A stretch of 64,000 nucleotides of DNA, from positions 1-64,000 of the IMG/VR virus record IMGVR_UViG_3300028797_000124; one strand, 5' to 3'. Made by a program: the position numbers and the translations under genes. The notes beneath the pieces were generated by a model. It did no database searches. It worked only from the letters and a program-made list of their open reading frames with translations, and was not told the origin of the DNA. This document shows, piece by piece, positions 1-64,000 of the stretch. Source of the stretch: a virus. Taxonomy: Duplodnaviria; Caudoviricetes. Position 1 is the first letter of the stretch; the number at the start of each line of letters is the position of its first letter.

Positions 1-2
1 AT

Positions 3-1892
3 GGTGAAGGATATGTGTATGTAATCCCATATTCCAAAGTCTTTGCAGATTTACATAAGTACAGAACATCGGCTTCTGATAAAGCTACAGGTAATGTCGT
101 TAGTATGTTTAATGATACTTCATCTTCACTTGATGGATATGGATATCATGAGCATGCTGTTGAAAAGCGTCTGTCGGATACCATAGTAATGGAAGCTGCT
201 CCAGTTCCAGCACAACCCAAGAAGAAAAAGGGTGATTACAAACGTAACACCGGAATGTATCAGGAAAGTGCTCAGTTGTTTACTGAAGCAGAAATTCAGG
301 AAATCAACCCATCATATCACTCTGTAAAAGATAAGGGTGATGAGAAGTACGATGAACAGGCAAAAGTTGATACAGCTATCGACGAATCAATCACAGAAGT
401 TGCTAAGAACATCTCTTACATCGAAGATGATATTGCAATTCCTGTAATTGAACAGTCTTCACATGATCTTATTGCGGTATATCGTGAAAAGTATCGTGAA
501 CGTAATGAGAGCTATATCCAGGAATCTAAAACATTCTTTGAATCTGTTATGGATGAAAAGAATGAAGAAGATAAGGATGCTGCAATACCACCCGAGTTCT
601 CCAAGATCAAGGGTGTATATATGAAGATACTCCCTGCAACTAAGCTGATTCCTATCAGAATCGATCGTGTCGTAATTGGATATTACTACGTATCCGATCT
701 TACACGTCCCGAGGAAGCTGGTGACAGAAAGAACTCTGGTCTTCATGGATATACTCTCAGAACACCTTCAATCGGTTTCGACACATTCTCCCCAGATCAG
801 ATGTTTGCAGATAAGCTTGCAAACAAGATCATCAACAATTTCAATCTGAAATTCATGAGAGATAACGTGTCTATTCATAAACAGATCGTTGCTGTTCTTC
901 AAGCTCATAAGTTCAACGAAGCAAGAATGCGTTTCATATTCATTCCTGCAGAACACGTTGTTCAGTGCACTATCAACAAGGATGGTGCTGGTAAGGGCCA
1001 CTCAATGCTTGAGGCTGGATTGGTTACAGCAAGAATGTACATGTTCTTGAAACTCTACTGTCTCCTATATCAGATAAACAACTCCGGTATTCGTGCATAC
1101 TATCTAAGAACATCTGGTATCGATAAGAACTACAAAGCTCTTATACAGGATACAATCAGAAAGTTCGCAGCTCGTAGGGTTACAGCTAATGATATCTTCA
1201 ACTACAGAAACGCAATGCCTAAGGTTTCGGGCGGTTCCGAAATGGTTATGCCGCTCGGTCCTGGAGACAAACGTCCAATCGATATTGAGAATATCGCACC
1301 AGCTGAAGCCCCACTCTCAATGGATCTGTTGAATCAGTCTAAGGACGAAGCTATCAACGCAAATCCTGTTCCTTCTGCAATGGTTCAGGGTGCTATGTCT
1401 GAGCTTGAGTTCGCTAAGGAAGTTGAGACATCTCAGGAGAGATTCCACACATATTGTGCATCTCTTAAGATTGACCTCAACCCAGATATTACTCGTCTCT
1501 ACAGAATCATCATGAGATGGGAAACAGATATCGATCCGAAGATCTTGAATACATTAACATTCGCGTTCCGTCAGTCTACTGCGAAGAAGCTTTCGGTTAC
1601 AACTGAAATGTTGAATAACTTCAACGGCGTTTGGGAATTGGCATCTTCAACGCTCCTTACAAAGGCTGAGATGAAGGATATGGAAAGTGACACTGAAGAA
1701 AGCGGCGGAGTTGCTCGCGAATTCAAGAAGGCTATGATCTCTGAATATCTGGGATCTGCTATTGATGTTGACAGACTTGAAGAGTTGTTGAAGGATGCTC
1801 GTAAGAAAGCAAATAAAACAAAGCTTGAGGAAACAAACCCAGCTGAGAATATGGTAGATGATCAGGAGAAGTTGGAAGAGGAGATGATGTAA
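3..1892 (+). CDS. Portal protein, jumbo-phage type (5'-truncated by window edge)
   Basis: Frame is open from position 3 (GEGYVYVIPY). Segments RFIFIPAEHVV..GKGHSML..ARMYMFLKL and a late NPVPS..ELEFAK resemble T4 gp20/jumbo-phage portals. Lies near terminase. Confidence 0.6.
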   Translation, partial: GEGYVYVIPYSKVFADLHKYRTSASDKATGNVVSMFNDTSSSLDGYGYHEHAVEKRLSDTIVMEAAPVPAQPKKKKGDYKRNTGMYQESAQLFTEAEIQEINPSYHSVKDKGDEKYDEQAKVDTAIDESITEVAKNISYIEDDIAIPVIEQSSHDLIAVYREKYRERNESYIQESKTFFESVMDEKNEEDKDAAIPPEFSKIKGVYMKILPATKLIPIRIDRVVIGYYYVSDLTRPEEAGDRKNSGLHGYTLRTPSIGFDTFSPDQMFADKLANKIINNFNLKFMRDNVSIHKQIVAVLQAHKFNEARMRFIFIPAEHVVQCTINKDGAGKGHSMLEAGLVTARMYMFLKLYCLLYQINNSGIRAYYLRTSGIDKNYKALIQDTIRKFAARRVTANDIFNYRNAMPKVSGGSEMVMPLGPGDKRPIDIENIAPAEAPLSMDLLNQSKDEAINANPVPSAMVQGAMSELEFAKEVETSQERFHTYCASLKIDLNPDITRLYRIIMRWETDIDPKILNTLTFAFRQSTAKKLSVTTEMLNNFNGVWELASSTLLTKAEMKDMESDTEESGGVAREFKKAMISEYLGSAIDVDRLEELLKDARKKANKTKLEETNPAENMVDDQEKLEEEMM

Positions 1893-1893
1893 T

Positions 1894-4419
1894 GTGAAGC
1901 TCGAGAGAACTACAACAGGACTCATAATCCACCAACCTTCTATGGATATCAAACGTGCAGTATTGAGATACTTTTCACTGACAAATCCGGTGAGAGAGTA
2001 TTTCATATACTCCGGCAATGACAGGAAAAAGAAACCTCTCTTCGGTAAAGAACATGACTGTATTTATATTTCTTCTGGTTTCCTCAATATAATAGATGAG
2101 GCAATCAGAAAGCTTCCCAAACCAACAGTCATCAGTTATCAAACACCTAAGAAGGTTGAGATAACTATGAATCGTGAACCCCGTTCAAAGCTGCAGGAAG
2201 ATTGCATTCACAAAATGCTCAATGATAATTCCAATAAGTTGACGATTGAACTTAAACCAGGAACTGGCAAATGTGAACCTTATTCTCGTAAGATACCAAC
2301 ACCAACCAAAGAAGGTTACACTCTGATGGGTGATCTGAAGGTTGGTGATTTCGTATTCGACAGAAGAGGAAACTTGACTCAGATACTTCACATATTTGAA
2401 CAGGGTGTAAAGGATGTTTATAAGATAACATTCCAAGATGGACGCATTGCATTATGTGGTCTTGAGCATTTGTGGACTGTTAAGTCCCATAAGAATGGAA
2501 TATGGAAAACGGTCACCACCGAAGACATGTTAAAGGATTTCAAAAGAATATCTCCATGGAAGGTTAAAAATGGCAGAGACGATCCATATGATTATAAATA
2601 CTACATCCCGGTATGTAATGCCACAAATTATCCAAAGCAACCTGTTCCGATCGACCCGTGGGTTCTCGGATGTTTCATAGGAAACGGCTGTTGTACTAAT
2701 GATGTACTAACAATATCATCGGGCGCAGATGATATTCCCAAGAGGATAGCGGATATATGTGGATTTAAAGTAAAACGCAATCCAGCGAATTACAATTACA
2801 CGTTCTATGACAAAAACGGAAAAGGCATAAAAACCGGAGTTTTCTTTAAAGAGATCCCAGATATGATCAACTGCTATTCGCGTGATAAGAAGATTCCAGA
2901 CATTTATCTGTATAACGATATCGAAACGCGTATGAATGTTGTCAGGGGATTGCTTGACACTGACGGTAGTATTTCTCCGGCGGGAGGAAGGTATAACATT
3001 AGATACTCTTCATGTTCATTAAAACTTTTAAAGCAGTTAAGATGGATAATGTATTCCCTTGGTTTCAGCACCGGTAAGATTATTACAGATATTAGAGAAG
3101 ATAAATATGTCGAGGATTTCTGTGGTAATATATTCCTGAAAATCCCAAACAACATGAAACAGAATTTCTTTACAGTTGATTACAAAAGATCGATTGCTAT
3201 GGAAGCTTCTAATGTTGATAAAGATAACATTTTCGAAGATCTTCTAATCAAGGATATTTCTTTTTCGCATAAGGAAGAATGTAGATGTATCATGGTTGAT
3301 AATGATGAACACCTTTATCTGACCGAGGACTTCATTGTTACACATAATACCTTTATTGCGACTTATGCGGCTTCCAAGATTCAGATGAAACCTCTCGTAA
3401 TAGCTCCCACAACCCTGTTGAAGAATCAGTGGGTTGAGGAGTTTGAAGGTTGTGGTATTCCAAGAGAAGATATAGCTACTCGAATATGGGATGCTCCAGA
3501 CAAGAAACTCTGTGTTGTTACGATAGCATCAATTGAACTTGAACTTGGTAAAGATTGGGAGAAGTTGATGAAAGTCATCAATGACTCTTCATTCGGTATC
3601 AAGATTGTCGACGAAGCACATCTTCACTTGAAGGGTGTGCTTAAACTGGATGCTATATGTAACATCAAACACAACTGGTATCTGTCAGCTACTCTCGGAA
3701 GATCTGACCCTGATGAAGATAATATTCTGAATCGTGCGTTATTAGATGCTGAGAGATTCGTAGGTAATGCAAACTACGAAGAGTACCAGAATGAATACGT
3801 CAATATATACTTACAGGACATCTATTACAATCCCTCAAATAAGCTCTGTAATGAGCACTTCAAGTATGGTACGAAGGGTTTGATAAAAGCCACATACTAC
3901 AGAATGCTTCTCGATTACAATCGTGGGGTCCCATTCATGAATAATATCAAACGTCTGATAAAGATAGCATATGATACCAAAACCTACGACGGTAAGATAC
4001 TTGTGCTTGTACCTTTGTTGGATGTTATTGATCGTCTCAAAAACGAACTCTTGAATGATTCGTGGTATGATAAGTTTAACATAGTAACCGTAGATGGATC
4101 CCTCCCACTTGCGGTGAAACGTAAGGCTCTGGAGGATGGTGACCTTATATTAACCACGACTATGAGTGTTGGTACGGGTACCGATATTAAAAACCTCGCT
4201 TGTGTAATAAACTTCGATCAAGCGGCATCTCCAATCATACTTGAACAGGTATGTGGAAGACTCCGTGATCGTGGTAAAGAGTGTTGGTTCTTTGATATCA
4301 CCGATCATGTTAAACAGGCTAAATCATTCGAATCTTGGGGAAGGAAACGTCGTGGCTTATTACCATACTTCCCCGGAGTTAAACCCGACATGAAATTGTT
4401 ACCACCAATCAAATGCTGA
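1894..4419 (+). CDS. Superfamily 2 (UvsW-like DExH) helicase containing an intein
   Basis: Walker A KPGTGK|T (split by intein), motif Ia VIAPTTLL, Walker B IVDEAH, motif III LSAT, motif V GTGTDI, motif VI QVCGRLR. Confidence 0.9.
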   Translation: MKLERTTTGLIIHQPSMDIKRAVLRYFSLTNPVREYFIYSGNDRKKKPLFGKEHDCIYISSGFLNIIDEAIRKLPKPTVISYQTPKKVEITMNREPRSKLQEDCIHKMLNDNSNKLTIELKPGTGKCEPYSRKIPTPTKEGYTLMGDLKVGDFVFDRRGNLTQILHIFEQGVKDVYKITFQDGRIALCGLEHLWTVKSHKNGIWKTVTTEDMLKDFKRISPWKVKNGRDDPYDYKYYIPVCNATNYPKQPVPIDPWVLGCFIGNGCCTNDVLTISSGADDIPKRIADICGFKVKRNPANYNYTFYDKNGKGIKTGVFFKEIPDMINCYSRDKKIPDIYLYNDIETRMNVVRGLLDTDGSISPAGGRYNIRYSSCSLKLLKQLRWIMYSLGFSTGKIITDIREDKYVEDFCGNIFLKIPNNMKQNFFTVDYKRSIAMEASNVDKDNIFEDLLIKDISFSHKEECRCIMVDNDEHLYLTEDFIVTHNTFIATYAASKIQMKPLVIAPTTLLKNQWVEEFEGCGIPREDIATRIWDAPDKKLCVVTIASIELELGKDWEKLMKVINDSSFGIKIVDEAHLHLKGVLKLDAICNIKHNWYLSATLGRSDPDEDNILNRALLDAERFVGNANYEEYQNEYVNIYLQDIYYNPSNKLCNEHFKYGTKGLIKATYYRMLLDYNRGVPFMNNIKRLIKIAYDTKTYDGKILVLVPLLDVIDRLKNELLNDSWYDKFNIVTVDGSLPLAVKRKALEDGDLILTTTMSVGTGTDIKNLACVINFDQAASPIILEQVCGRLRDRGKECWFFDITDHVKQAKSFESWGRKRRGLLPYFPGVKPDMKLLPPIKC
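2272..3348 (+). mobile_element. Intein (359 aa) with LAGLIDADG homing endonuclease
   Basis: Begins with Cys (CEPYSRKIPTP..MGDLKVGDFVF), block B HLWTV, LAGLIDADG-like helices PWVLGCFIGNG and VVRGLLDTDGSI, ends HLYLTEDFIVTHN followed by Thr. Removing it restores GTGKT. Confidence 0.95.
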
Positions 4420-4452
4420 ACGGCATAGTTGTACCTCCTAAAAACATTGGGT

Positions 4453-4472
4453 ACGGGGCCTTCGGGCCCCGT
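4453..4472 (+). terminator. GC-rich hairpin with UUCG loop after helicase
   Basis: ACGGGGCC-TTCG-GGCCCCGT; the T tract downstream is weak and offset. Confidence 0.65.
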
Positions 4473-4505
4473 TCTCGATGTCCTATTATTTTGACTTTGT
4501 ATAAG

Positions 4506-4551
4506 TATATTATTAATACGATAGATCATTAGGGTCTGTCAAAATCGGAAG
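4506..4551 (+). promoter_or_regulatory. Putative early promoter motif + hairpin + AATCGGAAG box
   Basis: TATATTATTAA at 4506-4516; stem GATAGATC/GGTCTGTC (two G-U pairs) at 4520-4540. The motif recurs five times upstream of accessory genes. Confidence 0.7.
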
Positions 4552-4570
4552 TAAAAAGGAGAAATCAATT

Positions 4571-6157
4571 ATGATGAACAAATTAAAAACAATGAAGATG
4601 TCAACATTGGTGATCGCAATGATTGCATCGAACGCAATTCACGGTGTTGTGACGACGTTGCTCAACAAAAATGAAGCAGCGATTGTACACGGTTTCACAT
4701 CCAAGATATTCATCACTTTGGTGATTGGATATCTGATGGTGATCGGATTAAATCTGGTAGATAAATTTATCTACGGGGCATTTAAGACTCGTGAGATAAA
4801 TAACCAGCACATCAAGATCCTGAGGCGAGTGACGGGATCGAAGATGAGTGATATTCAGCAAATCGCAAGCGGTAAGATCTTCGATACAGCTAAAGACATC
4901 GCTGCAACAATGGCGATGATGAAGGTGTCGATGGCATTTATGTTATATTCGACAATACCCTTCGTGTTTTTAATCATGAAGGAAATCAAAGCAGCACCAG
5001 CTGCAGCCGTAGTATCCCTCACATCAATCCCTCTTAGTGTTGGATTGATACTGGGTATTGAGAAGAAACTCAAATTCACCGAGGAACAGAAAAAGAAGAA
5101 ATCGGTGATGCAAGGCATATGTGCGGATAACTTTGTGAATATTCGTACTGTCAAATACTTGGGAATCTCCAATCATGCTGTGAAGAGATTAGAGAAAGCC
5201 CAGGATGATGCTTGGGAAGTGAGCATCAATCCCAGACAAATATACTTCTTCAGATTAATAGATGCTATATGTATTGCCCCATTACTGATTAATGCGTACA
5301 TATGCAGAAATAATCTGGAGTTGTTGGCATTGATCGTTGTCAGCAATTATGCAATCGGAAATTTCAGATCGGGATTGCTCGACATTGGTGATGCTATTGT
5401 GAGTCTGAAAGCTTCATATTCTATAATAGAAAACCTGAAGAATGACGATAACGAAAGTCGTGTAAAGCTCAACGACGACATCGTTCTCGAGGATGTCTTC
5501 TTCGATTATGGCAAGGATACGATTAAATTCAACATCCCTTACCTCAGAATCAAGAAGGGGTCCAAAACAATGGTTGTCGGTGAGTCAGGTGAGGGTAAAT
5601 CCTCTCTCGCAAATCTTCTGGCTGGAGGAATCAAACCGAGCACTGGAGAAGTTCCTGCATATGACACCTTCTACATATGGCAGGAAACTGAGTCGTTGGA
5701 TGACACGTTGTGGCATAACATCGTGTTCGATAATCCATACGGGTTATCGGAGTCTGACGTGCTCAGGTATTTCGATAAACTAAATCTGACCGATTGGTTC
5801 ATGGAGCTTAAAGATGGCTTTAATACCAACATCGGAGAGCACGGCTGTAAGCTCTCATCCGGTCAGAAACAGCGCGTTAATATAATTCGCGCAGTGATAG
5901 AAATGCAGCATAATCCAGATAGATTATTCATCCTGGATGAGATAACATCAAATCTGGATGATATAACTCGTGAGGCTGCAATTAAGCTTTTCGAGGATGC
6001 TATGTGTGAAGACATGACTGTTATATTCATCACACATAATGATGGTTTCGATGCGATTTGTGATAACAAGATCGTTGTCAAAGACCATCGCTTCATCACC
6101 GATAATATCAAGCATCAGAAATATGATGAATGGATTGTCGGTACCGTTACGAAATAA
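4571..6157 (+). CDS. ABC exporter half-transporter (transmembrane domain + ATPase)
   Basis: Several N-terminal hydrophobic helices; Walker A GESGEGKS, signature LSSGQKQR, Walker B/D-loop FILDEITSNLD, H-switch ITHN. SD AAGGAG upstream. Confidence 0.9.
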   Translation: MMNKLKTMKMSTLVIAMIASNAIHGVVTTLLNKNEAAIVHGFTSKIFITLVIGYLMVIGLNLVDKFIYGAFKTREINNQHIKILRRVTGSKMSDIQQIASGKIFDTAKDIAATMAMMKVSMAFMLYSTIPFVFLIMKEIKAAPAAAVVSLTSIPLSVGLILGIEKKLKFTEEQKKKKSVMQGICADNFVNIRTVKYLGISNHAVKRLEKAQDDAWEVSINPRQIYFFRLIDAICIAPLLINAYICRNNLELLALIVVSNYAIGNFRSGLLDIGDAIVSLKASYSIIENLKNDDNESRVKLNDDIVLEDVFFDYGKDTIKFNIPYLRIKKGSKTMVVGESGEGKSSLANLLAGGIKPSTGEVPAYDTFYIWQETESLDDTLWHNIVFDNPYGLSESDVLRYFDKLNLTDWFMELKDGFNTNIGEHGCKLSSGQKQRVNIIRAVIEMQHNPDRLFILDEITSNLDDITREAAIKLFEDAMCEDMTVIFITHNDGFDAICDNKIVVKDHRFITDNIKHQKYDEWIVGTVTK

Positions 6158-6159
6158 TT

Positions 6160-6189
6160 TGAGGGCCCAGCAATGGGCCTTCATTTTTT
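6160..6189 (+). terminator. Intrinsic terminator after ABC gene
   Basis: TGAGGGCCCA-GCAA-TGGGCCTTCA followed by TTTTTT. Confidence 0.85.
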
Positions 6190-6233
6190 CTATGCTACCG
6201 GGGTTGAAATCGTTTATTTCAAGATTTCATATA

Positions 6234-6286
6234 TATATTATTAATATGATAGGAAAGCAAAATAAAAAAGCTTTCTAAATCGGAAG
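6234..6286 (+). promoter_or_regulatory. Putative early promoter motif + hairpin + AATCGGAAG box
   Basis: TATATTATTAA at 6234-6244; GGAAAGC/GCTTTCT stem at 6252-6276. Confidence 0.7.
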
Positions 6287-6339
6287 ATAAAAAGATTTCT
6301 AAAAGGAGGAATCAATTATGTTAACTATGATTTGGAATC

Positions 6340-6747
6340 ATGAAAAAAACAACACCTTATCTCGAATTTCCTATAAAGATTGAGAGAGATCTGAATCTAA
6401 GAGTTTCAGACATGGAGTTGAATGATGGGACAATTTGGCACATTCAAAAGTCATTAAACAAATGGGGAAATCTTACAATAAATGATATATGCGATTACCT
6501 TGAAAAAGGGATAAAGCGTATCCCCGGAGGTGAGAACTATACCTCATATGAAAACACACTTAATGCTGCACACACTTCGGGTTTAATTCCCGAAATATCT
6601 ATCGGCACAGTTTTGACAGATATACGGTTTAAAGGATTGCCCGTTGACTATATAGAAGATCTTCCCCGTCTCATTAGAGTATGGGAGAAATACAACAGGC
6701 ACCTTGACCTCGTAGAAGTTGCAAAAGAAATAATAAACAATAAATAA
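6340..6747 (+). CDS. Hypothetical protein; true start probably 6318, with a frameshift in an A7 run
   Basis: 135-aa ORF. The strong SD AAGGAGG serves ATG 6318, which is out of frame by one base across A7 at 6343-6349. Confidence 0.6.
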   Translation: MKKTTPYLEFPIKIERDLNLRVSDMELNDGTIWHIQKSLNKWGNLTINDICDYLEKGIKRIPGGENYTSYENTLNAAHTSGLIPEISIGTVLTDIRFKGLPVDYIEDLPRLIRVWEKYNRHLDLVEVAKEIINNK

Positions 6748-6761
6748 TCGGAGGTATTATT

Positions 6762-7217
6762 ATGAAAGAAATGAACTTTTCGGAAAGAGAAAAATTTCTT
6801 AAAGAGGAGATAACACATTGGGGAAGCAGCTGTTATGGCTGCACACCCACAGACACAGGTTTCAAAACCGAGTGGGGTGAATCTGTGGAACTCCACATTG
6901 AACATTTCACCGCGGTGGTTGTTTTCCGTGTAGAAAACACCATCTCGGCAATATACTCGCTAAGCCTTGAGACTGGAGTTGGGCTCATGATAAGAAATGA
7001 ATTCCTTCCTGGTGGAAGGTTCGAAAACGAATCCGGCGGTCTCATCGCCGACTTCTTCGGACCAATATGGTCCAATCATAATGATGACGGTGTCTTTCAA
7101 TTGATGAACGAGCCCATTATCATCGACACAACGGAGCCAAGGATCAAGCCGATGACGATCGACGAGATCGTTAACGACATCATCGGCAAGATCTGTACAG
7201 ACGATGAAATCGAATAA
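6762..7217 (+). CDS. Hypothetical protein
   Basis: 151-aa ORF with SD GGAGGT, followed by a terminator. Confidence 0.75.
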   Translation: MKEMNFSEREKFLKEEITHWGSSCYGCTPTDTGFKTEWGESVELHIEHFTAVVVFRVENTISAIYSLSLETGVGLMIRNEFLPGGRFENESGGLIADFFGPIWSNHNDDGVFQLMNEPIIIDTTEPRIKPMTIDEIVNDIIGKICTDDEIE

Positions 7218-7252
7218 GAAAGAAGCCCCCTTAACGGGGGCTCTTTTTCTTG
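7217..7252. terminator. Bidirectional intrinsic terminator between convergent genes
   Basis: GCCCCC-TTAAC-GGGGGC flanked by A-rich and T-rich tracts. Confidence 0.8.
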
Positions 7253-9388
7253 TTAATAGAATGAATTGACAGAAGAAAAATATGCATAGTCGGTTGCAGA
7301 CAAATCAGAATCATCTTCATTTTTTTGCAATCCCGCTCGGTTGGTCGTATGATTATATTGATCATATGAGTAACCAAGTTCGTCGATTCCTCTGAAACCA
7401 GGATTGGTCAAATCATGTAGAAGTTGTTCTTCATACATTGTCGGATGATCATACGGTTTCATATTGTTGACTGTCTCTTCAGCAACTTCATATTCATATT
7501 CTTGAATAACATCGTTAACCTTCTCAAATGTACATTTGGTTTTATCGATACCAAATCTGGAGATGTCGTTACCGTAATACAGTACATAGAGCGTATGTAA
7601 GTAAGACATAACCATATCATCATGTTCACCATCAGCAGCCTGGATTTTACCGTTCTTACCCTTAACGAGATTAAGAATATCTGTAGCCAGTTGCTTTGTA
7701 CAGAGCAGGTGCTTATAATCCTTTACATGACGCTTCAACAAATCCATCATGTTATTACGCACAGCGGTTGTAACGTATGTGCCGATATATTGTTTTTTCT
7801 TCGCTTTAGCCTTAGCTTCTTCAAGAGGATCCTTAACCTCGATAGCATTCTTAGCAAGATCCATTTTAGGATCATAATAGAATCTATGCTCGAGTCCAGT
7901 CTCCTGAACGAAGTCAACAATAGCCTTACCAACAGAATTGGTTTCAACACAGAATACTCCCTTAGGAATAATCTTCGCGAGATCGGTGATTATACGCATG
8001 AGATCTATCAATCCTATATAAGGAGATTGTAATTCTGCGACAACTTCCAACGTGTATGGATGTACAACACAGATAGCTGTATTATCACCATCACCACCAG
8101 CAGCAACGTCTATGCCGATTAGATACGGAATGTTGATATCAAAGTATGGTGTAGCTGAAGTAATATCAACCGTCTTAATATCATGCTTATAGCAATATAG
8201 ATGGAATTTCTTTCTAAGGAAGATATCATAGCTCCATTGCTTAACATGTTCCTTGATATAGTCCATGTCCTTTTGATCGAACAGAACAGCGTCTCCACCA
8301 CGGAATCTTTCTAACAGAACACCTCGACGATACTCGGCAAGTTTGTTTGTTCTGACAGCTTCAAGATATTGTTCTTGAACCCAAGCTTCTGTTTTACGGA
8401 GTTGCTTATAATCGAATTCGATATAAAGCATTGTGATCTGTTCTTTCTTACCATCTTCACCTTCACGTTCAACGCCTTCGAAATGAGCTTTGATTTCTTC
8501 ATCTGTGAAATCGTAGAACTGTTCGGAGAATGGAGGTGTCTGATCGATCATGTGTTGTGCTTCCTTACCAGTCTGGGTTTCCAAGTCACCTGGCGTGGAT
8601 GCATACATCATACATGCACGACCGCCATTTTCAGCCGCAATCTTACGACCTGAGATAATAGCAGGAGAAGCACCTGCGATAACGGACGATATGTAAGGTA
8701 TATATTCCCACTCGTCGATGAATCCAACGAAGAGCGTCATACCTCTCATCTTATCCTTCGCTTTTACTTCAGAATCTGCAGATGACAGAATCTTGATTCC
8801 TGTACCATGTTCATCATACTTAAGTGACTTAAGTCCAGGAAGTTTCTGTCTACCATACCATGGATTCATGTATGGTGGCAATACTGTGATGTAGTCACGT
8901 AACATCTCAGCGTTACGTAAAGTATCAGCTTCTTTCAAGTGCATGAACGGTATATCAACATTCTTGAGTTCATAGATGAATGCATATGTAATCAACAATT
9001 CAACTATGGTAGTCTTCCACGTCTGACGAGGCTGACATATCATGAAGTCGATATTATGTAAATAACACCAACAAGCTGCACACGATGCTCTTGTGAGACC
9101 AACGAGATATGGTTTCGGAGCACCTCGAGCTGGAATTCGCGCTACCTCTCTCAACCAGAACCAGAGGTTGGCTTTTGATTCAATATGTATCTTACCCTGG
9201 TTTTCACGAGAGATATTAGGATCATATGGATCTATGTCCTGGACACCAAGCTGTGGGAATTTAACCTCGAGCATGAAGTACCAATTTTTGATACCGAGTG
9301 TCTTTAATTCAGCCGCAGTTAACAAAAAAGATTCATTCTTGGTTCCAAAGTCATAATACTTACCATTGATCTTTACAATCTTTGACAT
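7253..9388 (-). CDS. terL: Terminase large subunit
   Basis: Walker A-like PRQTWKTT, Walker B GFIDEWE, coupling motif YASTP, RNase H-fold nuclease LIGIDVAAGGDGD..VETNSVG..HDDMVMS. Start moved to MSKIV (9388) behind SD AAAGGAG. Confidence 0.9.
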   Translation of the reverse strand: MSKIVKINGKYYDFGTKNESFLLTAAELKTLGIKNWYFMLEVKFPQLGVQDIDPYDPNISRENQGKIHIESKANLWFWLREVARIPARGAPKPYLVGLTRASCAACWCYLHNIDFMICQPRQTWKTTIVELLITYAFIYELKNVDIPFMHLKEADTLRNAEMLRDYITVLPPYMNPWYGRQKLPGLKSLKYDEHGTGIKILSSADSEVKAKDKMRGMTLFVGFIDEWEYIPYISSVIAGASPAIISGRKIAAENGGRACMMYASTPGDLETQTGKEAQHMIDQTPPFSEQFYDFTDEEIKAHFEGVEREGEDGKKEQITMLYIEFDYKQLRKTEAWVQEQYLEAVRTNKLAEYRRGVLLERFRGGDAVLFDQKDMDYIKEHVKQWSYDIFLRKKFHLYCYKHDIKTVDITSATPYFDINIPYLIGIDVAAGGDGDNTAICVVHPYTLEVVAELQSPYIGLIDLMRIITDLAKIIPKGVFCVETNSVGKAIVDFVQETGLEHRFYYDPKMDLAKNAIEVKDPLEEAKAKAKKKQYIGTYVTTAVRNNMMDLLKRHVKDYKHLLCTKQLATDILNLVKGKNGKIQAADGEHDDMVMSYLHTLYVLYYGNDISRFGIDKTKCTFEKVNDVIQEYEYEVAEETVNNMKPYDHPTMYEEQLLHDLTNPGFRGIDELGYSYDQYNHTTNRAGLQKNEDDSDLSATDYAYFSSVNSFY

Positions 9389-9408
9389 ACTCACTTCTCC
9401 TTTCTTTA

Positions 9409-9453
9409 AAAATAAATGGGTTGGCTGGGGGACTGAGCCCCCACCCAAACCAT
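9409..9453 (-). terminator. Long hairpin + U tract between RNAP beta-C and terL
   Basis: Minus strand ATGGTTTGGGTGGGGGCTCAGTCCCCCAGCCAACCCAT then TTATTTTT. Confidence 0.55.
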
Positions 9454-9476
9454 CTCAGTAGGAGTATTTGATCGAA

Positions 9477-11774
9477 TTAACGATACTGTTTTAATTGCTG
9501 CAACACCGGCAGTAAGTTTACGAACTCTTCAAACACCCAATCGATATACCAGTCAGGTTTGCTTTCGAATACGTTTGTACCTCTTATCTTTGTCAGAAAT
9601 TCGACTATATCCACAGCTCCACCAAGGTACTGTTCATACTGTGTATAGTATGAATAGATAATGAGAACATATGACAGATTCGGAAGTGAGATCTGCACAG
9701 GGATGTTTCCTATTTGGATTTCCTGAATATCGTCGATCGGACCGATGGTACTGAATCCTCCAGTTGACTTCATTCCGATTCCGATGAACTTGAAGCAGTT
9801 ATGTAAGTTATCTAATTGTGGGAATTTATTGTACTTTGTGAGATCGAGCTCTTTACCGTTGAGCTGACCCATAAGCACAGAATTCTCTTCATACTGAGAT
9901 CCTCTGAAATATGTAGCAACCTTAGCAAATGTTCTAACATCTACTGCAGCAAGGAAATTGTAAGTATCATACTCACCAAACTTGATTGCATTATCAGAGT
10001 AATGTTTCAAGTGTTCCTTATACTGTTTGGTCTTAACAGCCAGATCATACAGAGTTGTTCTACCCGTTGAAACAGCTGTAAGATACTTGGAAGGCTCCTG
10101 CTTGAGAACCCAGGTGTACTGATAACCAACATTGTATACGCCGTCAAGATTAACCCATCTGTGTCTGAGTTTAGTCTGAATCTTATATGGTTTGAGAATG
10201 TCCTTATACTTTTCATCACAATTGATGAGAGCATCTCTAACGCATACATCATTCAGAGGTTCGATGTTGATATAGATGCCATTCTTAAGAATATCAGCAA
10301 CTGTAGCATCGGGATCATCGTTGTATACACGTGCAAGTTCATCACGCTGATTGGGATTATATTCCCCGAGGAAGTCGAGTGCGATGTTGATAAGCTCTTC
10401 ATTTGTAGCACCCGCTTCAGCACGTTTGCACATATCCTGCCAAATACGTTCACTCTGGAATGTCATCTTACCTTCGTATGTTGCAAAGGCAATGATTCTG
10501 TTTGGAACAGCAAGACCGTTTGCAAGCATGTCGATAGGTCTTTCTGTACCAGGAATGGGATTACCGTTCTCGTCATATTCAACCGTTCTGGGCATGAGCT
10601 CGCGCTTAACGATCTTAGCAACAACAGACTTATTGCCGTAGCGTCCGGTAACCTTCTGACCAACTCTTACAGGGGTTGGCTGAAGTACCTTGAACTTCAT
10701 AATTGTATCCGCAATATATTCCTTATCAGCCCACATAGCTTTCGAGAACAGGAACTTCTCAGCCTTGTTATAGATATCAAGCAGAGTAGTATCGTCCTGG
10801 TATGGGTCTGTAATTATCTTGGATATGTAGGAATAGATATCATTGTACCAGTCAGTGATCTGACGAAGATATGAGTTGAACTGTTCATTCTCTACTTCAA
10901 CATTGGTAAGGATATCAATATCCATAATGATACCGTGTGAATACAGGTTCTTGTCATTGATGTGTGGTACGGATGCTTCTGCAACAGACGACACGAAGGA
11001 GTTCTCTCTGATGGAACAGATGATGTCATCCTCAATCCATTCACCTATATTCGGGAATGGTTTGTATCCTCCATTTTTGCCGTATCTGTTTCTGAGATAA
11101 GCATTCTTTCCGATATCAACGATTACTTCATCAACCATGTCAAAGGCCAATACTTCAGCAGCGTAATCAGAGATTACTAAAGCATCCTCTGTAAGATCTG
11201 GAAGAACAGCGTAAGCCATTCTAAGATTTCTACCACCGCAGTAGAGGTCGTTGACATAAGATGATGATTGTGTTATGGGAAGGCCCTCAGGAATAATATC
11301 CCCTTCCCTCTTATTCGAGATGAGATTCTTCATACGGAATCCGTATTTCTCTGTAACACGAACAACAGGTGAAAGGACCTTACAACCGTACTTGCCAGTC
11401 TTCTTATTCAGATAGATATAAGCGACGGGAGAGTATTCGGGATAATCTTTGAACTTTGTGAAGATTCTCTTTATCTCGAGATCTGCTTCCGCAGTTACAT
11501 CCCAAGATGAGAGTTTACCGAATTCATTTTCAGCACCTGAATAGAGCTTTGGGAATTCGGGATGTGTAAGAACAACACGCTGGGTAGCTCCATGCTTTGT
11601 AGCCATACCGGCACGAACTGGGGATATCTTATCAGGAAATCCCAATGCTGAAGCACCAAACATTGCGCGTTTGTCGATTGCCGCACAACGGGTCTGGATA
11701 TCCAGCACATTGTTCATTGGCTTCTTCCGAGACCTTGGACGATCGTACTTGGAAGAGACTTTTTCATTAGCCAT
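9477..11774 (-). CDS. Phage multisubunit RNA polymerase, beta subunit C-terminal part (probably non-virion RNAP)
   Basis: RAGMATKH..QRVVL..PKLYSGAE, TEDALVIS, VGQKVTGRYGNKSVVAKI (cf. GDKMAGRHGNKGVIS), PIDMLANGLAVPNR, KFGEYD. Confidence 0.9.
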   Translation of the reverse strand: MANEKVSSKYDRPRSRKKPMNNVLDIQTRCAAIDKRAMFGASALGFPDKISPVRAGMATKHGATQRVVLTHPEFPKLYSGAENEFGKLSSWDVTAEADLEIKRIFTKFKDYPEYSPVAYIYLNKKTGKYGCKVLSPVVRVTEKYGFRMKNLISNKREGDIIPEGLPITQSSSYVNDLYCGGRNLRMAYAVLPDLTEDALVISDYAAEVLAFDMVDEVIVDIGKNAYLRNRYGKNGGYKPFPNIGEWIEDDIICSIRENSFVSSVAEASVPHINDKNLYSHGIIMDIDILTNVEVENEQFNSYLRQITDWYNDIYSYISKIITDPYQDDTTLLDIYNKAEKFLFSKAMWADKEYIADTIMKFKVLQPTPVRVGQKVTGRYGNKSVVAKIVKRELMPRTVEYDENGNPIPGTERPIDMLANGLAVPNRIIAFATYEGKMTFQSERIWQDMCKRAEAGATNEELINIALDFLGEYNPNQRDELARVYNDDPDATVADILKNGIYINIEPLNDVCVRDALINCDEKYKDILKPYKIQTKLRHRWVNLDGVYNVGYQYTWVLKQEPSKYLTAVSTGRTTLYDLAVKTKQYKEHLKHYSDNAIKFGEYDTYNFLAAVDVRTFAKVATYFRGSQYEENSVLMGQLNGKELDLTKYNKFPQLDNLHNCFKFIGIGMKSTGGFSTIGPIDDIQEIQIGNIPVQISLPNLSYVLIIYSYYTQYEQYLGGAVDIVEFLTKIRGTNVFESKPDWYIDWVFEEFVNLLPVLQQLKQYR

Positions 11775-11824
11775 TCATATCACCTCAGATATTAGATTTC
11801 GATACACTTCGAGTGCATATCATG

Positions 11825-11835
11825 TAAATGATATG
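11825..11835 (-). promoter_or_regulatory. Variant early promoter motif upstream of RNAP beta-C
   Basis: CATATCATTTA on the minus strand, followed by an ATGCAC/GTGTAT stem. Confidence 0.35.
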
Positions 11836-11853
11836 TTTATGGAATATGAAATA

Positions 11854-12720
11854 TTATATTTTCGACAGTACGTCGCGGATATATTTTGCACAAGGAGACT
11901 CCTCGGTGTTGCCATTGTAGATATCTGTCATTGCGAAAGACAATGTGAGATATATTGCAGTCACAACATATACGTCGGACTTAACAACAATATTTGCAAC
12001 AAGTCTGTTGATGATATCAACGACGTCGATATGATCAAAGCCTTCGTGATCTTCATCATAGAATTTCTTCATTCTTGAGAGATCAGGTTTAAAGATAAAC
12101 TCATGTGTCTTTGAACGGACTTTACCCATATTGATATTCTTACTGATAAGGAAATCCTTCAGCTCCTTCTCGCCGATATTGTTAACTGTCCATTCGATGA
12201 CTGGTGTGTAGTTTGAGAATGATTGAATGTGAAGTGTCTCGATTGCCTCAAGATACTTGAATGTCAGCCAGTGAATGAAAGCCTCGTCGATGATCTGTGA
12301 AAGCTTGTCGGGATTGTCCATAACAGCCATTCTCACAGGATGCTCAGGAGGGAATACCTCTTCGATTTTATCATCTCTGATACGGGCATCAATCTGCTTA
12401 TATTCAGGAACTTCCTGATTGATTATGAACATCTTATAACCCTCAGGCATCTGGATTTCTTTATCCGGATCATCTGAATCTTCGTTTATGAGTTTCTGCT
12501 CATTAGGAATAAGACAGTCAATAGGAGATGATACGTTCTTGATATCATCAAGGATTGTCTTGTAATATTCCTTAAATGCATCACGTGTCAGAATCTCAGT
12601 CTTATAAGTATTGAGAAGTCTGATATTCTGGAAGTACACATTTGTCGCCGATATGTTCATTCTATGTGCTTCGTACAGATGAAAGAACTCTTCTCTCTGT
12701 TTACCGATTATATTAAACAT
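11854..12720 (-). CDS. Hypothetical protein
   Basis: 288-aa ORF with SD AGGAGGT. Confidence 0.8.
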   Translation of the reverse strand: MFNIIGKQREEFFHLYEAHRMNISATNVYFQNIRLLNTYKTEILTRDAFKEYYKTILDDIKNVSSPIDCLIPNEQKLINEDSDDPDKEIQMPEGYKMFIINQEVPEYKQIDARIRDDKIEEVFPPEHPVRMAVMDNPDKLSQIIDEAFIHWLTFKYLEAIETLHIQSFSNYTPVIEWTVNNIGEKELKDFLISKNINMGKVRSKTHEFIFKPDLSRMKKFYDEDHEGFDHIDVVDIINRLVANIVVKSDVYVVTAIYLTLSFAMTDIYNGNTEESPCAKYIRDVLSKI

Positions 12721-12858
12721 TGCTACCTCCTATGGGATGCTGGGAATAGTATTCTTCCCGCAAAGTTAAGTAGTTGACTATTAAATATTCTATACCCGAG
12801 GTCGTCAAGACCAAGGAAATATATTCATTGAAATACATAAAGCTCACCGCCTTTTCTT

Positions 12859-13101
12859 TTATGTGAGCCCTTCTACTATTTCTTCGATTGCCGACTCATC
12901 AAAACCAGCTCCCGCCTCTGGATGCGAGGCGGACTGGTTCATCATGTTCTGAGGATTCGACATCTTATTTGCCATTATCTCGCTTTGTCTCTTCTTTGCT
13001 TCAAGCTGTTTTATTCGTTCATCTCGGAGAATATGAACAAATGGAAGCGGCATTTGTCCAAGTGTATCTATGGAAATTAAACCCTTCATCAGAGCAGCCA
13101 T
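12859..13101 (-). CDS. Small protein downstream of baseplate-hub-like gene (possible tail/baseplate assembly partner)
   Basis: 80-aa ORF (LMKGLISIDTLGQMP) directly after the gp26-like gene; no clear SD. Confidence 0.45.
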   Translation of the reverse strand: MAALMKGLISIDTLGQMPLPFVHILRDERIKQLEAKKRQSEIMANKMSNPQNMMNQSASHPEAGAGFDESAIEEIVEGLT

Positions 13102-13112
13102 TTCAAGGATGG

Positions 13113-14936
13113 TTAATCCATCTCTTTCAAGTTTACTTCCATATTGTCGAGTCTCCGAGATACTTGGAAAAGTAAGGTCTGTCCAATATCATTGATCTGG
13201 AGCTTCTCACGTTTCAAGCCGCACTTCGGGCAAACGATGTCTTCGAGATAGAATGATACTGGTGATGTATTAGCTCTTGACTTAGAAATGATCTTGAGGA
13301 GTATAGCAGAGTCTTCAGTATCGAGAGCATTTCTGATAATCTCTTCGATATCTTCCCACTGATCGAACATGTACTCTTTACCGTCTCTAACAATTGACAT
13401 TGAAGTGATGTAGAGAGCATTAGCCGACAAGTAGTCAAACTCAACCATCTTCGGATCTTCAGGATCAAGCTCAGACATATCTCCATCCGGAACATATCTC
13501 TTGTAGAGATCCTGAACGAGATTGAGCTTCTTTGTGATGAAGTCGTAAGCCGACGGTTCAGATATTTCAACGATAATTCCTGTTGAAGGAAGTGTGTATC
13601 TTGTACGCTTGTTAGATACTTCATTGAATATCTTCTGTGCTTCATCTTGAACCTGTGCGTTGTGTACTGCATCATAGTGTGCAGGAATATGATCAGGGTC
13701 GAGATGTACGATTGTACGAGGACGATATTTCAGAGTTCTCTGATAACGACACTTCGGGTTGGGGCATGTGATTGAGAGAGGCTCTTCCTCATCAGCAGTA
13801 GCAACGAGTACAGCCCACATGAGAAGCTCTCTGTCCTGATACTTTGTTTTCTTAAGGAAGTCATCGAAATCCTTGAATGCTCCGATCGAAGGATTCTTAA
13901 GATGTTTATAGATAACACTCCACTTCTTGAGCTCGTCATCGGATCTGTTCTGCGAAGAAGGTGCAACGAGACGAATGAAGTCAAACCAGTTGATCGGTCT
14001 CATGACGCAGCGGTATGCTGATATAGGAAGTGTAACAGGTGTATCGTTGATACCAGGATCATATGTCTGAATAATACCCTTCTGCTGAGTATTGAGAATG
14101 ACATCCATCTTCATATCCTTTTCAGATACCTTGTTAACGATGATATCTATCTTTCTGGATTCAGACATGTTGCGAACAACATCGGAATCAACATTAACTG
14201 TTACGTCACTGCCGTCAGGAACGTTGATTGTGATCTGAGGAATAACCTCAAGCTTTTCGTTAACCTGTACAGGCGGCTTTTCTTCAGCAGCCTTCTGCTC
14301 TTCAGGTGTTGCATATATTGGGTGAGGATTCTTAAGCCATACAGAAGCTCTCTCGCCGCCGGGCATAATCCAGTTGTTGAGGATTATAGCTTCGAACTCG
14401 GGTGTGATTTCATTATCTGTGTGAGTATCAAAATACTCAATGAGATCACCCATAACCTCACGACGACCCTTGACATTGTTCATAAGGTCGGGAAGTTCAG
14501 GTATACCACCTTCTGTGATGTGATACTTAGCAACTACCTTATTGACCATTGTGGTTACAATAGCAACCTTCTCAGTCTGGTAGTTTGCCATATCAGCCAG
14601 TACGTTAGGATCGTGTGAATCCGGAGGCATAAGTGTCTTAACCTCTTCAGCACGTCTTGCAAGAGCTTCATCAGCGGCAGCCTTACGAGCATCAGCCGCA
14701 GCTTTTTCTTCAGCGGCAATCTCAGCTTCCTGATCATCGTCACCATAGTCGATGTCGAGAGGAGCCTGAGGAACTGGAGCTATCTCGGGTTCTGTAGGAA
14801 GAATGATTTTTTCAGGGACAGGCGGAACCGGAACCTGAGGTACTATTGTCTCATCCTTCTTCTCAACAGTCTCACCCTTTGCAGCAGCTTCGTGTTTAGC
14901 AATGAGAGCGTCAAGCGGATCATTAAAATTCGACAT
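13113..14936 (-). CDS. Baseplate hub assembly protein-like (T4 gp26-like C-terminal half) with acidic N-terminal extension
   Basis: Two Zn-ribbon-like motifs ITCPNPKC and VCPKCG, plus YQDRELLMWAVLVAT. Lies in a structural-gene context. Confidence 0.5.
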   Translation of the reverse strand: MSNFNDPLDALIAKHEAAAKGETVEKKDETIVPQVPVPPVPEKIILPTEPEIAPVPQAPLDIDYGDDDQEAEIAAEEKAAADARKAAADEALARRAEEVKTLMPPDSHDPNVLADMANYQTEKVAIVTTMVNKVVAKYHITEGGIPELPDLMNNVKGRREVMGDLIEYFDTHTDNEITPEFEAIILNNWIMPGGERASVWLKNPHPIYATPEEQKAAEEKPPVQVNEKLEVIPQITINVPDGSDVTVNVDSDVVRNMSESRKIDIIVNKVSEKDMKMDVILNTQQKGIIQTYDPGINDTPVTLPISAYRCVMRPINWFDFIRLVAPSSQNRSDDELKKWSVIYKHLKNPSIGAFKDFDDFLKKTKYQDRELLMWAVLVATADEEEPLSITCPNPKCRYQRTLKYRPRTIVHLDPDHIPAHYDAVHNAQVQDEAQKIFNEVSNKRTRYTLPSTGIIVEISEPSAYDFITKKLNLVQDLYKRYVPDGDMSELDPEDPKMVEFDYLSANALYITSMSIVRDGKEYMFDQWEDIEEIIRNALDTEDSAILLKIISKSRANTSPVSFYLEDIVCPKCGLKREKLQINDIGQTLLFQVSRRLDNMEVNLKEMD

Positions 14937-15022
14937 TGTAAATTCTCCTTTACTTTAAATTTTGTAAATATACATTATTTGAGTGATTACTATAGGAAGT
15001 AATCTTATAACAAGCGTTTGTA

Positions 15023-15039
15023 GATAACGCTAAGTTACT
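15023..15039. promoter_or_regulatory. Overlapping divergent AAC-N7-TA motifs (putative late promoters)
   Basis: + strand AAC-GCTAAGT-TA and - strand AAC-TTAGCGT-TA, in a divergent intergenic region. Confidence 0.4.
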
Positions 15040-15060
15040 TTATGAAAGAGGTGATTGATT

Positions 15061-15774
15061 ATGCATGATAAAATGATGTGGTTTAATGAAAAGATACCAT
15101 ACATCTTCCATGCTAATATAGTTGAATGGGATATGGCGAAAGCTTCATTGAGTGTTTGTGAACGATTTGGTTTGCTGGACTCAAAAGAAATCGCACGTAT
15201 GAAAGCATTGCCAAAGTTGGAAAGAGAAGTAGCGATGGGTATGCATCAGCGTGGTAACAAGGAATTCTCTAACCAGCTATTATCTGGTATAAGAGAAATA
15301 CGAAGAAAATTCCTGGAAGCTAACGAATTGGATGAGTCAAATGTGTTATCCCTCCATAATGACGCAATAATATTCAATTCGAGAAAAAGAATAATATCCG
15401 AGATAGATGGTATAAAGTTTCACCATGATAATACATGGGATGCTTATATCAGATATGACCGCGCTGAGATATTCTATAAAGTAGACGAACTTGGAAATGG
15501 TTCTCTCGACTTTAAGAATGTTGGAAAAGATAAAGTCCAAGAGCACACATTTGGTCTCAACAGATATATGACAAAAGTAATAGGATATATTGAGAACTAC
15601 GATAAAGATGTACTCAAGTATATGCGCAAGTTCCAACAGCAATATCTCCAAGACAAACTGCCGGAGTATTATTATTCATCATTTGCAAAGATTGGTGATT
15701 TCAAAACAACAAACTTTGAACTATTTGCATTGATGGCAAATATTGTAATAAGGGAGGTTAACTCATGGAAGTAG
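15061..15774 (+). CDS. Hypothetical protein with possible polymerase palm-like motifs
   Basis: IVEWDMAKASLS and VLSLHNDAIIF place acidic residues as in palm motifs A and C. SD GAGGTG. Confidence 0.4.
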   Translation: MHDKMMWFNEKIPYIFHANIVEWDMAKASLSVCERFGLLDSKEIARMKALPKLEREVAMGMHQRGNKEFSNQLLSGIREIRRKFLEANELDESNVLSLHNDAIIFNSRKRIISEIDGIKFHHDNTWDAYIRYDRAEIFYKVDELGNGSLDFKNVGKDKVQEHTFGLNRYMTKVIGYIENYDKDVLKYMRKFQQQYLQDKLPEYYYSSFAKIGDFKTTNFELFALMANIVIREVNSWK

Positions 15775-16415
15775 ATCCACAGCGATTGTTTCGTTTCAGA
15801 TTCAAATCTCCAGGCATGAGTGATAACATGTCTTATTTCGTATTGACAGATGATGTTGAGAAAATGAGAATGTTTCTGAAACAACACAACTTTGATCCAT
15901 TCAAATCATTCGTCGAGCCGGTGATGTTAAAAGATCATGAAGGTGATTCTGAGTTCATGTTAGAACCATTCATACTCAAATCGAACTATTCTCCGAAATG
16001 GTATACTATCATGTCTAATGAACACATGATATATGAATGTGCAAATCAAGCCGCATCCATCATGTCTAATTCATTGATACTTGGTCCAAACATAATCAGA
16101 GACGATATTCCAATTATGAAAGTGATATCCGAACTGATAAATGAGTTAGATCATACCTATGTGTTAGATCATACTGTTTGTGATTCAGCCACGGGAAAAC
16201 CCTTTTCCTCAGCATATGAACAATACACAAAAGTTGGATATCCATCTGTGGAATATGCAAATACTTTATCTCTCACAGATGAACCTGCAGCGTATGATGA
16301 TTCCGCTTTATATGAATCCATCACAGCTGCAGTCGGTAGAGGATATCCATTACCATTCACTCTGGAAATGTATATATCTTATTTCGCAGAATTGCTAACA
16401 GATACTTACAATTGA
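15765..16415 (+). CDS. Hypothetical protein
   Basis: 216-aa ORF with SD GGAGGT, overlapping the previous stop. Confidence 0.75.
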   Translation: MEVDPQRLFRFRFKSPGMSDNMSYFVLTDDVEKMRMFLKQHNFDPFKSFVEPVMLKDHEGDSEFMLEPFILKSNYSPKWYTIMSNEHMIYECANQAASIMSNSLILGPNIIRDDIPIMKVISELINELDHTYVLDHTVCDSATGKPFSSAYEQYTKVGYPSVEYANTLSLTDEPAAYDDSALYESITAAVGRGYPLPFTLEMYISYFAELLTDTYN

Positions 16416-16429
16416 TAGGAGGTATTGAC

Positions 16430-16825
16430 ATGGCTAAAGAAAAGGATCCAGTGACAAAGGTTGTCGAAGATCATAAACCAAAGAACTTTAAGTTCAAATA
16501 TATCATCAAGGATGATGAGTTACTGAAAGAGCTTGAAGATGCAAAGTATGATATATCATCTCTTGATACTATCAACGATACAGATCTGACGGTAGCTGCA
16601 ATAAACGCGCCGTTTAAAGAGTATCCACGAGAGGTCGTAACATCATCAAAGAAACCAACACAAATTGAAGATGGAGTTTTACTATTCAAACAGATGACAA
16701 CAAAAACGGATAAGAAACTTCTCAATGTATGTGTAGGATTCTTCACACATGATAATCTTAGATATGTCTGCGTCAAGTTCGTTTATGAGCGATTTGACAT
16801 TATTGAAATATTCATTTTAACATAA
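16430..16825 (+). CDS. Hypothetical protein
   Basis: Start MAKEKD behind SD AGGAGGT. Confidence 0.75.
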   Translation: MAKEKDPVTKVVEDHKPKNFKFKYIIKDDELLKELEDAKYDISSLDTINDTDLTVAAINAPFKEYPREVVTSSKKPTQIEDGVLLFKQMTTKTDKKLLNVCVGFFTHDNLRYVCVKFVYERFDIIEIFILT

Positions 16826-16833
16826 TACGAAAC

Positions 16834-16856
16834 GGTGGGGGCGCGAAGCCCCCGCC
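16834..16856. terminator. GC-rich hairpin between convergent genes
   Basis: GGTGGGGGC-GCGAA-GCCCCCGCC. Confidence 0.65.
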
Positions 16857-16909
16857 ATTCCATATTATTTTTAAGAGAGGTGGTATGAACCCTAACGGAT
16901 TCTTTTTTC

Positions 16910-18007
16910 TTACTCGGCCGTAGTTTCATACGGATTAGCGATGCTATGTGTAACACCGCCATCGCCGTAGATCTGAGAGTGGTCAGCAATTGATACGGAC
17001 TTAGCCGCAACACCGTCACGCTGCACAGCCAAAGGATCTGCACGCATAACAGGAGCATTGCCGAGACCAGACTGAACGCCGTCGAGATAAGGACGATCGC
17101 CGCCATTGAACATCTCTGTGTCGATCTTCTCGGAAGAAGCATCCTTGAAGAATGCATCGCCAGCACCAGGATTGAAGTTGAGTGAGTTGCCGAATACAGC
17201 GAACTGCTTAACGTATCTTGCTGCGAGGTCGTTGATGTATGCAGACTGTACATACTGACAGTTGAATACCAACGGCAGCGACTGGATAGAAGATGAACCC
17301 TGTGCGTTAGATGTGAAGATATCGTTACCAACCTTATTTGCAGGAACGCAACCAAGAGCTGCAACTGCACCTTCAACACGAGCACCAGATCTGTCAAGTG
17401 CGATGATAAGGAATTCAGCAACTTCCCAAGCAGGTGATGGCTCAAGTGCCATTTCGGACTGACCGTCTACTGCCTTGAAGATACGCTGAGGAGCCAGTGA
17501 AGTTTCGTCAACTGAACCAGCTACGAGGCCATGGTAAGTTGTCAAACCAGTGATCTGATCTGAGATACCGTCAATCCACATGTTGTGGAAGTTAGCCATA
17601 GGTCTACCAACAAGCTCAGGAACATTGATAGTCAGGGTCTGACCAGCCTGAGTATTCTGTGTGGTAGGAATCGGAATAGATCTACCTGCGAAGCCGCCCT
17701 GGAGCTGTGCATTTGCAAGTGATGCATCACCGATGTTAGGAGTAATACCTGTGTTGTAGTACTCGATGACCTTCTTGTATGTTGAGAACTCCTTGTTGGT
17801 GTAAGCATTGCTGTCACCAGCTGAGAAGTAGTGCATAAGGAAGAAAGGACCACGGTACATAACGCAGATAACTCTGTTGGTTGTTTCGGGGTTGAGACTT
17901 CTGAGAGTATGAATATCAGGAGTCAAGCCGCCGAGCATACCTGTGTACTGGGAGAGATCACCAGTATATTCTCTTATACCAGACTGAAATGATATAGCTT
18001 TTCCCAT
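16910..18007 (-). CDS. Tail tube protein
   Basis: Immediately downstream of the sheath; LTINVPELVGRP..HNMWIDGISD..TGLTTYHG resembles tube proteins of AR9-like phages. Codon usage looks strongly biased, as for highly expressed genes. Confidence 0.7.
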   Translation of the reverse strand: MGKAISFQSGIREYTGDLSQYTGMLGGLTPDIHTLRSLNPETTNRVICVMYRGPFFLMHYFSAGDSNAYTNKEFSTYKKVIEYYNTGITPNIGDASLANAQLQGGFAGRSIPIPTTQNTQAGQTLTINVPELVGRPMANFHNMWIDGISDQITGLTTYHGLVAGSVDETSLAPQRIFKAVDGQSEMALEPSPAWEVAEFLIIALDRSGARVEGAVAALGCVPANKVGNDIFTSNAQGSSSIQSLPLVFNCQYVQSAYINDLAARYVKQFAVFGNSLNFNPGAGDAFFKDASSEKIDTEMFNGGDRPYLDGVQSGLGNAPVMRADPLAVQRDGVAAKSVSIADHSQIYGDGGVTHSIANPYETTAE

Positions 18008-18025
18008 ATATTACCTCTCCTTTCC

Positions 18026-21000
18026 TTAAGAATTACTCTCTCTTCTCTGTACGTTAACAATGATCGGAACTCTCAGGATGAGACCACGGAATGTAACGTT
18101 GCAGTAGCAGATAAGGATATCGCCACCGTCGATATTGATATCACGTACAAATGTGATTTCGAGAGCATCAACCAGATTGCCAACCCAGTTGGAGAAGATG
18201 TTGTTGCACTCATCGGAGAGTGTCTTGATAACAGCGTCATCATTGTACTCGAGCAGATAAGAATCGATCTTATTCTGGAGGAGGTAGGTGAGCTGTGAAA
18301 GTGTACGCATGTTGGATTCCTGGAGAAGGTCTGAAGTATCAGCATCTCTGAGGAGGGTTCTCTGTGAACGACGTGTGAGTGTGCCGTCCTGACCCATGAT
18401 CCATGCGTTACCGCCAGAATTGTAGAGAAGCTCTCTGAGCTCCCAGTCTGTAGTATCAACATCCGGGAAGTAAGATGTGTACTGATCTGCAGAGATTGCA
18501 GAGTACTTACCAACGTAAGGCTTGTTGATAGACAGCTGACGGCAGTGTCTGATGAGATTATCAACGATCTGCTTGGTGAATGTGTAAGACATACCTGTCT
18601 CAACATCAACCCAACCGCCGATATCCCATGAAGCGTTAGGATTATCGAATCTCTTAGCGAATGATGTATTTACAAGCATTGCTGTATTAGCATCAGTAAC
18701 ACCAGAGTCGAGGTGGAGTGAAAGACCAGAGCCAGGTCCAATCGGTCTCTTGTCCTCAGGAATGCCCTGATATACACGATAGATCATGAGATCGTACATT
18801 GCCTGCTTAACATCGATATCCTCATACTTGAGATTGGAAACTGTATCCGGGTGGAAGAGGATCTCTTCCTTCTCATCCTCTGTGAAGATGATAGAAGCAT
18901 TGATGATATCAGTAGGTGTGTATACAAGGTAAGGCAGAATAGTAGAACCAACGATGGTATTGTATCCTGCATCGAAGAGGAACTTAGCTGGGCATCTTGT
19001 AGGTGACTGGATACGAGGATCTATTTCACCCTTGAATGCTCTTACGAGAAGTGCAGAATATCTCCACTTGAACTCGATTTCGCTGATCTCGGTATTATCG
19101 AAGAAACCAGTAGAACCACCGGAGAGCTTCATGCCACCAACCTCAGTAGTTGGATTGATACCGTATGTAGCTGAGTAGTAGTTAGCGGGGATAACTGTAG
19201 GATCGCTCTGAACCTTGAAGAGTGATCCGAGAGAACCAGTGATGGTGTATCTCTTGATCTGAGCAGGTGCAGAGTTCTCATCAACGACCTTGAAGTTAGT
19301 AACCTTGAATGTTGGCTGGAGGCCTTCAATTCTTGGGTCAGTTGTAGAATCACCCTTCTGAGTATTAGGAATGAATACACCCTTCAACTCAATAGGTGTT
19401 TCAGCAGAAGCGTTTCTGAGAATGTTTACGATAGGAGCTTCAACAGCGTTGTTGTAAGAACCAGCCTTGGTAATAGCTATACCTGTAATCTGACCAGTCT
19501 CAGCATTTACGTCTGTGACTGTAACGATTGTCTTACATGCAGCCGTATTAGGAGCATCTTTATACTTAGAAGAATTTTTAGCCCAAGCACTGGAGAACTT
19601 CTTCGTGAAGTATGTATCCTGAGCAAATGCAGGAGCAGATGAAGGAGTAGGATCATACCAGGTTGTGCTTGCGAAAGTTTCACCAGCTGTACCCTTGATG
19701 TACATTCCTGTGTCATCCTGCTTGTAGTGTGCAGTAGCATCGAAGTCGGTATCGTCAGTTACCTGAGTCCATTCTACAATTGGTTCGATAGCCTTTTGTT
19801 CCGTATACTTGTAGAAGTTTACATAGTCAACAGCCCAGTTATCAGGAGCAGCTGTAAGGAAAGGATTCTCCTTTGTAGTAACGGTGTAGTAGCTGATGAA
19901 TGTTTCAGCACCAGTCTGGATAGTGTACTTTTCAGGATCGTTCGCACTGTAAGGTTCGATTACGCTGCCTTCCTGAGACTTAGCATTTGCAGCTATAGCA
20001 ACGTAGAACTGGTCACCTACCTTGTATGAGTAAGTGTTTGTTTCACCGTCAACCTCGATATCACCAACAGTGGTTGAACCATCGATCTCAACACCAGATA
20101 CCTTCCATGTATCGATAGATACATTGTCGTATACCTGAATATCGAACTGAGATCCCATGAGATCATCAGAGAGGTTTACAGTTGTAGGAACTGAACCGAT
20201 TATGCCGTGTGTAGCAGCATCTGTAACAAGAATACGATGAGCAGTGAGATCATCGTTGTCTGCAGATGTTCTGTCATAGTCATTGACATAGATCTTGTTA
20301 AGTGTTACTTCAGGATCACCGCTTGTTTCCTGAACAACTACTGTTGCACCAACACGGTTCCATGCAGCGTCAGGCTGGAATCCTTCCTGAGGAGGATCTG
20401 GAGTAACTGATGTCCACGCGAAGCCCATCGCATTACCAGTGCCGAGAATACCACCGGAGTGAGATTCTCTATCAAGCATCTGATAGAAGAACTTAGGATC
20501 CATGTAGTGGAGTGTAGCAGATCTGATGGTCTGTCCTGTTACTTCGTCAGTGAAGCTTTCAACTTCAACAGTGTACATGTCGAATCCCTGAATAGGATCA
20601 CCTGTAACAGCGTCATATCTTGTAGCAGCAACAACAGCGTTGTCAACTATTGTGTTCTGAGATACGAGTTTGTTTACAGTAGCAGAAGTTGCATTAGCTG
20701 TAGTAGCATCCTTAACATCGGATACGATAGTGGAGATAACTACTGAAGCCTTGCCGCCACCAGTAACGGAAGTACGGAGCTCGGTATAGCCGCTATCCTT
20801 ATCAAGAGGGAATACTCTCGGAATTGTCATTGAAGTAACATTTCCGGTGTACTGGTTGATTGCAGTAACAACTGAGATTCTCGGATTTGTTGTGTTGTTT
20901 GAAGGTGTTGTAAGATACAGATCACCAACATGAACAGTATCACCACCGCGGCTTACACCGTATGTGGATTCAAGAATCTTGTTGTAGAGAACGGTCGGAT

Positions 21001-22072
21001 TATTAGCATCCCAGAATGCAGCATCGTTGAGAACACAAAGTCTTCTTTCCTGAGGAAGCTCAGGAATATCAGTGTCGATCATGTCAACCTGATAGAAAGG
21101 CATCTTGGTTGTTGTATCAGTACCGTTGTAGATGTAGTTGCCGAATACCATATCGAAGATATTGATATTCATTGCCTTGTAAGCGTTAGATACGAATTCA
21201 TCAGGCTCAACGATATCAAGCATGTTCTTGTAGTGGTTCATGTAGATATCATAAAGCTCGCGAACTGCAGCATCGTTTACATAAGGAACTGTGATGGAAG
21301 AACCTTCAAGTCTCTTAGCAACAGCTGTATTTACAGAATCGATAGCATCAACTCTGTCCTTGTTATTTACATTCATAAGAGAAGCGAAAAATCTCTCAAC
21401 AACCTGATTGGTCCTTGTATCGATTGTATCGAACTCATAACGAACGTTGGCGGGACGCTTAGCCTGTGTTGTCATGTTGATGGCATTAGCCATGTAGTTG
21501 TAAGCCGATCCACGACCTGCAGCGATGAAGTTGATAAAGAGTCTCTGTGTCCAGACACCCTGAGAATCAGTCTCAGCATTATCAACCTTGAAGTACTTGA
21601 TGAGTGCTTCGTTTACACGAGCAGTGTTCTTGAATCTGTCACGCTGTATATCTTCAGGCCATTCTTTAACCTTGAAGCGAACGTGAAGCTTGTTGTCAGT
21701 GCCATCAATTCTCCACTGAACTACGAGTGAAGAAACAGCATAAGTAGCATCTTCCGGAGTAACACGCATAAAGCGTACAGGACCACCCTGGTTTATAAGA
21801 GAACCAGCGTATGTGACACCCTGGCCATAGCGCTTGATATCATCCGTTGAGAGATTCGCCATGCCGTAGGCAACACCGAGAACGTCACTTCTATTGATCG
21901 TAATCATCTTATTATCCGCACCCATAGGAGCGCCGGTAACAACGATAGATGCCAAGAGTGAAGGGTCTTCTGCGATCACTACAGGAAGAGGTCCAGTATA
22001 CTGTGAATTGTCCACAATATGAACCAGTGAGTGAGGCATCTTATACTTAAGACCATATCTTGTCTCAATCAT
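18026..22072 (-). CDS. Contractile tail sheath protein (1348 aa)
   Basis: N-terminal VRFMRVTPEDATYA; C-terminal sheath core LSGGSTG..FLFDAGY..LLQESNMRTL..YLLEYND..NVTFRGLILRVPIIVNV. Confidence 0.85.
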   Translation of the reverse strand: MIETRYGLKYKMPHSLVHIVDNSQYTGPLPVVIAEDPSLLASIVVTGAPMGADNKMITINRSDVLGVAYGMANLSTDDIKRYGQGVTYAGSLINQGGPVRFMRVTPEDATYAVSSLVVQWRIDGTDNKLHVRFKVKEWPEDIQRDRFKNTARVNEALIKYFKVDNAETDSQGVWTQRLFINFIAAGRGSAYNYMANAINMTTQAKRPANVRYEFDTIDTRTNQVVERFFASLMNVNNKDRVDAIDSVNTAVAKRLEGSSITVPYVNDAAVRELYDIYMNHYKNMLDIVEPDEFVSNAYKAMNINIFDMVFGNYIYNGTDTTTKMPFYQVDMIDTDIPELPQERRLCVLNDAAFWDANNPTVLYNKILESTYGVSRGGDTVHVGDLYLTTPSNNTTNPRISVVTAINQYTGNVTSMTIPRVFPLDKDSGYTELRTSVTGGGKASVVISTIVSDVKDATTANATSATVNKLVSQNTIVDNAVVAATRYDAVTGDPIQGFDMYTVEVESFTDEVTGQTIRSATLHYMDPKFFYQMLDRESHSGGILGTGNAMGFAWTSVTPDPPQEGFQPDAAWNRVGATVVVQETSGDPEVTLNKIYVNDYDRTSADNDDLTAHRILVTDAATHGIIGSVPTTVNLSDDLMGSQFDIQVYDNVSIDTWKVSGVEIDGSTTVGDIEVDGETNTYSYKVGDQFYVAIAANAKSQEGSVIEPYSANDPEKYTIQTGAETFISYYTVTTKENPFLTAAPDNWAVDYVNFYKYTEQKAIEPIVEWTQVTDDTDFDATAHYKQDDTGMYIKGTAGETFASTTWYDPTPSSAPAFAQDTYFTKKFSSAWAKNSSKYKDAPNTAACKTIVTVTDVNAETGQITGIAITKAGSYNNAVEAPIVNILRNASAETPIELKGVFIPNTQKGDSTTDPRIEGLQPTFKVTNFKVVDENSAPAQIKRYTITGSLGSLFKVQSDPTVIPANYYSATYGINPTTEVGGMKLSGGSTGFFDNTEISEIEFKWRYSALLVRAFKGEIDPRIQSPTRCPAKFLFDAGYNTIVGSTILPYLVYTPTDIINASIIFTEDEKEEILFHPDTVSNLKYEDIDVKQAMYDLMIYRVYQGIPEDKRPIGPGSGLSLHLDSGVTDANTAMLVNTSFAKRFDNPNASWDIGGWVDVETGMSYTFTKQIVDNLIRHCRQLSINKPYVGKYSAISADQYTSYFPDVDTTDWELRELLYNSGGNAWIMGQDGTLTRRSQRTLLRDADTSDLLQESNMRTLSQLTYLLQNKIDSYLLEYNDDAVIKTLSDECNNIFSNWVGNLVDALEITFVRDINIDGGDILICYCNVTFRGLILRVPIIVNVQRRESNS

Positions 22073-22163
22073 AGATAATTTCTCTCCTTTACTAAAATTT
22101 TTTAGTTGTTAATTGAATGGGATAATAAACTATGAGAATCGCATTCATAGTAAGTTGCCCACA

Positions 22164-22177
22164 ATTAATATTGAGTT
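22164..22177 (-). promoter_or_regulatory. Putative late promoter of sheath-tube operon
   Basis: AAC-TCAATAT-TAAT after a terminator, followed by an ACTATGA/TCATAGT hairpin. Confidence 0.45.
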
Positions 22178-22181
22178 GAGA

Positions 22182-22217
22182 AAAAAGATATTAGATGGGG
22201 GCCGAAGCCCCCACCGT
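22182..22217 (-). terminator. Intrinsic terminator
   Basis: Minus strand GTGGGGGC-TTCG-GCCCCCAT followed by a T-rich tract. Confidence 0.75.
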
Positions 22218-22218
22218 A

Positions 22219-23172
22219 TTAGTATCTTCTGATAATATCGTATGGAACCATTCCGTCACCGTATGCTTTATCAATGTCGCGGTTGACACTGATGTTGGTT
22301 GAATCAGGAAGAGATTGTCCGGGAAGATCAACCTCATTGTTATCCGCATCAACCATGGCAAATCGTGCCGATGAATCATCATCTCCATCGATGACTACTT
22401 TGAGAGTATATCCTGCAGCTTCATTACTTACAGCATCCCCAACAGTGAGACCATCAAGGAATGATGCTGCACTCTCAGGAGTTGCCTCGGTGCCAACAGT
22501 GGCTGGAATATTAGTAGATACAGGATCAGGAATGGTCATGCCAAAGATATTGTCCATGAACTCTCTGCCTGTTGAATATGGTGAAGCAGATGAAAGTCCA
22601 CCATCACCACCTCTACCAGATATACCACCACCAGATGCAGCAGCGGTTTGCTGTTTGATCTTGAGCTCAGCCTTTTTAGCCTGGATAGCAACCTGTTCTT
22701 TGACGGATGATATGAGAACATTTTTACCAGCCGTTAGAGCCTGCAGACCTTCGATATCCATTTCGTTCAAACCAAACTTTCCTTTCTCAGTAAGAGACTC
22801 CTTCAACTTGGCTTCGAAGAGACGAAGTATCTTAGCCTGATCAGCTCCGATAGTTCTGAGCTGTGTTGTTTCGGATGTAAACATACGCATTGGATCAAGC
22901 TTGGATTCTGCAGCAGCCATGAACATCTTCTCAAGATTATTCATTACCAATGGATTGCCGCCCCAACCGGTTCCCTCGTATGGAGAAACGTAACCGCTCA
23001 AAGCAACGTTTGCAGCTGTACGAATATCATCATACCTACGTTGCCATTCCCACTGATATGAACCGGGATCGGCGGGTGTTGGCTGCGGTTGTGACTGTGC
23101 AAGCATTTCATATGATTCATCAACAGTAGGAACTGTCGCATTGAATTGATTAAGTGCATCAACAAAACTCAT
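22219..23172 (-). CDS. Hypothetical protein
   Basis: 317-aa ORF with SD AAGGAGGT; central coiled-coil-like segment and Gly-rich linker. Confidence 0.75.
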   Translation of the reverse strand: MSFVDALNQFNATVPTVDESYEMLAQSQPQPTPADPGSYQWEWQRRYDDIRTAANVALSGYVSPYEGTGWGGNPLVMNNLEKMFMAAAESKLDPMRMFTSETTQLRTIGADQAKILRLFEAKLKESLTEKGKFGLNEMDIEGLQALTAGKNVLISSVKEQVAIQAKKAELKIKQQTAAASGGGISGRGGDGGLSSASPYSTGREFMDNIFGMTIPDPVSTNIPATVGTEATPESAASFLDGLTVGDAVSNEAAGYTLKVVIDGDDDSSARFAMVDADNNEVDLPGQSLPDSTNISVNRDIDKAYGDGMVPYDIIRRY

Positions 23173-23219
23173 GTGATTACACCTCCTTTGATTATTTTAT
23201 AAATCACGTTTGGTGTTTA

Positions 23220-23768
23220 TCACCATTTATCGGAATTCATCCAACACTGAAGACATTCCTCACATTTTATCATCTGGAGTTTTGCCGGATGGTATTGATG
23301 CATGTACATATGACATAGTCTGTCATGCCATTCATCATCGGTTTCCCAACGTTCATCATATTTGTCTTCATCAACTTTAATACGCATTTTAATTTTCGGA
23401 TTGAAGTTTATGAAATCATCATCCATGTGTTTGTCGGCAAATTGACGAATCCGTCTGAGGATTGTATCGTTTGTTTTCAAACATGCATGATTCTCATTTG
23501 TGATGAGTTCAAGAACACAACGATTACTCAATGAGAGTGTCTCCTGCATATGTGCCAATAGATCATACATGTTCGTATTCATCAAACGATCACGGTTATA
23601 TCTACCATGAGGCTCTTTTAATTTCTGAACATCGGTATGACGTTTGTGAGTGTATGGATATTCAAAATCAGAATACGACTTATGTTCATATCCATACTTC
23701 GTCAATCCATCTATGAATCGATCTCCAGAGATACCACCTTTACCATCTTCGGTAACGAACTTGGCCAT
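23220..23768 (-). CDS. Hypothetical protein with C-terminal CxxC
   Basis: 182-aa ORF ending CEECLQCW; SD AAAGGA. Confidence 0.7.
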   Translation of the reverse strand: MAKFVTEDGKGGISGDRFIDGLTKYGYEHKSYSDFEYPYTHKRHTDVQKLKEPHGRYNRDRLMNTNMYDLLAHMQETLSLSNRCVLELITNENHACLKTNDTILRRIRQFADKHMDDDFINFNPKIKMRIKVDEDKYDERWETDDEWHDRLCHMYMHQYHPAKLQMIKCEECLQCWMNSDKW

Positions 23769-23774
23769 GTATCA

Positions 23775-25292
23775 TCATCCTTTCTTCATGTTACCCTTGG
23801 TCAGTGCATACAAACCACCAAGGCATTCTATTTCGATTGAATACATGGTCGTACAGTCTGGTTTAATATTATAAATCTTACTGAGCATGAGTTCTTCAGC
23901 TTTAGCATTTGCTTCATCACTCCATACTCCAACACTCTTAACGGTATCTCCATCATAGTCACCGCCGATAACTTTCAAACGAGAATTGGAAGGCGTAAGA
24001 GTATCAGCAAACGATGTTGCAACTTTGTTGTGTGAAGCTTCCAAATCAATGATTGGATATGTGTCTAATACTTCACCATTGAATTGAATTTCCGTTGTGT
24101 TGTTCGTTGACAAGATATGTACCTTTGTAAAGAAAGCACCCATGTAGTCACCGATAGGATATCGCACTGTGTACACATGTCTATCAGCATCAACGATTGC
24201 AGACTTACATGCCAAATATACGACATCGGTCAGTGTGACAGGTCTTGTCACAGTTTCATTTTTCTTTACGTCAAGATACGTCATGTTGATTGGCTTTTCA
24301 CCCTTATCATCCAGATACATAATCTTGAAACGAGAACCAGGATTCTTCATGTATATCTCACACAGATCCTCGATCATTCTGTTATCGTACACATTAGCCA
24401 ACATTGCAGAATTGATCTCAGCTGGTTCATTATGAATCTGCTGGATGTTGGAATATGAGAAGAATTCTTTCATCTTGAATACTACCAACGGTTTGAACAA
24501 TGAACAACATGTGTGGAGTGGATAACCCGTTCTGAATATTCCTATCTTCGGATTCTCAGAATTGTATCTCGGAGCGGAGATAACGTTTCTTGCAGTATAC
24601 ATGGTATTCTTAGCCAAAAGATTCTTTTGGAAGAAACCATTCTTACCACCAACGTAGTTGGATACAAAAGTAAAGATGTTGATAACAGCATCTTGGAACT
24701 TTGCATATACCTGGTTGATGTTTGTAGTAGTATGAGCAGATACACTCTTCAAACCGAGTATACCCAAGTACAGGGTATTCAACTCGTTCTTTACAGTCTT
24801 ACCATTTCTCATACCTATCTGACGCATGTTTGGAGGAAGTACTAATACCTTATCATTGAACAACAGTCTCTTCGGACTCTTTGTCAACACATCGATATTC
24901 TCCTGGGAACGCGTGTTAAGTGTTTTGCGGATATCAATCTGCTCCCATATATTATACAGATCCTTCAATCCGCTATACTGACCTTCTGGATCAATTGTCA
25001 AAACGCCCTTTACAAGATTGCATCTGACTTCACCATATGCCATCTTCTTGATGACACCGCCTGAACGTTGGATAATGTTCTTTGCAACGTGGGGATTAAA
25101 AACATGCACAGGCAATTTGATGTATGCACATCTGTAGCTACGTTCGTCATTTGTTTGGCCGAAAATTTCTTCTGAGAATAATCCCTGAGGATTAAACATG
25201 TTCGAAGTTCTGTATATCTGTTGGGAAGTTACTTCCTTCAATCCGTTTGTTTTGATATCTCTATCGATATCATATAACTCTTGTATTCTCAT
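23775..25292 (-). CDS. Phage multisubunit RNA polymerase, beta' N-terminal/catalytic part (probably virion RNAP)
   Basis: QGLFSEEIFG, YIKLP, VLVLPPNMR, GKNGFFQKNLLAK..TARNVIS, VRYP, catalytic GGDYDGDTV. Lacks the Zn-binding cysteines after IFG. Start set behind SD AAAGGAG. Confidence 0.92.
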   Translation of the reverse strand: MRIQELYDIDRDIKTNGLKEVTSQQIYRTSNMFNPQGLFSEEIFGQTNDERSYRCAYIKLPVHVFNPHVAKNIIQRSGGVIKKMAYGEVRCNLVKGVLTIDPEGQYSGLKDLYNIWEQIDIRKTLNTRSQENIDVLTKSPKRLLFNDKVLVLPPNMRQIGMRNGKTVKNELNTLYLGILGLKSVSAHTTTNINQVYAKFQDAVINIFTFVSNYVGGKNGFFQKNLLAKNTMYTARNVISAPRYNSENPKIGIFRTGYPLHTCCSLFKPLVVFKMKEFFSYSNIQQIHNEPAEINSAMLANVYDNRMIEDLCEIYMKNPGSRFKIMYLDDKGEKPINMTYLDVKKNETVTRPVTLTDVVYLACKSAIVDADRHVYTVRYPIGDYMGAFFTKVHILSTNNTTEIQFNGEVLDTYPIIDLEASHNKVATSFADTLTPSNSRLKVIGGDYDGDTVKSVGVWSDEANAKAEELMLSKIYNIKPDCTTMYSIEIECLGGLYALTKGNMKKG

Positions 25293-25416
25293 AATCATTC
25301 TCCTTTCATGAGAGATTATCCTTTCGTTCCCTTCTATTATTACTATATTAAAACTGCCTCCGGCAGTATAATCATCTACATGCGAATTGAAATAAAAATA
25401 GAAAACTGAAACGCTT

Positions 25417-25530
25417 GTGGGCCCCGAAGGACCCACTCACGAAAACAGGAGGTTCCCTGATACCAATGGCGCTAAGTATCAGGACGAGATAAGACAGTGC
25501 AGTAGTAGGACTGACTTACCGATGAGTATT
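25417..25530 (-). ncRNA. Candidate structured RNA or leader ending in a UUCG hairpin
   Basis: Stems CCTGATAC/GTATCAGG, TAAGTCAGT/ACTGTCTTA and ACTCA/TGAGT, then GTGGGTCC-TTCG-GGGCCCAC, all in a non-coding gap. Confidence 0.4.
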
Positions 25531-25559
25531 TAACTCCGTCTATTTTAAAATTTCATATA

Positions 25560-25612
25560 TATATTATTAATATGATAAGAAAGCAATAATCTTTAAGCTT
25601 TCAAATCGGAAG
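25560..25612 (+). promoter_or_regulatory. Putative early promoter motif + hairpin + AATCGGAAG box
   Basis: TATATTATTAA at 25560-25570; GAAAGC/GCTTTC stem at 25579-25602. Confidence 0.7.
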
Positions 25613-25709
25613 AAAAAATTAATTAATTCGATTAAGTCCTGACCAGTCATCAGGCCGATTATCTATGCTACCTGGCATGGAAATCGATGGTCTTAAGGAG
25701 GCCACTATC

Positions 25710-26345
25710 ATGAAAGAAAATAATGAAAAATACACGAAATATGTGTACGTCACAGAGAGCGGAGATGTGGCATTGCTCTACGGAGAAATGCCTGATCCGG
25801 AAGACCGCATGACGGCTGAGGAAATGCGGTTTTATTTATATGATAAGCGGTTCCAAATCGACTGGAAAAAAGAGGAACCACTTAGTGAGGATGACGAGAA
25901 TGAGGTGTACTATACTATTCTCCCAGTTTTCTCCGAGGAGCTAACCCCGGAAGAAAATCTGGACATGATCTGGACTGCGTACAACTATGATTACATTAAT
26001 GGCTTGGAATTCCTCAGCTTCCACGAAGCTCAGCTTCGCCTCCTCCTCGGCGATGAAAACTTCGAGGACCTTGAATCCACCATTAAACATTATGAAGAAG
26101 ATATGCGTACATTCTATATTAGAGAAGAAATTGTGAAATGTGTCCATGCTGAAAAATGTACTAAAGAGGAATTCCTCTCCAATCTTAAGGAAACTTCTGA
26201 AGAGGAATATTTATCCGTAGACGGCGAGCTCTTCAGAAATGATGGTATTGACAATTACGGAAATCACAGATGGTCAAAGTATGAAGAGTCCCGCAATGAC
26301 TGGACTAATATGTGGGATGTTGAAGAAGAGGAGGCAATATCATGA
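25710..26345 (+). CDS. Hypothetical acidic protein
   Basis: Start MKENNE behind SD AAGGAGG; very Glu/Asp-rich. Confidence 0.75.
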   Translation: MKENNEKYTKYVYVTESGDVALLYGEMPDPEDRMTAEEMRFYLYDKRFQIDWKKEEPLSEDDENEVYYTILPVFSEELTPEENLDMIWTAYNYDYINGLEFLSFHEAQLRLLLGDENFEDLESTIKHYEEDMRTFYIREEIVKCVHAEKCTKEEFLSNLKETSEEEYLSVDGELFRNDGIDNYGNHRWSKYEESRNDWTNMWDVEEEEAIS

Positions 26346-26602
26346 ATAAAACATATAAAGTATATTCGGCATTCGCAGGATCCTTCATAGAGGTTTCTGC
26401 TGAAGAAATGAGTGATGAAGAATTCGAGGCTATCAAAAACAAAAAGGACACTCCCGAGTTTGTCCACATCATAGGCAGCGACGAGCTGCTGTATAACGAC
26501 TACACATGTTGGAATGGGTTTGATGGCACTTGCCAGTGTCTTAGCCATCCACGTAAGTCGTGGACTGCCTGGTCATTAAAAGATCAGGCTTGGATTGATT
26601 AA
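26342..26602 (+). CDS. Hypothetical protein
   Basis: 86-aa ORF with ATGA overlap and SD GAGGAGG. Confidence 0.7.
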   Translation: MNKTYKVYSAFAGSFIEVSAEEMSDEEFEAIKNKKDTPEFVHIIGSDELLYNDYTCWNGFDGTCQCLSHPRKSWTAWSLKDQAWID

Positions 26603-26606
26603 ATAA

Positions 26607-26632
26607 GGAACCCCTTCGGGGGTTCTTTTTTC
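26607..26632 (+). terminator. Intrinsic terminator
   Basis: GGAACCCC-TTCG-GGGGTTCT followed by a long T-rich tract. Confidence 0.9.
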
Positions 26633-26662
26633 TTCTCTTTTTCTTTTTTCTTTTAACACACA

Positions 26663-26673
26663 TATATCATTAA
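26663..26673 (+). promoter_or_regulatory. Variant early promoter motif upstream of gyrB
   Basis: TATATCATTAA, one mismatch to the five-copy motif. Confidence 0.5.
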
Positions 26674-26729
26674 TTTGCATGGAGAAGATATACTTCAAAG
26701 TGATAATAAAAATGTAGGAGGTTGTATAA

Positions 26730-28439
26730 ATGCCACAGTTTAAAGATGATAAGATGAATATTATCGAACGAGACATTGATAAGATTATTGCAAGACCGAT
26801 GCAGTATATATCAGCTCTCGGCGATTTAGGAGTCTTTCACATCTGTAAAGAAATAGTTGATAACGGCTGGGATGAATGTAGGAAGAAAGAGTCTCCGGCT
26901 GATAAGATCGAAGTCTTCATCAACGATAAAAAGATAATTGTCAGAGATAATGGTAGAGGAATTCCAACAGATACAATTCAGAAGGTATTCGAAACCATTC
27001 AGGCTGGTTCCAATATGGAAAGAGCTGGTGGATATACTGCAGGTGAGAATGGTGTTGGTACAACTTGTGCGGTTGCGATGGCATCAGAGCTCAAAGCTCA
27101 GACCATCAGACCGAGTGAGAAAAAGATACTAACGCTTGTGTATCAGAACGGCAGACTTGTTGACCGTAAGGAAGAAAAGTATACCGGCAAAGATCATGGT
27201 ATGGTTGTATCATTTTCACCTTCCAAGAAGCTGATGGGTACTGATAAGATTCCGATTGATATGTTGAAGACTTGGTTCAAGGATTTCGATTATACATTGC
27301 CTCGTGGAATCAAGATGGAGTATACCATTGGTCATGAAACATTCAAGGTTGAACATAAAACAATCGATGAGTTCTTCGATATAGATATCAAGAAAGAACA
27401 CCGATTCTGTTCACCACTCAGGTTCAAGTGTTCTGGTGGTTTGAAAGAGACTTATCGTGATAAAGAATATGACAGAACATTCGAGATCGATGCTGCTATC
27501 GTATATTCATCGGGTGATTATCGTGGTGAATTGATTGAGCATTCTTGGATGAATCATATTCATACAACTCAGAATGGATCTCATGTCAATGGTATCGTAA
27601 ATGGCTTTATCAAGTATATGACCGAGAAAGTTGTTGCGAAGAACAAGAAGCTTGCAGATGAGGATTTGAAGAAGGATATACTTGCACACTTCAACATCGT
27701 TGTCAAAGGTGAGTGTAATATGGCTCATATGTTCTCATCTCAGGCAAAGCATACTGTCAACTCTCAGCAGCTTGGAATCGCAATTCGCAATGCAGCATAT
27801 GAGAGTCTGAAGAATATGAGCCAGAGAGTAATCGATGATATGGTTGAAGTAATCATTGCAAACCACCGTGCTCGTATCGAAGGTGAGAAAGCGAGAGATA
27901 TCAACCGTTCAACGAAAGAGATCAAGACTTGGACAATTCCCGATTCGTTCATCCCATGTGCTAACGTCAAGACAGAACAGCCTAAGGAGTTATTCCTTGT
28001 TGAGGGTAACTCAGCTGGTGGCGGAATCCGAGGTGGAAGAAATGGTAAGTTCCAGGCAATACTCATGTTCAAGGGTAAGTCTTTGAATGTATGGGATAAT
28101 GATCTTGATCGTGTTCTCAAGAGTGAACCCTGGTTGAATCTGGTAAAGATACTTGGTTGTGGTATTGGTTCTGGATTCGATATCAAGAAACTCAAGTATG
28201 ATAAGATCATAATAGCAACCGATGCTGATGTTGATGGATATCACATCCGTGTTGGATTCATCACATTCTTCGTCAAGTATATGCCAGATATCATTCGTGC
28301 CGGCAAGCTGTATATTGCAGAACCCCCACTGTACAAACTGCAGCGTGGTAAGGATGTATCGTATGTTGCTACAAGACGCGAATACATGGATAGATGTATC
28401 GATTCACTCGGCGATTTGGAAATCTCATTTCCGGCATAA
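26730..28439 (+). CDS. gyrB: Type IIA topoisomerase B subunit, N-terminal part (GHKL ATPase, transducer, TOPRIM)
   Basis: EIVDNGWDE, VRDNGRGIP, GENGVG, ELFLVEGNSAGG, FKGKSLNV, IIIATDADVDGYHI, LYIAEPPLY. Stops before the RYKGLG tail. Confidence 0.92.
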   Translation: MPQFKDDKMNIIERDIDKIIARPMQYISALGDLGVFHICKEIVDNGWDECRKKESPADKIEVFINDKKIIVRDNGRGIPTDTIQKVFETIQAGSNMERAGGYTAGENGVGTTCAVAMASELKAQTIRPSEKKILTLVYQNGRLVDRKEEKYTGKDHGMVVSFSPSKKLMGTDKIPIDMLKTWFKDFDYTLPRGIKMEYTIGHETFKVEHKTIDEFFDIDIKKEHRFCSPLRFKCSGGLKETYRDKEYDRTFEIDAAIVYSSGDYRGELIEHSWMNHIHTTQNGSHVNGIVNGFIKYMTEKVVAKNKKLADEDLKKDILAHFNIVVKGECNMAHMFSSQAKHTVNSQQLGIAIRNAAYESLKNMSQRVIDDMVEVIIANHRARIEGEKARDINRSTKEIKTWTIPDSFIPCANVKTEQPKELFLVEGNSAGGGIRGGRNGKFQAILMFKGKSLNVWDNDLDRVLKSEPWLNLVKILGCGIGSGFDIKKLKYDKIIIATDADVDGYHIRVGFITFFVKYMPDIIRAGKLYIAEPPLYKLQRGKDVSYVATRREYMDRCIDSLGDLEISFPA

Positions 28440-28443
28440 TGAA

Positions 28444-28464
28444 GTGGGGGCCTTGCGCCCCCAT
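28444..28464 (+). terminator. GC-rich hairpin directly after gyrB N-part
   Basis: GTGGGGGC-CTTGC-GCCCCCAT. Confidence 0.6.
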
Positions 28465-28492
28465 ATAAATTTATTTGAAAGGATGATGTATA

Positions 28493-28909
28493 ATGAATAA
28501 AAGAATAATGAAAAAGAAGTTTAACAAATGGACCGCACACCATGATGATCAGACCGTAGATCTTGGATCAATGATATCTTGTGCTGCAGCAGCCAAAGGT
28601 ATTCAGCAAACAAAACCAAAGTTCGATGAATATGGTCGTGTTGAGTATTTTTACTACACCCAGGAATATGTCAAGTTTGCACAGTCGAGAAATGTAATGC
28701 GTGCTGTAAAATCATATGCAAAGAAGTATGTGTATCATACGGGCAAATGTGACAACATCAAAGATATGTATCGTTATATGTGCGAAGAAATTCATGCCAA
28801 TAGAGAATATCATAAACGAATCATTGAACAAATTACAGCAGAAGAAGTTCGTGAAACTTCAGAAGAATGGAACCAGCTGGAATCTGTTAGAACTGCATTT
28901 GGATTGTAA
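28493..28909 (+). CDS. Hypothetical protein inserted between the two gyrB halves
   Basis: 138-aa ORF with SD AAAGGA; no HNH, GIY-YIG or LAGLIDADG motif visible. Confidence 0.7.
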   Translation: MNKRIMKKKFNKWTAHHDDQTVDLGSMISCAAAAKGIQQTKPKFDEYGRVEYFYYTQEYVKFAQSRNVMRAVKSYAKKYVYHTGKCDNIKDMYRYMCEEIHANREYHKRIIEQITAEEVRETSEEWNQLESVRTAFGL

Positions 28910-28964
28910 TATAAATTCATAAAATGATGTTACTAATGAATACTGACTAATTTCGTAGGAGGTA

Positions 28965-29630
28965 ATGACAATGGGCAAAAGAGGAAATGAATTCTTAACA
29001 CCTGACGTGCGGGAATTCGTAACGGAAGCTTTCGATTATTTGGCGATACTCGAAAAGTGTTCAATCAATCATTCTGCAAACAGGGGATTGTTGGAGCAGA
29101 TTGCGAACGGATTCGTCAAGTATGGTTCGACCGACAACTTCATCAAGAACATCAATGCTTGGGTAAAGTCTGTGTGTAAGATATATCCCGAGCTTAAGTT
29201 CGATCATGACACAAATCAAATATGTGCAACTATTGATCTCCATGATCAGTTCATCATTCTTGATGACGAACTTATGAATGACCTCATGCCAATTATTGAA
29301 GTTCAGAAAAAGTATGGACTTCTGATACGTTGGAAGAGTGCATCAGCAAAGATTGATAGAACAGCGCCACTCTCTCAGTTCTTTGAATATATTGAGACGA
29401 GGTATCCTGTAATCAAGGACAGGTACAAAGGTCTCGGTTCATCAGATGCTGGAGTATCAAAGGAGGTTATCATGGATCCAAGAACCAGAAGAATCGTTCG
29501 CGTTTCAATGGATGATCCTGATACTTTCAGAAGACTGGGAGTGTTAGTAGGTAAGAGTAAGGATGAGGTTGAAGGTCGTAAAGAACTGCTTATGAACTTC
29601 AAGTTCACAGAGGATATGATAGATAACTAA
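28965..29630 (+). CDS. gyrB: Type IIA topoisomerase B subunit, C-terminal part
   Basis: DRYKGLGSSD..VIMDPRTRRIVRVSMDD..LVG..VEGRKELL matches the GyrB tail QRYKGLGEM..TMDP..RRL..V..D..LMG..VE.R. Has its own SD AGGAGGT. Confidence 0.85.
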   Translation: MTMGKRGNEFLTPDVREFVTEAFDYLAILEKCSINHSANRGLLEQIANGFVKYGSTDNFIKNINAWVKSVCKIYPELKFDHDTNQICATIDLHDQFIILDDELMNDLMPIIEVQKKYGLLIRWKSASAKIDRTAPLSQFFEYIETRYPVIKDRYKGLGSSDAGVSKEVIMDPRTRRIVRVSMDDPDTFRRLGVLVGKSKDEVEGRKELLMNFKFTEDMIDN

Positions 29631-29648
29631 TTAAGGGGGCACACGGAG

Positions 29649-31661
29649 ATGCTTATGAATTATAACACGGATACAGACGTCAACGAAACTACTTTCGATG
29701 ACCTTAAACAGTATCAGGAAATAACCGATCCTGAACTCGTAAAGGAACTTGTGGGTTCTCCGGTTATACTGGATCACTTCACAGGAGACGAAGAGTTCGA
29801 TCGTCTGTTCAACCACACAGTTGATGTTGCTGCACTGTGCTGGGGCAATGTAGATAAAAACGGCATCAAACTCCAGAGGACTCCAATCCTTTTCAAAGTC
29901 AATGACGAAGAGAAGACCACAAGAGTCCTCCCCCTTAACAAGTTTATGATATCACTCACATTCTTGAGATGTATCATAAGATATATCGACAATCTCAATG
30001 TTGATGACTTCATAATCACTGGTCAGTATCTTACAGAGAAAGACCGTGAAGCCATACACAACAGAACCGCAAAGACCCTGCGTGAGTATTCACACACCAC
30101 AAAGGAAATTGAAAAGATCATTGCTCAGTGTGCGCTTGATCTCAAGATGCTTAATAACGTATTCTCATATGCCGACATGATGATATTTGATGCTGATAAT
30201 CTCTTCCTTGATCATTACAAAGCATCTGAGATAATACGTGAAATAAACAATACCGAATATCCACCTACGGCTCAGACTGCTGAGATAGTTGCTGAGAATG
30301 CTAAGAAGTGTAAGATACTTATAGCTGAGATGACTCGTCTGAATAATCCTCTCTTCCGTGCAAATAAGTACGTTAAGATTATAAAGGATAAACAGCTCGA
30401 AGAACTACTCATCAATTTCTCACAGATTCCTGACGGCGAGAACATTATCCCTGTAATCATGAATGGTAACGGCTTCAAAGCAGGATATCACGACATGGAA
30501 GTTTTGTATGCTGCTGCAATTGCTGCCCGTGTTCCAGACATGATGAATGGAAAGTATATGGGTAAGACCGGTTACTTTGGAAGAAACATGTGGATACTCG
30601 ACTACGGCACAGTATCAAGAACAGTATACGACTGTGGTTCCAAGAACCTGCTTCCGGTTACCATCGATGAAGTTGAGCTCGAAATGAAGGAAGGAAGATT
30701 CTATTCCGAAGATCCTTCAGGTGATAGACTCAAGGTTCTCAAGAAAACAGATACGCATCTTATCGGCAGAAAGCTCTGGTTCAGATCACCGTGTACTTGT
30801 AATCTGCTTGAGGATTGCTGTCATACTTGCTATGGTACAATCGCACTCAAGGTAGGTGAACTTCCAGGTGGTTTCATATATACTACTGAGATTATGACAG
30901 GTATCATCGGTCAGAGAATTCTGTCAGCTAAACACTTATTGAAGACGGATTCGGAGCCAGTTGAGATGACAGGTAATTTCAACGACTGGTTTACATTCGT
31001 CAATTCATCAATTGTTCCTATCGATACTAAGAGATTTGATATCTATATCAAGGATGATTATGCAGATAACATTTCTGAGAATATCACATTCTATATCGGT
31101 AAGGATCTTAAACCCGTAACAATCGGACACTACGCAAATGCCTACGTCCCTGATGAGCTGCTGAAGGATATGAAGGATGTGTACATTGGTGAGGATCTCT
31201 ATCACAAGATCTCATCATACAAGGTACTTGATTCAGGTCTTCCGATCTGTGAAATCACACCTATCAATATCATGATGACAGCCAAATACTTCAACCTCAA
31301 CAGACTCTTTGAATCCAATATGTCCAAATATACATCATTTGAAGAAGTGGTATCAACGCTCACACATCTTCTTCATAAGACAATTCCGATTCTCTCCGTA
31401 CATGGTGAGATCATAATTGGACATCTTGCAAGAAGACCTGATAACAAACTTCTCAGACCGAACTGGCTCAATGAGAATGAACCTTATCAGCTGTTGAATC
31501 TGAAGGATGCTCTCAGAAACACAGAATCAATCACACAGGCACTGGCATTTGAGAATACTCGTCATCATCTGTTGTATCCTATATTTGATGAGAGAAACAA
31601 GATCAATCGTGTAGGTCCGATATCATTCACAGATTTCTTATTCGGAGAGGAAGTATTATAA
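29649..31661 (+). CDS. Phage multisubunit RNA polymerase, beta' C-terminal part (probably non-virion RNAP)
   Basis: Bridge helix KTGYFGRNM, YDCGS, Zn site FRSPCTC..CHTCYG, trigger-loop equivalent GIIGQRILSAKHLL, and HGEIII. Confidence 0.88.
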   Translation: MLMNYNTDTDVNETTFDDLKQYQEITDPELVKELVGSPVILDHFTGDEEFDRLFNHTVDVAALCWGNVDKNGIKLQRTPILFKVNDEEKTTRVLPLNKFMISLTFLRCIIRYIDNLNVDDFIITGQYLTEKDREAIHNRTAKTLREYSHTTKEIEKIIAQCALDLKMLNNVFSYADMMIFDADNLFLDHYKASEIIREINNTEYPPTAQTAEIVAENAKKCKILIAEMTRLNNPLFRANKYVKIIKDKQLEELLINFSQIPDGENIIPVIMNGNGFKAGYHDMEVLYAAAIAARVPDMMNGKYMGKTGYFGRNMWILDYGTVSRTVYDCGSKNLLPVTIDEVELEMKEGRFYSEDPSGDRLKVLKKTDTHLIGRKLWFRSPCTCNLLEDCCHTCYGTIALKVGELPGGFIYTTEIMTGIIGQRILSAKHLLKTDSEPVEMTGNFNDWFTFVNSSIVPIDTKRFDIYIKDDYADNISENITFYIGKDLKPVTIGHYANAYVPDELLKDMKDVYIGEDLYHKISSYKVLDSGLPICEITPINIMMTAKYFNLNRLFESNMSKYTSFEEVVSTLTHLLHKTIPILSVHGEIIIGHLARRPDNKLLRPNWLNENEPYQLLNLKDALRNTESITQALAFENTRHHLLYPIFDERNKINRVGPISFTDFLFGEEVL

Positions 31662-32704
31662 TGAAAGACTTCGACATGGGCCCGCTTTTCGGCATGCTCA
31701 AACCAAAGTTCCGAGTAATATCTACTGCATTAGGAGAGGAGTTCAACCCCACAGAAGGGGTTGACTTCTTCTTCGACTTGAATTCTATTGTAACCGCGCT
31801 GGCAAACTCAAACAAATTCCTGAGCAAGCTCCCGTTCTCAGAGGGATGTGAAATGGATATCATTTCCAATACTCTCGGAATATTGCTCCATTGGAAAAAG
31901 TTTGCTCGCAATCTCACAGATGTTAGATATTTCATTATCGTAAATGATATGCAGATATCAGCACTGGCCGAGAAAGATGCAATAAAGAATTATCTGACAC
32001 CTTTCGTCAAGAAGATGGATGGAGAAAGATACAAGCAGTTTGTATATTATTGGAATGAAGCAATCAAACGTATCGAGATAATTCTCAAATACGTTCCATC
32101 TGCATACTTTGTCAGATGTGATAAGTTCGACTCATATGTTGTACCCAACCTCATGTGGGATTATGAACACACCAACAGACATCGCGTCATCGTTACCTCA
32201 AATCCTTTCTTCACTAACTATGTTTACATGAAGAATGCACACATCTTATATTCCAGATATAATGGATATAAGATCAATCAGCTGTTTGAACCGGCTATGA
32301 TAGTACAGGCTGTATCAAAGATCGATGAAGATGTTATGACGACCTTTATCAAGAATAGAGTATTCTACAATATTCTGTCGGAAATAATTGGTGACTTCGA
32401 TCGTGGAATCATCGGACTCACTCAGCTTGGATTATCTACGTTCGCTGCAGATTTATTGAGGGCAGTTGAAAGACACGAGGTTCCTGAGAACCCGTCATCA
32501 ATCGAGAGTGTCCTCCCGGTTATCAAACCAACGTTTCATGATTATCTCAGGAGAGCATATCCTCTTGTAGATATACCATCACATACAAACATGATCAAAC
32601 CGTCGATGATTGAAAAAGTCAAGAGTAATCTTGTTGACTTATATGATATCGATGGATTATCCCAGATCAATGTTGAGGGAATGAATCTGTTGGAACTTCT
32701 GTAA
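31661..32704 (+). CDS. Possible FEN/T4 RNase H-like 5' nuclease-fold protein
   Basis: PIN-like first strand FFFDLNSIV; H3TH-like IIGDFDRGIIGLTQLG. Confidence 0.45.
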   Translation: MKDFDMGPLFGMLKPKFRVISTALGEEFNPTEGVDFFFDLNSIVTALANSNKFLSKLPFSEGCEMDIISNTLGILLHWKKFARNLTDVRYFIIVNDMQISALAEKDAIKNYLTPFVKKMDGERYKQFVYYWNEAIKRIEIILKYVPSAYFVRCDKFDSYVVPNLMWDYEHTNRHRVIVTSNPFFTNYVYMKNAHILYSRYNGYKINQLFEPAMIVQAVSKIDEDVMTTFIKNRVFYNILSEIIGDFDRGIIGLTQLGLSTFAADLLRAVERHEVPENPSSIESVLPVIKPTFHDYLRRAYPLVDIPSHTNMIKPSMIEKVKSNLVDLYDIDGLSQINVEGMNLLELL

Positions 32705-32706
32705 TG

Positions 32707-32744
32707 TGTGGGGGCATTTTAGCCCCCTCATATTCTTTTCTTTT
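32707..32744 (+). terminator. Intrinsic terminator
   Basis: GGGGC-ATTTTA-GCCCC stem followed by a T-rich tract. Confidence 0.65.
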
Positions 32745-32749
32745 GTATG

Positions 32750-32794
32750 TATATTATTAACTTGATACCTGTCCAATGAAATCTTTAGGTATCA
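32750..32794 (+). promoter_or_regulatory. Putative early promoter motif + hairpin
   Basis: TATATTATTAA at 32750-32760; TGATACCT/AGGTATCA stem at 32763-32794. Confidence 0.7.
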
Positions 32795-32811
32795 GAAAGG
32801 ATGTTTATACC

Positions 32812-33408
32812 ATGTATAAAATTATCAAAGAAGAAGATCTGATCCCGATGTTTACATCGATCGATGAATTCATCAATGACTGGGACACACAATTGGAGAT
32901 AACGAATCGTGCGTTCTACAGATACCATGAAGAGGTTCTTTCTAAGATATCCTCGCATGAATTTATGGATATCACAGAACGTTTGAATCTCTCAAATTAC
33001 ATCACAACTTCAGAAGACATTCGTAGAAACTTGGAAGTTTATAAAGGTATCTTCGAAGATATTAATGAACTCTTCAAGAAAGTCAAAGTATATTATACTC
33101 TGAGAGAGTGCATGATTCCCGAATCATTTTCGGATGCCCGCAAAATGAACATGCACAAAGTATCAATCATTCCAAATGGATCTTATATTGATCTGATAGA
33201 AATTAAGATAATGCCCGGTGACACCATTCAAATCGATGTTTGGAAGAAAATCGGAAAGCAGATTGTAACCGATTATGTGCATGGTGGATTAATCGAGGCT
33301 GATGAAGTGAAGCACTATGTTCAGATGTGCACAACCAACATGATCGTGGCAACTGTTCAGGAGATGGTTGAAACAATGGCAAAAAATTATCCGGAGGAAA
33401 TAAAATGA
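32812..33408 (+). CDS. Hypothetical protein
   Basis: Start MYKIIK behind SD AAAGGA. Confidence 0.7.
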   Translation: MYKIIKEEDLIPMFTSIDEFINDWDTQLEITNRAFYRYHEEVLSKISSHEFMDITERLNLSNYITTSEDIRRNLEVYKGIFEDINELFKKVKVYYTLRECMIPESFSDARKMNMHKVSIIPNGSYIDLIEIKIMPGDTIQIDVWKKIGKQIVTDYVHGGLIEADEVKHYVQMCTTNMIVATVQEMVETMAKNYPEEIK

Positions 33409-34685
33409 AGAAAGAAACAAGAAATGCGGTCATTGGAGGATTGGCCATGTCTGCAATATCGGGAGTATTCAATCCAATAATTCAGGCTGGTTCAAAGGCG
33501 GTTGTTGATAAGCTAACGCACACGATTGCTATCAACGATTACGCTTATGCGTTGGAAGCGGGGTTGGGACACTTCTTCAAAGACATCGAGGATGTGTTCT
33601 ATCTCAATAACAACAACGAACCTGATTTCCGCAAAAACATTTCATATTATAATATGACTCCAACGCCTCAGAAACAGACGATTTTGTGGGGCGGTTACCC
33701 AATCACATTTTCAACAAATGTGAACAAAGAAGGTGATAACAACAACACAAGATGTGGAATGTCGTTGTCAACTATAAACACACCCGGTGCCATCAAGAAC
33801 TTGAAACGCTTCATGAAGGTATGCCATAAGATACAGCATGAACGTGAAATCAAGAATGTTCGCGATGAGGTATCCGTATACGGAACCGGCAGACATATGG
33901 ATCTTGTCAGATTCTATCTCAAGCCGTTTACAAAGCGAACATTCCAGAATACGTTCATCCCATCTGATCAGGAAACACTCATAAAGGAATCATTAGATAA
34001 GTTCGTTTCCAAAAGAGACTGGTATAAAGAAAATCATATCCCTTACCATTTCGGATTCCTTTTATATGGCAAGGGTGGAACCGGTAAATCCACTTTGGCT
34101 CAGGCGATTGCAGATTATATCCATGCCGAGCTGATAGTATTTCCAGGTGATGCTATCTCAGAACTGCCGAAATATATCGGTACAGACATCTGCAGAGACA
34201 CAGTCGATTCATCAATATACAGAGTCGTATGTATTGAGGACGTGGACTGTGGTTTTGCCCAGGCCAGGATGACATCTGTATGGGATGATGAAGAAGAAAA
34301 AGAAGTTAAGCGCAAAGTGGGACTGGCTGAGATACTTAATTGTATTGACGGTCTCCAGGCTCCTCAGAATACCATATATGTGTTCACTACGAACCATATG
34401 GAGAAACTGGATCCAGCTTTGATACGTCCTGGAAGATGCGATGTCAAGCTGGAAATCCCAGGTGTCACATACGACACTTTCAAAAAGTTCGCCGTATATC
34501 ATTATGGTGAGGGAGCTGACACATTCATAGATGATCACTTCATCAAGGACTTCAGAGTAGACTCTGAAATTACATTCGCTGAACTTCAGACAGATGTAAT
34601 GAAGGGCAAAACTCTGGGTGATATAGCTATGAAAGTTATGCAGCCCACAACACCATACCCAAGAACAGGAGGATTTAGATCATGA
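33405..34685 (+). CDS. BCS1-like AAA+ ATPase
   Basis: DKFVSKRDWYKENHIPYHFGFLLYGKGGTGKS, IEDVDC, GLAEILNCIDGL, VFTTNHMEKLDPALIRPGRCD; N-terminal hydrophobic segment. Confidence 0.85.
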   Translation: MKKETRNAVIGGLAMSAISGVFNPIIQAGSKAVVDKLTHTIAINDYAYALEAGLGHFFKDIEDVFYLNNNNEPDFRKNISYYNMTPTPQKQTILWGGYPITFSTNVNKEGDNNNTRCGMSLSTINTPGAIKNLKRFMKVCHKIQHEREIKNVRDEVSVYGTGRHMDLVRFYLKPFTKRTFQNTFIPSDQETLIKESLDKFVSKRDWYKENHIPYHFGFLLYGKGGTGKSTLAQAIADYIHAELIVFPGDAISELPKYIGTDICRDTVDSSIYRVVCIEDVDCGFAQARMTSVWDDEEEKEVKRKVGLAEILNCIDGLQAPQNTIYVFTTNHMEKLDPALIRPGRCDVKLEIPGVTYDTFKKFAVYHYGEGADTFIDDHFIKDFRVDSEITFAELQTDVMKGKTLGDIAMKVMQPTTPYPRTGGFRS

Positions 34686-34882
34686 AAAAACTTATCAAAA
34701 TCGTATTAATTCTCGGAGGAGTTATCATCGGCGGTTATACTATCGCCGCACTCTTAGCAGTTCTCAGCAAGCGTGAAGAAGACGATGATGACGTTGAATA
34801 TTGTAACTACGATGATCTCGAGTGCATGCCCGGCGTTAACGGAGTTTCACTCTCAGACGATATTGATATCGATGTGGAGTGA
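34682..34882 (+). CDS. Small membrane protein
   Basis: One N-terminal TM helix and an acidic tail; ATGA overlap with the AAA gene; SD AGGAGG. Confidence 0.7.
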   Translation: MKKLIKIVLILGGVIIGGYTIAALLAVLSKREEDDDDVEYCNYDDLECMPGVNGVSLSDDIDIDVE

Positions 34883-34887
34883 TTTCT

Positions 34888-35154
34888 ATGAACATAGAAG
34901 ATTTCAGAAAAATAAAAGCTGATAGGGGTGAAAGTGCCAAATACGGTAATCTCTGCTGGTATTGCAGATTCAATTGTTCAACAAAAGAATGCAATAAACA
35001 CGGCCATGATTGTGACAGCTTTATTGAAATGGACAATTCCGTTAAAAGAGCATACACGTATCAAGCATTCAAAGAACTGAAAGAATCGTATAATGATTCT
35101 CTCAATGAAGCACACAATACTCTCAGTAAATTGACCAAAGGTTATTGTCACTGA
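34888..35154 (+). CDS. Small Cys-rich hypothetical protein
   Basis: CWYC..C..C..C cluster. Confidence 0.6.
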   Translation: MNIEDFRKIKADRGESAKYGNLCWYCRFNCSTKECNKHGHDCDSFIEMDNSVKRAYTYQAFKELKESYNDSLNEAHNTLSKLTKGYCH

Positions 35155-35180
35155 AAGCTACTATTTCCTTTCTGCATATA

Positions 35181-35223
35181 TATATTATTAATATGCACAC
35201 CTAACAAATATATTGCGTGTGCA
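35181..35223 (+). promoter_or_regulatory. Putative early promoter motif + hairpin
   Basis: TATATTATTAA at 35181-35191; TGCACAC/GTGTGCA stem at 35194-35223. Confidence 0.7.
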
Positions 35224-35257
35224 AGAAAATAAATAAAGTGTAGAAAGGAAGAGCTTT

Positions 35258-36052
35258 ATGCTTAACAAAAGAAATCATTCAAATTTAGAAATCCAGGTTG
35301 CCTCATCGGAGGTATTTCTGGACGCGGTATCCTTCTTCAGCAAAGCTGGAGTAAAGTTCATAAACAAGAAACGTGACCATAGATATGGATTGTCAATCTT
35401 AATAGATGACAGCCTGAAGCGCCCTGTGATCATCACCCCTTTCAGATATGCCATGAGTAGAAACGCTCTTGCGTACCTCTATGTGGAATTGATTAAAGGC
35501 GAGCGATTCGGTGGTGCTCGCCGCATCCAGTATCTGATAAGAGTAATAAACAACCTGATCAAAGATGGATACCGCAGAGGTTCAATGTTGTCTTTCAACA
35601 TTGAAACAGGAAAGAACCGTCTGAGATCATTTGAGGTTCTCTCTATCTTCTTTAACATCGCAGAGAGGGCTTTAACATATTCCATCGGGGGAGAAATAGA
35701 ACATCTTGGTGATATCTATTCACTCCTCGGTGGAGAAACAGGTGCATATCAGTTCTTCAAGGAAGTATTGCTTGCAACGGAAGCAAGCATACCCGAACTT
35801 GAGGACACATGTGATAAACCAGTGATTGGACATATTTCAGATATTAAATGTTATACTTGCAAATATTGCAAGTGTGACAAAGATGGGGTCAGAACATGCA
35901 CAAAGGTTGCGACCTATGTTGACCCCAAGAAATATGGTGAGGATCCCAATCATTATGGTGACGCTCACCACAGTGATGACTGTGAAGGTCTTGTGTCCAC
36001 AGTTATCGATTCGAGGATGGACACCTGCGACAATTACGTGTCCAGAATCTAA
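35258..36052 (+). CDS. Hypothetical protein with Cys-rich C-terminus
   Basis: 264 aa; CYTCKYC..C..C..C near the end. Confidence 0.7.
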   Translation: MLNKRNHSNLEIQVASSEVFLDAVSFFSKAGVKFINKKRDHRYGLSILIDDSLKRPVIITPFRYAMSRNALAYLYVELIKGERFGGARRIQYLIRVINNLIKDGYRRGSMLSFNIETGKNRLRSFEVLSIFFNIAERALTYSIGGEIEHLGDIYSLLGGETGAYQFFKEVLLATEASIPELEDTCDKPVIGHISDIKCYTCKYCKCDKDGVRTCTKVATYVDPKKYGEDPNHYGDAHHSDDCEGLVSTVIDSRMDTCDNYVSRI

Positions 36053-36152
36053 GCTACTTAATAAACCAATGATGGAAATACCGTGAGCAAGGTATATGCA
36101 TCATTGAAGACTCGACCACGGACAAGTGAGAGTATAAACTTATGAAGAATTG

Positions 36153-36188
36153 AGGGGGCGGACAAGCCCCCTATAAATTCTTTTTTTG
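36153..36188 (+). terminator. Intrinsic terminator
   Basis: AGGGGGC-GGACAA-GCCCCCT with a T run shortly after. Confidence 0.7.
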
Positions 36189-36216
36189 TATTAATATTGT
36201 TCCTTTATAACGCCGA

Positions 36217-36230
36217 AACGTTTCCATAAT
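36217..36230 (+). promoter_or_regulatory. Putative late promoter of adsorption operon
   Basis: AAC-GTTTCCA-TAAT upstream of the SD. Confidence 0.45.
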
Positions 36231-36254
36231 GATACTTTGAAAGGAGATGTTATT

Positions 36255-36458
36255 ATGGCGCGAAATCAAGAAACGCCCGTAACATTCATGCTTCCCGATA
36301 ATGATCAGGTTGATCTGATTACGTGGGAATTTGTATTGAAACAACTTGATGAGTTGACTGCTACTACTCTGGAGAAAATGATGCAGAGTAACACTCATCT
36401 CAAAAATATTGCTAATAAACTTGAGTCATTTATTGACGATGGTGGAGAGGAGGAGTAA
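36255..36458 (+). CDS. Small hypothetical protein (structural operon)
   Basis: Start MARNQ behind SD AAAGGAG. Confidence 0.7.
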   Translation: MARNQETPVTFMLPDNDQVDLITWEFVLKQLDELTATTLEKMMQSNTHLKNIANKLESFIDDGGEEE

Positions 36459-36461
36459 TTT

Positions 36462-36872
36462 ATGGCACAGGATTTTTTCTCAAGATTGCTTGCTATTGAA
36501 ACCGAAAGAGAAGCACAGTTGAAACGAATCTGGGAAGCAATCGAACAGCTGAAGATTGGTTCTGGTTCTGCTTCAATCGAAGACTATGCAACTGATAAGT
36601 TCTATAGAAGAAACACTCTCTTGGTTGATCCTTTAACTGAGACCGTATATAGAACAATACCAAAAGATGGATTTACATCAACTACACTCGAACAAGATAG
36701 AGAGGCCGGTAGACTTAAGCTCGTTGGTTTCGAATCTCAGTTCGTTACATTCAACCATCAGCCTACTCAGGGCGAAATCGATACATTGCCTGAGGATGTA
36801 CTCGTTGCGATTTACTCGCCTCAGGACGATCCTTACACGCCCGCTCTTTCAACTGATAATTTTGAAGGTTAA
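36462..36872 (+). CDS. Hypothetical protein (structural operon)
   Basis: 136-aa ORF with SD GAGGAG. Confidence 0.75.
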   Translation: MAQDFFSRLLAIETEREAQLKRIWEAIEQLKIGSGSASIEDYATDKFYRRNTLLVDPLTETVYRTIPKDGFTSTTLEQDREAGRLKLVGFESQFVTFNHQPTQGEIDTLPEDVLVAIYSPQDDPYTPALSTDNFEG

Positions 36873-36901
36873 TTTTATTTTTGTAATAAGGAGGTGATAT
36901 T

Positions 36902-39900
36902 ATGTCTGATGTTTATTTGTATAACAATGAAATGTGGAGGGTTAAGTACCATTTTCCATATACCGGTGAGATGCAACCATTTCGTCTAAATCCCGGAAGA
37001 TATCTTTGTATCTGCAAAGGTGCCAAAGGCGGTTCTTATCCATCCAGATATCAGAATCGTGGTGGATGTTCATACGGCATTCTGAATCTTGAATCACCTC
37101 TAAATGCTTACGCCGTTGTTGGTGGAGATGGTGGAGACTCACCAATGTCCACAACAGACTATGGCGAAGGTGGATACAATGGTGGTGGTCATGGTGGTAT
37201 GTCATGTAATCCGGGAACATACAGAAACGGTGCTGGTGGAGGTGGTGCTTCCGACATCCGTTTATCAAATGAAGGTGATCAAGAAGTCACAATACAGCAT
37301 CAAGTGCCAGACTGGTTTACTGAAGTTGAATATATTCGTTCTGACGGAACGCAGTACCTTAATACTGGTATTATGGGCTCAAGCGATCTTTCCTTTGAAA
37401 TGCGATTTACCCCACATGATAGGATTGGTGATACCGGTTATGGTACAATATTTGCTTCGAATTCAAATTCAAGCACATGGTTGAATAACAGCTATTATCT
37501 TACAACTTGGGGCAATAGTAGCTATATGCCAATATCCGGTGTTTTCGCATATGGTAATGCTGGTATAGCAGCTCACATGAGTCAAGATTCGGATACAAGG
37601 ATGTCTTTTGCTAATAACGTTCTGACTGTTAATGACAACGATTATTCCGTAACACCTAAGACTTTTTCAAGTGGATGCAATATATACCTGTTTGCTGCAA
37701 ACTACAATGGTACTGTAAAAGAAAAAAGTAAAGTTTCAATCAGGTATTTGAAGCTATCTGATTCAACAGGCTTGAAAAGATTCTTCGTTCCGTTTGTTAA
37801 TACTGGAACTGAAATAGATATTTCAAATGTTCAACTTTCACAAGGTACAATATATTCAGGAACAGGAACTCCCGGTGCAGACAATGACGATCCGTCACTT
37901 TATTCAATACGAGTTAGATCTCAAACATATATCCCGATAGATCCGGAGCATAAATATATCTCAGTATCTGGTACGGCTTCGACTACGCTGGAAATGCTTT
38001 ATATTTTTTACGGTTCCGAGCAACAATTTTTATCATACCATGATGGTTGGGTATCGAGTGGAAGTAAAATTGAAATACCATCACAGGCTCATTATTTCAG
38101 ATTTATAATCAGAAGAGCGAATGGAAATGCAATATCTGTGTTAGATATAACAAGCGTGGGTCTGAAGTATTATGAATCAACTGTTGCAAGTGGATTATAT
38201 GATCTTGTAAATGATAGGATTTATGAAAAAGGGACGGGTAACGATTTCACTGTTGGAAATCCCGTTCAGACAAAAACAACATACAATGAAACAAAGATCG
38301 TCAATATAGGATTGATGTCACGTATTATGGTTGCAGGCGGTGCCGGTGGCCAGGGAAATGCAAATTCATTAAATGAATATTCAGACTTCACCGGTTATGG
38401 TGGAGGAGTTAATGGCGGATATCCATGTGTTAAAAGTGGATTAAACCACAATGGATCGTACCCTACTCAGACATCAGGTTATGCGTTTGGACAGGGTGAG
38501 CCGGGTCTGGATAAAACCGCATCCACATCGCCCTCAAGTAACGGTGCAGAAGGTATCGCCGGTGCCGGTGGTGGTTGGTATGGTGGTTATGCTTCAAATA
38601 CCATATCACCGACCGAAACATATTCTTCCGGAAATGGTGGTGGTGGAAGTGGATATATTTTATCATCCACTTCCATTCGACCTGCTGGATATATGTATGG
38701 GTTGCCTGAACGAAATGATTTGGAATTCACCGATACTCTGATGACTTCAGGTCTTGCGAACGAAGCATGTGTAATCATATGTGAACCAACAACAGGTTAT
38801 CTCGGTGGAGAAAGACTCATTTGCGATTGTATTGGATACGGTACAAAATTCAAATTGTATGGTGGAAAATACAAGATTAAGTGTTCAGGTGGTCAAGGTG
38901 CACATCGTACGAAGTATTCTTATGCTCGTAAAGGAGGATATTCCGAAGGCACACTCACTTTACCCGACCAAATAGATGCATATGCATATGTTGGAGGTAG
39001 CGGACTGTTAGCGGCTTCGGATAAGAATGCTGCATTTGTACAGGCGACACACCCAACATTATGCTTCAACGGTGGTGGTAAACCATCGGGATATGGATCT
39101 TTAGCCACCAGTGGTGAAGCTGCCGGTGGTGGTACTGATCTTAGAATTGGTACCGATTCATTGTATGCAAGAGTAATAGTTGCCGGAGGTGCTGGCGGTT
39201 GTGGTAGATTCGATTGCTATGGAGGCGCTGGCGGTGGCCTTGAAGGAAACTACTACAGCTATGATTCTTATGGTTCGAACCCAGGCCCGGGTAAACAGTC
39301 ATCTGGTGGTGGCGGTTTTGGATACGGTGGAAATGGTGTCTCACAAAGCGGAGGCTACGGCGGTGCTGGCGGCGGTGGCTGGTACGGCGGTGGCGCAACC
39401 ACACCTGATGGTTCTGCCGATGATGATAAGGGTGGTTGTGGTGGCTCCGGTTATGTATTAACTGCGGACTCATACAAGCCTGACGGATATCTCCTTGATG
39501 AAACATATTACCTTGAAGATACTTTGCTCGTCACAGGCGGTCAGAACAGATTATATACTGCACCAATAACCGGCATAGTTATAGATGTCATAGAAGCTTC
39601 GACTTCGCCAATACTCGCACATGATAACGAGGGTTACAAATACTATGATGAAGAAAATCATACATGGACTTTCTTACAGAGTGAGGATATAACTGTTGCT
39701 GATTTTGAAACATACGGTTCGATTGGATTTAAAGACGATACAGGTCTTGGTGATCATTATGATCTATACTCTCTCGACACATACAATCTTTCAAATACAT
39801 TGAGATTGACAGTTCTTCCCCCTCCCGGAAAAGTGAAGTTTAGATATCATACACCGCACCTGATGTCAAGATTCAATGTTGACTCGGACGTCGATGAAAC

Positions 39901-41386
39901 TGCGGTTGATTTCGATGTTACTGCAAAGCGTCGTGGTGCTGCAGAAGACTCTTATATCTACTTTACATTCAACTATGATCTTCATGATATACCAACCAAG
40001 GATACCAGAGTATACTGTATTCAAGGTTTCACTCAGGGTGCTTCTTGGGAATATCACCCACCACATCCAGTGGTTCCAGTCGATCCTCCGGAACATAGAG
40101 ATCTCATGCCGGTTGGTAGTGCGATTAGAATGCCCGCAAGATTTAAGAACTATATTGGTTCATTTATCAACGGAAGTGAAGCTATCACAACAATCAATTC
40201 TGCGGTAGTATGCGAGCATAACCGTTGTATTTATTCTGCAACATTGTGCAATGATTCGGTTGTTAGATTTGCCAAATTGAATCTGGTATCGAACACTTCA
40301 TCCGTAATAAAAGATATTCCAAAGAGCCAACTCGGTAACACATATTATGGTGATATCAAGGTAGATGACAATTACATTTATCTTACATCATCTAACAACG
40401 ATAACTCATATGCATTATGGAGAACTCCAAACGGTCCAGATACAACAGTGAACACATACCAGGTTACCAATAGTGATATCTACAGGATTCAGGCCGTTGG
40501 TAAAATGGAGTGGTATGATGATCACACATTGATGCTCATGATGCGTAAAGGTCTTGCATTATTCAATACGCAATCCGCATCGTTCTCATACAGGATGTTT
40601 CCGGATGGTGGTCAAAACAATTCACGTCGAGATTGGGCTCTTGGTAAGTATCATATCATATCATTATATAACGGAACCTCTGATTCGGCATGGATAATAG
40701 ATCCAGAAACTGGCGCTTGTGAAAGTATGAAAGAAACGTATTTTCCATGGGCTGGAGAATATATGAACAATGTTTGTTATCATGATGGGAAATTCTACGT
40801 TGTTCAACGCAACAGATTACACATCGTTGATGATGAGACATTCACTCTTGAGCTCTCGATACCTACACCATTCACAACCATCGATCCAAAACAGATTGTG
40901 TATGGTAACGGCATACTCTACATCACCATTCAAGGACAAGCTTCACTCTATATGTATGATATAGAAGCGAATACTTTCTATGCTACGTCGTTGCCGTTTA
41001 AGATCGATAACTGGATGTCAAACGGTTGGATTAGGGCTTGTGCATTCAGAGGATATTGTTTCGTTCCTCAGATAAGACTATACACAATCAACTTCGTCGA
41101 TAGATCGAAGTACAATCTCGGTTATAAATATGACCAGTTTGTTGTTATAATGAATAAAGAGAATTCGGAAATCCCGGATAATCAATATGAATATGATGAT
41201 AAATATGTCACATTTACCGAAGACAATATGTGGTTGCACGAAGGCAACTTAAACTTCGAACTGGAAGAAGTTGATCCAACAAACCACATCAAAATGGCTT
41301 CTATTGATAAGGAGCTATATAACAAAATTATTTCTTCCAGTTTCGCATATGTTGAACCGGAAGAAGATGAAAGCGAGGGAACATAA
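36902..41386 (+). CDS. Gly-rich tail fibre/receptor-binding protein (two Gly-rich domains, lectin-like inserts, propeller-like C-terminus)
   Basis: Two copies of the pattern GAxGG..GGYNGGG..GGGGASDIR..RIMVAGGAGG..GGGGWYGG..GGGGSGY; LamG-like insert EVEYIRSDGTQYLNTG..IYLFA..GLYDLV. Confidence 0.75.
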   Translation: MSDVYLYNNEMWRVKYHFPYTGEMQPFRLNPGRYLCICKGAKGGSYPSRYQNRGGCSYGILNLESPLNAYAVVGGDGGDSPMSTTDYGEGGYNGGGHGGMSCNPGTYRNGAGGGGASDIRLSNEGDQEVTIQHQVPDWFTEVEYIRSDGTQYLNTGIMGSSDLSFEMRFTPHDRIGDTGYGTIFASNSNSSTWLNNSYYLTTWGNSSYMPISGVFAYGNAGIAAHMSQDSDTRMSFANNVLTVNDNDYSVTPKTFSSGCNIYLFAANYNGTVKEKSKVSIRYLKLSDSTGLKRFFVPFVNTGTEIDISNVQLSQGTIYSGTGTPGADNDDPSLYSIRVRSQTYIPIDPEHKYISVSGTASTTLEMLYIFYGSEQQFLSYHDGWVSSGSKIEIPSQAHYFRFIIRRANGNAISVLDITSVGLKYYESTVASGLYDLVNDRIYEKGTGNDFTVGNPVQTKTTYNETKIVNIGLMSRIMVAGGAGGQGNANSLNEYSDFTGYGGGVNGGYPCVKSGLNHNGSYPTQTSGYAFGQGEPGLDKTASTSPSSNGAEGIAGAGGGWYGGYASNTISPTETYSSGNGGGGSGYILSSTSIRPAGYMYGLPERNDLEFTDTLMTSGLANEACVIICEPTTGYLGGERLICDCIGYGTKFKLYGGKYKIKCSGGQGAHRTKYSYARKGGYSEGTLTLPDQIDAYAYVGGSGLLAASDKNAAFVQATHPTLCFNGGGKPSGYGSLATSGEAAGGGTDLRIGTDSLYARVIVAGGAGGCGRFDCYGGAGGGLEGNYYSYDSYGSNPGPGKQSSGGGGFGYGGNGVSQSGGYGGAGGGGWYGGGATTPDGSADDDKGGCGGSGYVLTADSYKPDGYLLDETYYLEDTLLVTGGQNRLYTAPITGIVIDVIEASTSPILAHDNEGYKYYDEENHTWTFLQSEDITVADFETYGSIGFKDDTGLGDHYDLYSLDTYNLSNTLRLTVLPPPGKVKFRYHTPHLMSRFNVDSDVDETAVDFDVTAKRRGAAEDSYIYFTFNYDLHDIPTKDTRVYCIQGFTQGASWEYHPPHPVVPVDPPEHRDLMPVGSAIRMPARFKNYIGSFINGSEAITTINSAVVCEHNRCIYSATLCNDSVVRFAKLNLVSNTSSVIKDIPKSQLGNTYYGDIKVDDNYIYLTSSNNDNSYALWRTPNGPDTTVNTYQVTNSDIYRIQAVGKMEWYDDHTLMLMMRKGLALFNTQSASFSYRMFPDGGQNNSRRDWALGKYHIISLYNGTSDSAWIIDPETGACESMKETYFPWAGEYMNNVCYHDGKFYVVQRNRLHIVDDETFTLELSIPTPFTTIDPKQIVYGNGILYITIQGQASLYMYDIEANTFYATSLPFKIDNWMSNGWIRACAFRGYCFVPQIRLYTINFVDRSKYNLGYKYDQFVVIMNKENSEIPDNQYEYDDKYVTFTEDNMWLHEGNLNFELEEVDPTNHIKMASIDKELYNKIISSSFAYVEPEEDESEGT

Positions 41387-44257
41387 TTGGAAAATATGGA
41401 TAGAGACAAGACATATGAACGAGCTGTCAAGTTCATGAATAACGTTGCCAAGAAACGCAACGGTGTTTCCAATGTATACGTGTTTACTTCGGTTGATAAA
41501 GAAGGAAATGTTGTTGACGAGAAATACAGTATGAACCTTATGACTCGCTCCGGATTCTCCGAAATATATGCAAGCGGCGTTGCATTCGGTGCAAGAGATG
41601 ATAACAACAATACTGTCAGACTCTATGTTGGAACCGGCGTTGGTGAAACTCCATATTCTGTAACAGATACGGATCTGGAAACGATCGCATTTAACGGACT
41701 TGCAGCAACATTCACAACTACCAGCGATGACTTCATAAAGATCGATGGTAAGAGTAAGTCATATAAATACCCGATGTATTTCGCAAAGGGTGAGCATGAT
41801 GGTGAGGGTTTCATAACCCTCATCTCACGTTTCCTTATAGCTTACTACGATTACAATATTTCCAACTTCCCCGGAGAGTATGACTTGAGCGAGTATGGTA
41901 TCAAGCATAACAACACACTTTGGACACATTCCAAGATATATGATATGCGCGGAAATCCCGCAACTATTAGAAAGACTTCTAATGAAAGATTGTACATAAC
42001 CGTGTACATGTGTCTTTCATTCTACGAAAGTGTCATTATGAACGGTTGGTCAAACAATCGTTTTACTATGATTACCCGCAATGATATGATGTATGACCGC
42101 ATGGCGTGGTCTGCTCGTGTCAAAGTATACAAACGTGGAAACCGTATTGTCGATATTACCGACGGTGGCACTTCACGTACACAGGATACGTCTCAGAACA
42201 ACGCATATACAAACTCAACCATCGCACCGAGAATCATTCTGCATGATAATAATGCTGATACGTATCATACCGATACAAAGATTTTCGACGGTGGATATAT
42301 CGATGGTTACACGTTGTCTGAAACAGGTTTTCTGTGCATGGAACCTCAGTTCCTTCCCGTTCCAGAAGATGTGGAATTGATAAACTATAAAAGCGGAAAT
42401 GCCACAATATATTCTGGATTTGCAGATAAGTTTGGAACAAATCCTTCCTCGGGATATTCCAAAGCACAGTATCCTCAAATGACACATTTTTATGATGCTA
42501 ATGCTTATGTGTTCGACTGGAAATCCGGTGACTGGACATGTAAACTTGATATATATAATCCTGACAACAAGTGGTATGATGAAACATCTATGTCCACAAA
42601 CTGTGCCGTTCCAATATACTATTCTAACAACGGCGAAATCCTTACGGGTTATGTCTACCAGAATCTCAGAACAGATGACAAGATTATTCAGATCACATCA
42701 GGTGCTTCTACAGTATATGCGACAAACAGATATTGGGCAACTGCTGAAGATCAGAACAACCAAGATCCTAACAAGGGTTGGGTTTGGATTCGTGACTACT
42801 CGAATATCCCGTTGGCTTGTCAGACTGCAAGATACTGGATTACTAATACTAACACAGATTCACTCTCATTCAAACGTGAGTCGGATTGTTTCCAGCTTCT
42901 TGAAAAGGGTACTGTCAGCAATGGTTATGCACAATATCCTCAATATGGTGATCTGACTTATATCAGACCGATATGTGACAACTATGCATATGGTTGGTAT
43001 AAGCGTGGTAACAGAGTTTACGTTCCGGATGCTCCAGCAAGACCAATCTACACTGTTGGTGGTGATACTGATGAGACAATGACATATGGAAAGTGGATGG
43101 TTGTATTCCCATCATCCAACAATACAATCATTACCGTAGATATGACTCAAGCCACATCTGGCATAGTGTCTCCTCAGAATGTTCCAACACCATTCACGGG
43201 AAATGTTAACTCATTATCTCAAACACACCGTACTGAGAGTGGCACTGGTTTGATTTGTATGGAATCGACCAATACTGAAGAGTGTGTCGTAATTGATATG
43301 AGGCAAGGAGGATTCTCTCAGGCTGTTCATTCATGGAAACATGCATGTTGTATTTGGGGAACTAACAAGGTTGCTTACATCAATGCCGGTGGCTCAGATC
43401 CAAATGTATACATATTCAATTATGATACAAACCAGATAGAAGGAAATCCAATTCCTTTCCCTGCCGGTTTGACCGATATTCCGCATCTGTTCGGACACAC
43501 AAATTTCTTGTGGATGACCGATGGTTCTACATTCGGTTACGTATGTGATCTCAGAACACCAACTATCAGAAACCTTGAAGGTTTTGCATATGCGGGATTG
43601 TATGGAACCGGTTTGAATACCGTCAAGTATACTTGTGTTGATGATGTATTTATCGTGTACAAATATGATGAGTGTGGAAACAACTCAATCAAACTCGCAC
43701 ATTACATCAAACTGTCCGATCCCACAAATCCAATCAACATGGATGATTTCTCAACACGTACAACTACAGACTATATCGGAGGAAGAATCATATTCGATCT
43801 CAGATATACGAATAGATACACAAATGCTCAAAGCTTGCCGTCAGGAGCGATTGTATTAACAATCATGCGCGGTTGGGATAACAACTCTTCATCTACTCCA
43901 GCGGGTTGTGAATGTAGAGTGATTGACTTTGGTCAATATTTGTGGACTCATGAAGTTAAGTACTATGAGCATGCATCAAACAGTAACTTCGGAAACTTGT
44001 GTCTGTACGGTGAGAATATCATCCACAGATACAACAAAAAGATCCCACTCATAAATTATCTTCCAATCAAGCTTACTGGTAAAACCGATACGATTAATGC
44101 GATGAAATACATTAAGAATATAACCAGCAAGTCTTGGTTGATCGGTTATACAAATACTCCTTCTTGGGGTGATGGAACTGCTTCTCCAAGCGGTAAGCCA
44201 CCGGGAACTCCTCTTGCTGTTACTGATGGAGACGGCACAATTACTGGATGGAGTTGA
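41387..44257 (+). CDS. Putative tail-associated/receptor-binding protein, paralog A
   Basis: Shares N-terminal NxY..D..GNxVD..N.MT..G and C-terminal L.G.T.T.N with 44823 and 48485; aromatic, beta-rich middle. Confidence 0.6.
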   Translation: MENMDRDKTYERAVKFMNNVAKKRNGVSNVYVFTSVDKEGNVVDEKYSMNLMTRSGFSEIYASGVAFGARDDNNNTVRLYVGTGVGETPYSVTDTDLETIAFNGLAATFTTTSDDFIKIDGKSKSYKYPMYFAKGEHDGEGFITLISRFLIAYYDYNISNFPGEYDLSEYGIKHNNTLWTHSKIYDMRGNPATIRKTSNERLYITVYMCLSFYESVIMNGWSNNRFTMITRNDMMYDRMAWSARVKVYKRGNRIVDITDGGTSRTQDTSQNNAYTNSTIAPRIILHDNNADTYHTDTKIFDGGYIDGYTLSETGFLCMEPQFLPVPEDVELINYKSGNATIYSGFADKFGTNPSSGYSKAQYPQMTHFYDANAYVFDWKSGDWTCKLDIYNPDNKWYDETSMSTNCAVPIYYSNNGEILTGYVYQNLRTDDKIIQITSGASTVYATNRYWATAEDQNNQDPNKGWVWIRDYSNIPLACQTARYWITNTNTDSLSFKRESDCFQLLEKGTVSNGYAQYPQYGDLTYIRPICDNYAYGWYKRGNRVYVPDAPARPIYTVGGDTDETMTYGKWMVVFPSSNNTIITVDMTQATSGIVSPQNVPTPFTGNVNSLSQTHRTESGTGLICMESTNTEECVVIDMRQGGFSQAVHSWKHACCIWGTNKVAYINAGGSDPNVYIFNYDTNQIEGNPIPFPAGLTDIPHLFGHTNFLWMTDGSTFGYVCDLRTPTIRNLEGFAYAGLYGTGLNTVKYTCVDDVFIVYKYDECGNNSIKLAHYIKLSDPTNPINMDDFSTRTTTDYIGGRIIFDLRYTNRYTNAQSLPSGAIVLTIMRGWDNNSSSTPAGCECRVIDFGQYLWTHEVKYYEHASNSNFGNLCLYGENIIHRYNKKIPLINYLPIKLTGKTDTINAMKYIKNITSKSWLIGYTNTPSWGDGTASPSGKPPGTPLAVTDGDGTITGWS

Positions 44258-44263
44258 TGACTC

Positions 44264-44334
44264 ATGGCAAATGTATTCAGATCGAAAGAAGTATATAAAA
44301 ACTTTAGATATGATATTGACAAAACCAAGAAAGT
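44264..44334 (+). repeat. 71-bp perfect direct repeat, copy 1
   Basis: Identical to 47925-47995. Confidence 0.95.
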
Positions 44335-44806
44335 TGTCCCCGTTCAGGGTGTATACATTGCGAGCGAATATCGCCCGCCTTACTATAACAATCCTACATT
44401 GCGGATATATGAAATATCTTCTGTGCATGCAACCGTTGTTAGCTTTCAGGATGTCACCGCAACCAACGGCGAAGATCCAATGTACAAGATTCTCGATTTC
44501 AAAGTTGAACGATTGATTCCAAACCTCATCAACTATACCACGGGTTCTGCGAACGCTGGTGAAGATACCATGTACAAAATTCTCGATTTCCAGGTAAACA
44601 GATTGATCCCGTCATGTGAATTTTATGAATCGAAATCTCAGAATGCTGGTGAGGATACCATGTACAAAATTCTCGATTTCCGGGTAACAAGACTCAATCC
44701 TGGAGAAACATATTTCTATAAAGCAAAAGGAAATTCGACACCGGAGCCAATGCTCCGGTTGTCGTCTATTACTTCAGAATCCGCATTGGTGGAAAATTAC
44801 ACATAA
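44264..44806 (+). CDS. 180-aa repeat protein, paralog 1
   Basis: Three 30-aa repeats (GEDxMYKILDFxVxRLxP); termini shared with 47925. Confidence 0.75.
   Translation: MANVFRSKEVYKNFRYDIDKTKKVVPVQGVYIASEYRPPYYNNPTLRIYEISSVHATVVSFQDVTATNGEDPMYKILDFKVERLIPNLINYTTGSANAGEDTMYKILDFQVNRLIPSCEFYESKSQNAGEDTMYKILDFRVTRLNPGETYFYKAKGNSTPEPMLRLSSITSESALVENYT
44471..44700 (+). repeat. 90-bp-period tandem repeat (3 units)
   Basis: GARGAT..ATGTACAARATTCTCGATTTC at 44471, 44561 and 44651. Confidence 0.9.
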
Positions 44807-44822
44807 GAAAGGAGTGTATGTA

Positions 44823-47800
44823 ATGAAATTGCATTTAGAGCCAGCTCATGCATCAGAACCATTTCCTCAAGTTCTTGAAGATTTCATAAAGAATAATCCC
44901 AATATGAAATGTGAGAATCTCTATCTTTGTGAAAGTATAGATGTCGATGGTAACGTTGTTGATACAAAGATCGGTGTTAACCTATTGACAAATTATGGTC
45001 TTAAAGATCATTTTGTGGATGGCAACTCCCGTTATAATAACATGTATATCTGGCTTGGTTCAGGACAAACAGAGCCGGATCCAACGTCGGCATCACTTAC
45101 AACATACATATCTTCCCTTGGACAAGGTTCAGGCTATGAATATTGGTCAAACACGTTTTATGAATATACTTTTGACCAAGAGACATTATTATGGTCTGTG
45201 AAGAATATAATATCCAAAAATTACTGGGATTACACTGCTGGCAGCAATGGTGAGTATGAGATTTGGGAATTGGGTTTAGGTGCGTCACAGACATCTCTTA
45301 GAACCCATGCACTAATATACGATGAACATGGTCAACAAACCTGCATCGTTAAAAGACCCAATACCCGCTTGTATATTACTGCATACTGGGTTGCATCTGT
45401 TTCAATGGCAGAGGTTCCTGAGATGTATAAAAATGGAAAATATTTATATATCGATCCACATATGGCTATGCCAAATTATGGATATAAAACTGTGTACTGG
45501 TCAAATTTGACACGTGGTAAGTTGTATAATAACGATGCAAATTATGAATGGAGTGGTTCAAGATGGTCTTGGAATACTCATTCATATACCAATCTCGTCA
45601 CGAATGATGCTCGTCAAGCGCACATGGAATTGGGTCCTTCTGATCACAGTGCTTTCTGGGAAGGTAATTTTCTTTATTCTTCGGGTTGGTTGATTGCAGA
45701 AAGCAGAGATTGGGGTAGTCGATATCAGACGGATTTGAAAGACTGTGGATATTATGCAATGATGACATACGATTTGCTTCCCGAACCAGAAGAGATGGAA
45801 TCATATTGGGCATACACTAATTATTCATTCACATATATTCTTTCTGATCCAACTGATTACACCAATGGCGTTAATACCAATCATTGGAGTTTTCTGAGAT
45901 TGGATGGCAATTTTGGTGGAACACAGGCATATCGTAGAACCAGCAATAATCCAACGTCATGGTCGAGCACTAATGCAACGTTCCCGTGCACAGATTTCCA
46001 TATTACTGAATTGACGATGTATAATCACACGACCAAAGAATGGGATATTCCCGTTCCGTATAAGGATGAACCCAACACGATATATTGTGATCATTGGATG
46101 CGTTTCTACCAGACGCTCTGGATCAAGTATAAGGGAAACAGCATAAACGTATATGTTTTCATTAACATGTTTCCACACGATAGTTCTGGAACGCCGATTC
46201 CAAAGATATTGAGTTTCAATAATTCGAACATGGTTCTCGCTGGAACCGATGAATATTGGGATCCATCAACATATGTTGAAATACCAAATCTCAACTCGGT
46301 GCCTGTTGAATTACAACAGAAAAGATACTACGTCGTTGTATCCGGAACCGTCGCCGAACTTGTACCTTCGATGTCGAGAGCAGATTGGTTCAAGCACGAG
46401 ATTCGTCCTGTTAATAGTCCTTTCGAATTGACGCATGAAACAACCGGCATAATTCCACGTATGTTAAAACATAATTCTTACACAAGTTTCAACTCCAATT
46501 ACGACGAAAGTTATAATGGTCAATATACGTATGGAAGTATCCCACTTGTATCAAATACTAAGAAGTTTTTCTGTATAAACTGGATGTTGGTTTTCTGTGA
46601 TGAGAACTGGAATGTCACACGATATAATCTCCTTTTGGAAGATAAATATCCAGGATGTAGATACAGAAGATATATGACAGCTGATTGCGACAGAATACTT
46701 TGGTTTGCCACAAGAACCCGTACAAATCTTGAAAATGAGACAAGTGGTTCAAATAACACTTCCTCATATGCTGTTGCAGCAAACTGTTTCTCGATATGGA
46801 CGATAGTAGACGAAAACACAACTCCAACAAGAGTTGATCTTGATCTTTCAACAATGTGGACAGATGCATCATTGGTTAATAACAATACATGTTATCATAG
46901 ATACTCTTGGAGTGATGTTGGATATCTTGTTGTCGCAAAGAGAAGAACTGAACCGGAATTCGTATATGTTGATATATATGGAACAGGCAATGGTCCTGAG
47001 ATGCATCTTGTAACTGATGCAAAACACGCCAGGGCAATAGAACACACTCAATTTTGTATATATCAGGACATGAATTTGACAGAGGGTTCGAAATATGTGT
47101 TTAACATATTTGATATGTCATCAGGTACGGTTGATGATACGATTACTATCGATGATGGAACCACATATACCATTGATGGCACGTATGGATATAACGAACA
47201 TGTGTATGTCCGTGTTAAATCTTCAGCCAATCTTGAATATACTTATTATTACAATCGCAACACACACTCACTGGAAAAAATTGCAGATGCATTCGATTTC
47301 ATGGTTACAGACAGAATATACTGGCATTCTACCACAACCATCTATGATGACTATTGTATACTGAATCAAAGTCATAATGGTGGTGGACATTCATATATTA
47401 TACATGGAAACGAATGGCATAGGATCTTCCCAAGTGATACAGTTAATAACGTATCATCATATCAAAAATGTTGGGCATGCCTCAATACGATAAATGATGG
47501 AAAACAGTTGTTGATGGGTCTGTCTGGACGTTCGAGTACATCCAATACTTCATATGTACTTGATCTTGGTTTACTGCTCGACTCATCATCTAAGACCGAA
47601 GACTATGTCCCATACGGACATTTTGGTTCCAAAGATTGTACCGAAGGTTATGATATTACAGGTCCTGTTATTCCATATAATGATGGCATAATTGTAATGT
47701 CGGGAGCTGAAAGAAATAAAACATATGGTTCCAACACTAAGCTCGGAAGAATATGGTGGTTCCCTCCGGAGATGTGTTTGCGTCTTCACATGAAAGGAAC

Positions 47801-47918
47801 AACTCGCACACTCAACTCATACAATGCTCCAATAAGATGGTATCTCACAAAGAAAGTCAAGTGGGATGTTACAAACGATTTATCGAGATTGCTTCCGCAG
47901 AATAACGTTGGGGAGTGA
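44823..47918 (+). CDS. Putative tail-associated/receptor-binding protein, paralog B
   Basis: Paralogous termini as above; start behind SD AAAGGAG. Confidence 0.6.
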   Translation: MKLHLEPAHASEPFPQVLEDFIKNNPNMKCENLYLCESIDVDGNVVDTKIGVNLLTNYGLKDHFVDGNSRYNNMYIWLGSGQTEPDPTSASLTTYISSLGQGSGYEYWSNTFYEYTFDQETLLWSVKNIISKNYWDYTAGSNGEYEIWELGLGASQTSLRTHALIYDEHGQQTCIVKRPNTRLYITAYWVASVSMAEVPEMYKNGKYLYIDPHMAMPNYGYKTVYWSNLTRGKLYNNDANYEWSGSRWSWNTHSYTNLVTNDARQAHMELGPSDHSAFWEGNFLYSSGWLIAESRDWGSRYQTDLKDCGYYAMMTYDLLPEPEEMESYWAYTNYSFTYILSDPTDYTNGVNTNHWSFLRLDGNFGGTQAYRRTSNNPTSWSSTNATFPCTDFHITELTMYNHTTKEWDIPVPYKDEPNTIYCDHWMRFYQTLWIKYKGNSINVYVFINMFPHDSSGTPIPKILSFNNSNMVLAGTDEYWDPSTYVEIPNLNSVPVELQQKRYYVVVSGTVAELVPSMSRADWFKHEIRPVNSPFELTHETTGIIPRMLKHNSYTSFNSNYDESYNGQYTYGSIPLVSNTKKFFCINWMLVFCDENWNVTRYNLLLEDKYPGCRYRRYMTADCDRILWFATRTRTNLENETSGSNNTSSYAVAANCFSIWTIVDENTTPTRVDLDLSTMWTDASLVNNNTCYHRYSWSDVGYLVVAKRRTEPEFVYVDIYGTGNGPEMHLVTDAKHARAIEHTQFCIYQDMNLTEGSKYVFNIFDMSSGTVDDTITIDDGTTYTIDGTYGYNEHVYVRVKSSANLEYTYYYNRNTHSLEKIADAFDFMVTDRIYWHSTTTIYDDYCILNQSHNGGGHSYIIHGNEWHRIFPSDTVNNVSSYQKCWACLNTINDGKQLLMGLSGRSSTSNTSYVLDLGLLLDSSSKTEDYVPYGHFGSKDCTEGYDITGPVIPYNDGIIVMSGAERNKTYGSNTKLGRIWWFPPEMCLRLHMKGTTRTLNSYNAPIRWYLTKKVKWDVTNDLSRLLPQNNVGE

Positions 47919-47924
47919 TGTTGA

Positions 47925-47995
47925 ATGGCAAATGTATTCAGATCGAAAGAAGTATATAAAAACTTTAGATATGATATTGACAAAACCAAGAAAGT
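47925..47995 (+). repeat. 71-bp perfect direct repeat, copy 2
   Basis: Identical to 44264-44334. Confidence 0.95.
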
Positions 47996-48467
47996 CGTAG
48001 CTGTTCAAGGTGTATATGTCGCGAGTGAATACAGACCACCTTATTACAATGAACCCGGTATCCACATATATGAGATATCGGGTCAACATTGTACCATCGC
48101 AGATTTCAAAACCGAAGAGGTTGAAACTCAAGGCATGGAAACTGCTGGTATGTATATGTTTGATATCACTGAATCAGCATATACTCTTGAACGATATTCC
48201 ACTCAAAGTAAAGATGCAACACCAACAGAAACTGCTGGTATGTATATGTTTGATATCACTGAATCAGCATATACTCTTGAACGATATGAAAAGGATTATA
48301 TCGATACAGAGGGTATGGAAACAGCTGGTATGTATATGCTGGCTATTGTTGATTCTGGATATCGACTCGATATATACGGAAAGAAATCTTCCAACTCAAC
48401 ACCAGAACCCATACTTCGTTTATCATCACTCACATCGGAAGCATGTGTTGTTGAGAATTATACTTAA
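47925..48467 (+). CDS. 180-aa repeat protein, paralog 2
   Basis: Three 30-aa repeats (ETAGMYM..I..S.Y.L..Y); termini shared with 44264. Confidence 0.75.
   Translation: MANVFRSKEVYKNFRYDIDKTKKVVAVQGVYVASEYRPPYYNEPGIHIYEISGQHCTIADFKTEEVETQGMETAGMYMFDITESAYTLERYSTQSKDATPTETAGMYMFDITESAYTLERYEKDYIDTEGMETAGMYMLAIVDSGYRLDIYGKKSSNSTPEPILRLSSLTSEACVVENYT
48138..48377 (+). repeat. 90-bp-period tandem repeat (3 units)
   Basis: 48138-48197 is identical to 48228-48287; a third, diverged unit starts at 48318. Confidence 0.9.
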
Positions 48468-48484
48468 GAAAGGAAGGGATATTT

Positions 48485-51400
48485 ATGAATGAAATAAATG
48501 AATTCAAACCTGTCCCGAGACCCGCTTTTCAAGATATACCTTTCGATCCAACGGGCTTCCCCGAAAGTGTTGAGGAATTCGAAAGAAACTATGAAAAGAA
48601 ACATCCTAACGACTCTGCGATAGCACACAACATATATCACATCGTGGCAGAAGATTTGGATGGCAATATCGTTGATGAAGCTTTTGGTTTGAACATAATG
48701 ACCGATTATGGATTCTCTCAAAAGCACACGATGACTGATTCATACTATTCCGCACTATCCGGATTGTATCTTGGAGATGGTGAATGGTCCGGGGACCTTG
48801 ATCCAGCATCAAAAGTATTGGTTCATCCGATATCGTCTACAAGTGCAAACATGACATACACCGGATACAGTCATAATTTGACAAAATGGATTCCTGAGAA
48901 AGAAAGCAATCTTGTTAGGTTCAAATTATGTGAAGGATATTTCGATTATACGGTATGGTCTGAAGATCATACCGTAACAGAAATCGGTATCGCGTACAGA
49001 AATGGTGATATAAATAATCTTGTATTCCATGCCGCAGTATACGATGCCCAGGGTGAACGAACAACATTCGTCAAGAAAGTAAATCAGAAATTGACAATCA
49101 CAGTGTGGGGCAGAATAATGGTCCCTATTGTTAAAATTGTTAATTCATCCTGGGACAGGGGCATTCCATGTGTCATAAACTCTAACTCATTTTGCCAGTT
49201 GTATTATGGCAACTATTGGAGAGTGTTAACTGCAAACTTTTATCCGTTTGATTGGCATGATGGTGAGTGGTATAGCGCATGGTATGTTAGAAACTATGAT
49301 ACTGGCTCAATCACCGATCACGTATATAATGCATCCGGAACGTGTGGTATGAACATATTCATTGATGGAAGATATCAGTACGTTTCAGATATCTTATTTA
49401 ATTCAAGTTGGTCTTCTGGCAGGGCCTGTCAATATGATACGTATTACATTTTTGCAACGAAATTGAAGATGGCTGAACCGATACCTTTCGAAACGGACAA
49501 ATATCGTTTGGGAGGATACAACAGTGGAAGTACATCGGGTACTTATTGTCGTAGAAATCGTGACACTGCACGCGATCCGAATGGTCAACTTCCAATGACG
49601 GATATTCACGTAACTTCATTATCGATGTATAATGGTCAAACCGATGACTTCGATATCGATGTACCTATATATGAACCATACCCATATGTTGAACACGGCA
49701 TTTTCCTTTTACGTCTTCGCGTAAGAGAATATAACTATATTACATTTTTAAATAGATATGAATGGTATACCGTATACATCAATGAATCTCAGGAATTCCC
49801 GATAAAGAGCATCAGCAATGCCAGCAGAACATTCTATGTTACTGACGCTTATTGGGATTCTTCCACATGGGAAATTGTCCCAAACAATAGTTCAATATCC
49901 CGTGAACAAGGTTCGAAACGATATTTCATCATGTTTGAAGACAGTTTTCCTTGGCGGAGCGATGACTGGAACTATGGATATTATGGAGGGGAATACTATA
50001 CAAGAAATGTTTCCAGATATGATTGGACGCTTCCTCGTATTGATGTGAATAATCGCATTAGTGAAGACACCATGGATTTTGGTCGTCCAACCAATAATTC
50101 ATATAATTATTATTCACGTATTTACGCTGAATCATATTATTCTGGCAAGTATGTTAAGAACGAAACGATTGGTTATATTGCGGGCGACGGTTTCATAATG
50201 TATCCTGATGACTTTTCATTAGATACTCCTCAAACAAATATTCTGGGTAACTACTCGTGGAATAATTATAGTAAGAGCGCGAATTTCTCAGGATATAATC
50301 ACAGATATCCAATGGGTGGTATAGATTTACCAGCAGTCCCATCTGGATATAATAATGATGGCACGCATCCAGGAATGATATGGAATACTACACGGGGCAC
50401 ACATATTGCAAACTGCGGATATAATTCTTGGTCAAGGGGTGTAAGAGTTTACACACCAAGTTCAGATCCAACTGAAGCTCCATCATATGAAAACTTCACA
50501 TTCGATGCGGCGTGGTCCGATGTACCAGCAATGACTGATACACAAAACGGTTATGTCGTATTTTCATATGTTTCTGGTGCAAACAATGCAAACTGCACAT
50601 ATGTGGTCGAATACGATGTCGAAGGTGTCGCTCCAAATATGTACAAGGTCGAAGGATATCATCACGGTTGGGCTATTGATCTGACGAATTATTTTGTCGC
50701 GATAGACGCATCAGTCACAGACCATCTCCATATGGTCGTATATGATATGGCCAATCGTACGATTCATGCCGAATTCGATCTTCCCGAAGGATATACCTTC
50801 CAGGGTGGTGCGGGATGGAAAGATTATGTGTATATCCGTGTTGACCAATCTGGTGCCAAATCAACTTTCTTATACTATATCAATAGTGGTATTTATGAAA
50901 ATACACCACTCAATATCCCACAAATGAGATTGGATACAACTTCATACTATGCACACATACAACGTTCTGTGCCCGCAAATGGAAATATTGAAAGTTGTAT
51001 GGTTCTTCTCGCGTCAGATAGAGATATCGATAATGAAAACCATGTATTCTTCAAGGAATCAGATCCAACACATTCGGTTCAACTGATAAGAAACGAACGA
51101 TGTGAAACATCAAACTATATCAGATGGCAGAAAGCGTGGTTGGGTTATTCATCCGACAACAAACAACTGATATTGACATATGCTGGTAGAAGAAATATTG
51201 CCTTAGACTTAGGCTGGTGTCTGAAGCATGGAACCGTATCTACTCATTTAACATGGGGGGATTTGTATGATGAGTCTTCGAACACATATACTCCAATATA
51301 TTACAAAGGATACATATATTGTATGCAATTATATCGTTATGAATATTATGACGAGAAACATAGATTCCGCCATAGATACTGGAGACAGCCTGTCCAACAA

Positions 51401-51574
51401 TGGTTGAATCTCAAGATTGTTGGTACAACGTATACACCAAACTCAATGATGAATCCTGTTCGTATACAAGGTAACTTTGCAACATGGCTTTATCAGGATA
51501 CCAACAGAGGAACCGATGTGGCTCCAGAGCCATACGTTCCGCCACAGGAGGAAGAAGAAGATCCTCCATTATAA
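48485..51574 (+). CDS. Putative tail-associated/receptor-binding protein, paralog C
   Basis: Paralogous termini as above; Tyr/Trp-rich variable middle. Confidence 0.6.
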   Translation: MNEINEFKPVPRPAFQDIPFDPTGFPESVEEFERNYEKKHPNDSAIAHNIYHIVAEDLDGNIVDEAFGLNIMTDYGFSQKHTMTDSYYSALSGLYLGDGEWSGDLDPASKVLVHPISSTSANMTYTGYSHNLTKWIPEKESNLVRFKLCEGYFDYTVWSEDHTVTEIGIAYRNGDINNLVFHAAVYDAQGERTTFVKKVNQKLTITVWGRIMVPIVKIVNSSWDRGIPCVINSNSFCQLYYGNYWRVLTANFYPFDWHDGEWYSAWYVRNYDTGSITDHVYNASGTCGMNIFIDGRYQYVSDILFNSSWSSGRACQYDTYYIFATKLKMAEPIPFETDKYRLGGYNSGSTSGTYCRRNRDTARDPNGQLPMTDIHVTSLSMYNGQTDDFDIDVPIYEPYPYVEHGIFLLRLRVREYNYITFLNRYEWYTVYINESQEFPIKSISNASRTFYVTDAYWDSSTWEIVPNNSSISREQGSKRYFIMFEDSFPWRSDDWNYGYYGGEYYTRNVSRYDWTLPRIDVNNRISEDTMDFGRPTNNSYNYYSRIYAESYYSGKYVKNETIGYIAGDGFIMYPDDFSLDTPQTNILGNYSWNNYSKSANFSGYNHRYPMGGIDLPAVPSGYNNDGTHPGMIWNTTRGTHIANCGYNSWSRGVRVYTPSSDPTEAPSYENFTFDAAWSDVPAMTDTQNGYVVFSYVSGANNANCTYVVEYDVEGVAPNMYKVEGYHHGWAIDLTNYFVAIDASVTDHLHMVVYDMANRTIHAEFDLPEGYTFQGGAGWKDYVYIRVDQSGAKSTFLYYINSGIYENTPLNIPQMRLDTTSYYAHIQRSVPANGNIESCMVLLASDRDIDNENHVFFKESDPTHSVQLIRNERCETSNYIRWQKAWLGYSSDNKQLILTYAGRRNIALDLGWCLKHGTVSTHLTWGDLYDESSNTYTPIYYKGYIYCMQLYRYEYYDEKHRFRHRYWRQPVQQWLNLKIVGTTYTPNSMMNPVRIQGNFATWLYQDTNRGTDVAPEPYVPPQEEEEDPPL

Positions 51575-51589
51575 AACAAAGAATGAGAG

Positions 51590-51609
51590 TGGGGGCCATT
51601 GGCCCCCAT
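51590..51609. terminator. Hairpin between convergent operons
   Basis: TGGGGGCC-ATT-GGCCCCCA. Confidence 0.65.
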
Positions 51610-51612
51610 TCA

Positions 51613-54600
51613 TCATTTGATTATATTGATTTTGATGTTGTCATCTTCCATTACGAACATTTCAGGTACGAAATGTTCGAGCTCGGATACGAGTCTGCCA
51701 CTGCTCTGATCAGTGTATTTAGGGAAGTCGTCAAGTCTTCTCCATTTCTGGACAATTGCCTGAATGTTAGCATCCATGTAGTTTCCGTTTGCACTATCCT
51801 TTTCGTCAGTGTACCAACCTTTGAACTTCATGTATGCAACATTATCATGACTTTCCATCTGCTGAATGAGATGTGAAATGTAAATATTATTGTCCATGCT
51901 CACCAGATCAACAGGAGTATGAATTGAAGTCAATCTGTTGAAGTAGGACTTAACTATCAATCTCAACTCATTCAATGTATTTGTTGCCAATGCCTGATTG
52001 AACAACTTAACATCGAATTCGATCTGAACATTGAGATCCGGCCAGAAGTAAGCTTCACCGTCTCTGTTCACATCAATATCAGCACAGTATGTGTGAGGTT
52101 TACCATACGTTGCAGTGAGCTTACAATCGAGATAATTGTTTCCATCCAATCTCTCCATGATTACCGGCTCAAGTGCTTTATGAACCTGAGTGAATGAAGA
52201 TACAAAGTTCTTGAATCTGACAGAGTTCATTAATGTATTCTGAACAAACGGAATGAGCTGAATCTCAACTCCACCGTTTACATTCGTCTTTGCAAACATC
52301 TCACCCACACCATCGTTGTATGTGTTCAGCGTTTGGTCAACAAGATCCCAACAGATGAAGTTATCCAGCTTGGTGTAAGTATCCGAAGCGGTGTTATATT
52401 TGTATGCTACCCAGAGTCTTGGTTCACTTGGGTCTGGTGTGATGTCGATGAAGAAGTGATCAGCATCCCCGGTCATTACTGTCATGTGTGCATTATCAGA
52501 ATAGAACTTACCTTCGTAATAGTATCCTTCTTTGATCTTCGAATTATTATAGTTCGGAACAGAATACTCAACAGCAGTTTCTGTGATCTGAATGAGTGTT
52601 TCATGTACGTTCTCAATTTTCTGAGAATGAACCTGGACAGATTGATCAATCTTTGTATCATAATCATTCAACATTGCTTCGAGATCAATTACACATTTCT
52701 CAGACAACTGTTGAAATGTTTCATAATCGTAAGGTGGCTCGGTTTCATTACTGAGTGCCTTTGTACAATCTATCACGTTCTTCAAGTTGCCGTATGTAAG
52801 CAAATCTTCACTTGACTTCGGATTATTGGTATTGAATGCAAGCATTTCATCGTGGATTTCAACTTCGTTTTCTGTAGGAATAGAAGATTCTCCGAAATCA
52901 ACGGTGGATCTCATCTCTTTCAGTTCCTGTACGAATGAAATATCATCGAGTGAATATTCATCCACAAGACGGAATCCCTTGTATTCATCATTGTCATTCG
53001 GAATATCAGAAGAACGATCCTTGATATTTGAACGAATGAGAATAGATATCTTGAGTTCGGGATTTGATGCTGAAATGGATACCGTGGATCCAGCGGTAGT
53101 TGGGGTCCATCCGCCACCACCCGTTTTAAGTGATGCGATATTGATTCTGTTGTAGATATCAACGAGCTCGTTCAGTGGATACATTTCTGTCTCAAAACGA
53201 TATGAACCATCACTTTCTCTTTCAACAGGTCTCATCTCAATACGTCCAGTCTCACCACCATCGTACAATGCATGAAGGATAACTCTCATATTATTTGAAT
53301 GAACATCGAGGAAGTCATTCTGAATATGGAAGAGGGCTGTACCATCTGGAACATTTGAAAGTTTGATTCTGTAGTAATCGATAGCTCCCTGTTCAGGCGA
53401 TGGTTTCATGTCAGCATAAAGAATGATTGCGGTAGATCCCATGTTGGAGAAATCGAACTCATAATACTGGTTGTTGTTTTCATCAACCTGTGGAGAAATT
53501 GGATTACCGGTCCAAGGAATGTATACGGATGCGGCATTCTTGATTTCATACTGAGTAAAGAATGTTTCATTCTGGAAGCGAATATTAATCATAATGGATG
53601 GGGCCATGCTCTGACCTATCTGATACAACTGATCGTCACCATATTTGGAAACTGATGAAAGTGTCGCCATGGTAACTCTGATTGCAGATATCTGTCCGAG
53701 AGGTGCAGTATCATCCAATCTTGCCTCATAATAATTTTGACCGTTCACACGTCCAAATGTTATGTGAGAATCGAAAGGTACTGTCGCGTCACGATGTCCT
53801 TGCCAGTAAACATTCGTGTCACCCGTTACAAGTATAGGCTCCCACAGTTTACCCAGACCTTCTCCCCATATACTATCTTCACCATAGTATCTGAGATTGC
53901 TACCAGAAGCAACTGTGATAGGAAGCTGGATCTCCTGTTCATCAACAGAAGACATATCTTCAATCCAGAATATGCCGTTGAGCGTCCAAGTACCATCATC
54001 AGCTTGAGCTTTACTCTTTACACAGAAATATGTATTATCAGGATCAAACTGTAGAGTCTTTCCATCGTAATTGTTCAAAGGAAGCAGCGGGATATCAGAA
54101 GCCAGATCATCAAGTGGTTTATTAAAGTATTTCCACATTGCCGCAGAGAATATCGGAGGAACCGCATTCTGTTGAACGTTCTTTACCAAAGGAGAACCAT
54201 CAAGCCATTCCGCAACAGTTGGTGAAATGTATGTGGTTACCTTATAGAAGTTTTCCTGATATGTTCTTTGAACGTTCATGATGATTGGAGTTGCATGGTA
54301 TACTGCAGAAGCATCCTCATTATTATCATCGGAAACTTTACTCATCTCAGTCTTTGGAATGAGTGAGCATGTTACATAATCATTGATCCATGGATTAAAG
54401 TATCCGATTGCAAAAGGATCTTTCTGAATACGGATACCGAAAGGATTAGCAAAGATAAACTTCTCACCAATCTTGGCGGTAGAGTTTGCCTTCTCAACAG
54501 TGATCTTTCCTTCGCCAGTATACGGAACGACCGTGTGCTTGTTTTCACCATAAACCCACAACCATCCGGGAGGAATGATTATCTCATTATTGTTGATGCT

Positions 54601-55959
54601 GTTGTTATTGTTTGCATATAACACATCATAGTTGATCTTACCATGGAGAGTGTTTGTTCTGTAAACATAATCATCGTCATCTTTCAGAGCGATGAAACCA
54701 GACCAGATTCTACCCCATGGATCATCTCTTCTCTTGTAGAAGAAAGGATACAAAACGTTCTTGAAATAGAATGTCTTGAAGTACTCATCCAGATCATGAT
54801 CTGTTGCGATCTGATTTGCTGTGTTGTATGCTTCAATGGTTTCTCTACGAACAGTCTCAATGTTACCAATGTTGGTACCACCCATACTTCCTGAGATTAC
54901 GAATGCAGCCTTCATGACATTTCCGTTGTTTGAATAACGATTAGATGCTGTGATAACCTGAGGCTGATCATATCCTCCATAACCCATGAACTGTTCACTC
55001 TTGTTTCCGTCGTTATCAAACGCAGTAAAGTTTGCAGCTTCACCATGGCAGGTATAAATGGTAATCTCATATGAAGAGTTTACCTTTGGAACGAAATACT
55101 TCGAACCGTTTAACTGCCACATGAAACGGATTGTCTGGGGATTGTCCATGATGTAGTGAACATATGGATCAGTATCCTTAACAGAATCATGTATCGGAAG
55201 AATATGATCATGAGGAATCCACTGTTCATTTCCTTTGCCATCAATATACTTGATATCAAATCCAGCGATATGATTCAAACAGCTTATAACAGTATCCTGA
55301 TTAGGAATACCATTTGCCATATTATTGACAACCGTGTGAACCTGACGTTCATACTCAGAAGCTTGAACAAGCAAACAAAGCCAAGTATCAGTAACACGAT
55401 ATATGATGTATGTATCTTTATTCTTTGCAACTGAGTTGAGCTGATCCTTATTAGTATACTGAACATTCCATGCTTGAACGGCATTCTCGAGAGTTGTCGT
55501 TTCGATGTTCTTGTACTGAATAAGGATATCATAATCAAGAGAATACACACTTCCGTTTGAAAGGTTGAACTTTGTATCCTTGTCAAGTGTGAATTCATAT
55601 AAGCCGTTATCAGCGTTTAATACGGCATTGTTGTGTATGTCTTCAATCTTCAATTCGAGGAGGAAGTTACATGAAGACGGAATCGCAAACGAATAACCGA
55701 TGTTGAATATAGCAGCCTCAGCGTATATAGAATCCGCCAATACAGCTTTTGTTATAAACGATTCATTGAAGTAGAATGATGATGTGAACGCCATCTGTTC
55801 GATACCCTGAGACATATACTCAGTTATCATTGATAAACTACCGGTGTTCAATACATTCAAAGGAATTTCTTTAAACACTCTTGGTGCAAGAACACCTTGG
55901 ATGTACTGTTTTATTTTGGAATCATCCGAATAGTTTTGCAGCATGATTTCATCAGCCAT
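51613..55959 (-). CDS. Baseplate wedge protein (T4 gp6-like N-terminus), 1448 aa
   Basis: FYFNESFITKAVLADSIYAEAAIFN resembles the gp6/J-family NE.F..TA....S motif; ITIYTCHGEAANF and SMGGTN..ETVR. Confidence 0.7.
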   Translation of the reverse strand: MADEIMLQNYSDDSKIKQYIQGVLAPRVFKEIPLNVLNTGSLSMITEYMSQGIEQMAFTSSFYFNESFITKAVLADSIYAEAAIFNIGYSFAIPSSCNFLLELKIEDIHNNAVLNADNGLYEFTLDKDTKFNLSNGSVYSLDYDILIQYKNIETTTLENAVQAWNVQYTNKDQLNSVAKNKDTYIIYRVTDTWLCLLVQASEYERQVHTVVNNMANGIPNQDTVISCLNHIAGFDIKYIDGKGNEQWIPHDHILPIHDSVKDTDPYVHYIMDNPQTIRFMWQLNGSKYFVPKVNSSYEITIYTCHGEAANFTAFDNDGNKSEQFMGYGGYDQPQVITASNRYSNNGNVMKAAFVISGSMGGTNIGNIETVRRETIEAYNTANQIATDHDLDEYFKTFYFKNVLYPFFYKRRDDPWGRIWSGFIALKDDDDYVYRTNTLHGKINYDVLYANNNNSINNNEIIIPPGWLWVYGENKHTVVPYTGEGKITVEKANSTAKIGEKFIFANPFGIRIQKDPFAIGYFNPWINDYVTCSLIPKTEMSKVSDDNNEDASAVYHATPIIMNVQRTYQENFYKVTTYISPTVAEWLDGSPLVKNVQQNAVPPIFSAAMWKYFNKPLDDLASDIPLLPLNNYDGKTLQFDPDNTYFCVKSKAQADDGTWTLNGIFWIEDMSSVDEQEIQLPITVASGSNLRYYGEDSIWGEGLGKLWEPILVTGDTNVYWQGHRDATVPFDSHITFGRVNGQNYYEARLDDTAPLGQISAIRVTMATLSSVSKYGDDQLYQIGQSMAPSIMINIRFQNETFFTQYEIKNAASVYIPWTGNPISPQVDENNNQYYEFDFSNMGSTAIILYADMKPSPEQGAIDYYRIKLSNVPDGTALFHIQNDFLDVHSNNMRVILHALYDGGETGRIEMRPVERESDGSYRFETEMYPLNELVDIYNRINIASLKTGGGGWTPTTAGSTVSISASNPELKISILIRSNIKDRSSDIPNDNDEYKGFRLVDEYSLDDISFVQELKEMRSTVDFGESSIPTENEVEIHDEMLAFNTNNPKSSEDLLTYGNLKNVIDCTKALSNETEPPYDYETFQQLSEKCVIDLEAMLNDYDTKIDQSVQVHSQKIENVHETLIQITETAVEYSVPNYNNSKIKEGYYYEGKFYSDNAHMTVMTGDADHFFIDITPDPSEPRLWVAYKYNTASDTYTKLDNFICWDLVDQTLNTYNDGVGEMFAKTNVNGGVEIQLIPFVQNTLMNSVRFKNFVSSFTQVHKALEPVIMERLDGNNYLDCKLTATYGKPHTYCADIDVNRDGEAYFWPDLNVQIEFDVKLFNQALATNTLNELRLIVKSYFNRLTSIHTPVDLVSMDNNIYISHLIQQMESHDNVAYMKFKGWYTDEKDSANGNYMDANIQAIVQKWRRLDDFPKYTDQSSGRLVSELEHFVPEMFVMEDDNIKINIIK

Positions 55960-55999
55960 TTCAATTACCTCACTTTCTTATAGTCTTCATACCGTCGAA

Positions 56000-56016
56000 A
56001 ACCTCACGGTAATGTT
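56000..56016. promoter_or_regulatory. Overlapping divergent AAC-N7-T(A/G) motifs (putative late promoters)
   Basis: + strand AAC-CTCACGG-TAAT and - strand AAC-ATTACCG-TGAG, between divergent structural operons. Confidence 0.45.
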
Positions 56017-56099
56017 CGAGCGCAAGATTATACCGAACGTATGTTACGAAAATGTCCATGATGTTTTCGTTCAAATATTATAATAAGGAGGAATAAATC

Positions 56100-59000
56100 A
56101 TGGCTCAAGATAAAGTTCAGCTCAAACGTGAAGAAGTCGTTGGAAATGATGTTGTGTTGCAGGATATAAATCCTAAGACCAAGACCAATTCCATTACAGA
56201 TTCTGCCAAAGGAGTTCCGTTAGATCAGACTCTTGCATTGATCAAGAACATGATTAACAACAAACTCTCACGAGTTGTAAACTCTGTGAATGGCAAAACT
56301 GGTATTGTTATACTTGATGCAAATGATGTTGGTCTTGGAAATGTTGACAACATTTCTTTCGGCGATATCAAGCGTTGGGTTATAGAATATTTGGGTGATA
56401 TCTTCGGTTCGAAGAGAATAATCCTCAGGGACTACCTCTCCCAGATTCATGAGATACTCGGCACGAATGACAAGATCTACGCAGATACTCCATTCTATGC
56501 CCAGGCTGGCGATGCGACGAACAATGACTTCATCGCATACATCGGTTACATATATTGGGATGAAACTACATCCTCATTGAGAGAGGAACACAAGGAAATC
56601 AAGGTCATTGGTTTCACTGACGAGTCTCTCGTATACAATACAAACTGTGATATCGATCCGTATCATCCTGATGATCACAGGAATCTTTCAGGTGGTGGAC
56701 TTGCTGTAAACATCTGGTCTAAGGAGGATGCCCTCAAGATCAGGCGTGCTGAGGGTCTCTTTACAAGAGACGGGTATGATCCTGCTGTTCTTAATGACAC
56801 GGGTCTTTATATCGATAAGAGTAAAGTTGTTCCCAATGTATACTTCTTCGATGGAGTATATGGAACTCTTACGGGTGAAGGTACCGGTATGCACAATATT
56901 GATGCTCTCGTATATTGGTCAAACGACCCACATGATACTACCGAAAGCAACCTTCCAATTCTCAATATCACGATAAATGGTCAGGCAATCGGAATGACAT
57001 CGACTGCGGGTGGAGATCCTGTATACACGCTTCATCATCCATCTGATCTTCCTCTTAAAGTTGGAGATATCATTCTCACAAACTTTGCTTTCGATCAGTA
57101 TATCAATCCCGATGATGCATCTCACAGAGAAAATGTTCTTTACCCAAGAATGCTTGACTCGTTGACATGCCGTCAACCTTCTCTCGGTGTTGTAACTCAG
57201 GTTGCTGATACAACTAATGATACGCCGTGTATAATCGATTTTAAACCACGAAGACCAAACGTTGGTCACGGCTTGAAACTGATTATAACCGACAGTGCTT
57301 CTGGAGTTGGTCCGGAAGATTCTGAGATTGGACTTGATCTCATGGAAGGTACTATTACAATGGGTGATGGCACTAATATTGATACCAATGATGGAAACAA
57401 TGTTTCGGGTATCAATGCTATAGACAAACATGATCCAATATCCAGATCTCCTCGTAGTTCTCAGGCAAAGCATCTGTACACTGTATATCCAACCGGAAAG
57501 AGTTCGGATTTGATCGGTGGAAGCATCGATGTAGATTCATCATTCATTCTTCCAAATTTCTCAATGTGCATAATTCCATCGGCCCTTAATAAAGCTTCGA
57601 GTGAACCAGCGATCAAGAACTGGAATCCTACATCACCAATGTCAAACACTCATGCTGGTGAAGTTCTCGGTAACGCCCGCAAGTTTAACATGGTTGGTGT
57701 GAACCTTGCAAAGGTTATTATGGATACAAATGTTGGTGATGATGATCACGCATTTGCAAGAAATGTTTCCGGTCTGAGAGTTAATACAAGTGATGACTTA
57801 TTCGACGATGAGTGGTATGGATATGGTTCAGGTATAGATACTATACCAAACTATCTGACATCTGGTGGTATCTCTGTTAACGTCGGCGACTTCCTTGGAA
57901 TAGGCACACCAACAGAACTTTCAGCAGCTCCTGCTGAAAAAGGTAGCTACTATAACGAGGGTAAAGTCAATGTACGTATTGACAGAATGCAAGGTCTTAA
58001 CGGTGTTGCTGGAAACAGGCTTGCTGTTAATATCGCCGGTGGATATTCATACGCTCCGGAAGGGATTACGCATAACTGGCTTGAGGGTGGTCTCACATTT
58101 GTTGATGGTGGTACCCGCGCTCCCGCTCAGGGTGTTCTTGCAGTTAATACCGCAGAGGAGGCTTCTGGTCTTGGTATTAAGAACTCATATAGAGTCAATG
58201 TTAGACATACCAACTGGGGTAATCGTATAATGGCTGACACTTTCAACAACGTTCTGGTTGTTAAACCTGCCAAGTTTACCGAATCTTCGACAGAAAGGGC
58301 ATCACTTACAAAGTCTGGTCTTGAGGTTCACAAACAGATTCAAGAAGAAGATTTTGCAAATAAGATAACATTCACAAACATATACAATCAGAGAATGTGG
58401 TTATCTGAAGGACAACTCCATGACGATATAGTCCAGAACCCATCCAACTTTGATACTACTCACATATACATCGCGGGAGGAAAGCGTTTCATATATGCTG
58501 AACCTCAAGGACAACAAACAGAAATAAGTTTGTTCATGTACTACTCGGATGAATCCGAATATAACGCGATTCTCACATGGATTAGAACAGGAAATGATTC
58601 TGATGTTCCGGATGCAACCTGGCCCATCCACGGATATACACTCACACCAAATGAACACACAACAGCAAATGATGAATGTCTGGCAATTCTTCGGAGACAG
58701 TGTCATGTGTTGATCGAGGAATATCCAAGTATATCGAATGATACCAGATATAGACTAAAGGCTTCTATTTCCGAACCAACAACATCTGCAGATCTTCGTT
58801 TTCCAGATCTTGATCACGATGGCAATGTTGATGCTACAGAGGCATCATCTGTACTTGCTTATTTCTCATTCTTAGTTACGGTTACGCGAGTATACTCAAC
58901 TACAGTCGGTGGTCAAAAGGTGTTCTACACAGATCCAGGACTGACCACTCCACTCGAACCCGTTGTGGGCAGAGGATACATGGATATGAATGATTATCTG

Positions 59001-59906
59001 GAGGATTCGGAACACGCAGGACACATATATTATATGCCATATAATGCGGTAAAGGATCCAGGATCTGATATCGTATATCTTAAGAAGTACGAATTCGATC
59101 CGGGTAGATCAGCAACACTTCAGGATGTTATGTATGCCGATGTTGATAGAGACGGTCGTATTGATGCTGTAGATGGATCCCGCATATTGACATACTATGC
59201 AAACTGTTCATCCGGAAAGTATCCTGGTATGACAGCGGAAGAATCATGGCGGGAATATCTAAGAGAAGCTATGGGTATCATTGTTGGTAGTGGTGCCCGT
59301 GAGGTTTATCAAGTATTGGATATGATATACGATCCAGGTGTTCGCGTTAGATATAATGAACAGAAGGGTCTTACAACATTCCCCAACTACTTTGGAAACA
59401 CAGCGTATGATACTCAGACACTCATGGAAAATGATATGAAGGATGCGCTTGCGATAAAGATTGCGGATACCACTTCGGGTATGTTTGAATTCGATCCTGC
59501 TACTGCAGGTGGTTTGAGATTTGGTTCCAATGGATATCTTGCCGTAAGAGTCAACAACAACAATCATTATTCATCAATCCTTCCAATCAAAAACAATCCA
59601 GCACATATTGATGATCTCAGCACAGGTTCTCGTGGTCTGAGAATATATAATACTGATAGTGCTTTCAATGTACTCGGTATTCAACTCTCAAGAGACGGAT
59701 CTCTCGATAATGGTGAACTGAAGATCGATGCCCAGGGATGCCTTAGACTTTCTGGAGCAATCCGCCCAGATGTTAAGAAACTTAAATTCAAATGCGGTGC
59801 ACAAGAAGTTGAGTACGATGGTAACGATGAAGTTACTATCGAATTTGGTCCGGGTATGATCGTTACGGAACACAGCATAACATCAGAAGCACATTCACAA
59901 CTTTAA
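56100..59906 (+). CDS. Tail fibre-like protein carrying a dockerin domain
   Basis: Fibre motif VNSVNGKTGIVILDANDVGLGNVDN; many GL-x-GxLxV beta-spiral-like repeats; two dockerin Ca-loop/helix motifs near the C-terminus. Confidence 0.75.
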   Translation: MAQDKVQLKREEVVGNDVVLQDINPKTKTNSITDSAKGVPLDQTLALIKNMINNKLSRVVNSVNGKTGIVILDANDVGLGNVDNISFGDIKRWVIEYLGDIFGSKRIILRDYLSQIHEILGTNDKIYADTPFYAQAGDATNNDFIAYIGYIYWDETTSSLREEHKEIKVIGFTDESLVYNTNCDIDPYHPDDHRNLSGGGLAVNIWSKEDALKIRRAEGLFTRDGYDPAVLNDTGLYIDKSKVVPNVYFFDGVYGTLTGEGTGMHNIDALVYWSNDPHDTTESNLPILNITINGQAIGMTSTAGGDPVYTLHHPSDLPLKVGDIILTNFAFDQYINPDDASHRENVLYPRMLDSLTCRQPSLGVVTQVADTTNDTPCIIDFKPRRPNVGHGLKLIITDSASGVGPEDSEIGLDLMEGTITMGDGTNIDTNDGNNVSGINAIDKHDPISRSPRSSQAKHLYTVYPTGKSSDLIGGSIDVDSSFILPNFSMCIIPSALNKASSEPAIKNWNPTSPMSNTHAGEVLGNARKFNMVGVNLAKVIMDTNVGDDDHAFARNVSGLRVNTSDDLFDDEWYGYGSGIDTIPNYLTSGGISVNVGDFLGIGTPTELSAAPAEKGSYYNEGKVNVRIDRMQGLNGVAGNRLAVNIAGGYSYAPEGITHNWLEGGLTFVDGGTRAPAQGVLAVNTAEEASGLGIKNSYRVNVRHTNWGNRIMADTFNNVLVVKPAKFTESSTERASLTKSGLEVHKQIQEEDFANKITFTNIYNQRMWLSEGQLHDDIVQNPSNFDTTHIYIAGGKRFIYAEPQGQQTEISLFMYYSDESEYNAILTWIRTGNDSDVPDATWPIHGYTLTPNEHTTANDECLAILRRQCHVLIEEYPSISNDTRYRLKASISEPTTSADLRFPDLDHDGNVDATEASSVLAYFSFLVTVTRVYSTTVGGQKVFYTDPGLTTPLEPVVGRGYMDMNDYLEDSEHAGHIYYMPYNAVKDPGSDIVYLKKYEFDPGRSATLQDVMYADVDRDGRIDAVDGSRILTYYANCSSGKYPGMTAEESWREYLREAMGIIVGSGAREVYQVLDMIYDPGVRVRYNEQKGLTTFPNYFGNTAYDTQTLMENDMKDALAIKIADTTSGMFEFDPATAGGLRFGSNGYLAVRVNNNNHYSSILPIKNNPAHIDDLSTGSRGLRIYNTDSAFNVLGIQLSRDGSLDNGELKIDAQGCLRLSGAIRPDVKKLKFKCGAQEVEYDGNDEVTIEFGPGMIVTEHSITSEAHSQL
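58806..59216 (+). other. Dockerin domain (two Ca-binding loop-helix repeats separated by an insert)
   Basis: DLDHDGNVDATEASSVLAYF and ADVDRDGRIDAVDGSRILTYYANCSSG, 111 aa apart. Confidence 0.75.
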
Positions 59907-59917
59907 GGAGGTAGCAT

Positions 59918-60412
59918 ATGTCCGAAACTGTCAAAATGACTCTTAATCTGGACAACTCCCTCGAATATGCGGATGGAGGCTCGGGTCCTTTAAGAGTAAA
60001 GAAATCTCTGAAGTCGGGAAATACTTTATCATTTGAATCAGATGGATTATATGCAGAAGCAATACCAGGACAGCCCGGTTCCACAGGAACCGGGTATCCT
60101 GATAACTATCGCTCTGCGAACGGTGTAATGTCAGGTGTTGCAACTCCAGAAAGTATGAACTCGGTACCGAAAAGAATGGTTGGTCCAAGTATAATGCATC
60201 GTATATTTACAGCTTCAAGTCCAGATGGTTCGGACATACAACTCAGAACTATCGATAGAGTATATCCTGGCGATTTGTATCGCGTAAAAGATACAACACA
60301 TGGCAATTGGAATTATTACATAATCACAAAGGTTGCGTCAGACAACAGAGTTGTTACTGGTCATACTGGTGAGGTGGCTATAATTCCTTTAACACAAGAA
60401 GACGTAAACTAA
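59918..60412 (+). CDS. Short fibre-like protein 1
   Basis: N-terminus MSETVKMTLNLDN..GNTLSFESDGLYA is related to the next two ORFs. Confidence 0.55.
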   Translation: MSETVKMTLNLDNSLEYADGGSGPLRVKKSLKSGNTLSFESDGLYAEAIPGQPGSTGTGYPDNYRSANGVMSGVATPESMNSVPKRMVGPSIMHRIFTASSPDGSDIQLRTIDRVYPGDLYRVKDTTHGNWNYYIITKVASDNRVVTGHTGEVAIIPLTQEDVN

Positions 60413-60425
60413 AGGAGGTGTTTAT

Positions 60426-60821
60426 ATGCCGGAGACAATTAAGATTACTTTAGATCCCGATGGTCAGTCTATTGGATTCAGCAACAATTCAATGGTACTT
60501 AAATTGTCAGCTAAAGCAAACAACGGTCTTTCATTTTCAGACGGTAAGTTGGTTGCAACAAAAGCTCCCGATGGTTCAGGAGGTTCTGGTGGTACTATGA
60601 ACACTCCTGGAAATGCAATAGGTCCTGTAGATGCGACGGAGAACACATCTCTTAATACGGTGGGTTTCAATTCTACGGTTTCTCGCCACAAGAAATATAC
60701 CGGAACGAATTCTTGGCTTCAAACAAATGATGGTCCGGTTATGACAAAGAACTCGAATGGTCAGATGGTACCAAATGGATCTATTGCACATTACATGATA
60801 TTGCACGCAACAGGAGGTTGA
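60426..60821 (+). CDS. Short fibre-like protein 2
   Basis: MPETIKITLDPDG..NNGLSFSDGKLVA..DGSGG. Confidence 0.55.
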   Translation: MPETIKITLDPDGQSIGFSNNSMVLKLSAKANNGLSFSDGKLVATKAPDGSGGSGGTMNTPGNAIGPVDATENTSLNTVGFNSTVSRHKKYTGTNSWLQTNDGPVMTKNSNGQMVPNGSIAHYMILHATGG

Positions 60822-60825
60822 TGAC

Positions 60826-61551
60826 ATGTCAGAAAAGATAGTTATCGGTCTTGACCTCAACAACGGACTTCACGTTGATAGTGAAGATAAAGTTGGAGTT
60901 TACTATGAACAAAACGGAAACATGCATCTCGAAACAGACCCCGACCCAACAGACGGTAAGAATGGTATATACGTTGAAAATCTGAATGGTGCTGATGGTT
61001 CAGGTGGTGCTTCAAGATATGACGGTTGGACTATGAAGCCAGGTACTGGTTGGAATCTGAATGATTCAAGTCAGACTATAAATAATTTCATAGATATGGA
61101 TAGAGATGTTGTAAATCTCATATTCACATTCGGTCTATATAAAGTAACTACCCGCCACCCTACATCTATCTCATACAGTTCAGCTGTTAAAGATGTTCGT
61201 GCAATATGTAATGAAATTGTTGCACCTGTATACTACTCTCCTTCAAGCTATACCAGTTTCAAACCTGGAGCAGGAGAGTTGATCCAGCTTGTAAAGAATC
61301 CAACATTCAGAACGGTTCCATACACTGGAGGAACTGGTTCAACAATTGCTGTTGAAAGTGGCAATCGTATTGGAAACGACAATCTGGAAACAGCAGTAAT
61401 GTTCGTGATTATGGATATCGCATATTCACCCAATAACATCTACTGGGTAACAAGCATGAACCTGTGCTGTATATATTCAACCGTATCAGACTTTGTGGTT
61501 GGTCAGAGTTATTCGGGATCACAATTATTCCAGCCACCTGGTTACGTATAA
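60826..61551 (+). CDS. Short fibre-like protein 3
   Basis: MSEKIVIGLDLNNGLHV..NGIYV..DGSGG. Confidence 0.55.
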   Translation: MSEKIVIGLDLNNGLHVDSEDKVGVYYEQNGNMHLETDPDPTDGKNGIYVENLNGADGSGGASRYDGWTMKPGTGWNLNDSSQTINNFIDMDRDVVNLIFTFGLYKVTTRHPTSISYSSAVKDVRAICNEIVAPVYYSPSSYTSFKPGAGELIQLVKNPTFRTVPYTGGTGSTIAVESGNRIGNDNLETAVMFVIMDIAYSPNNIYWVTSMNLCCIYSTVSDFVVGQSYSGSQLFQPPGYV

Positions 61552-61564
61552 GGAGGAAAAATCC

Positions 61565-62887
61565 ATGGAAATAAAAGATTATTTATCTTTTAAAGATGCC
61601 CATGAGAAACACGGCCTTCGTGGTCATGTTCAGGTATTCCGTGAGAACATGGAAACCGGCGAAGTTTCTCTGTGGGAAGAGAGTGATAATATAATCCCGA
61701 TATCAGGATATCAGTGGATACTGATGAAGATGTTCGGTCTTTATCTCGACTCTAAACATGATCCTTCAGATGCTTCAAGATATGAAGTTATCGATAAGGA
61801 TTCTACAATAGCGATACCTGATCTCAATGCAAGAACCTCGTTGCCAATCGGTAAGAGTGTAAGCAATTACACTACAATGACAGATGATATTTCTGCAAAT
61901 CACTTCTGTCAAGGTTTCATGATTGGTAACGGTGGTGGTGCAGAAGATGGAATCACTACTAAGAATACGGACTATTCGTTCGTAGCTCTCAGAAACCCAA
62001 TCCCATTCCAGCAGTCAAACTCCGATGGACTTCCTGCAAGCTTAGCAGGACAGTATCTCGGTGTACTGAATGGATCTGCCACAAACAATACCGAGGGTAT
62101 GGCAAAGTCTTACTACATCAAGAAGTTTGACGAGCGTCCGCACATCTACCATTCATGGTGGCGTGATAATCAGAAGTGGGATTATGTTGATCCCGTTTCT
62201 ACAACTGATCTCGGTCCTAATGCTACAACGGCAGCTAAGACAAATCGTATTGAGACATATATCGAGTGTAAACTCTCACTGTCAGATGATGACTGCTTCT
62301 CATACTTCTCAAACGAGGGCAATACAGAAACACCTGCAATCAACGAGCTTGGTCTTGTTGCATTCGATGCTGATTCTGGCGCACGTTCTACTCTCGAAGA
62401 TCTCTACAGTAAAGATATCAAACAGCTGATATCTTTTATCTTTGATAACAATCGTTCAGCTCAGGTTCTTCCCGAGATTGTACGTCTTACTGCAGAGATA
62501 CTTAATGCATTGGATAATGTGCCTTCAGGTGGATCAAATGTACCGATCTCATCTTTCGGCAATACAAATATCAATGCATTTGTTGATACATTGAGACAGC
62601 TGTCTGGTGAAACTGTTGAAACTCTCGAAGATCCAACAGTGCTTGAAGGTTATCAGGAACAGCTCTCAAATGTCAACAACATTGAAGTTACGGCTTACTA
62701 CAATCAGAAGCATGAGTTCATATATGAAGAAGATAAGTTCGTATACTATCTTTCTTCTGCAGAGTTCGATACTTTGACAACTGATGAAGCTCAGCGTATC
62801 AAGCTTGTAACTTACTATACATTCAATTCTATTCCTCTCCAGAAAAACTGGAGAACGCTCATCAACTACAGAATCTACGCTAACTAA
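61565..62887 (+). CDS. Probable baseplate/tail structural protein
   Basis: LRGHVQVF..DNIIPISGYQW, FMIGNGG, INELGLV and a terminal YRIY pattern typical of fibre-attachment proteins. Start behind SD AAGGAGG. Confidence 0.55.
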   Translation: MEIKDYLSFKDAHEKHGLRGHVQVFRENMETGEVSLWEESDNIIPISGYQWILMKMFGLYLDSKHDPSDASRYEVIDKDSTIAIPDLNARTSLPIGKSVSNYTTMTDDISANHFCQGFMIGNGGGAEDGITTKNTDYSFVALRNPIPFQQSNSDGLPASLAGQYLGVLNGSATNNTEGMAKSYYIKKFDERPHIYHSWWRDNQKWDYVDPVSTTDLGPNATTAAKTNRIETYIECKLSLSDDDCFSYFSNEGNTETPAINELGLVAFDADSGARSTLEDLYSKDIKQLISFIFDNNRSAQVLPEIVRLTAEILNALDNVPSGGSNVPISSFGNTNINAFVDTLRQLSGETVETLEDPTVLEGYQEQLSNVNNIEVTAYYNQKHEFIYEEDKFVYYLSSAEFDTLTTDEAQRIKLVTYYTFNSIPLQKNWRTLINYRIYAN

Positions 62888-62902
62888 GAAGGGGGTATTG
62901 TC

Positions 62903-63487
62903 ATGGGTGACAATCATGAAAATGTCAATACTCTCCTCAAGGAAGCTGGTTCAAGAGTTGCAGAGCTGGTTGCGGCGACTGTAGATCTATATAAGAAAAT
63001 CAAATGGCGGGTTGTGAAGATTGAGATTCCGATTGTACCGGAACCTTCACACCGCCCCCGCTTGTCGGGTTATCGTGTATATGTCCCTGGTGCTGCTAAG
63101 AACCAGAGATTTTTCAACAAACATGTTCTCCCCAAGTTGCATGATTTGTTCATAACAAAACCATGCAGAGTTGATCTTGACATATATTGTCCAACTCCAA
63201 AGTCTTTCAACCGTACTCAAAAGATTATTGCGGAGATGGGTCTCCTTCGTCCATGGGTAAATACTGGAGATGTCGACAACTATGCTAAGGCTGCGTTGGA
63301 CATGATCCAGCCAAACGAGAAAAGAGGACACATCGGAATAATGGAGAATGACTGTCTTGTGTACGAAATGGTCTCAAGAAAGTTCTACTCAGTTAACCCA
63401 CGTTATGAGATGACAATCACATACATGGGTGAGATACCATCCGAAATAATGAAATTACTACGTTTGAAAGGAGACGATGAATTATGA
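62903..63487 (+). CDS. rusA: RusA-family Holliday junction resolvase
   Basis: PEPSHRPR, GDVDNYAKAALDMI, ENDCLV..SRKFYSVNPR. Confidence 0.85.
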   Translation: MGDNHENVNTLLKEAGSRVAELVAATVDLYKKIKWRVVKIEIPIVPEPSHRPRLSGYRVYVPGAAKNQRFFNKHVLPKLHDLFITKPCRVDLDIYCPTPKSFNRTQKIIAEMGLLRPWVNTGDVDNYAKAALDMIQPNEKRGHIGIMENDCLVYEMVSRKFYSVNPRYEMTITYMGEIPSEIMKLLRLKGDDEL

Positions 63488-64000
63488 CACTGACGGAAGA
63501 GATTCTGGACAATATCGATGCATATCGTATGGAAAGCCTTGTTGCCGAAGGTGCGGTTATCAAAGCACATATGGAAGCATGCATGCGCGATATCCAGATA
63601 CAGGAAGAATATTCTGAGCTGGGCATTATCACGGAAAGCGATAAATGGGATGGAAACATCATACCCAAACGAGATGGTGAGAATATCTTAAAATACATAT
63701 TCTTTTTCATCCCTCGTTTGATCATAAATTTCTGCAGGAAAATCAAAGAATGGTGGAGCAATCGCAAAGCTGAAGCCGAGAGCAAGGCTGTTGCTGAGAT
63801 GGATGAGAAATCCATGAGTAAGGTTGCCCAGTATGCCGGACAGATATGTGCTAAGATTAATTCTTCCATAAAGGGTGGCGGTCATCTTGAATATAATGGC
63901 CATGGCTTCTCATATATGACCAGGATAAAAAGACCTGCTTCTGTACTTGACACATACAAAATGTTTGAAGAACGTTTCACCAGATACAAGGACGTTGTGA
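63484..64000 (+). CDS. Hypothetical protein, possibly an internal head protein (3'-truncated; absent from ORF track)
   Basis: Open from ATG 63484 (SD AAAGGAG) to the window end: MTLTEEILDNIDAYRMESL..IITES..FIPRLIINFCRKIKEWW. Acidic N-terminal region followed by an amphipathic helix. Confidence 0.55.
   Translation, partial: MTLTEEILDNIDAYRMESLVAEGAVIKAHMEACMRDIQIQEEYSELGIITESDKWDGNIIPKRDGENILKYIFFFIPRLIINFCRKIKEWWSNRKAEAESKAVAEMDEKSMSKVAQYAGQICAKINSSIKGGGHLEYNGHGFSYMTRIKRPASVLDTYKMFEERFTRYKDVV

What the first reader, a model, noticed from the sequence alone, without database searches (positions are those of the whole stretch)
56100..59906. Phage fibre with a Ruminococcus-type dockerin: possible adsorption via cellulosome cohesins
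Seen: a fibre-like gene in a structural operon carries two loop-helix repeats, DLDHDGNVDATEASSVLAYF (58806-58865) and ADVDRDGRIDAVDGSRILTYYANCSSG (59136-59216), near its C-terminal end. Known: dockerins are duplicated DxDxDGxxDxxD Ca-loop-plus-helix units that bind cohesins. The DAxDAS.(V/I)L.YYA..S(T/S)G form resembles, from memory, Ruminococcus flavefaciens dockerins, including those reported to bind the cell-wall-anchored scaffoldin ScaE. Inference: the phage captured a host dockerin and displays it on a fibre to plug into surface cohesins. That would use the cellulosome as a receptor or tether which the host could hardly mutate without losing fibre degradation. I am not aware of a described phage receptor system of this kind.
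Basis: partly seen in the sequence, partly recalled or inferred. Interest (0 to 1): 0.95.

Follow-up and report, generated by a model that had tools for sequence, protein, structure and literature searches.

The report
Dockerin plug in jumbo-phage tail fibre
A giant phage from cattle rumen carries, inside a tail-fibre-like protein, a genuine copy of the calcium-dependent "plug" (dockerin) that fibre-digesting Ruminococcus bacteria use to clip proteins onto cell-surface "sockets" (cohesins), so it may attach to its host through those sockets; no binding has been measured and I found no paper describing this.

Summary
ORF 56100-59906 (1268 aa) holds both motifs at the stated coordinates. It passes Pfam Dockerin_1 (30.8 bits, cut-off 22.9). 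In an AlphaFold2 model (pLDDT 92) the two repeats pack into one dockerin despite a conserved ~72-aa beta insert between them. The best structural match is the R. flavefaciens ScaH group-4 dockerin (8AJY; Z 10.1, 84/84 residues, rmsd 2.4 A, 31% identity). That dockerin binds the wall-anchored ScaE cohesin. The match includes the extra helix 4 typical of ScaE-binding dockerins.

The gene lies in the fibre cluster of a ~260-kb rumen jumbo phage. The split dockerin is conserved in about 40 full-length homologues down to ~30% identity, so it is an old, maintained module, not a recent capture. Shine-Dalgarno use and the lysin architecture point to a Gram-positive host.

Cohesin binding, virion location and host identity remain untested, and the host is not assigned. 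A siphovirus-like contig independently carries an unsplit dockerin on its distal tail protein. This scan reached the same reading on other DNA (e1-5689170, e1-5690025). No paper describing it was found in the held library.

The parts
56100..59906 (+). Fibre-like structural gene, 1268 aa (P0001)
   Evidence: The frame is open. There are 254 homologues, many on 250-270 kb contigs. Synteny is conserved in four relatives.
56148..56369 (+). N-terminal tail-fibre / minor-tail motif (aa 17-90)
   Evidence: It gives weak PHROG hits to minor tail and virion structural families, E 2.5e-4 to 8e-3. It is the most conserved stretch of the family and supplied the patterns used.
56100..58049 (+). Shared N-terminal module (about aa 1-650), also found joined to other C-terminal halves
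   Evidence: Many homologues cover only 50-57% of the query. Loci match residues 1-437 up to 1-655 only.
58314..59336 (+). Confidently modelled globular core (aa ~739-1079) that contains the dockerin
   Evidence: In model m7f8505221368, block means of pLDDT over this stretch are mostly about 85-96 (71-81 at its first 30 residues). Before it most blocks are below 50 (one 20-residue stretch reaches 72-86), and after it all are below 70, mostly below 60.
58806..58865 (+). Dockerin repeat 1: Ca loop D903-E914 followed by helix 1 (aa 912-927)
   Evidence: P902 and D903 are invariant in 42 homologues. Loop positions 1, 3, 5, 9 and 12 are conserved.
58884..59099 (+). Beta-rich insert (aa 929-1000) between the two dockerin repeats
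   Evidence: DSSP gives strands at model residues 70-141 with pLDDT 95-98. The insert is conserved throughout the family. The full split module is found only in about 10 representative clusters, all of them fibre proteins.
59136..59216 (+). Dockerin repeat 2: Ca loop D1014-D1025 followed by helix 3 (aa 1023-1037)
   Evidence: D1014 and D1025 are invariant. It is 57% identical over 30 aa to a secreted bacterial dockerin.
59235..59273 (+). Extra C-terminal helix (aa 1046-1058, invariant W1050), equivalent to helix 4 of group-2/4 dockerins
   Evidence: Helix at model residues 187-199. The structural alignment to 8AJY covers model residues 40-202 and all 84 dockerin residues. PMC12270676 describes helix 4 as distinctive of group-2/4 dockerins.
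59337..59903 (+). C-terminal fibre-repeat region (aa 1080-1268)
   Evidence: It has conserved G-L-x repeats. Monomer pLDDT is low, which would fit an oligomeric shaft, but that is an inference.
41387..51574 (+). Three ~1000-aa paralogous tail-fibre genes with two 180-aa genes between them (context)
   Evidence: phrog_4176 'tail fiber protein' is hit by all three.
59918..61551 (+). Three small downstream genes (164, 131, 241 aa) with fibre-like N-terminal repeats (context)
   Evidence: Translations are. The same genes follow the fibre gene in relatives. No Pfam or PHROG hit.

Best explanation
ORF 56100-59906 encodes a tail-fibre-type protein of a ~260-kb rumen jumbo phage. Its globular core (aa ~739-1079) displays a complete, calcium-binding dockerin of the Ruminococcus flavefaciens group-4 kind, split by a conserved beta insert.

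Shown here: the dockerin sequence and predicted fold, its conservation across the family, the fibre-gene context, and Gram-positive-type signals in the phage.

Inferred: the fibre is on the virion, and its dockerin plugs in a Ca-dependent way into a cohesin exposed on the host cell surface (a ScaE-like anchoring cohesin or another surface cohesin). This would give reversible or primary adsorption. Variable residues on the dockerin helices would set which cohesin is bound.
For: 1. Pfam Dockerin_1 scores above its cut-off with two stretches.
2. The AF2 model has pLDDT 92.4. VIA-align gives 8AJY ScaH dockerin at Z 10.1, rmsd 2.4 A, 84/84 residues, 31% identity, and the next ten matches are all dockerins. 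Foldseek gives probability 1.0 and TM 0.72 on the dockerin. The match is reproduced in the 629-aa model at Z 8.1.
3. The nearest solved relatives by sequence are ScaH, group-2 and CttA dockerins. All of these bind the sortase-anchored ScaE cohesin (PMC5301203; PMC12270676). The helix 4 that marks these groups is present.
4. Both repeats and the insert are conserved in 42 homologues at 32-96% identity. Ca-ligand positions 1, 3, 5, 9 and 12 are conserved, while helix-surface positions 7, 10, 11, 15, 18 and 22 vary.
5. Fibre identity: an N-terminal tail motif, neighbouring phrog_4176 fibre paralogues, conserved synteny, and an N-terminal half that is shared while C-terminal halves are swapped, as in receptor-binding proteins.
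6. Host type: 56 of 77 ORFs have a Shine-Dalgarno core. The endolysin is Amidase_2 plus a ~290-aa C-terminal part. A 2714-aa tail protein carries lysozyme, NlpC/P60 and SH3_3.
7. Habitat: ruminant gut metagenomes.
8. Independent parallel: a siphovirus-like contig has a distal tail protein ending in an unsplit dockerin (46.6 bits), 42% identical to the jumbo-phage repeat 2 plus helix 4. A second such cluster exists.
Against: No binding data exist and no host has been identified. MAG bins holding relatives disagree: Parabacteroides, Clostridia, Bacteroidales, Spirochaetaceae. The Gly-Arg pair used by group-4 dockerins to recognise ScaE is replaced by A-T and A-V here. The 72-aa insert and the upstream domain pack against the dockerin, and I could not check whether the cohesin-binding face stays free. 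Variable surface positions fit co-evolution with a partner, but they fit absence of constraint equally well. Virion presence is inferred from gene context only. Dockerin-like modules also occur outside cellulosomes (own knowledge, Peer et al. 2009), and 179 of 400 sampled Clostridia genomes carry cohesins. The partner therefore need not be cellulosomal.
Confidence: 0.5

Rival explanations
1. The dockerin binds cohesins of cellulosomes in general (free, on plant particles, or on non-host cells). This would keep virions in the fibre-attached biofilm where hosts live, a tether comparable to Ig-like or carbohydrate-binding decorations. Infection itself would use another receptor, read by the C-terminal tip or by the other fibres.
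For: The dockerin is internal and about 200 aa of fibre follow it. The phage has at least four other large fibre genes. Cohesins are common among Clostridia, in 179 of 400 genomes.
Against: The module sits in the swapped, specificity-type half of the protein. Its closest relatives are dockerins that bind the cell-anchored ScaE cohesin, not the enzyme-integrating cohesins.
Confidence: 0.2
2. The dockerin is an assembly plug within the virion. It docks into a cohesin-like beta-sandwich of another phage protein and so wires the fibre network together.
For: Several large neighbouring structural proteins have no known domains.
Against: No Pfam cohesin was found in this 117.8-kb record at E <= 1. 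None was found in two 61-64% complete relatives that carry the orthologous fibre. The record is only 44% complete and divergent cohesins escape Pfam, so this rival is weakened, not excluded.
Confidence: 0.12
3. The module has lost partner binding and serves only as a calcium-stabilised structural knob of the fibre.
For: The Gly-Arg recognition pair is absent and the helix-surface positions are variable. The dockerin is tightly integrated with the insert and an upstream domain in one confident core.
Against: The full dockerin architecture, including helix 4 and an invariant Trp, is kept over deep divergence. An independent phage lineage places an unsplit dockerin at the end of a distal tail protein, where a purely structural role is less likely.
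Confidence: 0.1
4. The protein is not a virion component. It would be a phage-encoded product released at lysis or displayed on the infected cell, one that docks onto host scaffoldins.
For: Virion location was not tested.
Against: There is no signal peptide. The N-terminus carries a tail-fibre motif. The gene is embedded among fibre genes with conserved order.
Confidence: 0.05

Closest known systems
R. flavefaciens ScaH dockerin (group 4, type III; PDB 8AJY, complex with the ScaE cohesin)
   Same: It has two Ca-loop-helix repeats plus the extra helix 4. The superposition covers 84/84 residues at rmsd 2.4 A, Z 10.1, 31% identity. It is also the best sequence hit.
   Different: The phage repeats start 111 residues apart, against about 39 in ScaH (alignment), because of a beta insert. 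The Gly-Arg recognition pair is missing. The carrier is a phage fibre without a signal peptide. Binding is untested.
CttA / ScaB X-dockerins of R. flavefaciens (PDB 4IU2, 4WKZ)
   Same: These are group-4 dockerins that carry insertions and bind the cell-anchored ScaE cohesin (PMC5301203). They give profile E 1e-5 and Z 6.4.
   Different: Their insertions buttress an upstream X module. The phage insert is a separate, larger beta unit with no detected relative outside the fibre family.
Modular phage receptor-binding fibres (conserved N-terminal anchor, exchangeable C-terminal specificity part)
   Same: The N-terminal ~650 aa are shared with fibres that have other C-terminal halves. The gene lies among paralogous fibre genes.
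   Different: As far as I know, known specificity parts recognise glycans or outer-membrane or wall proteins through dedicated folds. A borrowed host assembly module (dockerin) is not described in the papers I could search.
'Evolved' distal tail proteins (Dit) of Gram-positive siphophages that carry added binding modules (own knowledge)
   Same: The siphovirus-like contig G254:C15 has a Dit whose N-terminal 149 aa match Streptococcus and Latilactobacillus phage Dits, with a module added to it.
   Different: The added module there is a dockerin, not a carbohydrate-binding module. That phage is unrelated to the jumbo phage.

Membership tests
Dockerin (Pfam PF00404) | Score above the curated gathering threshold | tested here: met
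   30.8 bits against 22.9, two stretches; 34.2 bits on aa 891-1067.
Dockerin (Pfam PF00404) | Two Ca-binding loops with D/N/E at loop positions 1, 3, 5, 9, 12, each followed by a helix | tested here: met
   D903, D905, D907, D911, E914 and D1014, D1016, D1018, D1022, D1025. Helices follow each loop in the model.
Dockerin (Pfam PF00404) | The two repeats pack into one dockerin fold | tested here: met
   This is met in a predicted model only: 8AJY Z 10.1, 84/84 residues, rmsd 2.4 A, and ten further dockerins at Z 5-6.6; Foldseek TM 0.72.
Dockerin (Pfam PF00404) | Repeats joined by a short linker | tested here: not met
   The loop starts are 111 residues apart and a 72-aa beta insert lies between helix 1 and loop 2. 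R. flavefaciens group-1 linkers reach 37-45 aa (PMC2930009).
Dockerin (Pfam PF00404) | Ca-dependent binding to a cohesin | not testable with these tools
   No cognate cohesin is known and no co-fold was run.
R. flavefaciens group-4 (ScaE-binding) dockerins | Additional C-terminal helix 4 | tested here: met
   The helix at aa 1046-1058 is aligned within the 84/84-residue superposition. The definition comes from PMC12270676.
R. flavefaciens group-4 (ScaE-binding) dockerins | Gly-Arg pair at the cohesin-recognition positions of both repeats | tested here: not met
   Positions 10-11 are A-T and A-V here. Arg at position 11 occurs in only 4-5 of 42 homologues. The feature comes from PMC5301203.
R. 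flavefaciens group-4 (ScaE-binding) dockerins | Internal sequence symmetry of the two repeats | tested here: inconclusive
   About 8 of 20 positions are identical between the two motifs, read. I had no reference threshold.
R. flavefaciens group-4 (ScaE-binding) dockerins | Borne by a secreted bacterial protein of R. flavefaciens | tested here: not met
   The carrier is a phage structural protein on a virus record.
Phage tail fibre / receptor-binding protein | Tail-fibre N-terminal motif and position in a fibre gene cluster | tested here: met
   PHROG minor-tail hits are weak, E ~1e-4. Neighbours hit phrog_4176. Synteny is conserved.
Phage tail fibre / receptor-binding protein | Present in virions as an oligomeric fibre | not tested
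   No proteome or oligomer prediction is available. Low monomer pLDDT of the flanks is only suggestive.

The most novel reading that the evidence does not exclude
A widespread family of rumen jumbo phages, and independently some siphoviruses, adsorbs by mimicking the host's own cellulosome assembly plug. A fibre-borne group-4-type dockerin would dock into the sortase-anchored anchoring cohesin (ScaE-like), a receptor the host cannot lose without detaching its cellulosome. Phage and cohesin specificities would then co-evolve at the dockerin helix positions.
Probability: 0.35. Interest if true: 0.9.

Novelty: new variant of a known kind. Interest (0 to 1): 0.72.

Why it matters
If the dockerin binds a host cohesin, this is a phage receptor system built from the host's own protein-assembly module. 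It would tie phage predation to the main fibre-degrading machinery of the rumen. It predicts a fitness trade-off: resistance would cost cellulosome attachment. It would also offer a way to assign hosts to uncultured jumbo phages by matching dockerin-cohesin specificity. The idea is directly testable with the cohesin arrays, ELISA and ITC already used for R. flavefaciens. A dockerin tolerating a 72-residue insert is also of interest for designer cellulosomes.

Tried and rejected
- Host by gene affinity. The ABC exporter (4571-6157) and the endolysin C-terminal part have only unnamed metagenomic relatives, mostly on phage-sized contigs.
- Host by MAG bin. The bins are contradictory, and those MAGs have no cohesin.
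- No tRNA genes were found.
- CRISPR spacers. Window 1-20000 was searched against 400 sampled Clostridia genomes. It gave only short matches, and the three I inspected lie outside any repeat array. The other 98 kb and other taxa were not searched.
- Search for a ScaE-like (LPXTG) cohesin among 14 small cohesin ORFs. None had the motif. They are cohesins with Cu_amine_oxidN1, SLH-like or membrane anchors.
- G254 as a prophage host. The dockerin-Dit contig has 49.7% GC against 38.9% at the cohesin locus of the same MAG, so the link rests on binning only.
- MT836339.1, labelled 'Bacteriophage sp.', matched the dockerin but looks bacterial: an LRR-dockerin protein beside a CCA-adding enzyme.
- GenBank phages. 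No match to the fibre or to its dockerin region.
- The alignment A3 was too divergent for a pattern scan.
- BFVD gave no significant fold match.
- Weak Z 2.3-3.2 matches of aa ~759-812 to tailspike neck and collagen trimerisation domains are not relied on.
- The 96-98% complete relatives G407-G409 share only the fibre's N-terminal part and show no Pfam dockerin. Their lack of a cohesin therefore says nothing.
- Complex prediction was not used, because no cognate cohesin was at hand and a stand-in would pass or fail for uninformative reasons.
- Metatranscriptome contigs cover parts of the gene at 93-98% identity. DNA carry-over cannot be excluded, so expression is not shown.
Full report
**The observation**

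ORF 56100-59906 (+) is open and encodes 1268 aa. They are the only two D-x-[DN]-x-[DN]-G sites in the protein.

Pfam Dockerin_1 matches at 30.8 bits (E 3.3e-7, gathering cut-off 22.9) with two stretches. EF-hand models stay below their cut-offs.

**The genome**

The window is the first 64 kb of a 117,790-bp IMG/VR virus record that CheckV rates 44% complete. Relatives of its genes sit on 250-290 kb contigs. This is therefore a jumbo phage of about 260 kb.

It encodes:
- split multisubunit RNA polymerase beta pieces, a tail sheath, a terminase and topoisomerase II;
- a run of fibre genes: three ~1000-aa paralogues hitting phrog_4176 'tail fiber protein', a 1494-aa protein with an ALK/LTK glycine-rich domain, and a 1448-aa protein on the opposite strand.

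The finding's ORF follows these genes. Three small genes with fibre-like N-terminal repeats come after it. The same gene order is kept in four relatives. GenBank phages hold no relative.

**Fibre identity**

Residues 17-90 give weak PHROG hits to minor tail, tail and virion structural families. This is the most conserved stretch of the family.

Of 254 homologues, about 45 are full length. Many others share only the N-terminal 50-57% and carry other C-terminal halves, a few of which have adenovirus-fibre-type or other dockerin annotations. A conserved anchor with an exchangeable distal half is the usual layout of receptor-binding proteins, and the dockerin lies in the exchangeable half. Virion location is nevertheless inferred, not shown.

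**The dockerin fold**

I folded aa 860-1080 with an alignment of 40 homologues. Mean pLDDT was 92.4 and pTM 0.80. The order of elements is:
- Ca loop 1 and helix 1 (aa 912-927);
- a beta-rich insert (aa 929-1000);
- a short helix, then Ca loop 2 and helix 3 (aa 1023-1037);
- a further helix (aa 1046-1058).

An all-against-representatives structural search put the R. flavefaciens ScaH dockerin (8AJY) first: Z 10.1, rmsd 2.4 A, all 84 residues aligned, 31% identity, spanning aa 899-1061. Ten further dockerins followed at Z 5.0-6.6, and unrelated folds came only below that. Foldseek also ranks 8AJY first, with probability 1.0 and TM 0.72 on the dockerin. A second model of aa 640-1268 reproduces the match at Z 8.1.

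The two loops therefore do not fold as independent EF-hands. They form one dockerin from which the insert loops out. All of this rests on predicted models.

**Which kind of dockerin**

By sequence, the best solved relatives are the ScaH dockerin (E 5e-7; 1.3e-10 with a family profile), a group-2 dockerin of FD-1, and the CttA X-dockerin. Next come clostridial type I dockerins and R. bromii Amy16.

[quoted passage not shown] The CttA and ScaB dockerins also carry three insertions. According to PMC12270676, 8AJY is the CohScaE-DocScaH complex, and helix 4 is distinctive of group-2 and group-4 dockerins. The phage module has that helix, with an invariant Trp (W1050).

Two things differ:
- The repeats start 111 residues apart, against about 39 in ScaH.
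- The Gly-Arg recognition pair is replaced by A-T and A-V.

**Conservation**

In 42 full-length homologues (32-96% identity), both repeats, the insert and helix 4 are all present. P902, D903, D1014, D1025 and W1050 are invariant.

Loop positions 1, 3, 5, 9 and 12, Gly6 and the hydrophobic positions 8, 16 and 17 are conserved. Positions 7, 10, 11, 15, 18 and 22 are highly variable. This is the pattern of a maintained Ca-binding scaffold with a variable surface. It fits changing partner specificity, but it fits an unconstrained surface equally well.

A HMMER scan of 1.84 billion representatives found the full split module in only about ten clusters, all fibre proteins of 970-1255 aa. Some 200 ordinary dockerins matched repeat 2 alone at 35-57% identity. 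The module is therefore old within this phage family, and 'capture' cannot be dated or given a direction.

**Host and habitat**

Relatives come from rumen and ruminant-gut metagenomes. Sequencing runs holding related sequence are labelled bovine or goat gut, and the 24 listed runs come from 15 studies in all.

Three features are typical of phages of Gram-positive Bacillota:
- 56 of 77 ORFs have a Shine-Dalgarno core at the right distance, which argues against a Bacteroidota host.
- The endolysin is Amidase_2 plus a ~290-aa C-terminal part.
- A 2714-aa tail protein combines tail lysozyme, NlpC/P60 and SH3_3.

The bins holding relatives (Parabacteroides, Clostridia, Bacteroidales, Spirochaetaceae) contradict each other and carry no weight. 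I could not name the host. Gene-affinity searches returned only unnamed metagenomic proteins, and one spacer search found nothing.

**A partner inside the phage?**

No Pfam cohesin is present in this record. None is present in two partial relatives that carry the orthologous fibre. With 56% of the genome missing, and with divergent cohesins escaping Pfam, this weakens the virion-assembly reading but does not exclude it.

**An independent parallel**

A profile of the phage dockerin region, run against 400 sampled Clostridia genomes, hit one place strongly (E 6.5e-12). It is a 232-aa protein lying between a tape-measure gene and a 'Prophage endopeptidase tail' gene.
- Its first ~149 aa match distal tail proteins of Streptococcus and Latilactobacillus phages.
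- Its last ~85 aa are an unsplit dockerin (46.6 bits), 42% identical to the jumbo-phage repeat 2 plus helix 4.

The 33-kb contig looks like a whole temperate siphovirus. Its GC differs by 11 points from another contig of the same MAG, so the host link is by binning only. That MAG has two adjacent surface cohesin proteins, and no other Pfam dockerin was found in it, although only three first-look candidates were scored and the MAG may be incomplete. Its GTDB family includes a genome with secreted, Thr-linker dockerin proteins 47% identical to the Dit dockerin and 57% identical (over 30 aa) to the jumbo-phage repeat 2. A second Dit-dockerin cluster exists. Dockerins on phage tail-tip proteins thus arose at least twice.

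**Literature and earlier notes**

Nine full-text searches found no paper on a dockerin-bearing phage fibre or on cohesin-mediated adsorption. One paper mentions dockerin domains on a putative ANME virus contig (PMC13452462). UniProt auto-annotates at least one 'Dockerin domain-containing protein' in an uncultured phage.

Earlier follow-ups of this scan reached the same reading on other DNA (e1-5689170, e1-5690025). One reports plug-and-socket wiring among megaphage fibres (e1-5363729). I treated these notes as leads only.

**Verdict**

The dockerin is real, is of the ScaE-binding class by fold, is old and conserved, and sits in the specificity half of a fibre-type protein of a rumen jumbo phage that probably infects a Gram-positive host. 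I consider adsorption through a host-surface cohesin the best explanation, at about 0.5. Three rivals remain open: tethering to cellulosomes in the biofilm, a virion-assembly plug, and a purely structural knob. The decisive experiments are simple binding assays and host assignment.

Noticed in passing
L083:973-1671 (= G254:C15:13477-14175): A siphovirus-like 33-kb contig binned in a Clostridia MAG has a distal tail protein (Dit) fused to an unsplit C-terminal dockerin. It lies between the tape-measure gene and a Prophage_tail gene. It is the only Pfam dockerin found in that MAG (three first-look candidates scored), and the MAG also has two adjacent surface cohesin proteins.
   Followed up: partly
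window 4571-6157: A 528-aa ABC exporter (fused permease and ATPase) is conserved in this jumbo-phage family: 160 relatives at E <= 1e-30, several on 250-290 kb contigs. Its function in a phage is unexplained.
   Followed up: partly
L063-L067 (genome contigs): Contigs of this phage family are binned into MAGs named Parabacteroides sp., Clostridia bacterium, Bacteroidales and Spirochaetaceae. These are probably mis-binned phage DNA in public MAGs. G001:C17 is 71% identical to window 17050-19252.
   Followed up: partly
L089 (MT836339.1:1730-4455): A GenBank record labelled 'UNVERIFIED: Bacteriophage sp.' encodes a signal-peptide LRR protein with a C-terminal dockerin next to a CCA-adding enzyme and a HAD hydrolase. 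It looks bacterial rather than viral.
   Followed up: partly
window 59918-61551: Three small proteins (164, 131, 241 aa) downstream of the fibre share an N-terminal fibre-like repeat with each other and with the fibre's C-terminal region. They are syntenic in relatives and have no family hit.
   Followed up: no
G000:C1:99319-100644 (L070:1319-2644): The endolysin is Amidase_2 plus a ~290-aa C-terminal part. That part has more than 1200 metagenomic relatives, some in proteins of ~670-750 aa. It may be a wall-binding domain useful for host assignment.
   Followed up: partly
L090, L093, L094 (Clostridia genomes G248, G308, G328): Small surface-anchored single-cohesin proteins sit directly beside dockerin-ending proteins in several gut Clostridia. 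Overall, 179 of 400 sampled Clostridia genomes have a cohesin hit, so non-cellulosomal cohesin-dockerin pairs are common.
   Followed up: no
window 56846-60500: Short contigs from two rumen metatranscriptome runs (X22, X24) cover parts of the fibre gene, including the dockerin region, at 93-98% identity. This hints at transcription of close relatives, but DNA carry-over is not excluded.
   Followed up: partly
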